Shown here: positions 1 through 26,469 of the stretch, piece after piece | Position numbering within the stretch: position 1 is the first letter of the stretch | How the letters are laid out: the number at the start of each line of letters is the position of its first letter | Origin: a virus | Lineage: Duplodnaviria; Caudoviricetes | Virus record (IMG/VR): IMGVR_UViG_3300048592_000249 | Location: 1-26,469 of that record | Strand: one strand, 5' to 3' | Length of the DNA: 26,469 nucleotides | Notes under the pieces: generated by a model | The model's input: the letters and a program-made list of their open reading frames with translations, nothing else | Told to the model about the DNA's origin: nothing | The model's database searches: none | Translations under genes and position numbers: made by a program

Positions 1-277
1 ATGCTCTACAACTGCTCCTCGCTGCAGTCGCTGCCTGCTGGCATGACGTTGGGCGCGGTGACCAACGCGAGCAGCATGCTCTACGGCTGCTCCTCGCTGC
101 AGTCGCTGCCTGCTGGCATGACGTTGGGCGCGGTGACCAACGCGAGCAGCATGCTCTACAACTGCTCCTCGCTGCAGTCGCTGCCTGCTGGCATGACGTT
201 GGGCGCGGTGACCAACGCGAGCAGCATGCTCTACGGCTGCGCCTCGCTGCAGTCGCTGCCAGCTGGCATGACGTTGG
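1..277 (+). repeat. Tandem 75-bp coding repeat, about 3.7 copies visible
   Basis: Units start at 1, 76, 151 and 226. Units 1-3 are identical except codon 4, which alternates AAC/GGC. Confidence 0.95.
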
Positions 278-522
278 CGGCATGCACAACGACGACGAGC
301 GCATTTAGCGGATGTACGTCCCTGCAAGCGGCCGATGGCATGGCAATCCCCGAATCTTTCTCCATCGCCTCATGCAACTTCGACGCCGCGGCACTGGATG
401 CGCTCTATACCGCATTGCCAACGGTTACTGGCAAGACCCTCACTGTGACCGGCAACCCAGGCACTAGCGGCGACACCCCATCTATCGCGACGGCCAAGGG
501 CTGGACCGTTGCCGGGAGTTGA
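1..522 (+). CDS. C-terminal part (5' truncated by the window) of a leucine-rich 25-aa-repeat protein, BspA/DUF285-like
   Basis: Repeats MLY(N/G)CSSLQSLPAGMTLGAVTNASS, followed by the cap ...LDALYTALPTVTGKTLTVTGNPG...IATAKGWTV seen in phage LRR-type proteins. Confidence 0.75.
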   Translation: MLYNCSSLQSLPAGMTLGAVTNASSMLYGCSSLQSLPAGMTLGAVTNASSMLYNCSSLQSLPAGMTLGAVTNASSMLYGCASLQSLPAGMTLAACTTTTSAFSGCTSLQAADGMAIPESFSIASCNFDAAALDALYTALPTVTGKTLTVTGNPGTSGDTPSIATAKGWTVAGS

Positions 523-525
523 GAT

Positions 526-996
526 ATGCCATTCTTCAAGCGCGAGCGCGACACAATCATCACGGCGGGCAGTGTCTACGGCCCAGGCCACACGCTCACC
601 GAGGACGACCACGCTGCGCACACCTACCCGGTCGACGGCTGGTGGTGGGCGCCTGATCTGGACGCCGCTATTCCGCTGCTGCAAACATCCGTCGATGTCG
701 TGCCGTTCCGGTTCGGGGCGGCTGCGATCTTGGCAAGCGGGATGCTCGGCCCCGACGTCAAAACGCCGTCGCAGATGGACGCCGCTATCGAGGCCATCAT
801 CCAGGCCCTGCCGCCCGAGGTGATGCCCGACACGCATAAGCCAGTGGCGATCCTGTCGTGGCACCGTGCGCCGGAGATCCACCGCGACAATCCGCTAGTG
901 GCCATCATCGCCGCTGTCAAGGGGATGGATGAGAAATCGGTCGATGCGTTGTTCGGAGCGGCGCGAGCGATGCAGGCGGCAGAACTCGCCGGGTAA
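526..996 (+). CDS. Hypothetical phage protein (156 aa)
   Basis: ATG 3 nt after the upstream stop. N-terminal HTYPVDGWWW motif; C-terminal W..A..I.R..PL...G.....D.LF motif familiar from phage proteins near fibre genes. Confidence 0.75.
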   Translation: MPFFKRERDTIITAGSVYGPGHTLTEDDHAAHTYPVDGWWWAPDLDAAIPLLQTSVDVVPFRFGAAAILASGMLGPDVKTPSQMDAAIEAIIQALPPEVMPDTHKPVAILSWHRAPEIHRDNPLVAIIAAVKGMDEKSVDALFGAARAMQAAELAG

Positions 997-1002
997 TCCC
1001 CC

Positions 1003-1359
1003 GTGACCTACGGAATCCACCCGCTCGGCACGCCGCCGGCCAGCACCGAGCTGGTGTGGGTCACCCACGCGGTTACCCCTGGCGTCGGCACGATCGCGAT
1101 CACAGGGCACGCGCCGACAGTGCGCCAGGTGTCGCGCGTCGCGACGGATGTGTGGGCCCACGTGCTGGCCAACGGGCTGACGGCCGAGCAGACGCTGGTG
1201 GCGATCCACGCGGCGCTGCCGTGGATCACCGACCTCGCCGGCCTGCACGCCCTCCTGCCCGGCGTGCCCCTCGTCGTCACGCCCACCAGCCGCACGGCCG
1301 GTAGCGTCTCGCAGTCCATCATCGAGGCCGGCGGCACGGTCACGGTCGAGCGGGTCTGA
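1003..1359 (+). CDS. Hypothetical phage protein (118 aa, start uncertain)
   Basis: Fills the gap between co-oriented genes, with GC-rich third positions. GTG start without a clear Shine-Dalgarno. Confidence 0.65.
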   Translation: MTYGIHPLGTPPASTELVWVTHAVTPGVGTIAITGHAPTVRQVSRVATDVWAHVLANGLTAEQTLVAIHAALPWITDLAGLHALLPGVPLVVTPTSRTAGSVSQSIIEAGGTVTVERV

Positions 1360-1361
1360 CC

Positions 1362-1595
1362 ATGCTCAACCATCGCTCGATCGCCACGCAGGGCGTCGGG
1401 GCAGGCCTGGGCGCGCGCGCTGCGGCGGTGCAGGGGTTCGCGGCGATTGAGTTCGGGCCGTATCCGATCCACATCGCCGCTGGTACCGGTGGATCGGGCG
1501 CTGTGTTTGTTGTGCCGGCGGACCCGGGCCGCCGGCCAAAGCGGCGCCGCCGCGAAGAGGAAGAGTTGGTCCTGCTGGGCCTACTCGTGCATTGA
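1362..1595 (+). CDS. Hypothetical phage protein (77 aa)
   Basis: ATG 2 nt after the upstream stop; ends RRRREEEELVLLGLL. Confidence 0.65.
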   Translation: MLNHRSIATQGVGAGLGARAAAVQGFAAIEFGPYPIHIAAGTGGSGAVFVVPADPGRRPKRRRREEEELVLLGLLVH

Positions 1596-1604
1596 GGACG
1601 CAAC

Positions 1605-3050
1605 ATGAATGTCTCCCTCCAGAGCCCCGCCACCCGGCGGGGTTCGTCCTTTGGGCCTGCTCACGGCGCCTCGCGCCTGTTCGACCTGGTCGTGGGCCCC
1701 TGGGCGCTCACGCCTGCCATGCTCGACGAACTGCAGGCGGTCTACTGCACGCACCTGCGTGGCGAAAAAATCGACCTGCGCGCCGTCGAGGCCAGCATCG
1801 GCCGGCCATTGGCCAATCAGCAGCGTAGTTTCGATGTGGTCGACGGCGTCGCTGTCCTGCCAGTGCAGGGTGTCATCTCGCCCAAGGCGAACCTCATGAC
1901 CCAAATCAGCGGCGGCGCCTCTGCGCAGCTGCTGCAACGAGATCTGGCCACCGCCATGGCGGACCCGCGGGTCTCGGCCATCGTGCTGGCCATCGACAGC
2001 CCCGGCGGCTCCGTCTTCGGCTCGCCCGACCTGGCCGCCCAGGTCTTCGCAGCGCGCGACACCAAGCCCATCGTCGCCCACACCGACGGCCTGATGGCCT
2101 CGGCCGCGTACTGGATCGGCAGCGCCGCTGGGGCGGTCTACAACTCCGGCCCCACCGTGATGGTGGGCTCGATCGGCGTCGTCGCCCGCCACATCAACGC
2201 CAACCGGCCCGACGTGACCGAGATCACCGCCGGGGCCTACAAGCGGATCGCCAGTGATGCCGGCCCCCTCACGGAAGAGGGCCGCGCCTACATGCAGGCG
2301 CAGGTCGACTACTACTACAGCCTGTTCGTCGATGCCGTGGCCCAGCACCGCGGCGTGTCGACCGAACAGGTGCTCTCTGACATGGCCGATGGCCGTGTCT
2401 TCATCGGCCAGCAGGCCATCGACGCGGGGCTCGTGGACGGTGTTTCCACGCTCGACGCGCTGGTGGCCCAGATGGCCGCTGACCCCGGCAGCGTGACGCG
2501 CCGCCCGGGATCTCCGAAGCGCCGCAGCGCCCGGGGCCCCCGCGCCGACGCCGATGCTGCCTCCGTGCCCGAGGCCTGCGCCGGTGACGCGCGGGTCGAA
2601 GGGAATTGCCCAGCGGTCGCCGGTGATGCGCCCGCGGATCCACCGACCACTGAAAGGACCGACATCATGCCACCGGCAGATGCCAACCTCACGCGTGAGT
2701 CTCTGGAGTGCGACCACGCGCCGCTCATGGCGGCCCTGCGCTCCGACTTCCTGGCCGAAGGTGCCGCGCAGGAGCGCGCGCGCATCGACGCCGTGCGCCA
2801 GCAGGCGCTCCCGGGCCACGAGGCCCTCATCGACCGCTTGGCCATGGATGGCCGCACCACCGGCCCCGAAGCGGCCGCCGCGGTGCTGGCCGCCGAGCGC
2901 ACCGCTCGCCAGGCCGCTGCCGCAGCCCACCAGGCCGACGCTCCAGCGCCTGCCCCGGCGGCCGCTGCCCCGTCCGATGCGCCGCGCGATGCACGCTCCA
3001 TCGCCAAGAGCGCCGTCGCGCTGCTCGACGGTATCCGCCCCACCAAGTAA
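1605..3050 (+). CDS. Head maturation protease, S49 family (lambda gpC-like), with C-terminal scaffold region
   Basis: Motifs IDSPGGSV, MASAAYWIGS, VGSIGV, GAYK, DGRVFIGQQAIDAGLVD. GAGG RBS. Lies upstream of the decoration and capsid genes. Confidence 0.93.
   Translation: MNVSLQSPATRRGSSFGPAHGASRLFDLVVGPWALTPAMLDELQAVYCTHLRGEKIDLRAVEASIGRPLANQQRSFDVVDGVAVLPVQGVISPKANLMTQISGGASAQLLQRDLATAMADPRVSAIVLAIDSPGGSVFGSPDLAAQVFAARDTKPIVAHTDGLMASAAYWIGSAAGAVYNSGPTVMVGSIGVVARHINANRPDVTEITAGAYKRIASDAGPLTEEGRAYMQAQVDYYYSLFVDAVAQHRGVSTEQVLSDMADGRVFIGQQAIDAGLVDGVSTLDALVAQMAADPGSVTRRPGSPKRRSARGPRADADAASVPEACAGDARVEGNCPAVAGDAPADPPTTERTDIMPPADANLTRESLECDHAPLMAALRSDFLAEGAAQERARIDAVRQQALPGHEALIDRLAMDGRTTGPEAAAAVLAAERTARQAAAAAHQADAPAPAPAAAAPSDAPRDARSIAKSAVALLDGIRPTK
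2667..3050 (+). CDS. Putative in-frame scaffolding protein (lambda Nu3-like, 127 aa)
   Basis: Internal in-frame ATG preceded by GAAAGGA. Ala-rich helical sequence GAAQERARIDAV. Matches the lambda C/Nu3 arrangement. Confidence 0.7.
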   Translation: MPPADANLTRESLECDHAPLMAALRSDFLAEGAAQERARIDAVRQQALPGHEALIDRLAMDGRTTGPEAAAAVLAAERTARQAAAAAHQADAPAPAPAAAAPSDAPRDARSIAKSAVALLDGIRPTK

Positions 3051-3062
3051 GGAGAACGCACC

Positions 3063-3443
3063 ATGGCTTTCATGGCGACCTTCCGCTCCGATGGCTTCAC
3101 CCCCGACCAGCTGGTCGCGGGCAACGCCCATCTGCTCTTCTCGGAGCAAATCACCCTCGTTTCCGGCCAGAACCTGACCCGCGGCGCCGTGCTCGGCAAG
3201 ATCACCGCCAGCGGCAAGTACACGCTGAGCGCGTCGGCGGCCGTTGACGGCTCGCAGACCCCGGTGGCCATCCTCGTCGACGACTGCGACGCCAGCGCCG
3301 GCGACAAGGTGACGCTGGTCTACACGCGCGGCGACTTCCAGGACGCCGGACTCACGCTGGGCGCCGGGCACACCCTGACCAGCATCGCTGCCGCGCTCAA
3401 GGACGCCGGCATCTTCATTCACCTGACCCAAGGGGGCGCCTGA
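3063..3443 (+). CDS. Head decoration protein (lambda gpD-like)
   Basis: AAGGAG RBS; GQNLTRGAVLGKITASGKY...DGSQTPVAIL motif; lies between the protease and capsid genes. Confidence 0.9.
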   Translation: MAFMATFRSDGFTPDQLVAGNAHLLFSEQITLVSGQNLTRGAVLGKITASGKYTLSASAAVDGSQTPVAILVDDCDASAGDKVTLVYTRGDFQDAGLTLGAGHTLTSIAAALKDAGIFIHLTQGGA

Positions 3444-3445
3444 TC

Positions 3446-4471
3446 ATGGCCGACCTGTTCAGCACCGATACCCTGGCCGCCATCGTCGAAGACCTGCGCA
3501 TGCCGGCCAATGGCCTGGCCGGTCGCTACTTCACGAACGTCCAGACCTGCGACACCGAGGAAATCCACTTCGATGTCGACTCCAAGCCTCGCCGCATGAG
3601 CCCCTTCGTGTCGCCCCTCGTGGGCGGCAAGGTGGTGCGCAGCCGCGGCTTCGCCGCCAAGACGTTCAAGCCCGCGTACATCAAGGACAAGCGCGTTTTT
3701 CACCCGGGCCGCTCCATCAAGCGCGCCATGGGTGAGCGCGTCGGCGGTGGCCAATACAGCCCCGAAGAGCGCCTGCAGCTGCTGGTGGCCCAGGACCTGC
3801 AAGACCAGCTCGACATGCTCGAGCGCCGCATCGAGTGGATGGCCGCCCAAGCCATGCACTCAGGCGCTGTCACCATCACCGGCGAGGACTACCCCACCGT
3901 CGCGGTCGACTTCGGCCGCGACGCGGGTCTCACCGTCGTCAAGGTCGGTGGCAACCGCTGGGGCCAGGCCGGCATCAAGCCACTCGATGACCTCCAGGAC
4001 TGGTCGGACACGATGGTCCAGAAGACCGGTGTGGCCATGACAGAGGTCGCGATGACGGTCGACGTGTGGAAGATCTTCCGCGCCGATTCGGACGTGAAAG
4101 ACCGCCTGGCCCGCTGGCGCGGCAACAGCACCATGCAGACCGACGCGCACCAGCGCGAGGGCCTCGTGTTCCAGGGCATGGTCGACCAGTTCGCGATCTA
4201 CACGTACAGCGGTTGGGTGGTCGACCCGTTGACCGACATCGAGGGCTCCATCCTGCCGGCGGGCACCGTCATCGGTGCGGCTGGCCCGGCCTACGTCGAG
4301 GGCACCCGCCACTTCGGCGCCATCCTCGATGTCGACAGCCTGCAAGCGGTGGAGTATTTCACCAAGAGCTGGGTCGAGCAGGATCCGTCGTTGCGCTACC
4401 TGCTCATGCAGTCCGCGCCGCTGTTGGTCCCCGAACGCGTGAACGCCACGTTCCGCGCCACCGTCCTCTGA
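3446..4471 (+). CDS. Major capsid protein (lambda gpE family)
   Basis: 341 aa with SPFVSP, FKPAYIKDK, RRIEWMAAQ, VDFGRD and LLMQSAPL motifs. Confidence 0.95.
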   Translation: MADLFSTDTLAAIVEDLRMPANGLAGRYFTNVQTCDTEEIHFDVDSKPRRMSPFVSPLVGGKVVRSRGFAAKTFKPAYIKDKRVFHPGRSIKRAMGERVGGGQYSPEERLQLLVAQDLQDQLDMLERRIEWMAAQAMHSGAVTITGEDYPTVAVDFGRDAGLTVVKVGGNRWGQAGIKPLDDLQDWSDTMVQKTGVAMTEVAMTVDVWKIFRADSDVKDRLARWRGNSTMQTDAHQREGLVFQGMVDQFAIYTYSGWVVDPLTDIEGSILPAGTVIGAAGPAYVEGTRHFGAILDVDSLQAVEYFTKSWVEQDPSLRYLLMQSAPLLVPERVNATFRATVL

Positions 4472-4484
4472 CCGGAGCCTGGAC

Positions 4485-4715
4485 ATGGCCAAGACCGCAA
4501 GACCCGCCGCGCCCGGCCTGGTGTGCGTGCAGATGCGCTGCTCCGTGGTGCTGGGCAGTGCAGATGCGCCGCAGACTTACCACGCAGGCAGCCAGGCCAG
4601 CGTGGAACAGGCAGATGCGCAGCGCCTGATCGACCTGGGCGCGGCCATCCGCGTCGACGCCGACGAACCGTCCGCTACCGCGGAGTCCGCCGCGGCCGGC
4701 GAGGTGGCGCAGTGA
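4485..4715 (+). CDS. Small head-associated protein (gpFI position)
   Basis: GGAG RBS; directly follows the capsid gene; AQRLIDLGAA motif. Confidence 0.7.
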   Translation: MAKTARPAAPGLVCVQMRCSVVLGSADAPQTYHAGSQASVEQADAQRLIDLGAAIRVDADEPSATAESAAAGEVAQ

Positions 4716-5005
4716 TCGATGCCGACCTCGCCACGTTCTTCGATGTCGACGAGTTCGCGCGGGAGTTCACGAGGGCTCGCGCCGCTGCGGCCGATCTCGT
4801 GTTCCCGGGCATCCTCGGCGTCGTCGATGAGCATGTCTTCGACTCGCACGCCACCGTGACCATGCGTCGCCTGCGGTTCGCCGCGGCGCACGATGTCCAG
4901 GCCGGCGACACCATCACCGATGGGGTCTCGTCCTGGCTCGTCGAGCGGGTGGAACTGCGCGTCGAGGGTAGCGAGGCCGAAGCTGTCTTGGTGATCTCAG
5001 CATGA
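4712..5005 (+). CDS. Head-tail joining protein (gpFII-like, 97 aa)
   Basis: GTG overlaps the upstream TGA, with a GAGG RBS. DLATFFDVDEFA...GDTIT beta-rich pattern. The upstream ATG at 4523 in the ORF track is not used. Confidence 0.75.
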   Translation: MIDADLATFFDVDEFAREFTRARAAAADLVFPGILGVVDEHVFDSHATVTMRRLRFAAAHDVQAGDTITDGVSSWLVERVELRVEGSEAEAVLVISA

Positions 5006-5436
5006 CCCAAAGCACCCGCTACACCATCGGGCAGGCGCTGTTTGGCGTGGTCTCGTCTGTGGCCACGGCCAACAGCGCGGCGGCGGTCTTCAATCCGCCG
5101 CTGCCGCTGGCCAGGCCGCAGTCGAGTCGCACGCTGTTCTTGCTCGATCGTGGCGACCGCCTTCTCGAGCAGCCGCAGCAGCGAGAGAAGCGGCGCTGTC
5201 GCTTCGTGCTCGGCGCGCTGGTGTCGACGACAGACGCGCACGCGGAGGTCGACGAGCTGCACTTCGCCGCCCGTATGGCCATCCAGGCGCTGTGCAGCAA
5301 AGACCTCGCCGAGGAGGCGCACACCGTGCGCGAAACCGAGGTCGAGCCCGAACTGCGCGACTCCGGTGCCAGCGGCGCGCTGCTGCTCAGCGCCTATGAG
5401 ATCGACTATCGCCAGGTCTACCCGGCCGTGCCCTGA
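5002..5436 (+). CDS. Putative tail terminator/completion protein
   Basis: ATGA overlap with the upstream gene; 144 aa; immediately before the tail tube gene; ends YEIDY. Confidence 0.65.
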   Translation: MTQSTRYTIGQALFGVVSSVATANSAAAVFNPPLPLARPQSSRTLFLLDRGDRLLEQPQQREKRRCRFVLGALVSTTDAHAEVDELHFAARMAIQALCSKDLAEEAHTVRETEVEPELRDSGASGALLLSAYEIDYRQVYPAVP

Positions 5437-5466
5437 CCCCTTCCTTCCCTTTTTCAAGGAACCATC

Positions 5467-6222
5467 ATGTCTCTGTCCAATGCACAGGGTTTCATCGGCG
5501 CGTTCGACGTGCTGATGGCCCCCATCGCCAGCAATGGCGACCTGGGTCTAATGAAGAACGTGGGCAACTGCACCAAGTTCTCGATCAAGCCAAACTCGAC
5601 GATCAAGGAGCAGAAGTCGCGCCGGCGCGACACCTACGGCCAGATCCTCGAGACCGTGGCGCTGCAGGAGCCCGGTGAACTGAGCGTCACGCTCGAAACC
5701 GTCAACCGCGACAACCTGCGCTACTGCGTCATGGGTGAAGATGCCACCTACACCCAGACCGGTGCGACCGTCGTCGACGAGGTCGTGGTCATGCGCCTGG
5801 ACGGCTGGGTCCAGCTCGCCGCCGAGGACCTGCAGGCGACGGTGACGCTCACGCACACCAGCGGCACCCCGACCTACGTCGAGGGCACCGACTACGAGAT
5901 CAACCGCCGTACCGGCATGGTCCGTGCCATCACTGGCGGCGCCATCTCCGACGCGCAGTCCTGCAAGATCGACTATGTCAGTAACACGTTCACCGGCGCG
6001 GCCATCCGCGGCAACGTGCAGCCGCAGCTTCGCGTCTACATGAAGCTCGATGGTCTGAACAAGGTCGATGACTCGCTGTACCTGGCCGAGTTCTATGAGG
6101 TCGTGTTGACGCCGTCGGGGGAGTTCGACTTCATGAAGGACGACTGGAACTCGATCGAGCTCACCGGCAAGCTCAAGACGCCGCCGTCCAAGAGCGAGCC
6201 ATTCGTCATCCGCCAGCGCTGA
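5467..6222 (+). CDS. Major tail tube protein
   Basis: AAGGA RBS; 251 aa beta-rich protein (VGNCTKFSI...YVEGTDYEIN...IELTGK) upstream of the tape measure gene. Confidence 0.85.
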   Translation: MSLSNAQGFIGAFDVLMAPIASNGDLGLMKNVGNCTKFSIKPNSTIKEQKSRRRDTYGQILETVALQEPGELSVTLETVNRDNLRYCVMGEDATYTQTGATVVDEVVVMRLDGWVQLAAEDLQATVTLTHTSGTPTYVEGTDYEINRRTGMVRAITGGAISDAQSCKIDYVSNTFTGAAIRGNVQPQLRVYMKLDGLNKVDDSLYLAEFYEVVLTPSGEFDFMKDDWNSIELTGKLKTPPSKSEPFVIRQR

Positions 6223-6430
6223 TGCCCCGGCCCGGCTCGCGCCGGGCCCGCCCGCACAGCATGTGCCGCAGGCTGATCGCAGCTGCTGCGGCGCACATGG
6301 CAACGCAGCCGACGGCCATGCCCACAGGGGCCCAGGCTGGCCAGCGTCCAAAGAAGGCGACGGCTGCGCCGATCGCCAGAACCACCGCCGCTTGCAGCAT
6401 GCTGCAGCGGCCCGAATTCGTCGCGCGCAT
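6206..6430 (-). CDS. Possible small two-TM membrane protein, antisense within the tail operon
   Basis: Two hydrophobic segments (AAVVLAIGAAVAFF; VGMAVGCVAMCAAAAAISL). TAGGAT lies 6 nt before the ATG at 6430; an alternative ATG is at 6400. Confidence 0.4.
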   Translation of the reverse strand: MRATNSGRCSMLQAAVVLAIGAAVAFFGRWPAWAPVGMAVGCVAMCAAAAAISLRHMLCGRARREPGRGISAGG

Positions 6431-6465
6431 GGCGCGATCCTAACCCCAGCGTGGGAGCACCGGCG

Positions 6466-9400
6466 GTGACCGACCCCAAGATCCGATACGACATCGAGGC
6501 CAACGCCACGGGCGGGCAGTCCGTCCAGGCGCTGGCGGCCGATCTCGAACGGCTCGATGCGTCCATCGACCCCGCGCTGGCCGAGCGCGCCCGCGGCGTC
6601 GCTGGTGAGTTGCGCACGCTGGGCGAGCAAAAGACATCCATCGCGGAGTTCGTCCGCCTGAAGGATGCGACCGCAGCGTCGGCCGCCGCCCTGCAGCAGG
6701 CGCAAGGCGCCATCGCGGCGCACAAGCGCGAGATGGCCGCGTCGGTCGAGCCCACGCGCGCACAGATCGGGCAACTGGCCAAACTCATCGACGCGGCTCG
6801 CGCAGCCAAGACCGAGCACTCCGCCAACGCGACATCGCTCGAGATGCATCGCCGCGCGATGATCGCCGCAGGTGTCGAGACCGAGGGGCTGGCTGGAAAG
6901 AAGGTGCTGCTGACCCAGCGCGAGCGCGAGCTCGTGCAGCTCGGGCGCAGCATCACCGGCTCGTACCAGGACCAGGCCGCCGCGTCGGCCGCTTCCGCGG
7001 CGGTGCAGTCGCGATCGCACCGCCAGATCGGTGATGGCGTGCAGTCGATCTCGCAGCAACTGCAGCGGCTGCAAACCCTGTCGCTGGCGGCCATCGGCGG
7101 CAATGCGTTCACGCAGATGGCCTTCGATGTGGCCAAGACCGCCGACGCCTACAACGGCCTGGGCGCGCGCATTCGATTGGTGACCGGAGAGGGCGCGGAG
7201 TTCGCGTCGGCCTTTGAGGGCGTCTATGACGTCGCGCGCCGCACCGGTGTGGCTGCTGAGCAGACGGGCACCCTCTTCACGCGCCTGGCGCAGGCCGGCA
7301 AGCAAATCGGCTTGGGCAATCAGGAAGCGCTGGCCCTGACCGAAACCATAAACAAGGCCATCCAGGTCAGCGGTGCCAGCGCGCAGGCGTCCGACGCGGC
7401 CGTGACGCAGCTCATTCAGGGCCTGCAGGGCGGCGCGCTGCGTGGCGAGGAATTCAACTCCGTGATGGAGCAGTCGCCACGCCTGGCTCAGGCACTGGCC
7501 GACGGGCTGGGCGTGACCACGGGTGAGCTGCGCAAGATGGCGCAGGCCGGCGCCCTGACCAGCCAGGTGGTGATTGGCGCCCTGCAGGGCCAGGCCAACA
7601 TCATCGAGTCCGAGTTCTCGAAGCTGCCGCCTACGGTGGGCCGCGCGCTGTCAGCGCTGCAAACGTCGTGGCAGGAGTACATCGGCCAGACCGATCAAGC
7701 CTACGGCGTGACGGCGACCGCGGCCAAGGCCATCACGCTGGTGGCGGACAACCTGCAGGGCTTGGGTACCGCGCTGGTGGCGGCTGGCCAGGCCTGGCTT
7801 GGGTTCAGGGCGCTGGACATCGCATCGACGCTGCTCAGCCACGCCAGCGCAACCGGCGCGGCCACCGTCGCTACTGCCGCCGGCACCGCAGCGACTACGG
7901 CCAACACGGCGGCCAAGGCGGCCAACACCGCGACCATTGCGGCCAATTCCACCGCGCAGGCCGCCAACGCCGTGGCGGCGCGCGCGTCGGCTACTGCCAC
8001 AGCGGCGGCCACTGCCTCCACCGCCACGGGCGTCGCCGGCATCCTCGGGACAGTCGGACGGCTGGCCGGGGTCTTCGGGGCTGTCGGCGTGGCCGTGGCT
8101 GCGTTCGGCGGGCTCGCTGTCGACGCATTCAAGGCCGCCGGCACGTGGATTGGCGAGGGCATCGCCAAGCTGCAAGGCTATCGAGATGCCACGACCGATG
8201 TGGCGTCGCGGGAGAAGGCGCGGGCAGAAGCCGCCAAAGCCGCAAAGGCTGCGCAGGCCGAACTCGACCAGCAGACCGAGCGCGCGCGCGATGCCGCCTT
8301 GGGGCTGTCCGAGCGGTCAAAGGCACTCGTGGCCGACTTCCAGGAAATGCGCCAGAAGGGCAAGGCGACGGCGCAGGCGCTGGCGGAGCTCGCCAAGTCG
8401 CTCGACCTTGGTTCGCTGCAGGGCATCGCCGACGCCGGGGCCGCGCTCGACAAGCTGCGGGTCATCGGTGAGGCGTCGGCCGAGGACGTGCAGCGCGCCT
8501 GGGCCCTGGCGCTCAACGGGCGTGATCTGCGTGCATTCGAGACCCAGGCGCGCGCGGCATTCTCGGGCTCGGCCAATGAGGCCGAGAAACTCGGCGGCGC
8601 GATCGCGGCGATCGCTGACGAATCGTTGCGCCGCGCCGGCACCAGCGTGGAGGAATTGCGCACCGGTTTCAGTGCCGCCATGACCGGCGCGATGAACGAT
8701 ACCGACGCTTTGTCCAAGACGCTCGACGACCTGGGCATCACCGGCACGCGAGCTGGCGAGTTGCTGGCCAAGAGCCTGTCGAAGGAAATCGAGGCCGGCA
8801 AGACAGAGGCGGCGCTCAAGCAGGTCGAGCAGCGAGTGATCGAACTGACGAAGCGCTTCCCCGAGCTTGGCGCAGAAGGGGCCGCGGCCCTCGCCAAGAT
8901 CCGGGCCAAGGCCGACGAACTCAAGCCCGGCATAAGCTCCCTCGCCGAAGCGTTCAAGACGCTGGGCCTCAAGAGCCGTGAGGAGCTCACGCTGACCGCC
9001 GACACGTTCCGGCGCGCCTGGGAGGTCATTCGCGACAACAACGACGCGACCATTCAGCAAAAGATCGCCGCCTTCCAGCGCTACCACGCTGCGGCGGTCG
9101 AGGCCAACGGCGGCGTCGAATCGTCCGAGCTGAGGCTGCAGCGCCAGATCATCGAGACTCAGGCTCGCGTCAAGGGTCTGGGAGAAGAATACGTCCGCTC
9201 GATGAGCAAGGCCGAGCAGTCGACCCGCGCCGTCACCCAGGCCCTGACCGAGCAGCGCAACGCCGCCGCCGGCAGCTTCAGCGGTGACTCTGGCAAGTAC
9301 AAGCTCGACCCAAAAGGCGGCGACAAGGTCGCGGGCGACCCCTATGGTCGCACCCAGGCGCAGATCGACGCGCTGGCCGGCAACACGACGGGCGTCGACA

Positions 9401-9891
9401 ACTCGCTGCCATTCGTGCTGCGCGAGAAGTACCAGGCGGGAACTCTGACCCCGGGCGACCTGGCCGCTGCGCTGGCCGCGCTCTCCGCGGCGAAGGAGTC
9501 GGCCTACCTCACCGGCTCATCGCAGTTCTCGTCGTTCGCCGCGGTGCCGGACGCCCAGCAGTGGGTCAACACCCTGCAGCAGATCGTCGACTCCCTGCAG
9601 TCGCCCAGCGTGAACCCCGGCACCGGCGCCGGCGCTGGTGGCCTGGGCGGTGGCAATGGCACGTCCAGCGGCACCGTACGAGGCGGGGGCGGCGGTACCA
9701 CGGGGACCTCGGCGGCGGGGTCGGCTGCGGCTACCCCCGTGGCCAGCTCGAGCAGCGGCAGCGCGCGCACCATCAACATCAACCTGAACGGCCAGACCAC
9801 CCGCGTGACCGTGGCCAGCGACACTGATGCTTCCGCCCTGGAGTCGCTGCTGGCACAGATAGGCGCCGCGGCTGCGCGCGCCGGAGCATGA
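6466..9891 (+). CDS. Tail tape measure protein (about 1141 aa)
   Basis: Long Ala-rich helical ORF with the tape-measure motif [35 protein letters not shown]. GTG at 6466 follows GGGAG. Confidence 0.95.
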   Translation: [1141 protein letters not shown]

Positions 9892-9895
9892 GCAC

Positions 9896-10297
9896 ATGGC
9901 CATTACCCTGACCGTCGGCGCGACAACCATCAACCTGCCGGCGGACCTGCTGTGGGCTGACGAGTTCGACTGGCTCCCCGTCGAGCAGACCGAGCGGCGA
10001 ACCATCACCGGGGCGCTGGTGGTGAGCTCGGCTGCCAGGCTGGGCGGGCGGCCGATCACCCTGCAGCCCGAGCGCGACGACTGCGCCTGGTGCGCCCGCT
10101 CGGTGCTAGAGCAGGCGCAGGCCTGGGCGTCGACGCCCGGCCAGGAGTTGACCCTGGTGCTGCGCGGCGTGACGCGCACCGTCATCTGGCGGCACAGCGA
10201 GCGCGCCATCAGCTCCACCCCGATCGTGCACTACGACGACACCGACCCAGGCGACTACTACCTGGCCACCTTCCGATTCCTGGATGTGACCCCATGA
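9896..10297 (+). CDS. Distal tail protein-like virion protein (133 aa)
   Basis: Directly after the tape measure gene; LPADLLWADEFDW...TITGALVV...GRPITL motif. Confidence 0.75.
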   Translation: MAITLTVGATTINLPADLLWADEFDWLPVEQTERRTITGALVVSSAARLGGRPITLQPERDDCAWCARSVLEQAQAWASTPGQELTLVLRGVTRTVIWRHSERAISSTPIVHYDDTDPGDYYLATFRFLDVTP

Positions 10298-13200
10298 CGA
10301 TCCTCGCAGGCGATATCAAGCTGGTGGCAAGCCAGGTGATGTCCGACGTCCCCAGTGGCGGCGGCGCACCTACCCCCACCATCATCGCGGACGCGGTGCA
10401 AAACGCGATCTTCCCGGACATCAGCGAACTCGACCGCGCTGGCGGGCGCGTCAATCTGCGCAAGGTGTTCGCCCACGTGCAGACCGCCAACGTCGACGGG
10501 CTTTTCGGGGCGAACGTGATCGTGGCATCCGGGCCGACTGACCAGAACGTGAGCGTGACGATCTTCTCCACGGGCGATGTCTTCGATCAGCGATCCGACG
10601 CGGCCAACCGCGTCGAGGCATACCTGAACGCCGGCCCCGAAGGCCCGTGGTTCCTCTACGAGAACCACATCACGGGGCAGCGTGCGATCCAACTGATGTG
10701 CCGCACCAATGTCGAGCCGCCTCCCGTCGGGCGCACGCTGCTGCTGCGCAAACGCGAGGGCTACGAGGACCAGACCGAGCAGTACGTGCGCCTCACCCGC
10801 GTGCAGTACGAGGAACGCACCTACAGCTACGCAGTGGGCGCCGAGTACGTCGACTATGTCGCCAAGGTCTGCACGTGCGACATCAGCGACGCACTGCGCT
10901 ACGATTTCCCAGGCACCGCTGCCAATCGGTCGTTCGCGCGCGGATCCGACAAGACCATCACCCGCGACACTGTCGTGGCCGATGCGGCGACCTACTACGG
11001 TGTGACGCCGCTCGACGTGGCGATCACGACGGGCGACGCGGTGGCGATGGTCGAGTCGGTCTACTCGCAGCTCGTTCCCAGCGCGCAGACCGAGACGTCG
11101 ATCCTGGACCAGCGACATTCGACCGCGTACCTGCACACCCTGGCCACCTCCCCGCGTGAGGTGGTGGTGGGCGGCGCCCCGTTCTCGCAGCGTGTGCGGG
11201 TGGGTCAGGAAAACCGAGGGTACAACTACGTCACCATCGTGTCGCCGCTTCCTGCGCCCGGCAGCGTGCGGGTGACGTTCCGTGCCCTGGGCAACAACTA
11301 CTCCCTGTCCGACGACGGCCTGGGCAACCTCACCGGCAGCGGCAGCGGCACCGTCAACTACCTCACGGGCAGCATCAGCGTCACGCTCGAGGCATTGCCA
11401 GACGACAGGTCGGCCGTGATGTTCTATTGGGGCCCGAAGACCGCCTACACCGACCGCTCGGGCGCCACCGGCTACCGCATGCCCGAGTTCGTGTTTGATC
11501 TGGCGCACACGGGCGTGACCCCCGGCAGCGTGTCGATCACGTGGACATCGGGCGGGGTGGGCAAGACCGCGACCGCGAACAGTCAGGGCGTTCTCTCAGG
11601 CGACGCCACCGGCAACGTCGTGCACATGACCGGCCTCGTGCATCTGCGGCCAACGGCCATGATCGACCCGGGCGGCCAGTTCCAGATCGACTACACGTGG
11701 GCGACCGTGGTCGAAGAGGCGAAGACCGGCCTCACGCCTGACGGCACCGGCACCGTGGCGTTCACGACGGTGAGCGAGCCGACGCCCGGCACGCTGGAGG
11801 TGCAGTGGATGGTCGCGCGCGAGACGTCCGAGTCATCGGGCGTCACGTCGTCACGCGGCAATGCGACCAAGGCCAGCGGATCCGCGACGTCGGTCGCGAT
11901 GGTCGACACGACAAAAACCTACCCGACGTGGACCAGCGACGTGTCGGCTGCGTACTCCGCGCCGGTCGAAGAGGTGACGGTGCAGAACCTGCACCCGGGC
12001 GCACCGACGTACCAGTATTTCGCGGACGGCGCTTACGTCGTTACCACTCGGTCGCCGGTCGTGTCGACGAGTTCGTTCTCGTCGAGCGACTCGTCGATGT
12101 ACTCCGAGACGTCGTCGCAGTCGAGCAAGGCCAGCGTCACGGTCGCCAAGTTGGTGACTGACGACGGCGCGGGCGCTTTCTTCGGGGCGCTGGGCACCGC
12201 GAACTACGTCGGCAAGTCCTACACCCTCAAAGTGCAGGGCGATTGGACGGAGACGGCGTTCTCGAGCAACTTCGAGGACGCCGGCACGTTCGAGTCGCTG
12301 AACGCCACGAGCGAGCCGACGGCCACGGTGGGCGGCGGCACGCCCCCGACGACAACCGAGGGCGGCGGCGGCAGTACCTCGGCAAAAGGCGGGTCTTTCG
12401 GGTCGGAGGCGCAGAAAGAGGTTTTCGGGACGAACAGTCTGGTGGTGCGCTACAAGACCGGCTCACCGACCCCGACGGCGCATAGCGAGAACTACACGCC
12501 CCCCGGCGTGACCATCGACCTGTGCCCCTACACGACGGACATCATCGTCCCCGGCAGCGTGAAATTCACGTGGATGGGCACGGTCTACGAGGACTATGAG
12601 GGCATCCTCTACCGCGGTCGCACCGTCGGGGATCCCGGCATCGTGTCGGGGGTGGTCAACTACACCTCGGGCGTGGCGGGCATGAGCGACTACGTGGTCA
12701 GCGGCTCGCCGACATCACTCACGGTGCAATCCCTGTGGACGCGCAAGGCGCGCGAGCACATCGCCAATGTGACGTTCTCGACGTCGCTGGCGCCAATCAA
12801 GCCCACTGGGCTCACCGTGAGCGTGCTGGACGTCGAGGGAGTGCAGTTGTTGTCGACGGCGAACCTCGCCGGCGAAGTGACTGGCCCGCACACGCACGGG
12901 AAAATCGACTATGAGTCGGGCCTGGTCGAGATGCAGTTCGGCGACTACGTGCTCGACTCGGGGCTGACCGCCGAGGAGAAGGCTCAATGGTGGTACGACG
13001 CCGACAACGTGCGGACGGGCGACGGCAAGATTTGGCGCCCGTGGCCGGTCGACCCCGAGACCCTGCGGTACTCTGCGGTGGCCTACTTCTACCTGCCGCT
13101 GGACGCGTCGATCCTGGGCTTGGACCCGGTTCGCCTGCCGCAGGATGGCCGCGTGCCGATCTTCCGGCCAGGCGGGTTCGCGGTTGTCGGCCACACCGAC

Positions 13201-13959
13201 ACGGTCGCGCCGGCCACCGTCACGAACGCCCAGGTGGTGAGCTGCGGCCGAGTGCGGCTGTCACGGGTGCGGGTGATCGGCAACGACGGGTTGGTCATCA
13301 ACACCGGGTACACGACAGACCTCGATGCAGGCACTGTCACGTTCGTCGACGTGTCGGGCTACTCGCAACCCGTGACGGTCGAGCACCGCATCGAGGATAT
13401 GGCGATGGTCGCCGAGGTGCAAATCAATGGCCGGCTGTCGTTCACGCGGCAGATCAGCCATGACTACCCGGTCCCCGGCAGCATGGTATCGAGCGCGATG
13501 GTCGTCGGGGACATGGAAACCTACGTGCCGACCATGTTCGACCAGACGACGTGGACGTCGGTCTGGTCGGATGCGCAGATCGGCGGGGCCGCCACCGGCA
13601 CGTTCAACGCCATTTCGTACCCGATCGATCTGACGAACACCGGCACGGTGACCGAGCGGTGGCTGATCCAGTTCACGAACACGACCACGTTCCAGGTGAT
13701 CGGCGAGCACGTGGGCGTGATCGCCACGGGGAACACCAGCACTGACTGCGAGCCGACGAACCCCGCGACGGGCACGCCGTATTTCTCCATTCCAGCGCTG
13801 GGCTGGGGCGGCGGCTGGAGCATCGGGAATTGCCTGCGCTTCAACACCGTCGGCACGATCGCGCCGGTGTGGGTGGCCCGGACGATCCAGCAGGGTCCCG
13901 AGACCGTAGACCAGGACGAGTTCACGCTGCTCATTCGCGGCGACGTCGATCACCCATAA
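10294..13959 (+). CDS. Large tail-tip/virion structural protein (1221 aa)
   Basis: ATGA overlap with the upstream gene; N-terminus MTILAGDIKL...FPDISELDRAGGRVNLRKVF; repeated G.VNY.TG beta motifs. Confidence 0.85.
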   Translation: MTILAGDIKLVASQVMSDVPSGGGAPTPTIIADAVQNAIFPDISELDRAGGRVNLRKVFAHVQTANVDGLFGANVIVASGPTDQNVSVTIFSTGDVFDQRSDAANRVEAYLNAGPEGPWFLYENHITGQRAIQLMCRTNVEPPPVGRTLLLRKREGYEDQTEQYVRLTRVQYEERTYSYAVGAEYVDYVAKVCTCDISDALRYDFPGTAANRSFARGSDKTITRDTVVADAATYYGVTPLDVAITTGDAVAMVESVYSQLVPSAQTETSILDQRHSTAYLHTLATSPREVVVGGAPFSQRVRVGQENRGYNYVTIVSPLPAPGSVRVTFRALGNNYSLSDDGLGNLTGSGSGTVNYLTGSISVTLEALPDDRSAVMFYWGPKTAYTDRSGATGYRMPEFVFDLAHTGVTPGSVSITWTSGGVGKTATANSQGVLSGDATGNVVHMTGLVHLRPTAMIDPGGQFQIDYTWATVVEEAKTGLTPDGTGTVAFTTVSEPTPGTLEVQWMVARETSESSGVTSSRGNATKASGSATSVAMVDTTKTYPTWTSDVSAAYSAPVEEVTVQNLHPGAPTYQYFADGAYVVTTRSPVVSTSSFSSSDSSMYSETSSQSSKASVTVAKLVTDDGAGAFFGALGTANYVGKSYTLKVQGDWTETAFSSNFEDAGTFESLNATSEPTATVGGGTPPTTTEGGGGSTSAKGGSFGSEAQKEVFGTNSLVVRYKTGSPTPTAHSENYTPPGVTIDLCPYTTDIIVPGSVKFTWMGTVYEDYEGILYRGRTVGDPGIVSGVVNYTSGVAGMSDYVVSGSPTSLTVQSLWTRKAREHIANVTFSTSLAPIKPTGLTVSVLDVEGVQLLSTANLAGEVTGPHTHGKIDYESGLVEMQFGDYVLDSGLTAEEKAQWWYDADNVRTGDGKIWRPWPVDPETLRYSAVAYFYLPLDASILGLDPVRLPQDGRVPIFRPGGFAVVGHTDTVAPATVTNAQVVSCGRVRLSRVRVIGNDGLVINTGYTTDLDAGTVTFVDVSGYSQPVTVEHRIEDMAMVAEVQINGRLSFTRQISHDYPVPGSMVSSAMVVGDMETYVPTMFDQTTWTSVWSDAQIGGAATGTFNAISYPIDLTNTGTVTERWLIQFTNTTTFQVIGEHVGVIATGNTSTDCEPTNPATGTPYFSIPALGWGGGWSIGNCLRFNTVGTIAPVWVARTIQQGPETVDQDEFTLLIRGDVDHP

Positions 13960-13971
13960 CCCGAGGGCAAC

Positions 13972-15135
13972 ATGAGCGCAACCTCCGTCAAGTTCTACCA
14001 CTCACAGATGACCGGGGCCGCGGTGCTGACCGGGCAGGCCGGCAAACTCATCGACGTGCTGGACGCCGTGCTGGTCAATGGCTGGGGGCTGGCGACCGTT
14101 GACTCGGTCGTCATCGCGTCCGGGGTGGCCACCGTCACGCGTGCGGGCGGGCACCCGTTCGAGGTGGCGGGCGTGGCGTTGATCGCCGACGCAACCGTCA
14201 CTGGCGGCACCATCAATGGCGAACACCGCGTGCTGTCGACCACGGCCACGACGTACACGTTTGACGCCACTGGGCTTGCGGATCAGACCGCAACGGGGAC
14301 GATCACGCACAAGGTGCCGCCGCTGGGCTGGGTGAAGGCGTACAGCGGGACGAACCTTGCGGCGTACAAGAGCGGCGATCCGGCGTCAACGCTGTGCTTG
14401 ATGCGCGTGGATGACACCGGCACCAGCAACGCTCGCGTCGTCGGATACGAGACGATGTCGGACGTGAACACCGGCACCGGGCCGTTCCCGACCGCGGCCC
14501 AGGTGTCGGGCGGTACGTACTGGCCGAAGTCCTACACCACTGATGCCACGGCCCGCTACTGGCAGATTGTGGGCGACGAGCGCACGTTCTACATGCAGAC
14601 CGTGCACAGCGGCTCAAACAATGCTTGCGTGTCGGCGTTCGGGGACATTCTGAGCCGCAAGGCGAGCGATGCGTACGCGTGCACGCTTCAGGCACCGGGA
14701 TCAAACATCGTAAGCTCCGCCCCGTCGGGGGCGTCGTGCATCTACGCTGGCAACTCGTCGGGATCGCAGTGGGTGCCACGGCAGGCCAGCAACATCGGGT
14801 CATCTGCGGCGGTCTATCGGTTCCCCGTGTCGCCGACCGCTCCGCAGTCGGCAATGAGTGGGAGTTCGGCGTGGTCCATGGCGTACCCCGACCCCGTGAA
14901 CAACGCACTGCTGGTCGCCCCCGTGTCAGTCGGGGAGGGCGCGTCCGGGGTGAACTGGCGGGGCACCTTGCCCGGCCTATGGTACGTGCCGCAAAACGTC
15001 GTGAGCGCGGCAGTGTTCGCAAAGCGCGACAGCGTGACTGGCGTCACCGGGCTGACCGGCCGCACGCTCAAGGCCTTCGTCGACTCAGGGTCTAGCGCGG
15101 TTGCCCTGTTCGACGTGACCGGCCCCTGGAGGTAG
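13972..15135 (+). CDS. Tail-associated, possibly receptor-binding protein (387 aa)
   Basis: GAGGG RBS; Thr/Gly/Ser-rich beta protein inside the tail module. Confidence 0.75.
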   Translation: MSATSVKFYHSQMTGAAVLTGQAGKLIDVLDAVLVNGWGLATVDSVVIASGVATVTRAGGHPFEVAGVALIADATVTGGTINGEHRVLSTTATTYTFDATGLADQTATGTITHKVPPLGWVKAYSGTNLAAYKSGDPASTLCLMRVDDTGTSNARVVGYETMSDVNTGTGPFPTAAQVSGGTYWPKSYTTDATARYWQIVGDERTFYMQTVHSGSNNACVSAFGDILSRKASDAYACTLQAPGSNIVSSAPSGASCIYAGNSSGSQWVPRQASNIGSSAAVYRFPVSPTAPQSAMSGSSAWSMAYPDPVNNALLVAPVSVGEGASGVNWRGTLPGLWYVPQNVVSAAVFAKRDSVTGVTGLTGRTLKAFVDSGSSAVALFDVTGPWR

Positions 15136-15140
15136 GGTAG

Positions 15141-15509
15141 ATGGCGCAGACCCACACAGCCGCCAACGTGGTCGATCCGCTGCCGATCGCGGTGGTGTCG
15201 CCGGGCGTCACGCTGACGAAGACCGTGGTTTCCGGCCCCGTCGAGCCGTGGCGCTTTCATTGTGGACTCGGGCGCATCGACGGCACCGTCAAGGTCGACT
15301 CGTCGCCAGACTACCCGGTGCACCGCAAGGTGCGGTGCTTCCGCGACCGAGACGCGGTGTGCGTGGGTGAGACGTGGAGCGACCCAGTCACGGGGGCTTA
15401 TTCGTTCGAGTACGTCGACCCGGCGGAGCGCTACACCGTGCTGGCCTACGACTACACGGGGGCTTACCGCGCCGTGGTCGCCGACAACCTCACCCCGGAC
15501 CCGATGTAA
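15141..15509 (+). CDS. Small tail-associated beta-sandwich protein (122 aa)
   Basis: GRIDGTVK...ETWSDPVTGAYSFEYV...YTVLAYD...AVVADNLTP pattern. Confidence 0.75.
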   Translation: MAQTHTAANVVDPLPIAVVSPGVTLTKTVVSGPVEPWRFHCGLGRIDGTVKVDSSPDYPVHRKVRCFRDRDAVCVGETWSDPVTGAYSFEYVDPAERYTVLAYDYTGAYRAVVADNLTPDPM

Positions 15510-15907
15510 TGGCGCAAGTCGACATTTCTACCGCGCATAACGAGTGGCGTCTCCAGGGGTCGCTCGATTTCATCGACGACGGCCCGTCTGCCGGGCGCAT
15601 CGAGGTGTACGACGGGATCAAGCCGCCGCCAGGCGACGCGGTCACCACGCAGGTCAAGCTGTTTGAGTTCGTGCTGACGTCGCCCCCGGGCAGCGTCATG
15701 TCAGGCACTGCAGACGTGACTGCCGCGGGCGTGGCGATGGTGCTCGCCACCGGCGCGCCCACGTGGTCGCGTTGGATCAATGGGAGCGGCGCATGGGTGC
15801 AGGACACCGATGCCGGCGGCCCGGCCAGCAGCGCGGCGGTCAAGGTGTCGGCGGCCACAGTCTACGCGGGCGGCGAGGTGTCGCTCACCTCCGCTGTGAT
15901 GGGGTGA
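15509..15907 (+). CDS. Virion structural protein (132 aa)
   Basis: TAATG overlap with the upstream stop; IEVYDGIKP...ATGAPTWSRW motif. Confidence 0.75.
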   Translation: MAQVDISTAHNEWRLQGSLDFIDDGPSAGRIEVYDGIKPPPGDAVTTQVKLFEFVLTSPPGSVMSGTADVTAAGVAMVLATGAPTWSRWINGSGAWVQDTDAGGPASSAAVKVSAATVYAGGEVSLTSAVMG

Positions 15908-15910
15908 TGG

Positions 15911-17803
15911 GTGCCGACCGTCGCGCTGCTGTTCGTCGAGGGGCCGGCCAGCGGCCCGCCGGTCGACCTGCTGTTCGGGGCTGCGCCGGGTGGCTCGACG
16001 GACGCCACTGCGACGATCGAACTCACGCTGCCGCCGCCGACGCTCGCCGCGTGGGTGGCCGAGCACTGGACGGCCACAGTCAGCGGCGTGGCGCTGCCGG
16101 GGCCGACAGTGACGTCGGCCGTGTACTACGCGAGCCGCACCGACCGCCCCACCGTGGCCGCGACGCATGGGCAGTGGGGCGAGGCCGACGCGCGCGTGAC
16201 TGGATCGGCCTCGTGGCATCGCCTGGGCGTTGCGTTGCGCACCGGTGCTGCTGCCGCCTACGGGCCGGCGTTTGGGGTGCGTGCCGCGCTGGCTGGCAGT
16301 TGGGGCGACGGCGATCGGGTGCGCCAGCAGCGCACGGGCAGCTACCGCGAGGCCCAGCAGGTGCAGGCAGGGCAGCGGCAGGCGCCATGGCGCGCGATGC
16401 TTCGAGACCGGCGGCCCAGCCTGGCGGCCCCGTGGGGACCGGCCGACGCGCGGCGCGTCTCGCGGTCGACGGACTGGCAGGAGCGCTACCGTGACCGCCG
16501 GCCCGCGATCCGCTCCCCGTGGGGCCCGGCAGATGCGCTGCGCCGCGGCACGACCGGATCCACCGGTACGGCGCTACCCGTGCGCCGGCCGCTCGATGTG
16601 GAGTGGCGCGAGGCGATCCGCCCGCCCGCGGGCATGTGGATCCCTCCCGTCGTGCCGCCCGGCGGCGGGTGCTACACGCCCGACGCCGATCTGCTGTTCC
16701 GCGCCGCGTGGTCGCTCGACACGGCGCTGCTGTTCACGTGCCGCGGTGAGGGTGGGGGCGGCGACCCACCGGTCGCGACCGTTGTTGTCCCGGTTCGAAG
16801 GGTGTACTACGTGATCAACACCGTTACGCTCGCGCGCGTCGATACAGGAGCGCCGATCCGAGCCGAAAACCTGCGCCTGTCCCTCGATGCAGATTCCTGG
16901 GCCTGGGGATGGTCTGCGTCGATCCATGCGGCCGACCAGTCGCTGGTCATGCCTGGCGTCGGGGGCGATCCGGCGCTGCTGGTGGCCACGATCAACGGCA
17001 CGGCCATCCGGCTGCTGGCCGAAAAAATCGCTCGAGATCGCACGTTCGGGGCCACTACATTGCGCGTGTCAGGGCGCGGCAAGACCGCGCTGCTCGATTC
17101 GCCGTATGCCCCGGTGCTGCAGTTCGACAATGCGGCGCTGGCCCGCACCGCCGAGCAGCTCATGAACGACGCGCTGATGATCAACGGCGTTCCCATTGGC
17201 TGGTCGGTCTCGTCGTCTCTGACCGATTGGCTGGTGCCCGCCGGAGTCTGGTCGCACCAGGGGTCGCACATCTCGGCCGTGGTGTCCATCGCGTCGGCGG
17301 CCGGCGGCTATGTCCAGCCGCACGACACCGACGATGCCCTCATCGTGCGCCACCGCTACCCAAGCGCTCCGTGGGACTGGGGCGCGCTTACCCCGGACTA
17401 CGAGATCCCGGCCGATGTGGCCACGGTCGAGGGCATCGAGTGGGCGGACAAGGCCGAATACAACCGCGTGTTCGTCGCCGGCCAGGCTTCGGGCGTGCTG
17501 GGGCAGGTGACCCGCGGCGGGACTGCGGGCGATGTCATCGCCCCAATGGTGACCGACCCCCTGATCACGCATGCCGATGCGGCTCGCCAGCGAGGTCGCG
17601 CAATCTTGTCGGACACCGGCCGCCAGGCGCTCGTGCAGCTGCGCATGCCAGTGCTCACTGCAACCGGAATCATCCGCCCTGGCGCACTGGTGCGCTACAC
17701 CGAGGGCGCAACCAGTCGGCTCGGGCTGGTGCGCGGCGTGAGCGTCGAGCACCAATGGCCCGAACTCTGGCAAACCATCGCGGTGACGACCCATGGCGAC
17801 TAA
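15911..17803 (+). CDS. Tail protein with hub-like C-terminal domain (630 aa)
   Basis: In-operon GTG start. Trp-periodic N-terminal half; C-terminal LSLDADSWAW...YNRVFVAG...DPLITHADAARQRGRAIL. Confidence 0.8.
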   Translation: MPTVALLFVEGPASGPPVDLLFGAAPGGSTDATATIELTLPPPTLAAWVAEHWTATVSGVALPGPTVTSAVYYASRTDRPTVAATHGQWGEADARVTGSASWHRLGVALRTGAAAAYGPAFGVRAALAGSWGDGDRVRQQRTGSYREAQQVQAGQRQAPWRAMLRDRRPSLAAPWGPADARRVSRSTDWQERYRDRRPAIRSPWGPADALRRGTTGSTGTALPVRRPLDVEWREAIRPPAGMWIPPVVPPGGGCYTPDADLLFRAAWSLDTALLFTCRGEGGGGDPPVATVVVPVRRVYYVINTVTLARVDTGAPIRAENLRLSLDADSWAWGWSASIHAADQSLVMPGVGGDPALLVATINGTAIRLLAEKIARDRTFGATTLRVSGRGKTALLDSPYAPVLQFDNAALARTAEQLMNDALMINGVPIGWSVSSSLTDWLVPAGVWSHQGSHISAVVSIASAAGGYVQPHDTDDALIVRHRYPSAPWDWGALTPDYEIPADVATVEGIEWADKAEYNRVFVAGQASGVLGQVTRGGTAGDVIAPMVTDPLITHADAARQRGRAILSDTGRQALVQLRMPVLTATGIIRPGALVRYTEGATSRLGLVRGVSVEHQWPELWQTIAVTTHGD

Positions 17804-18017
17804 CCTCTATGTGCAGTTCCGGCGACTGCTGCCCACGTATCCACTGCAGGCGGCCGAGGTGATCTCAACTGCGGGCGGCCAGGCGGTGGTCGAACTGCCT
17901 GGAGGCGGGCAGATGACCGTGCGCGGTACCGGATCCATCGGCGCCATGGTCTACGTGCGCGACGGCCTAATCGAGGGGCCCGCGCCGACGCTCCCGGTCG
18001 AGTTGATCGACGTCTGA
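17793..18017 (+). CDS. Small tail-tip protein (74 aa)
   Basis: Overlaps the upstream gene; NLYVQFRRLLP...VYVRDGLIEGPAP. Confidence 0.75.
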   Translation: MATNLYVQFRRLLPTYPLQAAEVISTAGGQAVVELPGGGQMTVRGTGSIGAMVYVRDGLIEGPAPTLPVELIDV

Positions 18018-18035
18018 CCCCATGCGACACATTAG

Positions 18036-18066
18036 TTGCCCTGGCGCGCTGTTCGCGCGCTAGGAT
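18036..18066 (+). promoter_or_regulatory. Candidate promoter upstream of the lysis cassette
   Basis: TTGCCC-N19-TAGGAT in the 100-bp gap before the first lysis gene. The spacer is longer than optimal. Confidence 0.25.
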
Positions 18067-18118
18067 TCCTGCGCGCGCGCGAGGCGCGCGAGCGACACCA
18101 CGACAAGGAGACTGCCCG

Positions 18119-18436
18119 ATGCCAATCGAGTTCGACCCCGAGCGCGCCATGCGCAGCCCGTGGGCCGCGGGCGCGCTTGGCAGCGTCGTGGCCCTGAAGT
18201 TCGCCCCGGGCATGACCTGGGGCGAGCGGGCGTTCAACGTGTTGTGCGGGGCGCTATCGGCCGGGTTTGTGGCGCCGCCGCTGTGCGAATACCTGCATCT
18301 GACCAGCGCCATGGCGCAGTCGGGCGCCGCGTTCCTCGTCGGGCTGTTCGGGCTGAGCCTGGCGGCGGCGCTGGTCGAGGCCGTGCGCGTCGTGGGGTGG
18401 GGGGACGTGATCCGTGGCTGGATTTCGCGGAGGTGA
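18119..18436 (+). CDS. Putative holin (105 aa, about 3 TM segments)
   Basis: AAGGAG RBS; hydrophobic segments; basic C-terminus; first gene of the lysis module. Confidence 0.7.
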   Translation: MPIEFDPERAMRSPWAAGALGSVVALKFAPGMTWGERAFNVLCGALSAGFVAPPLCEYLHLTSAMAQSGAAFLVGLFGLSLAAALVEAVRVVGWGDVIRGWISRR

Positions 18437-18440
18437 TGTC

Positions 18441-18758
18441 GTGGCTGTCGTGTCTACCATCAACGTCGTCGCCTGCCTGGCCATCGCCTGCGCGATCACG
18501 TGGGCCGTCATGTCCTCGTCAGTGCAGGACGGCCTCGTCATCAAACTGGGGCTGATCTGCTGCGCTTTGGGCTTCGTCGGCACCGCGGCATCGATCGCAG
18601 ACGATCGCATGTGGGCGCTCAACAATGCGTTGTTGCTCATCCACGGTGGCGCAATCGTGGTGGCCGGCGGGTACTGGCTGCGGCAGCGCAAGCGAGCGCG
18701 ACTGCACCGGCGACGTAAGTCGGACCGTTCACACTTGCGTAGCGTGGGTGCCGCGTGA
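18441..18758 (+). CDS. Second lysis-module membrane protein (holin/antiholin-like, 105 aa)
   Basis: GGAGGT RBS before GTG at 18441; three hydrophobic helices and a strongly basic tail; stop overlaps the endolysin start. Confidence 0.7.
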   Translation: MAVVSTINVVACLAIACAITWAVMSSSVQDGLVIKLGLICCALGFVGTAASIADDRMWALNNALLLIHGGAIVVAGGYWLRQRKRARLHRRRKSDRSHLRSVGAA

Positions 18759-19513
18759 GCGCCCCGCTGCCCGACCCCGCGCTACCGTGGCCGATCCCGC
18801 TCGAGGCGGTCGCCCTGATCGCGGAGAGCGAAGGGCTGCGGCTGCGCGCGTACCGCTGCCCGGCCGGCGTCTGGACGATCGGATGGGGCGAGACTGACGG
18901 CGTGCACCCTGGCGACACATGCACGCGCGAGCAGGCCGACCGTTGGCTGTGCGAGGACGTGACCGACCGCGCCCGCGCCGTGCGAGCGCTGTGCACTGTC
19001 GAGCCGTCGCCGGCCGAGCTCGGGGCGCTGGTCTCGCTCGCGTACAACATCGGCCTGGCCGGGTTCCAGCGCTCGACGGTGCTGCGTCAGCACAACGCCG
19101 GCGACCGCGAAGCCGCGGCGCGCGCCTTCGGTCTATGGGACAAGGCGCGCGTCAACGGCGTGCTAACCACGCTGCCCGGTCTGACAGCGCGCCGCGCCCG
19201 CGAGGCTGCGATGTACCTGCAGGGCGACGCGGACCCAGCGCCGATGCCGCAGGCTGTCGAGGCCGAAACGACCCTTGCCACGAGCCCGATCGCGCGCGGC
19301 GGCGTGGTCGCGGCCGGTGCTGGGGTGATCGAGGGCCTGCGCCAGATCGGCGAGAGTGTGGGCGGCATCCGCGGGCCGCTGGACGCTGCGCGCGGCGTGT
19401 TGGTCGACACGCTGGGCGTGCCGCCTCAGTGGATCTTGCCGGCGGTGTTGATCGCCGCGGGCGTGTTGGTGGTGCGCTGGCGTCTGACGCAGCGGCGCGA
19501 GGGGCGGGCGTGA
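18755..19513 (+). CDS. Endolysin, GH24 phage lysozyme, with C-terminal hydrophobic extension
   Basis: EGLRLRAYRCPAGVWTIGWG catalytic region, ALVSLAYNIG, and GLTARRAREAAMY. Confidence 0.92.
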   Translation: MSAPLPDPALPWPIPLEAVALIAESEGLRLRAYRCPAGVWTIGWGETDGVHPGDTCTREQADRWLCEDVTDRARAVRALCTVEPSPAELGALVSLAYNIGLAGFQRSTVLRQHNAGDREAAARAFGLWDKARVNGVLTTLPGLTARRAREAAMYLQGDADPAPMPQAVEAETTLATSPIARGGVVAAGAGVIEGLRQIGESVGGIRGPLDAARGVLVDTLGVPPQWILPAVLIAAGVLVVRWRLTQRREGRA

Positions 19514-20022
19514 TACCGCTGGCGCCGGTCCTGGGCGTCTTGCGCGCCGTTCCGGTGTGGGCCTGGGCACTGGCCGCCTGCCTCGCCTGGGGCGGTTGGC
19601 AGCGGCACCGCGCCACCTCCGCTGCCGCCGCGCTGCAGCACGCCCAGGCAGCGGCCGCCGCCGAGCGCGAGACCGCGTTGCAAGCGTCCATCGCCGAGAC
19701 CCAGCGCCGCTTGAAGGCGCAACAGGAGATTGCCCATGCTGCTGACCTTGCCGCGTCTCGCGCGCGTGCTGACGCTGCCGCTGCTGCCGATGCTGCTGGC
19801 CGCCTGCGGCAGCGCATTGCCGCTGTCCAGGCCAACGCCCGCGCCAGCCATCCCGCCGCTGCCGGCGCAGGCGCGGCAGACCGACTCGGCGACGCACTCG
19901 CAGCGTGCGCAGACCAGTATCGAGGCGTGGCTGCAGCCGCAGACCGCGCCATTGCCGCCGGGCTCGCCTGCGAGCGCGCCTACGACTCGTTGACCGGGGA
20001 TACCAATGAGACTACGAGATGA
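19510..20022 (+). CDS. Rz: Rz-like inner-membrane spanin (170 aa)
   Basis: GTG overlaps the endolysin stop; N-terminal TM segment, Ala-rich coiled coil and AGLACERAYDSL terminus. Confidence 0.8.
   Translation: MIPLAPVLGVLRAVPVWAWALAACLAWGGWQRHRATSAAAALQHAQAAAAAERETALQASIAETQRRLKAQQEIAHAADLAASRARADAAAAADAAGRLRQRIAAVQANARASHPAAAGAGAADRLGDALAACADQYRGVAAAADRAIAAGLACERAYDSLTGDTNETTR
19736..19993 (+). CDS. Rz1: Rz1-like outer-membrane lipoprotein spanin embedded in Rz (85 aa)
   Basis: AGGAG RBS; signal peptide with lipobox LLAAC; Pro-rich mature part; +1 frame wholly inside Rz. Confidence 0.8.
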   Translation: MLLTLPRLARVLTLPLLPMLLAACGSALPLSRPTPAPAIPPLPAQARQTDSATHSQRAQTSIEAWLQPQTAPLPPGSPASAPTTR

Positions 20023-21046
20023 ACCGATCGTGACCCGGCTGGTTGCTGCCGCCGCGGCGTGCGCCATCTGGCTGATGTGGGCGTTGCTGTGGCCTGGCGT
20101 GGCCCAGGCCCAGGCATCCGCCCCGGCCAGCGCCTGCCCGGCCGGCATCGACTGCGGCAGCGCCTGCGGTGCGGCTGCTACGGGCAAGCGCGTCGGTACG
20201 GCCGAGCCGGTGTCGCTCGCTGCGTCCGATGCCGCGGGGCTGGAGGTCGGCCCCGACGGCTACTGGCGGCACTGCGTGCTCGTGCCGACCCCGGGCACGG
20301 CCTGCGGCGCCGACGGCGTGGGAATCTCCCCGACCGGCGGCACGTATCGTTGGGCGCGGCCTGGCTGGCGCGTGGACGACAACGGCCGTTGGGCCGAGTG
20401 TGACCGCCCGTGCCTGGCCCCTGCAATGACTCCGCGGCCGAAGGCGTGGACTGTCGACGGGCGCACATGCGTGGGCGACCCCGACCGATCGCTTGCACAT
20501 GGGCAAACCGGCTACTGGGCGCAGTGGGACGGCTCGATGCGCGGGCAGCACATCGAGCGCTGCGACGACGGCGTGCGCCGGGTGACCGGCCAGACATGCG
20601 CGCCGGCCATGCAGTGCGACACCGCCATCACGGTGATGCGCGATGGCCGGACGTACAGCTACAACGGGCGCCGGCAGGGCGCCGAGGTGCCGCTGGGCGG
20701 CTACGCGCAGGCCACCGCCGCAGACGGCACGACGCTGCGCGTGCGGTGCGATGCCGGGCGCTGGGTGGTCGCGCCACAGTGCCAGCCGCCGCACCAGTGG
20801 GTGCAGCAGTACACCCGCGATCGACGTGTCTACCGCGGCGACGCACCGGCCCTGAATCCGGGCGAGCGGGTGACGCTCACTCAGGTCGAGGGGAGCATCG
20901 GCCCCGGAGGCAAGCCGCGCACCCGCGTGCTGGAGTGCGGCGAGGATGGGCGGTTGACCACGCGGGTCGGGCTGTCGGTGCCTGCGCCGCATGTGTCGCG
21001 GCAGGGCGATGCCCGCGTGGGCGCTGCGAGCTGGCCGGGGCGGTAG
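20006..21046 (+). CDS. Cys-rich exported protein (346 aa) of unknown function
   Basis: Hydrophobic signal ending AQA; 14 Cys in the mature part; three modules ending in a C-(D/G)-x-(D)G turn motif. Confidence 0.75.
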   Translation: MRLRDEPIVTRLVAAAAACAIWLMWALLWPGVAQAQASAPASACPAGIDCGSACGAAATGKRVGTAEPVSLAASDAAGLEVGPDGYWRHCVLVPTPGTACGADGVGISPTGGTYRWARPGWRVDDNGRWAECDRPCLAPAMTPRPKAWTVDGRTCVGDPDRSLAHGQTGYWAQWDGSMRGQHIERCDDGVRRVTGQTCAPAMQCDTAITVMRDGRTYSYNGRRQGAEVPLGGYAQATAADGTTLRVRCDAGRWVVAPQCQPPHQWVQQYTRDRRVYRGDAPALNPGERVTLTQVEGSIGPGGKPRTRVLECGEDGRLTTRVGLSVPAPHVSRQGDARVGAASWPGR

Positions 21047-21050
21047 TGGC

Positions 21051-21320
21051 TCACCGAGGCTGGAGCGCCGGCCTGACCCACTCGCGCCAGTCCTGCGCGC
21101 GCAGGTGGCCCGCGGCGCAGTGGGCGACGAGGAAGAGCTCCCACGCCGCGCGCGGCATCCGCCTGCGCCCGGCCTCCCAATCTTGCCAGGTGCGCGCGGT
21201 GGCGTACACCTCCGCCGCTGCCTGGGCCTGGGTCTGCAGTACGCCGATGCGGACATCGGCGATCAGCTCGGGCGGGGGGGATGCCGCCACCCGAGTCTTG
21301 CGGTTTGGGTGGTTGGTCAT
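21051..21320 (-). CDS. HTH (XRE-like) transcriptional regulator (89 aa)
   Basis: TQAQAAAEVYATARTWQDWEAGRRRMPRAAWELF; ATG at 21320, just after the upstream gene's stop. Confidence 0.85.
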   Translation of the reverse strand: MTNHPNRKTRVAASPPPELIADVRIGVLQTQAQAAAEVYATARTWQDWEAGRRRMPRAAWELFLVAHCAAGHLRAQDWREWVRPALQPR

Positions 21321-21324
21321 GCCG

Positions 21325-21540
21325 TCAACCGCGCCGCACCTCGACGACGATCGGCACCACGTGCCCGTAATACGGGTTGATGGCGCGCCCGGACGGTGCT
21401 GGTCCACTCCGCAACGAGCGCGCCTCGGCCTCTGCCGCGGCGCGGGTCGAGTGCCGCGTGACGGGGCCGGTGCGCAGCCCACTAAGTTGGTCGGCGCTGT
21501 TCGCCCGCGCCCAATGGACCTCGAAATGAATGGTGCTCAT
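21325..21540 (-). CDS. Hypothetical protein (71 aa)
   Basis: GGGAGAATCGAC-ATG initiation region; middle gene of the minus-strand operon. Confidence 0.7.
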   Translation of the reverse strand: MSTIHFEVHWARANSADQLSGLRTGPVTRHSTRAAAEAEARSLRSGPAPSGRAINPYYGHVVPIVVEVRRG

Positions 21541-21558
21541 GTCGATTCTCCCTATCGA

Positions 21559-21789
21559 TCAGATGGCTTCGTGTTTCTGGGTCTCGACGCAGCCGAGGTA
21601 GCCCAGGGCCGTGCGGAGGTTCATGCACGTGTGCCGCTCTGGCGAGCCAGCGCCGAACAGGCGGAGCGCATCGGTCGCCTGGATCGTGCCTTCGTCGTCG
21701 GCCGCATTCCACGCGGCGAGTACCTCGCGCTTGCTGGCTGTGCCGATGGCCATGCCGTAATGGCGAAGAACTTCGGTCGCTGTTGTCAT
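21559..21789 (-). CDS. Hypothetical protein (76 aa)
   Basis: Identical GGGAGAATCGAC-ATG initiation region; first gene downstream of the promoter at 21850-21878. Confidence 0.7.
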   Translation of the reverse strand: MTTATEVLRHYGMAIGTASKREVLAAWNAADDEGTIQATDALRLFGAGSPERHTCMNLRTALGYLGCVETQKHEAI

Positions 21790-21849
21790 GTCGATTCTCC
21801 CGCCCGCTTCCCGGGGCCCGGGTCGCAGCGGTATTGCTGCGATGGAGAC

Positions 21850-21878
21850 ACTATATCGCACGCAATGCGTGAGTGCAA
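21850..21878 (-). promoter_or_regulatory. Sigma70 promoter with a palindromic operator in the spacer
   Basis: Minus strand TTGCAC-N17-TATAGT; perfect palindrome CACGCA-A-TGCGTG at 21859-21871. Confidence 0.75.
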
Positions 21879-21902
21879 GCGGTTTTCGCATAGGGAAAAC
21901 CC

Positions 21903-22253
21903 GTGACAATCACGCTGGAGTCGATCCACGGCGCTGCGCAGATCGCGCGCGTCTATGAGACCGACCCAGCCGGCAGCATGCCGCCGATCGACGCCGTGTG
22001 CGTGCTCGAATGGGATGCGCCGCGCGTCGTGTGGGTGAAGGCCCTCAAGGGACGGCTCAGCCGGCGCACACTGCGGGAACTGCTGTGCCTGCTGGTCGAC
22101 CTGGGTGTGCACACCGTGCGCGCTCAACGGGCCGAGGGGCACGTGCTGCCCGGGGGCGTGGACCAGGGGGATGGCACGGTGCGGATCGACGTGCGCGCGC
22201 TCGCGCATCGGTTCGCGTCGCCCGGCGCGAGTGCGTGGGCGGACGTCGAGTAA
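21903..22253 (+). CDS. Hypothetical protein (116 aa)
   Basis: GTG start, globular alpha/beta composition, ends just before the attP arm. Confidence 0.65.
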   Translation: MTITLESIHGAAQIARVYETDPAGSMPPIDAVCVLEWDAPRVVWVKALKGRLSRRTLRELLCLLVDLGVHTVRAQRAEGHVLPGGVDQGDGTVRIDVRALAHRFASPGASAWADVE

Positions 22254-22292
22254 TCTGGGTCGCGTGCCGCATGTGCGCACGTCCGGCCATCC

Positions 22293-22510
22293 CTGTGCCG
22301 GTTCTGTGCCGGGTCTAGGCCGATTTCCGTCGTGGCGCCGCGCGCAAGTCCTTGATTTCACACGCGCCGTGACGACCGGAACGTCTTGTGATTCTGGTCG
22401 TCGTGGGTTCGAGTCCCATCAGCCACCCCACCGAATTCCCCTCTGAGAGGGGCACTTCGGGGCCGGTTTCGTTGCCCGCCGCGCGCGACGGTTGTGCCAG
22501 AGTTGTGCCG
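22293..22510. other. attP region: paired arm-type repeats, IHF box and core
   Basis: CTGTGCCGG twice (22293, 22304) and GTTGTGCCR twice (22491, 22502), each pair 11 bp apart. AATCAAGGACTTG on the minus strand at 22345-22357 matches WATCAANNNNTTR. Confidence 0.75.
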
Positions 22511-23598
22511 GTGGCCGGCACGTTCCCGGCCCATTCCGCGATGTGGCTGAGCCCCAGGTGCGCGTAGCGCTGCACCATCGCGAGACTGGCCCAGCCGCCG
22601 AGCTCTTGCAGCACCGGCAGCGGCGTGCCGGCCTGGACGTGCCAGCTCGCCCAGGTGTGCCTTAGGTCGTGGAATCGCAGCCACGGCACGCCAGCGCGCT
22701 CGCAGGCTTTGCGCCATGCGTGATTGCTGACCTTTCCGGTCGGTCCCACCGCCTTGGCCCAAGCCCCGTCGTCGAGCCGCTGCCAGTGCTCGACCGGGAA
22801 GACCCAGCGCCTGTGCTGCCCCGTCTGGCTGGCGAGCACCGCCAGAGCTTCGGCGTTCAGCGGCACGGTATGCGTGCGGCCGGCTTTCATCTCGGCGGCC
22901 TCGAACCACGCCAGCGCGCGAGCTTGGTCGATCTGCTGCCACGTCAGCAGCCGGACGTTGCTTTCGCGCAACCCCGTCGCCAGCGCGAACCTGGCCATTG
23001 CCTGCAGGTGGGGGGGTAGCTCGGCGAGCAGGCCGGCCGCTTGCTCGCGGGTGAGCCATGCGACGCGCTTGGTCGGTTCGTCAGCCTTGGCGATCGGCGG
23101 CACCGCCGCGAGCCAGCCGCGGCGGTGCGCGTAGTGCAGGATCGCGCTGAGCTGAGCCATGTGGCGGTTGACCGTCGCGCCGCTGGTCGCCTTCGGCTCG
23201 GGCGCAGGCCGCTTGGCGGCGTGGGCGCGTGCGATCTCGCGGGCGTTGACCGGCTGTGCGCGGCGCGCCTTGACCAGCCGGCGGATCAGATCATCGGTGA
23301 TCTCGGTCAGCAGCTTCCCCTGCAGGTAAACGCTGAGCCAGCGCAGCACGCGCTTGATCTCCTCAATGCTCTTGCGATGCTCGTGCTCGCCGAGCCATGC
23401 CACGACGGCCTGGTCCCAGGTTACGGACGGGGCTTCGCCGAGCCTCCTGGCGCGCCAGAGATCGCGCGCAAGGGTGGCGGCGTATTCCTTCGCCTCGGAG
23501 TGGTCCGAGGTGCCAGTGCTGCGTCGAGCGCGCTGGCCTGCGACCTCGCCGAGGTCAACCCACCACGTGCCTCGTTTGCCGCGCTGATAGAGCCGCAT
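22315..23598 (-). CDS. int: Phage integrase (tyrosine recombinase, 427 aa)
   Basis: GGAGG RBS before ATG 23598; arm-binding-type N-terminus; TGLRESN, RFHDLRHTWASW, LGGW and QRYAH catalytic motifs. Confidence 0.95.
   Translation of the reverse strand: MRLYQRGKRGTWWVDLGEVAGQRARRSTGTSDHSEAKEYAATLARDLWRARRLGEAPSVTWDQAVVAWLGEHEHRKSIEEIKRVLRWLSVYLQGKLLTEITDDLIRRLVKARRAQPVNAREIARAHAAKRPAPEPKATSGATVNRHMAQLSAILHYAHRRGWLAAVPPIAKADEPTKRVAWLTREQAAGLLAELPPHLQAMARFALATGLRESNVRLLTWQQIDQARALAWFEAAEMKAGRTHTVPLNAEALAVLASQTGQHRRWVFPVEHWQRLDDGAWAKAVGPTGKVSNHAWRKACERAGVPWLRFHDLRHTWASWHVQAGTPLPVLQELGGWASLAMVQRYAHLGLSHIAEWAGNVPATGTTLAQPSRAAGNETGPEVPLSEGNSVGWLMGLEPTTTRITRRSGRHGACEIKDLRAAPRRKSA
22386..22430 (+). other. 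attP core: 3' half of tRNA-His(GTG), not a complete tRNA
   Basis: TTGTGATTCTGGTCGTCGTGGGTTCGAGTCCCATCAGCCACCCCA covers the anticodon loop, T-arm, acceptor 3' strand and CCA. No D-arm or 5' acceptor strand lies upstream. Confidence 0.9.
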
Positions 23599-23780
23599 GG
23601 AGCCTCCCGAAATTTGCCGTACTGTTGCCGCAGCCAAGTCACGACGTCATCCTCGACGAGGACGAAAGCGCGGCCGACCTTGGCCGCCGGTAAGCCGCGA
23701 TTGTGGATGCAGTCGCTAACCGTCTCCGCGGTGGTCTTGAGCACCGCGGCTGCTTCGTCCAGCGTGAGCGTGCGGCTCAT
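23421..23780 (-). CDS. xis: Excisionase-like HTH DNA-binding protein (119 aa)
   Basis: LTLDEAAAVLKTTAETV...GLPAAKVGRAFV motif. The ATG overlaps the intI stop; the 3' end overlaps the int start by 178 nt. Confidence 0.85.
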   Translation of the reverse strand: MSRTLTLDEAAAVLKTTAETVSDCIHNRGLPAAKVGRAFVLVEDDVVTWLRQQYGKFREAPCGSISAANEARGGLTSARSQASALDAALAPRTTPRRRNTPPPLRAISGAPGGSAKPRP

Positions 23781-24838
23781 GCGGGGGCATCCAGCGGACT
23801 GCGCACACCTCGCCCGCCCTGGGTCGCGGGCAGAACGTGGGTGTAGATCATCGTCGTTTCGACATCCGCGTGCCCCAGCAGGGTCTGAATCGTGCGGATG
23901 TCGTAGCCGTCCTGGAGCAGGTGAGTCGCGAACGAATGCCGCAGCGTGTGCGGCGTCGCCCGCTTGAGAATGCCGGCTTGGCGCACGGCGCGCGCCATCA
24001 GGCGCTGGATGCCGTCCTCGTGCAGGTGGTGCCGTCGAATCGCCCCGGTGCGCGGGCAGGTGACGTAAGCGTCGGTGGCGAACACCCACTGCCACCGGAT
24101 GTCCTGGCCGGCGCGCGGGTACTTGGCGTGCAGGGCGTGCGGCAGTTCCACGTCGGCGCGGCCGGCGGCCACGTCGAGCTGATGCAGCGCGCGCCGCTGC
24201 TCGATAACTTCGCCAAGCTGGGATGCCAGCAAGCGCGGCAGCATGACGGTGCGGTCCTTGTTGCCCTTGCCCTCGCGCACGGTGATCGCGCCGGCCGCGA
24301 AGTCGACGTCCTGCACGCGCAGGCGCAGCCCCTCCATCAGCCGCATGCCGGTGCCGTAGAGCAACCGCAGCACCAGGCCGCGCACGCTGGACTGCGGGAT
24401 CTGGCGCCACAGCCGCGCCACCTCGTCGCGCGTGAGCACCACCGGCGGGCGCTGCGCCTGCTTGGCGCGCACGATGCCGTCGACCCACGGCAGATCGACC
24501 TGGAGCGCTTCGCGGTACACGAACAGCAGCGCGGCCAGCGCCTGGCGCTGCGTGCTGGCCGATACATCCCGCTCGGTGGCGAGATGGCTCAGGAACTGGC
24601 CGATCTCCGGCGCGCCCATCTCGAGCGGGTGGCGCTTGCCGGCCCACAAGACGAACTGCCGCGTCCAATGCCAGTACGCCTGCTCGGTGCGGCGGCTGTA
24701 GTGGCGGGTGCGGATGGCGCTGACCAGTGCATGCCGCAGGTGCCCGGGCTCGCCGGGCTGCGGTACAGCCCCAGGCGCGCAGGTCGCAGCGCGGCGCGTA
24801 ACGGCCGTACAGGTGGGCGGTGCGAGGGTGACGCTCAT
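23777..24838 (-). CDS. intI: Integron integrase (up to 353 aa)
   Basis: HYSRRTEQAY, STQRQALAALLF, LLYGTGMRLMEG, VREGKGNKDR, the integron-specific insertion LPHALHAKYPRAGQDIRWQWVF, HTLRHSFATHLL, LLGHADVETTMIYTHV and VRSPLD. All catalytic residues are present. Confidence 0.97.
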   Translation of the reverse strand: MSVTLAPPTCTAVTRRAATCAPGAVPQPGEPGHLRHALVSAIRTRHYSRRTEQAYWHWTRQFVLWAGKRHPLEMGAPEIGQFLSHLATERDVSASTQRQALAALLFVYREALQVDLPWVDGIVRAKQAQRPPVVLTRDEVARLWRQIPQSSVRGLVLRLLYGTGMRLMEGLRLRVQDVDFAAGAITVREGKGNKDRTVMLPRLLASQLGEVIEQRRALHQLDVAAGRADVELPHALHAKYPRAGQDIRWQWVFATDAYVTCPRTGAIRRHHLHEDGIQRLMARAVRQAGILKRATPHTLRHSFATHLLQDGYDIRTIQTLLGHADVETTMIYTHVLPATQGGRGVRSPLDAPA

Positions 24839-24846
24839 GGTGGAGC

Positions 24847-24887
24847 GGTGTTACGCCGCGGGTTTGGCGGTCGAATTCGCGTTGGGC
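24847..24887 (+). other. Putative attI site (crossover G/TT at 24881/24882)
   Basis: GTTGGGC core 43 bp upstream of the intI ATG with no attC hairpin of its own. GGTGTTACGCCGCGGG lies 31 bp before the core and resembles the attI1 direct-repeat region GATGTTACGCAGCAGGG (recalled sequence). Confidence 0.75.
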
Positions 24888-25216
24888 GTCTTGCGGCGCG
24901 CCAGCTCTGCGGCGCACATCGTGATGGCGCGTCGAGTGGCTGCCAGGGCATCTGTGCCGTAGGGCTCCACCACTTCCACGCCGTCGCCTTCCTGAGCATC
25001 GTGGTCCCATACCGGCTTGCGCACGATCACCGAATGCTTTGGCTCGTCGTACATCGGGTACGCGGTCACCTGCAGCCCGATACGTACCGCCAGCACAAAA
25101 GCGTCTTCGTTGTTGGTCAGTGGGTTCCACGGCCGCTCGCCAAAGCCGCTCGGCATCACCCACGGATAGGCGTGGCCGTTGGCCTGTGCTGCACGCATCA
25201 ACAGTTCGTCTTTCAT
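24851..25216 (-). CDS. Cassette 1 ORF: phage hypothetical protein (121 aa), possibly NinX/DUF2591-like
   Basis: AAGGA RBS; WNPLTNNEDAFVLAV...AATRRAITMCAAE motif common in phage early-region proteins. The stop codon lies in attI. Confidence 0.8.
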   Translation of the reverse strand: MKDELLMRAAQANGHAYPWVMPSGFGERPWNPLTNNEDAFVLAVRIGLQVTAYPMYDEPKHSVIVRKPVWDHDAQEGDGVEVVEPYGTDALAATRRAITMCAAELARRKTPNANSTAKPAA

Positions 25217-25245
25217 GCTCAATCCTTCTCGCTTCGGACCCTGCC

Positions 25246-25342
25246 GCCCAACTGGTCGGTCGAGGCGACGCCTTGCGGCGTCGCGGTTGTGGTCTGCGAA
25301 GGCTGGTGCGCCGCAAGGCGCGCCTCACCTCCAACGTTAGGC
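25246..25342 (+). repeat. attC site 1 (97 bp)
   Basis: R'' GCCCAAC, 5 nt, L'' GGTCGAGG (extra C), a perfect 12-bp inner stem (25269-25280/25309-25320), L' CCTCACC, 6 nt, R' GTTAGGC. Confidence 0.93.
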
Positions 25343-25343
25343 C

Positions 25344-25586
25344 TCAATGCTTCCGCACCAGGCCCGAGCGGAACTCTTGGCCGTTCGGGTCGATCACGAT
25401 GAACTCGCCGTTCTCCACCCGCACCTCAACATCGACACCGGTCGCGCTCTTGAACAGGCGCTTCACCCCTTCGATGCCGTTGTCACGCGGCAGTGGCGGC
25501 TTTGGGCATTCGCCGCTGTAGCCGTGGAACTTGAACATCTCTTCGCCTTGCGGCATTGGTTCTCCGCACAATTCGCACTTGCTCAT
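25344..25586 (-). CDS. Cassette 2 ORF: small putative metal-binding protein (80 aa)
   Basis: GGAAAGG RBS; CELCGEPMP...FKFHGYSGECPKPPL; the stop is 1 nt from the R' box. Confidence 0.8.
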   Translation of the reverse strand: MSKCELCGEPMPQGEEMFKFHGYSGECPKPPLPRDNGIEGVKRLFKSATGVDVEVRVENGEFIVIDPNGQEFRSGLVRKH

Positions 25587-25622
25587 CTCGTACCTTTCCG
25601 CCAGGCCTCGCCCGGCTCGTTG

Positions 25623-25647
25623 AAAACGCCCACCCTTGCGGGTCGGC
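25623..25647 (-). terminator. Terminator-like hairpin in the cassette 2 leader
   Basis: Minus strand GCCGACCC-GCAA-GGGTGGGC-GTTTT (one mismatch, short U tract). Confidence 0.4.
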
Positions 25648-25684
25648 TTGTGGTTGTGGTCAGGCCCTGGGCTTCGCGCCACAG

Positions 25685-25745
25685 GCCTAACACGTTGGTC
25701 AAGGGGACGTCCACAAGTGGCCGCCCCTTACCGCTGGGGTTAAGC
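25685..25745 (+). repeat. attC site 2 (61 bp)
   Basis: R'' GCCTAAC, 5 nt, L'' GGTCAAGG, L' CCTTACC, 6 nt, R' GTTAAGC. Confidence 0.93.
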
Positions 25746-25985
25746 GTCAACCGGCACGACAAAATGGCGCGTCCAGTCGGTGTCTCGCGGGGCCGACTTC
25801 TTAACCAGCGCCACCAGTTCATCGAAATGCTTTTGCGCTTCGTTCACCTTGTTGCGTGCGTCGGTTTCACTGTTCCGAGCGCGTGCTGTCAATTCGCACA
25901 TCCGGCCAAGGTAATCCTGTGCCGAAGCCACAGCAGCCACAGCGTTTGCAAGTTGTGTGTTCAGGCTCTGCTTTTGTTCACTCAT
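25740..25985 (-). CDS. Cassette 3 ORF: coiled-coil hypothetical protein (81 aa)
   Basis: AAAGGA RBS; the TAA stop is the TTA inside the attC2 R' box. Confidence 0.8.
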   Translation of the reverse strand: MSEQKQSLNTQLANAVAAVASAQDYLGRMCELTARARNSETDARNKVNEAQKHFDELVALVKKSAPRDTDWTRHFVVPVDA

Positions 25986-26016
25986 ATTCGTGTCCTTTGT
26001 GTGTATTAAAAACTCG

Positions 26017-26070
26017 GTTTAACAGGGCAGTCGAGCGGGACGCTACGCGCCCCTCACTTCTGCGTTGGGC
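26017..26070 (+). repeat. attC site 3 (54 bp)
   Basis: R'' GTTTAAC, 5 nt, L'' AGTCGAGC, L' CCTCACT, 5 nt, R' GTTGGGC. Confidence 0.88.
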
Positions 26071-26071
26071 G

Positions 26072-26289
26072 TCACGATTGCGCGTGCTGATCGCACTGTC
26101 GGTATTCGTACCGCTCCAGGCTCATGGCGTCGTCTTGTGCGGCTCGTAGGTCAGTTGCAGCATGGCCTTTGTCAGCTCGCCGTATTCCTCGCCCAGTACA
26201 GCCAGGGCGTGCAGCGGGTCGGTAGGCCAGGTCGGGAACTTCACCGTGGCTCGGGCCACTTCAGCGGTAATTTGGTCAATAACGTTCAT
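26072..26289 (-). pseudogene. Cassette 4 second ORF: MazG-like (NTP pyrophosphohydrolase fold) gene, apparently frameshifted by an internal deletion
   Basis: AAGGAG RBS; ALAVLGEEYGELTKAML motif; stops at 26122 after 55 aa. Another frame continues AMSLERYEYRQCDQHAQS* to a stop 1 nt from the R' box. Confidence 0.6.
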
Positions 26290-26432
26290 CTTTTTTTGCT
26301 CCTTTGCTTTATGTGATCTAGGTCGTGGTCCTGAACCGTCGCAACTGGGTTGCACCTTTGATTGGCTGAGTGTTTTCCGCCGCAGTAGGGGCATTTCGTT
26401 TTTGTTTCAGGCTTGCGGTCAATGGTTGTCAT
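26286..26432 (-). CDS. Cassette 4 first ORF: 48-aa putative zinc-binding peptide (absent from the ORF track)
   Basis: Translated by hand: MTTIDRKPETKTKCPYCGGKHSANQRCNPVATVQDHDLDHIKQRSKKR*. Its TGA overlaps the next ATG (ATGA). Confidence 0.6.
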   Translation of the reverse strand: MTTIDRKPETKTKCPYCGGKHSANQRCNPVATVQDHDLDHIKQRSKKR

Positions 26433-26442
26433 CGCGGCTCGC

Positions 26443-26469
26443 GCCCAACTGGCGCATCAACCCGGACCG
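26443..26469 (+). repeat. attC site 4, left half (truncated by the window end)
   Basis: R'' GCCCAAC, 5 nt, L'' CATCAACC, then CGGAC. The R'' is complementary to GTTGGGC at 26064. Confidence 0.8.

Follow-up and report, generated by a model that had tools for sequence, protein, structure and literature searches.

To whom does an integron inside a phage genome belong: is it cargo from a bacterial chromosome, or a system that the phage itself operates? The question is raised by the window (the whole stretch of 26,469 nucleotides analysed here), in which an integron integrase gene, an attI site and a row of cassettes lie upstream of xis and int, an arrangement already reported by the initial annotation and borne out by the coordinates below. 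Integrons are seen as bacterial devices whose strand selectivity holds genes toward the Pc promoter, according to the accessible part of Nivina 2016 (PMC5027507). The initial annotation took them to be mainly chromosomal or plasmid/transposon-borne, which needs amending, since phage genomes with integrons have already been published (Qi 2023, PMC9892861). In the accessible part of that paper, the complete phage integrons are host-derived or class 1 pieces: a Vibrio superintegron piece, class 1 integrons in P1, and a cryptic Shewanella prophage whose IntI is 95% like a chromosomal IntI. Our literature search found no paper on a phage integron with reversed cassettes. We propose, with a probability of about 0.8, that the integron of the window is resident in the phage, that it sits at the distal end of the early operon with its cassette genes running opposite to the usual direction with respect to attC, and that the phage's IntI likely inserts and excises the cassettes.

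The phage and the setting of the integron

The window corresponds to a temperate phage in its attP form, with the following features outside the cassette array:

1605..20022, + strand: head, tail and lysis module (PHROG/Pfam matches)
22315..23598, - strand: int, phage tyrosine integrase, 427 aa (PF00589, E 2e-29; phrog_1)
22386..22430, + strand: attP core (3' part of tRNA-His), inside the int 3' end, with phage genes on either side
23421..23780, - strand: xis, excisionase-like, 119 aa (HTH_17, TIGR01764 and phrog_1840 over the first ~53-62 aa)
23777..24838, - strand: intI, intact integron integrase gene, 353 aa (TIGR02249, 2A3V, residues, dN/dS)

The first module gave matches to head maturation protease, decoration, major head and major tail proteins, tape measure, holins, endolysin and spanin, and xis overlaps the 5' end of int. 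The same phage is represented by a complete 47-kb record (G001), whose array holds eight attC sites and nine cassettes. We looked for host genes to the right of the array, which would have counted against a phage integron, and found phage genes instead: beyond the array in G001 lie phage early genes and cI/cro, and the genes identified on that side encode dNMP kinase, cI/cro, primase-helicase, terminase and portal. The cI call is based on position and on an N-terminal helix-turn-helix judged by eye, without a family match. Terminase, portal, capsid, tail, lysis, repressor/cro, int/xis and attP, as expected of a temperate tailed phage, are all present.

The 45-nt attP core has an identical copy in many of the 151 genomes of the genus of G002 (titled Rubrivivax sp.), with a match in 137 of them, and the matches were tRNA-His at four out of five loci checked. 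Loose contig ends at 22386 correspond to the tRNA 5' part. ARAGORN detected no whole tRNA in the window, and Rfam returned two matches only, both at chance level. No transposase or resistance-gene family was found among the 30 and 36 ORFs scanned, in agreement with the initial annotation; the integron is not embedded in a transposon or plasmid, as a mobile integron would be, and phage hallmarks stand on both sides of it.

The integron integrase and its clade

IntI scored 426 bits against TIGR02249 (cutoff 265), and its best PDB match was VchIntIA (2A3V, E 2e-76). Residues R166, K191, H297, R300, H323 and Y332 align with IntI1, and the integron-specific insertion region of IntI1 is also present, which confirms the full-length enzyme described from the sequence. 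The catalytic residues are kept in 60-61 of the 61 members of its clade, and dN/dS ranged from 0.05 to 0.31 in 14 out of 14 IntI pairs, indicating purifying selection; both argue for an active enzyme.

The intI start lacks a clear ribosome site. The reported overlap of the intI stop and the xis start is there (ATGA, 23777-23780), but it is not the feature conserved among relatives. What recurs, in 39 out of 45 loci, is the placement at the early-operon end next to the integrase of the phage itself, whose type varies. The intI-xis-int order itself was found in seven other loci (L003, L004, L013, L014, L045, L069 and L070), with int 57-75% identical. In some persisting relatives intI has been deleted or replaced (L069/L070 and L155); those are CALIN-like, and the window, with its intact intI, is not.

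In the IntI tree, the phage enzyme falls in a clade of 61 out of 146 rows, all from phage or prophage-like loci (SH-aLRT 99; 100/98 in a 70-row tree), and when 31 further IntIs were added, from G003 and the putative host family, not one fell inside it. Nine IntI rows with stops or short sequences were left out of the tree (L010, L057, L066-L070, L096 and L137), and the genome loci came from a scan of 12 out of 64 GTDB parts, of which 80 loci were kept. In this sampled set, the clade is confined to phage-like loci. It is nested among proteobacterial chromosomal IntIs, so an ancient bacterial origin is likely; the sedentary chromosomal integrons of Beta- and Gammaproteobacteria, VchIntIA included, are sister lineages. 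Among isolated phages, 9 of 50,697 records matched IntI at E<=1e-30, all at no more than 60% identity, and the best 30 of 193 array matches concerned a methyltransferase only.

attI, attC sites and cassettes

Next to intI we identified an attI with a GTTRRRY core, followed by attC sites with R''/L''/L'/R' boxes, extrahelical bases and a single polarity, as in a complete integron. The attC sites were called with our own scanner, not IntegronFinder.

24850..24887, + strand: attI (GTTA motif, GAATT, R box 24881-24887)
24882..25336, - strand: cassette 1, 455 bp (phrog_5086; ORF 24851-25216, 121 aa)
25246..25342, top strand +: attC1, 97 bp (bottom strand -35.1 kcal/mol, z -5.25)
25337..25739, - strand: cassette 2, 403 bp (ORF 25344-25586, 80 aa, without family)
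25685..25745, top strand +: attC2, 61 bp (weak folding, z -1.84)
25740..26064, - strand: cassette 3, 325 bp (ORF 25740-25985, 81 aa, without family)
26017..26070, top strand +: attC3, 54 bp (z -0.81, folding not above shuffles)
26065..26469, - strand: cassette 4, cut by the window end (ORF 26122-26289; phrog_2831)
26443..26469, + strand: attC4, first arm only (complete in G001, 63 bp, z -4.64)

The attI-like site first noticed by eye stands: its GAATY-NNN-GTTR motif was present in 33 out of 50 clade loci and in 1 out of 64 other genome loci, and contigs of relatives cease to match at its core. Crossover would fall after 24881. Of the four attC-bounded cassettes originally described, three have complete attC sites, and the fourth, with its attC4, is cut by the window end. 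The three complete sites scored 19.5-20.25, against 0.25 matches per 21 kb at a score of at least 15 in 20 shuffles. In folding, attC2 and attC3 do no better than shuffled sequences.

The ORF of cassette 1 reads through attI, and a copy of this cassette with 0 differences was found behind an attC-like arm in run X8; an identification as NinX was set aside, the Atlas lead (0.85) being too weak. Cassette 3 has a GC content of 55% (genome 68%), its homolog in run X7 begins at the same boundary, and contigs diverge at both attC3 edges (26017 and 26071). Compared with its 90-aa counterpart in G001, the cassette 4 ORF has a 55-nt deletion that truncates it; a MazG-like product is a lead, suggested by ESM Atlas similarities (0.95 to a cluster auto-named MazG-like and 0.89 to PF03819). 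In G001, 10 of the 11 array ORFs had no Pfam or PADLOC match, and the one that PADLOC matched was a methyltransferase. This deletion, the nine cassettes of the full phage and the orientation of the ORFs relative to attC had not appeared in the initial annotation.

Cassette genes are reversed relative to canonical attC sites

The attC polarity is canonical, and all the cassette ORFs are reversed relative to their own attC and lie on the early-operon strand, where the order reads attC, ribosome site, gene. The genes thus do not face away from intI as a Pc-driven layout has them; nor is this an inverted integrase, for the attC top strand points away from intI. Across the clade, 119 unique attC sites point away from intI and 1 points the opposite way; in 94 of these 119 the bottom strand is the more stable. 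PHROG matches were obtained for 32 out of 103 reversed-strand ORFs and for 1 out of 99 canonical-strand ORFs, while the control locus L050 gave the converse (0 out of 13 and 3 out of 13, respectively). Start codons fall inside attC in 24 of the 103 reversed ORFs.

Array orientation was scored with a composition-corrected method, because a codon-trained caller missed AT-rich chromosomal cassette genes. The 71 viral loci comprised 33 reversed, 1 canonical, 4 tied and 33 uncalled arrays, and the 80 genome loci 9 reversed, 21 canonical, 5 tied and 45 uncalled. Counted by cassette, the genome loci, prophage-like ones included, had 66 canonical, 26 reversed and 19 uncalled. None of the clade arrays was mainly canonical.

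Cassette turnover among relatives

Between near-identical phages, cassettes are gained, lost and replaced with breakpoints exactly at att cores, and no pair differed in the order of its cassettes. L162 and L157 have flanks 97% alike on both sides and no array DNA in common, L009 equals L007 plus one cassette at attI, L035 and L036 differ by internal cassettes, and L013 and L057 share an 834-bp methyltransferase cassette at 97.5% identity. Shared cassettes carry their attC at the end far from attI. In 81 of the 92 unique cassettes that were informative, the core at the cassette's own start was a better match for R'' than the local R' was, 7 were tied and 4 went the other way; this comparison alone cannot give the recombination polarity, which comes from the attC travelling with shared cassettes. 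Judged by these sequences, the cassettes behave as units bounded by cores, and the earlier suggestion of a domesticated integron shuffling accessory early genes is upheld on comparative grounds.

The sequencing-run evidence consists of assembled contigs, in which no joint could be interpreted as a circle or an excised cassette; two joints, 9610>6849 and 9962>6279, were disregarded because they likely reflect matches between repeats. Contigs from runs labelled RNA are probably DNA and carry no information on expression.

Promoters and regulation

An operator-like palindrome occurs once in the cro/cI gap and twice at the early-operon head (4 matches, 0.6 expected), with copies at 1583, 2330 and 2354 of L001. 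A sigma-70 scan, of low sensitivity, recovered the cro-side promoter and no early-operon promoter; nor did it find a sigma-70 consensus near intI/attI that could serve as Pc. A LexA box upstream of intI is common in integrons, though not universal. None of 48 clade loci had one, against 7 of the 63 other genome loci and 3 of the 4 references; as the box is also scarce elsewhere, its absence from the clade says little.

The attC bottom strand is reportedly in its high-excision orientation when on the lagging-strand template (Loot 2017). We do not claim this for the phage: an origin could not be placed from the cumulative GC skew of G001, which leaves the primase-helicase position as the sole basis.

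Alternative explanations

The array could be real and yet be shuffled by a host chromosomal IntI, with the phage enzyme idle or kept for another job. Host IntIs, carried by 150 out of 401 genomes of the putative host family, might contribute to the shuffling, attC sites borne by phages are recombined by IntI1 (Qi 2023, PMC9892861), and L069/L070 and L155 retain arrays without an intact intI. We consider this unlikely as the whole account, given the selection on the clade enzymes and their retained residues, the attI motif that accompanies intI, and the divergence of relatives exactly at that clade-specific attI. Recent, transduction-like capture of a host integron piece as passive cargo would resemble the published Vibrio and Shewanella cases and suits a clade nested among chromosomal IntIs. 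It is largely refuted, and we hold it very improbable: viral relatives reach 75-81% IntI identity against 61% for the closest IntI that the family genomes carry outside prophage-like contigs, the cassette genes belong to phage families on the phage operon strand, and canonical arrays prevail among the chromosomal ones analysed alongside.

Low-frequency top-strand recombination can invert a cassette, as the accessible text of Nivina 2016 (PMC5027507) has it, so ordinary cassettes might have been inserted upside-down and selected because the phage promoter lies opposite. Such an event would flip gene and attC together, whereas here the gene alone is reversed; the attI-distal attC of shared cassettes and the start codons within attC also speak against it, and we rate it a shade lower still. 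A chimera of a bacterial integron and a phage at xis/intI might be suspected in a partial metagenomic record that differs by 55 nt from G001, itself of possibly related sample origin. It is refuted, with next to no probability left: the junction is identical in G001, contigs bridge it in five of eight runs from three studies (X1, X4, X5, X6 and X7), and the gene order recurs in the seven loci named above.

Comparison with known integrons

The phage integrons in the accessible part of Qi 2023 (PMC9892861) likewise place intI, attI, attC and cassettes in phage DNA, with methyltransferase cargo; compared with those cases, only the window phage has a phage-resident IntI clade and reversed genes. 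In M16-3 (Qi 2023) the genes are canonical and a LexA box is present. TJE1 and P12002L have one well-scoring attC each by our scanner, co-oriented with the genes, unlike the window phage. Class 1 integrons share with it the catalytic residues and insertion of IntI (58-59% identity to IntI1, which lies outside the clade, so that the window is not class 1), an attI 5' of intI, the attC polarity and an extrahelical base; the window phage differs in its reversed genes, the lack of transposon, resistance gene and LexA box, and an attI that is unlike attI1 and lies ~40 nt from the start of intI. Sedentary chromosomal integrons resemble it in attC length and strand asymmetry, but lack the GAATT attI. 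In the 'inverted integron-integrase' group (Treponema and others; Cury 2016, PMC4889954), intI and the cassette genes share one orientation, as here; the window phage keeps the normal opposite intI/attC geometry, with the genes alone flipped.

Proposed mechanism and significance

In a phage-resident integron, IntI would act on folded attC bottom strands through the recombination chemistry usual for integrons, and new cassettes would enter at attI, beside intI and farthest from the promoter. A CI-repressed early promoter may read cassettes, intI, xis and int, replacing Pc and the LexA-controlled Pint, so infection or induction would be the time of shuffling. What the phage probably gains is a fast way to exchange accessory early genes, in particular DNA methyltransferases that counter host restriction. 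We lean, with less assurance, towards a wider proposal: temperate phages may have an integron system of their own, with phage-specific IntI and attI, wired to the repressor switch rather than to SOS, whose self-starting 'attC-first' cassettes of phage genes form a pool apart, cross between unrelated phages and sometimes enter host integrons.

If so, phage mosaicism would have a site-specific driver, acting on small genes in early regions and allowing quick methyltransferase swaps, and cassettes would have a second, mirror-image route of formation. Recombination polarity kept with genes reversed suggests that the integron platform can be rewired to an external promoter. For the origin of integron cassettes, mirror-image cassettes, starting in or just after attC and stopping at the core, offer a new test case. 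Finally, the cultured Aromatoleum toluolicum T carries both a prophage-like copy and a separate canonical integron, which makes the idea directly testable.

Integron components and gene layout

The window comprises the entire virus record (26,469 nt), and profile searches placed head, tail and lysis genes on the + strand up to about 20 kb. The following features were identified, with attC sites called by a purpose-written scanner instead of IntegronFinder:

22315-23598, - strand: phage integrase (int)
23421-23780, - strand: xis, its start overlapping the intI stop
23777-24838, - strand: IntI, 353 aa (TIGR02249, 426 bits; cutoff 265)
25246-25342: attC1, strong fold (z -5.25)
25685-25745: attC2, weak fold
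26017-26070: attC3, weak fold
26443-26469: attC4, interrupted by the window end

The scanner returned 0.25 matches per 21 kb of shuffled DNA at a score below that of these sites. IntI had VchIntIA (2A3V) as its best structural match and, aligned with IntI1, contained the shared insertion and all of R166, K191, H297, R300, H323 and Y332; the full-length enzyme of the initial annotation was thus borne out, as was the ATGA overlap of intI with xis. Its claim of a complete integron upstream of phage xis and int also holds: by IntI, attI, attC and cassette mobility the element belongs to the integrons, with a layout that is not canonical.

Phage context and attachment site

The 47,138-nt record G001 (completeness rating 100%) agrees with the window except at a single mismatched position, at repeats close to the beginning and in the window cassette-4 gene, which carries a 55-nt deletion. 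The two records stem from the same phage, and their samples may not be independent. Eight attC sites were found in the G001 array, which comprises nine cassettes; the final one is a DNA methyltransferase with half of its attC. Beyond lie a dNMP kinase, a divergent cI/cro pair (cI being called with no family match), a primase-helicase, a terminase and a portal gene. Contigs of close relatives cross the intI/xis junction in at least five of the eight sequencing runs searched, from three studies (X1, X4, X5, X6 and X7). A chimeric assembly at the junction and host genes to the right of the array, either of which would have spoken against a phage integron, are therefore both rejected.

A 45-nt 3' piece of tRNA-His (22386-22430) is flanked by phage genes on either side, so the DNA is in the attP form. 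Many genomes in the genus to which G002 belongs (a bacterial record titled Rubrivivax sp.) contain an exact copy of the piece, which suggests, as a pointer and not a fixed assignment, a host in that genus. Over 22315-22432 the attP core falls within the int reading frame, so the integrated phage would encode an integrase with another C-terminus than that of the free phage. Between the lysis genes and attP (21051-22253) we observed three small - strand ORFs, one with an HTH, and one + strand ORF; the PHROG search gave no family for any of the four. The first ORF (1-522) has LRR-like repeats, and it is at these that it differs from G001. The 55-nt deletion (26126-26129, 4-nt microhomology) falls in a MazG-like gene and is either a variant or an assembly error.

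Cassette genes are reversed

The attC top strand has the polarity seen in every integron, facing away from intI, and the cassette genes occupy the same strand as intI, xis and int. A related IntI was present at 71 viral loci, of which 47 had at least one upstream attC; many of the rest stop near intI. Of the 71 (duplicates counted), a composition-corrected score called 33 reversed and 1 canonical, with 4 tied and 33 uncalled, against 9, 21, 5 and 45, respectively, of 80 bacterial loci. PHROG families matched 32/103 reversed-strand and 1/99 canonical-strand ORFs in unique cassettes (L050 excluded); in L050, the canonical control, they matched 0/13 and 3/13, respectively. Start codons were inside attC in 24/103 cassettes and within 60 nt past it in 57/103, and stop codons concentrated at the following core. 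In 13/103 cassettes a common short leader that includes CCGAAG is situated between R'' and the ribosome site (L001 5229-5262, 7915-7944, 9593-9623 and relatives) and may be a trace of the cassette-making process. Cassettes 1 and 5 of the L001 array (7944-8327, 9623-9988) each code for a phrog_5086 protein.

According to the available text of Qi 2023 (PMC9892861), 10,705 phage genomes yielded 3 complete integrons, host-derived or class 1, 1 In0 and 17 CALINs. M16-3 in that set has a canonical array, unlike the reversed genes of the window; TJE1 and P12002L, the CALINs covered by our comparison, have one well-scoring attC each, co-oriented with its genes, and others could include reversed ones. 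The inverted-integrase group, as described in the available part of Cury 2016 (PMC4889954), is distinct from the window's arrangement. Loot 2017 (PMC5371416), in its available part, ties excision to the replication strand. PMC13492144 and PMC13366799, in their available text, cite Qi and add nothing beyond. No phage IntI clade with reversed cassettes was found in the literature covered, which mostly excludes subscription journals and bioRxiv supplements.

An IntI clade resident in phages

In a tree of 146 IntI rows (9 removed for stops or length), 61 formed one clade (SH-aLRT 99). Of the 30 reversed viral arrays it includes 29, and none of its arrays is mainly canonical. Support was 100/98 in a 70-row subset tree, the group having been defined from the larger one. 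When 31 more IntIs were added (the 29 best family matches plus second copies from the genomes G002 and G003), all fell outside the clade. IntI was present in 150/401 family genomes, at most 61% identical to the window's except on the prophage-like contig of G002. All searches are biased by patterns derived from the query, and the bacterial loci are the best 80 from 12 of 64 parts of GTDB. The clade took in six of the nine reversed bacterial loci; five were examined and carry phage genes, and L118 is too short. The other three are L096, which was omitted from the tree, and L115 and L142, which fall outside the clade.

Polarity in the clade is secure: 119 unique attC sites point away from intI and 1 opposite. 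The bottom strand was more stable in 94 of the 119 and the usual extrahelical base present in 109, and the sites much resemble chromosomal ones. A clade-specific attI motif occurred in 33/50 clade loci and 1/64 others, and selection was evident from dN/dS of 0.05-0.31 in 14/14 clade pairs. A phage integrase was the first long gene past intI in 39 of 45 loci scanned; these were of tyrosine or serine type, co-oriented or convergent with intI, which places the module in phages that are not related.

L053, L054, L055, L062 and L063 form another group of viral IntIs, separate from the main clade; one of them has a reversed cassette, and the group is possibly an independent capture. Virus Rctr41k (L168, KX853513) has an IntI-like gene annotated xerD in GenBank (4680-5678, 47% identical) and a single downstream attC (8415-8545) opposite to its genes. 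In the cultured Aromatoleum toluolicum T, one locus belongs to the clade and is prophage-like (L114 8860-11005); its reversed cassettes are flanked by an xis-like gene and an int in convergent orientation. The strain also has a canonical integron elsewhere, L174, which includes a LexA box.

Proposed mechanism

We consider the following mechanism, with its predicted enzyme activity and putative transcript, likely as a whole (probability about 0.8). IntI would recombine folded attC bottom strands and put cassettes in at attI, by the integron chemistry described in the available text of Nivina 2016 (PMC5027507). An early promoter, presumably under CI control, would drive expression, and the newest cassette would stand farthest from it, opposite to the Pc gradient. 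Our scan found no early-operon promoter. A 15-nt palindrome occurs once at the cro/cI gap, twice at the early-operon head and a fourth time inside attC1 (4 matches, 0.6 expected). LexA-like boxes were present in 0/48 clade loci, against only 7/63 other genome loci. Host IntIs could share the recombination work with the phage enzyme, and relatives persist without an intact intI. Named cargo was mostly DNA methyltransferases and PAPS-reductase-like proteins, the majority of cassette genes having no named function; we infer an anti-restriction role.

Cassette gain, loss and replacement

For 81 of 92 informative cassettes, the core that opens the cassette was a better match to its own R'' than the adjacent R' was (7 were ties and 4 went the other way), as expected if circles were inserted singly. 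Turnover at the cores took the form of gain, loss and replacement: L009 has at attI one cassette that L007 lacks and is otherwise equal to it; L035 and L036 differ in internal cassettes on an identical backbone; and L162 and L157, 97% alike in both flanks, share no array DNA, the breaks being the first attC and attI. L013 and L057, whose IntIs share 77% and 56% identity, respectively, with that of the window, have in common an 834-bp methyltransferase cassette (97.5% identity, core to core). Contigs of X1, X4, X5 and X7 agree with the window through intI and attI, then diverge at the core. One X8 contig terminates at the window's attI core, and another contains cassette 1 with 0 differences, preceded by an attC-like arm and not attI. 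No change of cassette order was seen in the relatives compared, and no cassette circle in contigs of the runs examined.

L069 and L070 have intI reduced to 48 codons and retain attI, attC, xis and int. In L155 (690-1345), a phage 97% like L162, a different gene replaces attI-intI and cassettes remain upstream. L024 has two attC downstream of intI (12512-12960), and one of the two matches a site located upstream in L022 at 97%. Finally, in a Halothiobacillus MAG with an IntI outside the phage clade (L073 3048-3776), two reversed phage-like cassettes, one of them phrog_1273, lie amid canonical ones, a possible phage-to-host transfer.

Follow-up and report, generated by a model that had tools for sequence, protein, structure and literature searches.

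The array at the right end of the analysed DNA (26,469 nucleotides of a tailed-phage record, hereafter the window) is best explained, at a probability of roughly 80%, as a complete integron in a temperate phage whose cassettes are coded on the attC bottom strand, are likely read from a predicted repressor-controlled early-left promoter (pL) into intI-xis-int, and are likely added at the promoter-distal end. Cassette polarity and boundaries, gene order, cassettes gained or duplicated at attI when related genomes are compared, and a layout common to a whole clade can be read from the sequences themselves. The array is an integron variant in which IntI, attI and attC sites are present and two canonical features, top-strand ORFs and a Pc promoter, fail.

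The window carries head, tail and lysis genes on the plus strand, followed from 22.3 kb by attP and then by int, xis and intI on the minus strand. The attP core (22386..22430, plus strand) has the sequence of the 3′ half of a tRNA with the anticodon loop GTG (His); ARAGORN found no whole tRNA at attP, and contigs of one sequencing run (X1) run on from the equivalent point, position 12453 of the related genome L001, into sequence resembling a tRNA 5′ half. The phage integrase gene int (427 aa; 22315..23598, minus strand) matched PF00589 (E 1.9e-29) and phrog_1 (E 9.5e-64), and the excisionase-like gene xis (23421..23780, minus strand) matched HTH_17 (E 3.7e-9) and TIGR01764 above its cut-off, both on the first 62 aa. 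The xis frame, of 119 aa, overlaps the start of int, and the start of xis overlaps the stop codon of intI (ATGA). An Rfam scan of 21000-26469 gave two chance matches only.

The integron integrase gene intI (353 aa; 23777..24838, minus strand) scored 426 bits against TIGR02249, for which the cut-off is 265. Its product is 58% identical to IntI1 over 310 aa, and the segments that we take to be the IntI-specific insertion region and the catalytic motifs align. No clear Shine-Dalgarno sequence was found before intI in the window. The attI site (24850..24887, plus strand) adjoins intI on its 5′ side; the attI crossover, G|TTGGGC, is at 24881 and 42 nt from the intI start codon, a distance that leaves little space for a promoter of intI's own. 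A motif GTTAYGC...GTCGAATT-N3-GTT is common to the clade loci described below, with conservation ending at GTT and a distance of 40-84 nt from crossover to intI start in the 52 clade loci where it was found. An inverted repeat at 24796-24856 (GCGTAAC...GTTACGC), considered as an attC, was rejected at 9.6 bits in the covariance model. The earlier note had seen no Pc-like promoter, and a consensus scan for sigma-70 promoters agreed, the best plus-strand match in 23700-24880 reaching 7/12. Integrons commonly, though not universally, have a LexA box that puts intI under SOS control; by what we take to be the consensus, a box was present at 1/46 clade loci and 7/63 chromosomal loci (among the best 80 of 489) and at none in the window, and is not discriminating. 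The array is not a CALIN, which is an attC cluster without intI, since intI adjoins it.

Three complete attC sites were found in the window, and the motif rule and the covariance model both placed their top strand on plus, as the earlier note had done. The covariance model gave 51.5 bits on plus and 6.9 on minus for attC1 (25246..25342), 36.0 and 8.4 for attC2 (25685..25745), and 44.6 and 5.8 for attC3 (26017..26070); better scores on the minus strand, which the earlier note had named as evidence against its reading, did not appear (36-52 bits vs 6-8). A fourth site is cut by the window end after its left part (R″ and L″; 26443..26469, plus strand) and is complete at 8279-8341 in L001. The R″/R′ boxes lie at 25246/25336, 25685/25739, 26017/26064 and, for the cut site, 26443 and beyond the window end. 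On plus, the complete sites read R″, 5 nt, an 8-nt L″ with a bulged C at position 4, and then a 7-nt L′, 5 or 6 nt and R′, with 7, 7 and 6 of 7 L pairs formed, vs 4, 4 and 5 on the other strand. In controls of the bulged-L″ rule, the top strand coincided with the annotated ORF strand at 4/4 class 1 sites (L152) and, at 4/4 sites of a Vibrio array (L155), with the strand that carries most annotated cassette CDS, with a background of 0.1 sites on average in 20 shuffled windows. The covariance model was trained on 33 attC from sense-coded arrays of ordinary bacterial cassettes and performs poorly on attC types that are long or distant, finding only one site each in Shewanella and Vibrio controls. 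These two methods were used in place of an initial detector based on R″/R′ pairing within a site, which missed attC3 and was dropped. The attC top strand is colinear with attI and opposite intI, so that canonical geometry is kept, and model hits fell on the strand opposite intI in 101/101, 96/97 and 205/205 cases, the last set being genome loci (best 80 of 489). DNA folding energy was uninformative, the bottom strand being more stable in three of the eight L001 sites and the top strand in four, with one tie.

Against this top strand on plus, all five cassette ORFs lie on minus (5/5), as had been claimed, and none has the canonical position on the attC top strand upstream of its own attC. The ORF of cassette 1 (121 aa; 24851-25216), with AGAAGGA before its ATG, matched phrog_5086 (E 5e-17) and extends 30 nt past the attI crossover. 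The ORF of cassette 2 (80 aa; 25344-25586) matched no Pfam or PHROG family, was called antisense by the codon model and stops 1 nt before R′, and that of cassette 3 (81 aa; 25740-25985) has its TAA within the R′ box and a weak match to phrog_27430 (E 0.007). Cassette 4 holds two ORFs, a first one of 48 aa (26286-26432) with no family match, coupled by an ATGA overlap to a distal one (26072..26289) that matches phrog_2831/32803. PHROG matches thus have E<1e-6 for two of the five ORFs and E 0.007 for another. The distal ORF has 90 aa in L001 and is broken in the window into a 55-aa piece (26122-26289) and an orphan tail (26072-26125) by a 55-nt deletion between GGCG repeats in this assembly. The claim that the last ORF of each cassette ends at or across R′ therefore stood for the other cassettes and failed for the deleted cassette 4, which stops 52 nt short; the undeleted gene in L001 ends 1 nt from R′, and the rule holds for the intact gene.

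The genome L001 (47,138 bases, rated complete) is 100% identical to the window save for this deletion and runs on for another 8.3 kb, in which the array is extended. Its array has eight full attC sites, all with the top strand opposite intI, and array genes that are all on the intI strand; a ninth cassette encodes an N6/N4 methyltransferase, and its attC is cut after R″, leaving a distal remnant. From the immunity region through the array to intI-xis-int, the predicted genes form an unbroken same-strand run. A cro-like gene (YdaS/P22_Cro; phrog_35) diverges from a 169-aa cI candidate that had no Pfam, PHROG or PDB match, and HTH matches were obtained in 5/9 such divergent pairs; the other arm encodes DnaB-like, terminase gpA and lambda-type portal proteins. 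An operator palindrome occurs at L001 positions 1583, 2330 and 2354, over pR and the predicted pL. The pR palindrome recurs twice downstream of the cro-like gene, the closer copy, with 1 mismatch vs at least 3 in 10 shuffles, lying in the −35/−10 spacer of the predicted pL (TTGCGT-17-TATCAT), which is on the array coding strand, about 7.6 kb from attI and some 6 kb past the right end of the window. The predicted pL scores only 8/12, a strict promoter scan listed pR and not pL, and a shared operator beat all shuffles in 3/8 loci with output (9 tried). The arrangement resembles a lambdoid early-left operon, with a divergent cro/cI-like pair, candidate operators that recur, a stretch of small accessory genes, then xis, int and a tRNA-derived attP, except that the accessory stretch is packed as IntI cassettes and has its own intI before xis. 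A repressor-controlled leftward promoter right of the window and leftward reading of the array through the cassettes into intI-xis-int had both been anticipated in the earlier note, and the predicted pL under its operator palindrome and the same-strand gene run of L001 are what such a reading predicts. By its anatomy the array is probably expressed from pL, and from the same features we infer that pL is active, that its transcript reads through the roughly 7.6 kb to attI, and that intI is controlled by the phage repressor rather than from a separate promoter. Contigs from four sequencing runs, which are unstranded, cover L001 partly, and among the contigs of 24 sequencing runs none contained half of the sequence words.

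Loci gathered by related IntI comprised 71 viral loci and genome loci (the best 80 of 489). In a first tree of 146 IntI, 63 rows (56 viral, 7 from genomes) were split from the rest by a branch that had an SH-aLRT support of 99, which defined the clade; L010 formed a long branch caused by a frameshift and was left out of the second tree, and L057, L062, L063, L066, L067, L069, L070 and L096, whose IntI are too short, were left out of both. The second tree, a test of support rather than of discovery with 62 sampled rows (28 clade and 34 others), supported the clade at 99/98 and nested it among chromosomal proteobacterial IntI when Vibrio and Shewanella rows were taken as the outer group. All carriers are metagenomic assemblies or MAGs, and relatives resembling prophages are present in MAGs labelled Rubrivivax, Azoarcus and Nevskia and in Aromatoleum toluolicum T (L114). 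The cassette census, from which five near-duplicate loci were dropped, used a custom codon model to assign the coding strand, which misassigned some short ORFs (L115 is an example). Clade cassettes in 42 loci were 117 antisense, 5 sense and 23 unclear, or 117/122 antisense among those called, and chromosomal cassettes in 48 loci (among the best 80 of 489) were 98 sense, 18 antisense and 57 unclear. This comparison of attC-model strand with ORF strand across homologous arrays, which the earlier note had proposed, came out in its favor, and by these counts the inverted cassette layout is a trait of the phage-linked IntI lineage. Antisense cassettes were also called for distant viral IntI that fall outside the clade (L051, L055, L065), so the layout may have more than one origin.

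Matches to protein families point the same way. In viral arrays, 42/150 best antisense ORFs (the first 150 of 171) matched PHROGs vs 3/150 best sense ORFs (the first 150 of 169), all three of the latter coming from L050, which has a non-clade IntI and a sense-coded array. In chromosomal arrays (loci among the best 80 of 489), 51/150 sense ORFs (the first 150 of 173) matched Pfam and 6/150 antisense ORFs matched PHROGs, rates that are not comparable because the libraries differ; these six matches in otherwise normal chromosomal arrays suggest that phage and host cassette pools exchange. In the clade, int or xis follows intI at 31/43 loci, and the others have portal, head, primase, replication or ParB genes or no match.

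The mobile unit was traced by box pairing and by comparing related arrays. If IntI instead recombined attC top strands, with the crossover in R″, the unit would be an ORF with its downstream attC and the polarity labels used here would be reversed. Top-strand recombination is possible at low frequency, and inverting the bulge switches the choice of strand (PMC5027507). However, R″ perfectly complements the R′ of its own cassette in 83/99 clade pairs and that of the same site in only 14/99 (85/115 and 14/115 in chromosomal loci among the best 80 of 489), and sense-coded chromosomal arrays (best 80 of 489) contain these attC types too. The loci L007 and L009 have identical IntI, and the cassette that comes first in L007 is second in L009, joined at G|TT of R′; the start of the new front cassette of L009 recurs at position 3, and the ORF has moved together with the attC on its 5′ side. 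Shuffling is also seen at other loci: cassettes 1 and 2 of L014 are identical, L033 and L035 differ by whole cassettes, and L013 and L057 share a methyltransferase cassette at 97% identity. Taken together, the gains and the R′/R″ pairing indicate that the mobile unit is an ORF with its upstream attC, entering at attI, the promoter-distal end; the earlier note's claim that cassettes inserted at attI would be promoter-distal is borne out by the L007/L009 junction. This evidence removes an explanation by merely swapped strand labels for IntI, and top-strand recombination is largely refuted and very improbable. Gains, duplications and shared cassettes are comparative signs of excision and insertion, which IntI would catalyse in vivo.

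In the antisense layout, stop codons abut R′. The stop lies within 15 nt of the R′ TAA position in 40/82 internal antisense cassettes, 16 of them exactly on the TAA, and within 15 nt against R″ in 45/66 sense cassettes; read-through into the next attC is commoner in antisense cassettes (33/82 vs 8/66 sense). The attC loop contains, on its bottom strand, a Shine-Dalgarno sequence and an ATG in frame with the cassette ORF at 24/146 clade sites, two of them in L001, and at 4/187 chromosomal sites (loci among the best 80 of 489). Such loops are, to judge from the sequences, the strongest evidence that the bottom strand serves as message.

Alternatively, promoters within the array, either part of a cassette or created across attC sites, could drive the antisense cassettes independently of pL and with little effect of array position. 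Promoter-bearing cassettes, antisense promoters included, are known in Vibrio arrays (10.1101/2023.11.21.568050), about 100 nt precede the ORF of cassette 2 and an AT-rich stretch that of cassette 3, and pL lies about 7.6 kb from attI with no antiterminator identified. Yet no promoter above the scan threshold was found inside the array, most cassette ORFs start 12-36 nt from their own attC or within it, which leaves little room, and in the 36 mapped loci the genes predicted upstream nearly all share the strand of intI; we consider internal promoters unlikely, and expression from pL the better account. Under pL-driven expression, the reversed gradient proposed in the earlier note follows only if read-through falls off along the array, for which we give somewhat less than even odds. 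The gradient may be flat, given that 90/117 antisense cassette genes have a Shine-Dalgarno-like motif of their own and terminator-like sites are at chance level (5 vs 7.4).

Vibrio phages carry host integron pieces (PMC9892861), and a captured host fragment or decayed array, now functionless in the phage, would fit the broken cassette gene of the window and the truncated distal attC of L001. The cargo, however, matches phage families, IntI is intact, attI is conserved, the clade is nearly all viral, and captured host arrays (L155, L050) are mostly sense-coded. Two cargo genes also have homologues in four cultured phages without attC nearby, one of them shortly before an integrase gene, which fits cassettes made from ordinary early genes. 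A captured or decayed array is accordingly highly improbable beside a complete phage integron.

Class 1 and betaproteobacterial-type sedentary chromosomal integrons (L152, L072-L151) share with the phage array an IntI of the TIGR02249 family, 58% identical to IntI1 in the phage, an attI by the intI 5′ end with GTT on the opposite strand and insertion at G|TT, a bulged C in L″, stop codons against an R box and the same attC types. Unlike them, the phage array has ORFs on the attC bottom strand with their own attC before and not after them, no detected Pc, only 42 nt from intI start to crossover, and a place in an early operon with phage-type cargo. Another inverted arrangement is known in Spirochaetota, where intI is flipped and ORFs follow attC polarity. 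In the phage, the intI/attI/attC geometry is normal, with the attC top strand opposite intI, and the ORFs are flipped, so that the distinction drawn in the earlier note from inverted-integrase integrons stands. Both kinds have intI and cassette ORFs pointing the same way (10.1101/2022.02.06.479319).

Phage-borne integrons and CALINs as such are already published (Qi 2023, PMC9892861), with integron parts in phage genomes and DNA methyltransferase cassettes as here, whereas the complete integrons there are captured host or class 1 platforms. When those arrays were retested, the Vibrio array was mostly sense-coded and the TJE1 CALIN sense-coded at 3/3 sites; at one P12002L site, which reportedly did not recombine, the stated bottom strand is the ORF strand. 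In the sections consulted, that paper notes only "divergent directions", and neither an IntI clade specific to phages nor a systematic inversion is described there. According to Nivina et al. 2016 (PMC5027507), insertion of cassettes so as to face the promoter had not been observed, and attC asymmetry serves to place promoterless genes before Pc; their statement concerns inversion of whole cassettes, whereas in the phage arrays ORFs are flipped within normal cassettes. The layout is not described in the sections consulted of PMC11551772, PMC13366799, PMC8352920, 10.1101/2022.02.06.479319, 10.1101/2024.07.02.601686 and 10.1101/2023.11.21.568050. Systematic antisense cassettes in phage integrons were not found in the literature searched, which covered few subscription journals and was taken without figures, bioRxiv supplements or the Dryad annotation of Qi et al.

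In the mechanism that we consider most likely, CI at pL would hold the array, intI, xis and int off in the lysogen, and on infection or induction a single pL transcript would yield cargo and then IntI, which would shuffle or import cassettes at attI. The phage would thereby sample small early accessory genes while infecting or induced and keep them silent in the lysogen. Excision is faster when the bottom strand is on the lagging-strand template (Loot et al., PMC5371416), and a leftward fork from the right-arm replication region, running along with pL transcription, might speculatively give this fast-excision state. The array is probably wired to the lysis-lysogeny switch of the phage, and integrons would then be a tool of phage adaptation and not just phage cargo. 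Integrons are seen as bacterial devices; here the same chemistry serves the opposite layout. The mirror pair of stops abutting R′ in phage and R″ in bacteria, with the attC-free homologues, makes cassette origin testable. The antisense phage-family cassettes in chromosomal arrays suggest that surveys assuming top-strand coding would mislabel such cassettes as gene-less.

A broader and tentative extension, which we hold to be rather doubtful, is that the phage IntI lineage runs a cassette economy of its own, with a silent bank in host integrons and shuffling tied to induction. Ordinary phage early genes would become cassettes whose attC bottom strand supplies the ribosome site and start codon; cassettes would flow into host chromosomal integrons, silent against Pc, as a hidden bank of phage genes, and an incoming phage IntI would excise and express them. 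The mRNA-like strand would also be the recombinogenic strand, with lytic transcription and a co-directional fork exposing the strand that IntI needs. If true, the formation of cassettes would become directly accessible to study. Cargo types in the arrays include many DNA methyltransferases, PAPS-reductase-like proteins and an exonuclease, and sense-coded small genes occur within a cassette in three viral loci (L006, L014, L023).

Antisense cassettes, with the ORF on the attC bottom strand, that encode phage-family proteins were present in six chromosomal arrays, at 3390-3776 in L073, 8073-8624 in L088, 178-915 in L094, 1764-2078 in L096, 8776-9543 in L115 and 8546-8743 in L133, their products being methyltransferases, an RNA ligase and unknown PHROGs. 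Sense-coded cassettes were also present in the arrays of L073, L094 and L133. A cassette in L096 shares 82% identity with one in the viral locus L057, and this similarity, together with the phage-family antisense cassettes in chromosomal arrays, suggests cassette exchange between phage and host.

Within the phage-linked IntI clade, sense-coded small genes were found in cassettes of three viral loci, at 6754-6984 in L006, 8987-9169 and 9653-9835 in L014, and 57-464 in L023, and these genes may carry their own promoter. A leftward module of small genes and an HTH gene in the window (21051-21800) resembles them in size and style.

Other array layouts were also observed. In viral L024 (11532-12960) and chromosomal L072 (11300-11371), attC lies downstream of intI and xis with the same polarity as in the upstream array, which can be read either as a split array or as an additional one. 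In L153 (Virus Rctr41k, 7921-8813), a phage intI is followed downstream by sense-coded attC cassettes, with one of three polarity calls ambiguous, a layout that differs from that of the clade. Terminase genes directly follow the distant viral intI in L053, L055 and L065, and the codon model called antisense cassettes in L055 and L065.

At the distal array boundary of L001 (5230-5245), the near-identical 47-kb contig, the attC of the last cassette is truncated just past R'' and its spacer, abutting an SD-ATG of the early region, and the last cassette appears to have been fixed into the operon through attC loss. The phrog_5086 family is encoded twice, in cassette 1 (window 24851-25216) and cassette 5 (L001 7944-8327), and is also among the cassettes of L013 and L057. 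An inverted repeat, GCGTAAC...GTTACGC (window 24796-24856), lies on both sides of the intI start codon and possibly provides IntI binding sites for autoregulation; its GTTACGC word precedes the crossover by 31 nt, nearly the spacing that this word has in class 1 attI (32 nt). Elsewhere in the window, the xis frame runs into the start of int and shares its first 178 nt (23421-23598), and an ORF at the window start contains leucine-rich tandem repeats (1-330) with a 66-nt, 22-residue unit.

Follow-up and report, generated by a model that had tools for sequence, protein, structure and literature searches.

An integron with inverted cassette genes among the leftward early genes of a lambda-like phage

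Integrons are usually treated as bacterial devices that phages occasionally pick up, and an integron integrase gene next to a row of attC-bounded genes in a phage genome raises the question of whose device it is, and how its cassettes are moved and read. The window, by which we mean the whole stretch of 26,469 nt analyzed here (viral record IMGVR_UViG_3300048592_000249), ends in such a row, and an earlier note drawn from its sequence had taken the pairing of R boxes across each cassette as a record of IntI-type insertion. By every feature testable here the element is an integron, one that departs from the canonical expression layout. We consider it probable that a lambda-like phage carries a complete integron in its leftward early genes, that its own IntI moves the inverted cassettes at G/TT, and that a leftward promoter transcribes both the cargo and intI.

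The phage and its integron

The same phage is represented by a longer assembly, L001 (G001), a contig of 47,138 bp rated 100% complete, which is identical to the window over 12,350 bp and whose array has eight whole cassettes and a ninth with an attC ending after R''. Its gene order runs from cro and a cI-like gene through operators and a leftward promoter-like site, fixed early genes, the nine cassettes and attI to intI, xis and int, with a DnaB-type gene, terminase and portal beyond cro. The operators are one palindromic sequence in three copies, and the leftward promoter-like site has the same -10 hexamer and operator as the rightward one; it was missed by the promoter scan and recognized by eye through this match. 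The scan for promoters and terminators returned one promoter and five terminators, each at chance level. The genome has the marks of a lambda-like temperate phage, i.e. int and xis, divergent cI and cro with operators, and a lambda-type portal, terminase and capsid, the cI-like repressor being only weakly assigned (PHROG E about 1e-3, without a Pfam match).

Table 1. Integron parts, cassettes and adjoining phage genes in the window
Feature	Position	Strand	Basis or remark
Phage tyrosine integrase (int)	22315..23598	-	PF00589, phrog_1
Excisionase-like HTH gene (xis)	23421..23780	-	PF12728, TIGR01764 above cutoff
intI, integron integrase, 353 aa	23777..24838	-	TIGR02249, 426 bits (cutoff 265)
attI	24849..24887	+	Alignment to attI1 and 30 further phage sites
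Cassette 1 gene, inverted, 121 aa (123 from upstream start)	24851..25216	-	phrog_5086
Cassette 1, 455 bp	24882..25336	+	Near-unchanged copies with other neighbours
attC1, 97 bp	25246..25342	+	Rule-based scan and folding
Cassette 2, 403 bp	25337..25739	+	Relatives start at 25335-25337 and differ in left flank
Cassette 2 gene, inverted, 80 aa	25344..25586	-	ORF; without family
attC2, 61 bp	25685..25745	+	Rule-based scan and folding
Cassette 3, 325 bp, GC 0.53	25740..26064	+	Box pairing, GC count
Cassette 3 gene, inverted, 81 aa	25740..25985	-	ORF; stop is the TAA within the core site
attC3, 54 bp, weak fold	26017..26070	+	Rule-based scan and folding
Cassette 4, ends at contig end (490 bp in L001)	26065..26469	+	Comparison with L001
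Cassette 4 gene, inverted, MazG-like lead	26122..26289	-	phrog_2831
Cassette 4 second small inverted ORF, 48 aa, Cys-rich	26286..26432	-	ORF; no family at cutoff
attC4, first 27 bases (63 bp in L001)	26443..26469	+	R'' box; L001

The product of intI (Table 1) is 58% identical to IntI1, aligns over its full length with IntI1 and with the solved IntI structure 2A3V, and has all six catalytic residues R-K-H-R-H-Y, as listed in PMC3053210. With this identity, and with its place in a separate clade, the element is not a class 1 integron, which would have near identity to IntI1 and an attI1. The stop of intI overlaps the start of xis by 4 nt, and xis is followed by the phage integrase. Upstream, 43 nt separate the start of intI from the attI crossover, which falls between positions 24881 and 24882 and has no attC hairpin on its left. 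In an alignment of 31 phage sites and attI1 the AA and GTT columns are invariant, and attI1 aligns at the core and about 31 nt upstream. The earlier note had fixed the crossover at 24881, and both this conserved site and the phage L009, which has a new cassette at the first position when compared with L007, bear it out. A dyad in attI covaries (82% paired, with 0 of 500 shuffles as good), and since it was drawn from these same sequences and chromosomal attI sites also have similar dyads, we do not claim it as phage-specific. In L001 no perfect match to a LexA-type box was found, and the one-mismatch matches (9 against 6.05 by chance) include none between attI and intI; the box of the host may differ from the pattern used. 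An IntI-type recombinase, an attI with a GTT core at the 5' end of intI, attC sites and cassettes that, by comparison of arrays, move as units are all present, as in a complete integron.

Within cassette 4 the window is 55 bp shorter than L001, the deletion lying at a 4-base repeat; either a genuine variant or a fault of the assembly could account for it. Because of it, the cassette 4 gene encodes only 55 aa in the window and 89 aa in L001.

Cassettes as units of exchange and the enzyme that moves them

The four R-box pairs of the earlier note are where it placed them, and their eight boxes are the sole matches to GTTRRRY and RYYYAAC beyond 24,700. As it had said, the partner of each R'' is the GTT box that opens its own cassette, the pairing running over 8, 9, 5+1 and 8 bases, whereas with the current R' only 3, 4 and 3 bases pair before a mismatch. 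On its own the window is weak evidence, because an identical 8-base sequence stands in boxes 1 and 4: 2 of 24 orders of the boxes are at least as good (p about 0.08). Over the nine cassettes of L001, 24 of 362,880 orders score as well, and among relatives, with attC sites picked without regard to pairing, the pairing with the own start beats that with the current R' in 64/74 viral and 74/92 bacterial cassettes. These unselected counts replace the means obtained by walking along cassette chains (9.2 vs 6.4), which are circular because the walk itself selects on R-box pairing. The result is not surprising in itself, since such pairing is generic to integrons, bacterial arrays included. The crossover falls between the first and second base of GTTRRRY, as stated in PMC8876359, so that six of the seven R' bases come from the next cassette. 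Insertion at G/TT, which the note had read from the pairing, holds up through the same cassettes being found elsewhere with breaks at GTT, but the pairing does not discriminate between a crossover at R' and one at R''; that is decided by the hairpin that accompanies each gene in shared cassettes.

The note had also proposed folding the circularized cassettes, and the bottom-strand fold does improve in silico, from -36.0 to -41.7 kcal/mol for attC1 and from -13.2 to -19.1 for attC2 (z from -1.5 to -4.1); for attC3 the improvement is only slight and the fold weak (-10.3 to -11.4 kcal/mol, z -1.3). Rfam and ARAGORN gave nothing useful on the attC hairpins or on a tRNA-like piece. Its statement that the attC sites differ in length agrees with our coordinates (Table 1). 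Cassettes 3 and 4 are, as it suspected, more AT-rich than the backbone: the GC of cassette bodies 1-4 is 0.632, 0.621, 0.531 and 0.563 against 0.69 for the backbone, and none of about 2,450 backbone windows of equal size has a GC as low as that of cassettes 3 and 4. This spread fits the several donors that it suggested, with the correction that the donors are likely other phages, because the cargo consists of phage-type genes.

The most direct view of the cassettes as units comes from copies with other neighbours, which were found in two other sequencing studies and in related phages with differing orders. A 1,517-nt contig from run X5 matches the window at 24880-25342 (463 nt) with 1 difference and is unlike it on both flanks; its left flank reads as the end of an attC, and its next cassette is different. 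A contig from run X3, from another study, matches at 24879-25337 (459 nt) with 0 differences and has another left flank. Both contigs may or may not be phage DNA. Together, the two matches show cassette 1 travelling with the hairpin of its R'' end, its breaks falling at the GTT boxes; cassette 7 of L001 has the same pattern in X1. Among related phages, L033/L036 and L035 have five cassettes in common end to end (99.5-100%) in arrays of 8 and 10, cassette 1 of L007 is cassette 2 of L009, behind the new cassette at attI, L013 and L057 have one cassette in common at 97.5%, and L014 has a tandem cassette copy. Similarity to the window begins at 24879-24881 in 3/5 loci with relatives of cassette 1, and at 25335-25337 in 5/5 loci with relatives of cassette 2. 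A constant cassette order with breakpoints away from the GTT boxes, which the earlier note had named as evidence against its reading, is not what these comparisons give: the orders vary and the breaks are at GTT, with a single variant breakpoint, the 55-bp deletion in cassette 4, lying off it. In the sequencing runs searched, none of which contained half of the array's words, we saw no excised circle or skipped cassette of this array and no joint at the GTT boxes, short joints with sides under 55 nt having been set aside. Whole-cassette insertion at G/TT is supported by these alignments, and since the same cassettes occur with different neighbours, the phage's own integron enzyme likely swaps them.

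The lineage of that enzyme bears on this last point. In a midpoint-rooted FastTree of 136 IntIs, kept after loci under 270 aa and 8 duplicates were dropped, 49/56 viral sequences fall in one clade (support 0.997), which consists of these 49 and 6/80 others, 5 of which adjoin a phage integrase. IntI1 and the chromosomal IntIs are outside this clade, the limits of which are provisional because the genome scan, from which 80 loci were kept, covered 12/64 parts. Five viral IntIs group separately from the main clade, which would also be consistent with multiple origins. All six catalytic residues are kept in 52/55 IntIs of the clade, and dN/dS is 0.18-0.28 in five pairs; it is a mostly phage clade under purifying selection. 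Behind intI, 24/49 ORFs match phage integrases, 10 match other phage genes and 15 match nothing.

One alternative would have an IntI of the host shuffle true attC cassettes, with the phage IntI as a minor or idle partner. The phage attC sites have the polarity and size of bacterial ones, IntI1 recombines phage attC sites in vivo (PMC9892861), and one cassette is 75% alike in a phage array and a chromosomal-type array. However, an idle partner would hardly fit an enzyme with its catalytic residues preserved throughout most of the clade and a dN/dS near 0.2, nor a phage that keeps its own attI, at which L009 has gained a cassette, and we regard this alternative as unlikely. Less probable still, and by a good measure, is that the attC sites serve as short common linkers for homologous or Red-type recombination between phages and are not IntI substrates. 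Gene exchange at short boundary sequences does occur in lambdoid phages, short stretches are common to the attC ends, and the 55-bp deletion at a 4-base repeat indicates that other recombination is active here. Nevertheless, the breakpoints are at most a few bases from G/TT, and the hairpin and its pairing box stay with their cassette, whereas exchange within attC bodies would yield hybrids and destroy the pairing with the own box.

Inverted genes and phage-type cargo

In the canonical expression layout, cassette genes lie on the attC top strand and are read from Pc away from intI. In the window's four cassettes every gene is instead on the minus strand, in the same direction as intI, xis and int; this inversion, the main feature of the locus, is absent from the finding of the earlier note. 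The cassette 1 gene crosses the crossover and ends within attI, 12 nt before the intI start. Its protein has no named family in the Atlas, a NinX-like match at 0.85 being a lead only. The cassette 2 gene has relatives at 36 viral loci and the cassette 3 gene has two (51 and 67%), and for the cassette 4 gene the nearest named Atlas cluster is MazG at 0.90 (29% of members). The cargo of L001 includes phrog_5086 twice, the MazG-like gene, phrog_22261 and, in cassette 9, a DNA methylase, which is this phage's only one; the window's four cassettes hold no DNA methyltransferase.

Dozens of related phage sequences have the same layout. IntI relatives were found at 71 viral loci, where our own rule-based scan with folding placed 148 strict attC sites opposite intI and 3 on the intI strand. 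Cassette chains are present at 50 loci and absent from 6 (6/56 of those with enough upstream DNA), with 15 having too little upstream DNA; the one- or two-cassette chains of L020, L023, L041 and L061 may be wrong. Taking the longest ORF per strand in each distinct cassette, PHROG families match 49/145 inverted ORFs and 1/131 forward ORFs, i.e. 49/50 family-supported ORFs are on the strand opposite the attC top strand, and 96/145 inverted ORFs have no family. The 49 inverted matches include 16 DNA methyltransferases, 2 Mom-like and 3 PAPS-reductase-like proteins. L050, whose array is of the chromosomal type, was kept apart with its 16 cassettes, 3 of which have forward matches. On the reverse strand, 101/148 viral vs 24/148 bacterial cassettes have a ribosome site and a start immediately behind R''; on the forward strand, 8/148 vs 43/148 do. 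Where inverted ORFs read across the crossover, 59/64 have AAC in frame. By longest ORF, 117 viral cassettes score as reverse and 41 as forward, so some arrays may be mixed; this measure is noisy in GC-rich DNA, and we therefore rely on family matches and ribosome sites as the main tests of orientation.

The cargo looks like ordinary phage genes packaged into cassettes, because relatives of the cassette 4 gene are mostly outside arrays (8/81 are in inverted arrays; for 73/81 a scan that overlooks some sites detected no inverted-strand attC up to 2.5 kb away) and because the relative of the cassette 1 gene in Pseudomonas phage Ab31 is without attC. Such cargo is hard to reconcile with a piece of a bacterial chromosomal integron captured once and carried passively, as in the Vibrio and Shewanella cases of Qi 2023. 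The nearest genome IntIs are 53-62% identical and mostly betaproteobacterial, and the attI dyad resembles the chromosomal ones, as a captured piece would have it. Bacterial arrays with related IntIs, however, have 126 genes forward and 38 reverse, while here the genes are phage-type and inverted; the IntI lies within a mostly phage clade, and near-identical phages differ in their arrays. We consider a passive captured piece highly improbable.

The attC sites themselves keep the canonical polarity and are not flipped. The fourth L'' base is C in 128/149 viral and 125/148 bacterial attC sites, and the bottom strand is the more stable in 125/149 and 126/148, respectively, a bottom-strand bias of attC recombination being described in PMC5027507. 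That the sites and not the genes are turned, the other strand recombining with a crossover at R'' in an ordinary array read backwards, is the least credible reading of all: the R-box pairing would be identical under either crossover and top-strand recombination exists at low rates (PMC5027507), but in extrahelical base and strand stability the sites match bacterial ones, the hairpin that accompanies cassette 1 is the one at its R'' end, matching the canonical crossover, and attI is at the intI end.

A possible phage-run cassette pool

With the preferred reading, an integron worked by the phage's own IntI, the following pathway can be envisioned. The phage IntI would insert cassette circles at attI and excise them between attC sites, and the cargo and intI would be read from the repressor-controlled leftward promoter instead of from Pc and a LexA-controlled promoter. 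With intI on the leftward transcript, shuffling would be coupled to infection or induction. A new cassette would enter at the point most distant from the likely promoter, opposite to the Pc gradient. A leftward fork from the replication genes, if that is its direction, would make the attC bottom strand part of the lagging template, a placement that raises attC recombination (PMC5371416) and would be expected to favour it here. Cargo rich in DNA methyltransferases and other DNA-modifying genes may then amount to a kit for anti-restriction and host takeover that phages swap among themselves.

Compared with class 1 and related soil and freshwater proteobacterial integrons, the element is alike in its IntI family, catalytic residues and 58% identity to IntI1, in an intI divergent from attI and attC, and in attC anatomy, the G/TT crossover and R-box pairing with the own start. 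It differs in that the cassette genes are on the bottom strand, facing intI, with ribosome sites behind R'', that the cargo is phage-type and the newest cassette farthest from the likely promoter, that intI begins 43 nt from the crossover and overlaps xis at its stop, and that L001 lacks a perfect LexA-type box (by the pattern used). It also differs from the inverted-integrase integrons of Treponema and others (as far as the portion seen of PMC4889954 describes them), where intI is turned relative to attC so that both are on one strand: here intI is on the minus and attC on the plus strand, and it is the genes inside the cassettes that are turned, although intI and the cassette genes run in the same direction in both.

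Integrons in phages have already been published. Among 10,705 phages, Qi 2023 (PMC9892861) found three complete integrons, one In0 and 17 CALINs, regarded the complete integrons as bacterial fragments that phages had picked up (Vibrio, class 1, Shewanella), and reported methyltransferase cassettes and the recombination of phage attC sites by IntI1. Integron parts within phage genomes and DNA methyltransferase cassettes are common to that study and ours, whereas its main text has no phage IntI clade, inverted cassette genes or early-operon placement; its supplementary lists may hold such arrays. In our full-text literature searches, which covered few subscription journals, neither inverted cassettes nor a phage IntI clade nor the present layout came up as the subject of a paper.

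The left early operon of lambdoid phages has variable accessory genes. The cassette genes have the same position, direction and gene families, and relatives of the cassette 1 and cassette 4 genes stand in such rows without attC; what sets the present row apart is that attC sites flank every gene or gene pair, which is exchanged whole at G/TT. A phage IntI lineage with its own attI and with cassettes in the phage's direction would be a second, phage-run cassette pool, and would give a defined mechanism for part of phage mosaicism. The de novo formation of cassettes is called largely unknown in PMC5371416. Gene families that occur in phages both free and bounded by attC make the origin of cassettes testable by comparison, and the many methyltransferases in the cargo point to an equivalent of the anti-phage cassettes that bacterial integrons carry. 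It is possible, though we would lean against it for now, that temperate phages run an integron economy of their own, in which ordinary early genes are packaged behind attC in the direction in which the phage reads them and traded by the phage IntI lineage in lytic growth, giving a rapidly changing counter-defence library, made up of genes for DNA modification, that mirrors those anti-phage cassettes. If so, matched pairs of one gene with and without attC would record the birth of a cassette.

A strong IntI-like match occurs in only 9 of 50,697 GenBank phages. In Rctr41k the IntI-like gene is within a row of small genes, with 0 strict attC sites by our own scan. In the trimmed alignment two IntIs of the set, L060 and L114, stop short of the last columns; on recheck that of L114, which is from the cultured strain Aromatoleum toluolicum T, is intact and a member of the group.

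Cassette 4 and the end of the array

Compared with L001, the longer, identical contig of the same phage, the window lacks 55 bp of cassette 4 (window 26126-26129 vs L001 8658-8710). A 4-base repeat lies at the site of this deletion, through which the MazG-like gene goes from 89 aa in L001 to 55 aa in the window. In the L001 array, the last cassette is likely fixed as an anchor, because its R'', the outer box at the 5' end of attC, is perfect and yet has no hairpin behind it. The contigs of two sequencing runs, X1 and X2, carry different letters inserted in that same stretch. A short leader motif between R'' and the ribosome site is common to unrelated genes, being found in L001 cassettes 1, 5 and 9 and at several other loci, and it is possible that this motif is a trace of how cassettes are made.

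Features of the phage contigs and of related loci
Feature	Position	Remarks
tRNA-gene 3'-half-like stretch	window 22386-22430	45 nt identical in L060, a locus with an IntI relative
Palindromic operator, three copies of one sequence	L001 1583, 2331, 2354	adjoin rightward and leftward promoter-like sites
Last L001 cassette (DNA methylase)	L001 5200-5232	R'' perfect; hairpin behind R'' absent
Integron of L114 (Aromatoleum toluolicum T, cultured strain)	L114 9119-10993	main-clade member; IntI intact, attI present
IntI-like gene of L152 (GenBank phage, Virus Rctr41k)	L152 4680-5678	one of a run of small genes, all pointing the same way

Phage integrase gene, attI and long frames

The phage integrase ORF continues through the tRNA-like stretch, which we take to be His-like and which is likely an attP core; running ARAGORN on the window found no whole tRNA there. 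Within attI (window 24850-24881), a 6-bp dyad shows changes on both arms across the window and 30 related attI sites, and similar dyads also occur in chromosomal attI sites. This dyad may mark a site for a protein, or it may form a hairpin.

The excisionase frame on the minus strand (window 23421-25334) is open for 637 codons, spanning all of intI and cassette 1, and is probably a by-product of high GC. At the left end, window 1-522 holds a gene with tandem leucine-rich-like repeats, and both ends of L001 lie inside this repeat gene.

Relatives within and outside the main clade

The L114 array, with an RdgC-like gene upstream and an integrase downstream, has two or more cassettes whose ribosome sites lie on the reverse strand. 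In Virus Rctr41k, the rule-based attC scan found no attC. The viral IntIs of five loci (L051, L053, L055, L064 and L065) fall outside the main, mostly phage, clade; several of them adjoin terminase genes, some have inverted methyltransferase cassettes, and these IntIs possibly represent a second origin. Cassette 6 of a phage array (L057) and cassette 1 of a chromosomal-type array from an Accumulibacter MAG (L096) are 75% alike and have the same orientation to attC.

What the first reader, a model, noticed from the sequence alone, without database searches (positions are those of the whole stretch)
24851..26432. Cassette cargo resembles phage accessory genes, not typical bacterial integron cargo
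Seen: a WNPL...AATRRAI-family protein, two small Cys/His metal-binding proteins, a coiled-coil protein and a MazG-like fold, all 48-121 aa. Known: lambdoid early regions hold variable small host-interaction genes, and some phage nucleotide pyrophosphatases counter nucleotide-signal defences. Inference: there may be a phage-specific cassette pool, possibly including anti-defence genes.
Basis: inference. Interest (0 to 1): 0.75.

Follow-up and report, generated by a model that had tools for sequence, protein, structure and literature searches.

The report
Phage-only pool of integron cassettes
A temperate phage carries a complete integron whose swappable gene cassettes hold phage-type genes written backwards relative to bacterial cassettes; the same cassettes recur with different neighbours in other phage-like arrays, so phages likely run their own gene-swapping pool, part of which (DNA methyltransferases) would counter host restriction defences.

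Summary
Mostly confirmed. The ORFs lie in true integron cassettes (IntI, attI, three whole attC sites and part of a fourth), all antisense to attC and co-directional with intI-xis-int. A 100%-identical longer contig extends the array to eight attC sites plus a methyltransferase cassette.

The phage-pool idea passed its test. Of 41 metagenome loci of the first cargo gene, 40 had attC on the opposite strand and none a sense-strand attC nearby. Cassette 1 recurs letter for letter in four studies, cut at both crossover points. Across related viral integrons, antisense ORFs hit phage families in 51 of 150 cases (sense 1 of 148), and 0 of 171 had a relative among 169 bacterial cassettes. In most phages these families are ordinary, attC-free genes.

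Corrections: the MazG-like gene is broken here (55-nt deletion) and its fold match is weak; the 48-aa ORF has no homologue or ribosome-binding site. No window gene matches a known anti-defence family; support for counter-defence comes only from methyltransferase enrichment in the wider pool.

This scan noted the layout before on other DNA (18 notes); my paper searches found no description. New variant of a known kind.

The parts
22400..22432 (+). tRNA 3'-end-like stretch beside the phage integrase, likely the attachment-site core
   Evidence: Sequence reads like a T-arm and acceptor end; ARAGORN finds no whole tRNA. Role inferred.
22485..23598 (-). phage tyrosine integrase (int); end approximate
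   Evidence: phrog_1 E 9.5e-64, PF00589
23597..23780 (-). excisionase-like gene whose start overlaps the intI stop; 3' extent uncertain
   Evidence: ORF from ATG 23780; relatives follow intI in L003, L004, L013, L014, L045, L039, L069/L070; the name excisionase is inferred from position and size
23777..24838 (-). integron integrase IntI, 353 aa, intact
   Evidence: TIGR02249 426 bits, cut-off 265; falls in a 54-row, mostly viral clade
24850..24887 (+). attI-like site; R box GTTGGGC at 24881-24887; ORF1 is read through it and stops at 24851
   Evidence: Same spacing and motif next to intI in L003, L004, L009, L010, L013; laid contigs diverge at 24878-24881
24851..25216 (-). cassette 1 gene, 121 aa, phrog_5086 family, alpha/beta fold, function unknown
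   Evidence: phrog_5086 E 5e-17; model pLDDT 83.8; best fold matches are uncharacterised phage proteins; paralogue in L001 cassette 5, 39% identity
25246..25342 (+). attC 1, 97 nt
   Evidence: Bottom strand -35.9 kcal/mol, z -5.7; extra C in the L'' box (sequence)
25344..25586 (-). cassette 2 gene, 80 aa; a conserved ~28-residue CxxC...H...C module fused to a variable C-terminal part
   Evidence: 36 viral loci, most sharing only the N-terminal module; no Pfam, PHROG or Atlas hit
25685..25745 (+). attC 2, 61 nt
   Evidence: Boxes and L''/L' pairing; folding alone not significant, z -1.5
25740..25985 (-). cassette 3 gene, 81 aa, helical; its stop codon lies inside the R' box
   Evidence: Two viral relatives without attC, 51% and 67% identity; the cassette recurs in run X1, cut at both crossover points
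26017..26070 (+). attC 3, 54 nt
   Evidence: Boxes; folding alone not significant, z -0.8
26072..26289 (-). cassette 4 MazG-like gene, broken here by a 55-nt deletion; intact (90 aa) in L001 6495-6767
   Evidence: profile hits YpjD E 0.0027; weak fold matches
26286..26432 (-). 48-aa ORF, doubtful gene
   Evidence: Self match only; no ribosome-binding motif, flat codon GC
26443..26469 (+). start of attC 4, cut by the contig end; whole in L001 6279-6341

Best explanation
The stretch is the first four cassettes of a complete phage-borne integron whose genes lie antisense to the attC sites and match phage accessory families; they would be read from the phage early promoter together with intI, xis and int, and the cassettes are likely swapped among phages by IntI. 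Shown: the sites, the orientation, the family matches, and the same cassette with different neighbours at exact crossover points. Inferred: (1) the flipped layout lets early-operon transcription express every cassette, whereas a bacterial sense cassette entering this array, or one of these entering a bacterial array, would face away from its promoter, which keeps the two pools apart; (2) IntI is made at prophage induction, so exchange happens during phage replication or co-infection, and a new cassette enters at attI as the last gene before intI; (3) the pool is fed from ordinary phage early genes and is enriched in DNA-modification genes that would blunt restriction. For the window's own genes the most likely roles are host-interaction or nucleotide-pool accessory functions; the MazG-like protein, where intact, is predicted to be a nucleotide pyrophosphohydrolase of unknown substrate.
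For: Polarity: extra C at L'' position 4 in 125 of 149 viral attC sites; 189 attC upstream of intI on the expected strand, against 3 downstream and 1 on the other strand. Cassette signature: own R'' is the exact complement of the R' at the cassette start in 89 of 110, against 16 of 110 for the R' of the same attC. Orientation: 35 of 46 viral loci antisense, 7 unclear, 4 sense; 40 of 51 genome loci sense, 3 unclear, 8 antisense. PHROG hits 51 of 150 antisense versus 1 of 148 sense, and 18 of 70 versus 0 of 69 among neighbours of cassette 1 in metagenomes. Pools do not overlap: 43 of 171 phage cargo have a relative in another phage array, 0 of 171 among 169 bacterial cassettes. Mobility: cassette 1 with 0 differing letters in four studies, diverging at both crossover points; 29 different sequences follow it in 33 loci. 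Methyltransferases: 16 of 150 best hits versus 0 of 150 bacterial; 13 regions in 79.7 kb of arrays, 3 in 163.8 kb upstream, 0 in 236.6 kb downstream, 2 in 89.5 kb of bacterial arrays. RBS plus ATG inside the bottom strand of 26 of 65 long phage attC sites versus 4 of 63 bacterial. IntI clade of 54 rows, SH-aLRT 96: 48 viral, 5 antisense genome loci, 1 unclear.
Against: No expression, recombination or defence data. The plain PHROG hit rate does not separate the pools: bacterial sense cassettes hit 35 of 150 (p 0.055). The bacterial control is small (best 80 of 489 confirmed loci; scan stopped at 12 of 64 parts). The methyltransferase density used cassette methyltransferases as queries, which favours arrays. 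No window gene hits PADLOC or Pfam, and 150 other cargo proteins gave no named anti-signalling family. Only 1 of 41 metagenome loci shows an intI beside the array (many contigs are short), so host integrases may do part of the work. Three antisense viral loci fall outside the clade, and the tree is a quick one without bootstrap. The attC scanner was trained on these loci and misses decayed sites (L319).
Confidence: 0.8

Rival explanations
1. The pool is real but functionally unspecialised: any small phage early gene can be packaged between attC sites, and the window's genes have nothing to do with defence.
For: Most family members are attC-free phage genes (75 of 80 and 67 of 80); 141 of 150 selected cargo proteins have no Pfam hit; the MazG-like gene is broken here; the window genes have no defence-related match.
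Against: Methyltransferase density is about nine times that of the upstream phage DNA (biased queries); Mom-like, Lar-like and PAPS-reductase-like genes recur.
Confidence: 0.4
2. The array is mainly a counter-defence arsenal, and the MazG-like protein works like Atd1 by destroying a nucleotide alarm signal.
For: Ho et al. report a phage MazG-like protein that depletes (p)ppGpp and lies near methyltransferases (10.1101/2022.06.09.495361, passages); profile and fold point to MazG-type proteins; another cassette carries a dATP/dGTP pyrophosphohydrolase domain.
Confidence: 0.25
3. The array is a piece of a bacterial chromosomal integron picked up by the phage, as in the Vibrio anguillarum phages of Qi et al.
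For: Such captures are published (PMC9892861); the attC sites are of ordinary type; a few viral loci such as L050 do hold sense arrays.
Against: Antisense cargo, phage families, no overlap with 169 bacterial cassettes, a mostly viral IntI clade, and attI only about 40 nt from the intI start.
Confidence: 0.04

Closest known systems
Integrons and CALINs in phage genomes (Qi et al. 2023, PMC9892861; read part 2 of 7, section 3.4 and keyword passages, not the supplements)
   Same: IntI and attC sites in phages; phage attC sites shown to recombine with attI1; five methyltransferases in phage cassettes proposed as anti-restriction.
   Different: Their complete integrons are Vibrio chromosomal fragments, class 1 integrons and one Shewanella prophage element. 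'Antisense' and 'opposite' occur 0 times in the main text; no flipped cargo, phage IntI clade or separate pool is described in what I read.
Canonical integrons (Nivina et al. 2016, PMC5027507; keyword passages)
   Same: attC boxes, extrahelical base and the polarity of attC relative to intI and attI.
   Different: There the gene is read from Pc in the direction of the array, and the opposite orientation is described as not expressed. Here the sites keep their polarity but the genes are reversed and point toward intI.
Anti-phage defence cassettes of sedentary chromosomal integrons (10.1101/2024.07.02.601686; start of abstract and keyword passages)
   Same: Cassette arrays as stores of small conflict genes.
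   Different: Host side, defence genes. This would be the phage-side mirror, and counter-defence is untested.
MazG-like pyrophosphohydrolases: B. subtilis YpjD (2gta), Bacillus MazG (5ie9), cyanophage S-2L MazG-like (7ody), Atd1
   Same: Three-helix model; invariant E34, E35, E38 and E61; weak profile and fold matches.
   Different: Invariant Q64; no Pfam MazG hit in 49 members; substrate unknown; broken in the window.
Phage NinX (PF10765) and Phage_ABA_S (PF18066) families
   Same: Nearest named clusters to ORF1 in the Atlas at 0.85, a lead only; alpha/beta layout.
   Different: 0 of 83 family members hit either Pfam model at E 0.01.

Membership tests
complete integron | integron integrase | tested here: met
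   TIGR02249 426 bits, cut-off 265
complete integron | attC sites with R'', L'', L', R' boxes and extrahelical base | tested here: met
   Three whole sites in the window, eight in L001
complete integron | attI site between intI and the first cassette | tested here: met
   R box complementary to the first cassette's R''; motif conserved among close relatives; contigs diverge there. By sequence only.
canonical integron | cassette genes in the sense of attC, read from Pc | tested here: not met
   All window genes antisense; 51 of 150 versus 1 of 148 PHROG hits across viral arrays
complete integron | IntI-mediated excision and insertion | not testable with these tools
   Indirect only: exact crossover boundaries and changing neighbours
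MazG-like NTP pyrophosphohydrolase | all-alpha MazG fold | tested here: inconclusive
MazG-like NTP pyrophosphohydrolase | acidic metal-binding motif (EExxE...ExxD, recalled) | tested here: inconclusive
   E34, E35, E38 and E61 invariant; the last position is invariant Q64
MazG-like NTP pyrophosphohydrolase | intact reading frame in this window | tested here: not met
   55-nt deletion relative to L001
Atd1-type anti-defence protein | (p)ppGpp hydrolysis and rescue from TIR-STING | not testable with these tools
   Needs an assay; sequence not compared with Atd1
NinX / Phage_ABA_S (ORF1) | match to the Pfam model | tested here: not met
   0 of 83 members at E 0.01; Atlas similarity 0.85 only
metal-binding Cys/His module (ORF2) | conserved CxxC...H...C ligands | tested here: met
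   Kept in the 13 relatives printed; metal binding itself not testable

The most novel reading that the evidence does not exclude
Temperate phages of aquatic Proteobacteria keep their own integron system: a phage IntI lineage, attC sites adapted to reverse reading (ribosome-binding sites and start codons inside the hairpin loop, stop codons in the R' box) and a large cassette pool kept apart from the bacterial one by orientation. The pool is a reshuffled counter-defence library, the mirror of bacterial defence integrons, so antisense attC flanks would mark hundreds of unannotated phage genes as candidate defence inhibitors.
Probability: 0.35. Interest if true: 0.9.

Novelty: new variant of a known kind. 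Interest (0 to 1): 0.72.

Why it matters
Integrons are treated as bacterial tools, and the phage examples in the paper I read are mostly captured bacterial pieces or arrays without an integrase. A phage-run cassette pool would explain part of the gene-by-gene mosaicism of phage early regions by site-specific recombination. It also gives a simple sequence tag, an attC on the opposite strand, for collecting accessory genes that phages exchange, which makes a screen for new defence inhibitors directly testable. Reversed orientation predicts that such arrays would not express resistance cassettes taken from bacteria.

Full report
Setting. The window is a whole 26,469-nt virus record. The plus strand carries what read as head, tail and lysis genes (by inspection, not scanned). 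At the right end the minus strand carries, in reading order, the cargo ORFs, an integron integrase (24838-23777; TIGR02249 426 bits, cut-off 265), an excisionase-like gene whose start overlaps the intI stop, a phage integrase and a tRNA-end-like stretch near 22400-22432.

Observation. The five ORFs exist at 121, 80, 81, 55 and 48 aa. They lie between an attI-like site (R box 24881-24887) and attC sites at 25246-25342, 25685-25745, 26017-26070 and from 26443. Each L'' box has an extra C on the plus strand, as do 125 of 149 viral sites, so the plus strand is the top strand and every gene is antisense. Locus L001 is 100% identical over 10,350 and 344 nt and extends the array to eight attC sites, followed by a DNA methyltransferase gene (PADLOC MTase_II E 4e-104) that is bounded by a matching R'/R'' pair and a truncated attC. 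Upstream genes of L001 run in the same direction. Against L001 the window's MazG-like gene lacks 55 nt between short direct repeats and loses E61, Q64 and R71. The 48-aa ORF has no relative, no ribosome-binding motif and flat codon GC.

Are these real cassettes? A weight-matrix scanner trained on the viral loci found 189 attC upstream of intI on the expected strand, 3 downstream and 1 on the other strand in 71 loci. A cassette's R'' was the exact complement of the R' at its start in 89 of 110 cases, against 16 of 110 for the R' of the same site, as expected of units that were once circles. Contigs from four studies (wastewater, activated sludge, drinking water) hold cassette 1 with no differing letter and diverge at both crossover points; cassette 3 appears in one run with 30 differences and 6 gaps in about 325 nt, cut the same way. 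In metagenomes 29 different sequences follow cassette 1 in 33 loci, 23 of them scored as attC.

Is the pool phage-specific? By ORF coverage, 35 of 46 viral loci are antisense, 7 unclear and 4 sense; of 51 genome loci 40 are sense, 3 unclear and 8 antisense. Antisense ORFs of viral arrays hit PHROGs in 51 of 150 cases, sense ORFs in 1 of 148. Bacterial sense cassettes also hit PHROGs (35 of 150), so the rate alone does not discriminate (p 0.055), but the best-hit families do not overlap, and by BLAST 43 of 171 phage cargo proteins have a relative in another phage array and none among 169 bacterial cassettes. In a quick tree of 132 integrases the window's enzyme lies in a 54-row clade (SH-aLRT 96) of 48 viral loci, 5 antisense genome loci and 1 unclear one; three antisense viral loci lie outside. 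The bacterial sample is small and chosen by similarity.

ORF1 (phrog_5086): in a metagenome scan not limited to viruses, 39 of 41 loci have a near antisense attC, 1 a distant one, 1 none, and none a near sense site; their neighbours are also antisense (18 of 70 versus 0 of 69 PHROG hits). Among 80 mostly distant viral relatives 75 have no attC and 4 are antisense-flanked; 13 GenBank phage records hold it. MazG-like: 67 of 80 viral loci have no attC and 10, self included, are antisense-flanked; 38 GenBank phage records and no plasmid hold it. ORF2: 6 of 36 antisense, self included, the rest none; most share only the Cys/His module. ORF3: two relatives, no attC. In 401 genomes of one betaproteobacterial family, ORF1 occurred in 8 and the MazG-like gene in 2; three loci had an attC, all antisense. 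So the families are ordinary phage genes, some copies of which have been packaged as antisense cassettes. None was found as a sense cassette.

Anti-defence. No window gene matches PADLOC or Pfam. The intact MazG-like protein folds as three helices (pLDDT 95); its profile hits YpjD at E 0.0027, and MazG-type structures are among the top but weak fold matches. Atd1 shows that such proteins can counter defence (10.1101/2022.06.09.495361, passages), but the fold also serves nucleotide cleaning and no substrate can be read from it. ORF1 models at pLDDT 83.8 and resembles uncharacterised phage proteins. The wider pool gives better support: 16 of 150 best hits are DNA methyltransferases against 0 of 150 bacterial, plus 2 Mom-like, 3 PAPS-reductase-like and 1 Lar-like, and methyltransferase density is 1.63 per 10 kb in arrays against 0.18 upstream and 0.22 in bacterial arrays (the queries were cassette genes, which inflates the contrast). 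Qi et al. proposed the same role for five phage cassette methyltransferases. Pfam gave 9 hits in 150 other cargo proteins, none named as an inhibitor of nucleotide signalling; I did not check which such models the library holds.

Mechanism. Shown: anatomy, orientation and changing neighbours. Inferred: cargo, intI, xis and int form one early transcript, since the genes are closely packed on one strand and attI lies about 40 nt from the intI start; IntI would then appear at induction. The sites look adapted to reverse reading: 71 of 110 stops fall within 30 nt before or inside the R'/L' arm and 30 read further into the hairpin, and 26 of 65 long phage attC sites carry a ribosome-binding motif and ATG on the bottom strand, against 4 of 63 bacterial sites and 0 of 65 on their own top strand. 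Because attC polarity fixes insertion direction (Nivina et al.), a cassette moved between pools would face away from its promoter, which would keep the pools apart.

Novelty. Eight paper searches found Qi et al. 2023 as the only study of integrons in phages; in the parts read it does not describe reversed cargo or a separate pool. I did not read its supplements, which list annotations and may hold such cases, nor the Burkholderia prophage paper listed, and most subscription journals are not in the library. Earlier notes of this scan describe the same layout in at least 18 other genomes; they are unchecked leads, not support, and none matched this protein or genome. Verdict: a new variant of the integron; the phage-specific pool is well supported, and counter-defence is plausible for the pool and unshown for these five genes.

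Noticed in passing
L001 5425-5542 and many viral attC sites: Long attC loops carry a ribosome-binding motif and the ATG of the next antisense gene (26 of 65 long phage sites, 4 of 63 bacterial), and many cargo proteins begin or end with peptides read from the attC arms.
   Followed up: partly
L001 3229-4272: The distal methyltransferase gene is bounded by a matching R'/R'' pair but its attC is truncated, as if the oldest cassette has become fixed in the operon.
   Followed up: partly
window 25500-25586: A ~28-residue CxxC...H...C module is 71-93% identical in many phages yet fused to unrelated C-terminal parts.
   Followed up: partly
L024, downstream of intI: Three attC sites lie downstream of intI in the same polarity, the only such case among 71 viral loci.
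   Followed up: no
L014 6717-7991: Two nearly identical cassettes in tandem at the head of the array, a likely recent duplication.
   Followed up: no
L396 4775-4833: An attC in the opposite polarity about 2 kb from the first array, possibly a second array in a divergent operon.
   Followed up: no
window 1-522: A 75-nt, four-copy repeat encodes a leucine-rich 25-residue repeat protein, unusual at the start of a phage head gene region.
   Followed up: no
window 20006-21046: A 346-aa cysteine-rich ORF after the lysis genes with no Pfam or PHROG match.
   Followed up: no
L410 (virus Rctr41k) 2317-5678: A GenBank phage with an IntI-like gene (47% identity) at the end of a run of small co-directional genes, but no attC by my scanner.
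   Followed up: partly
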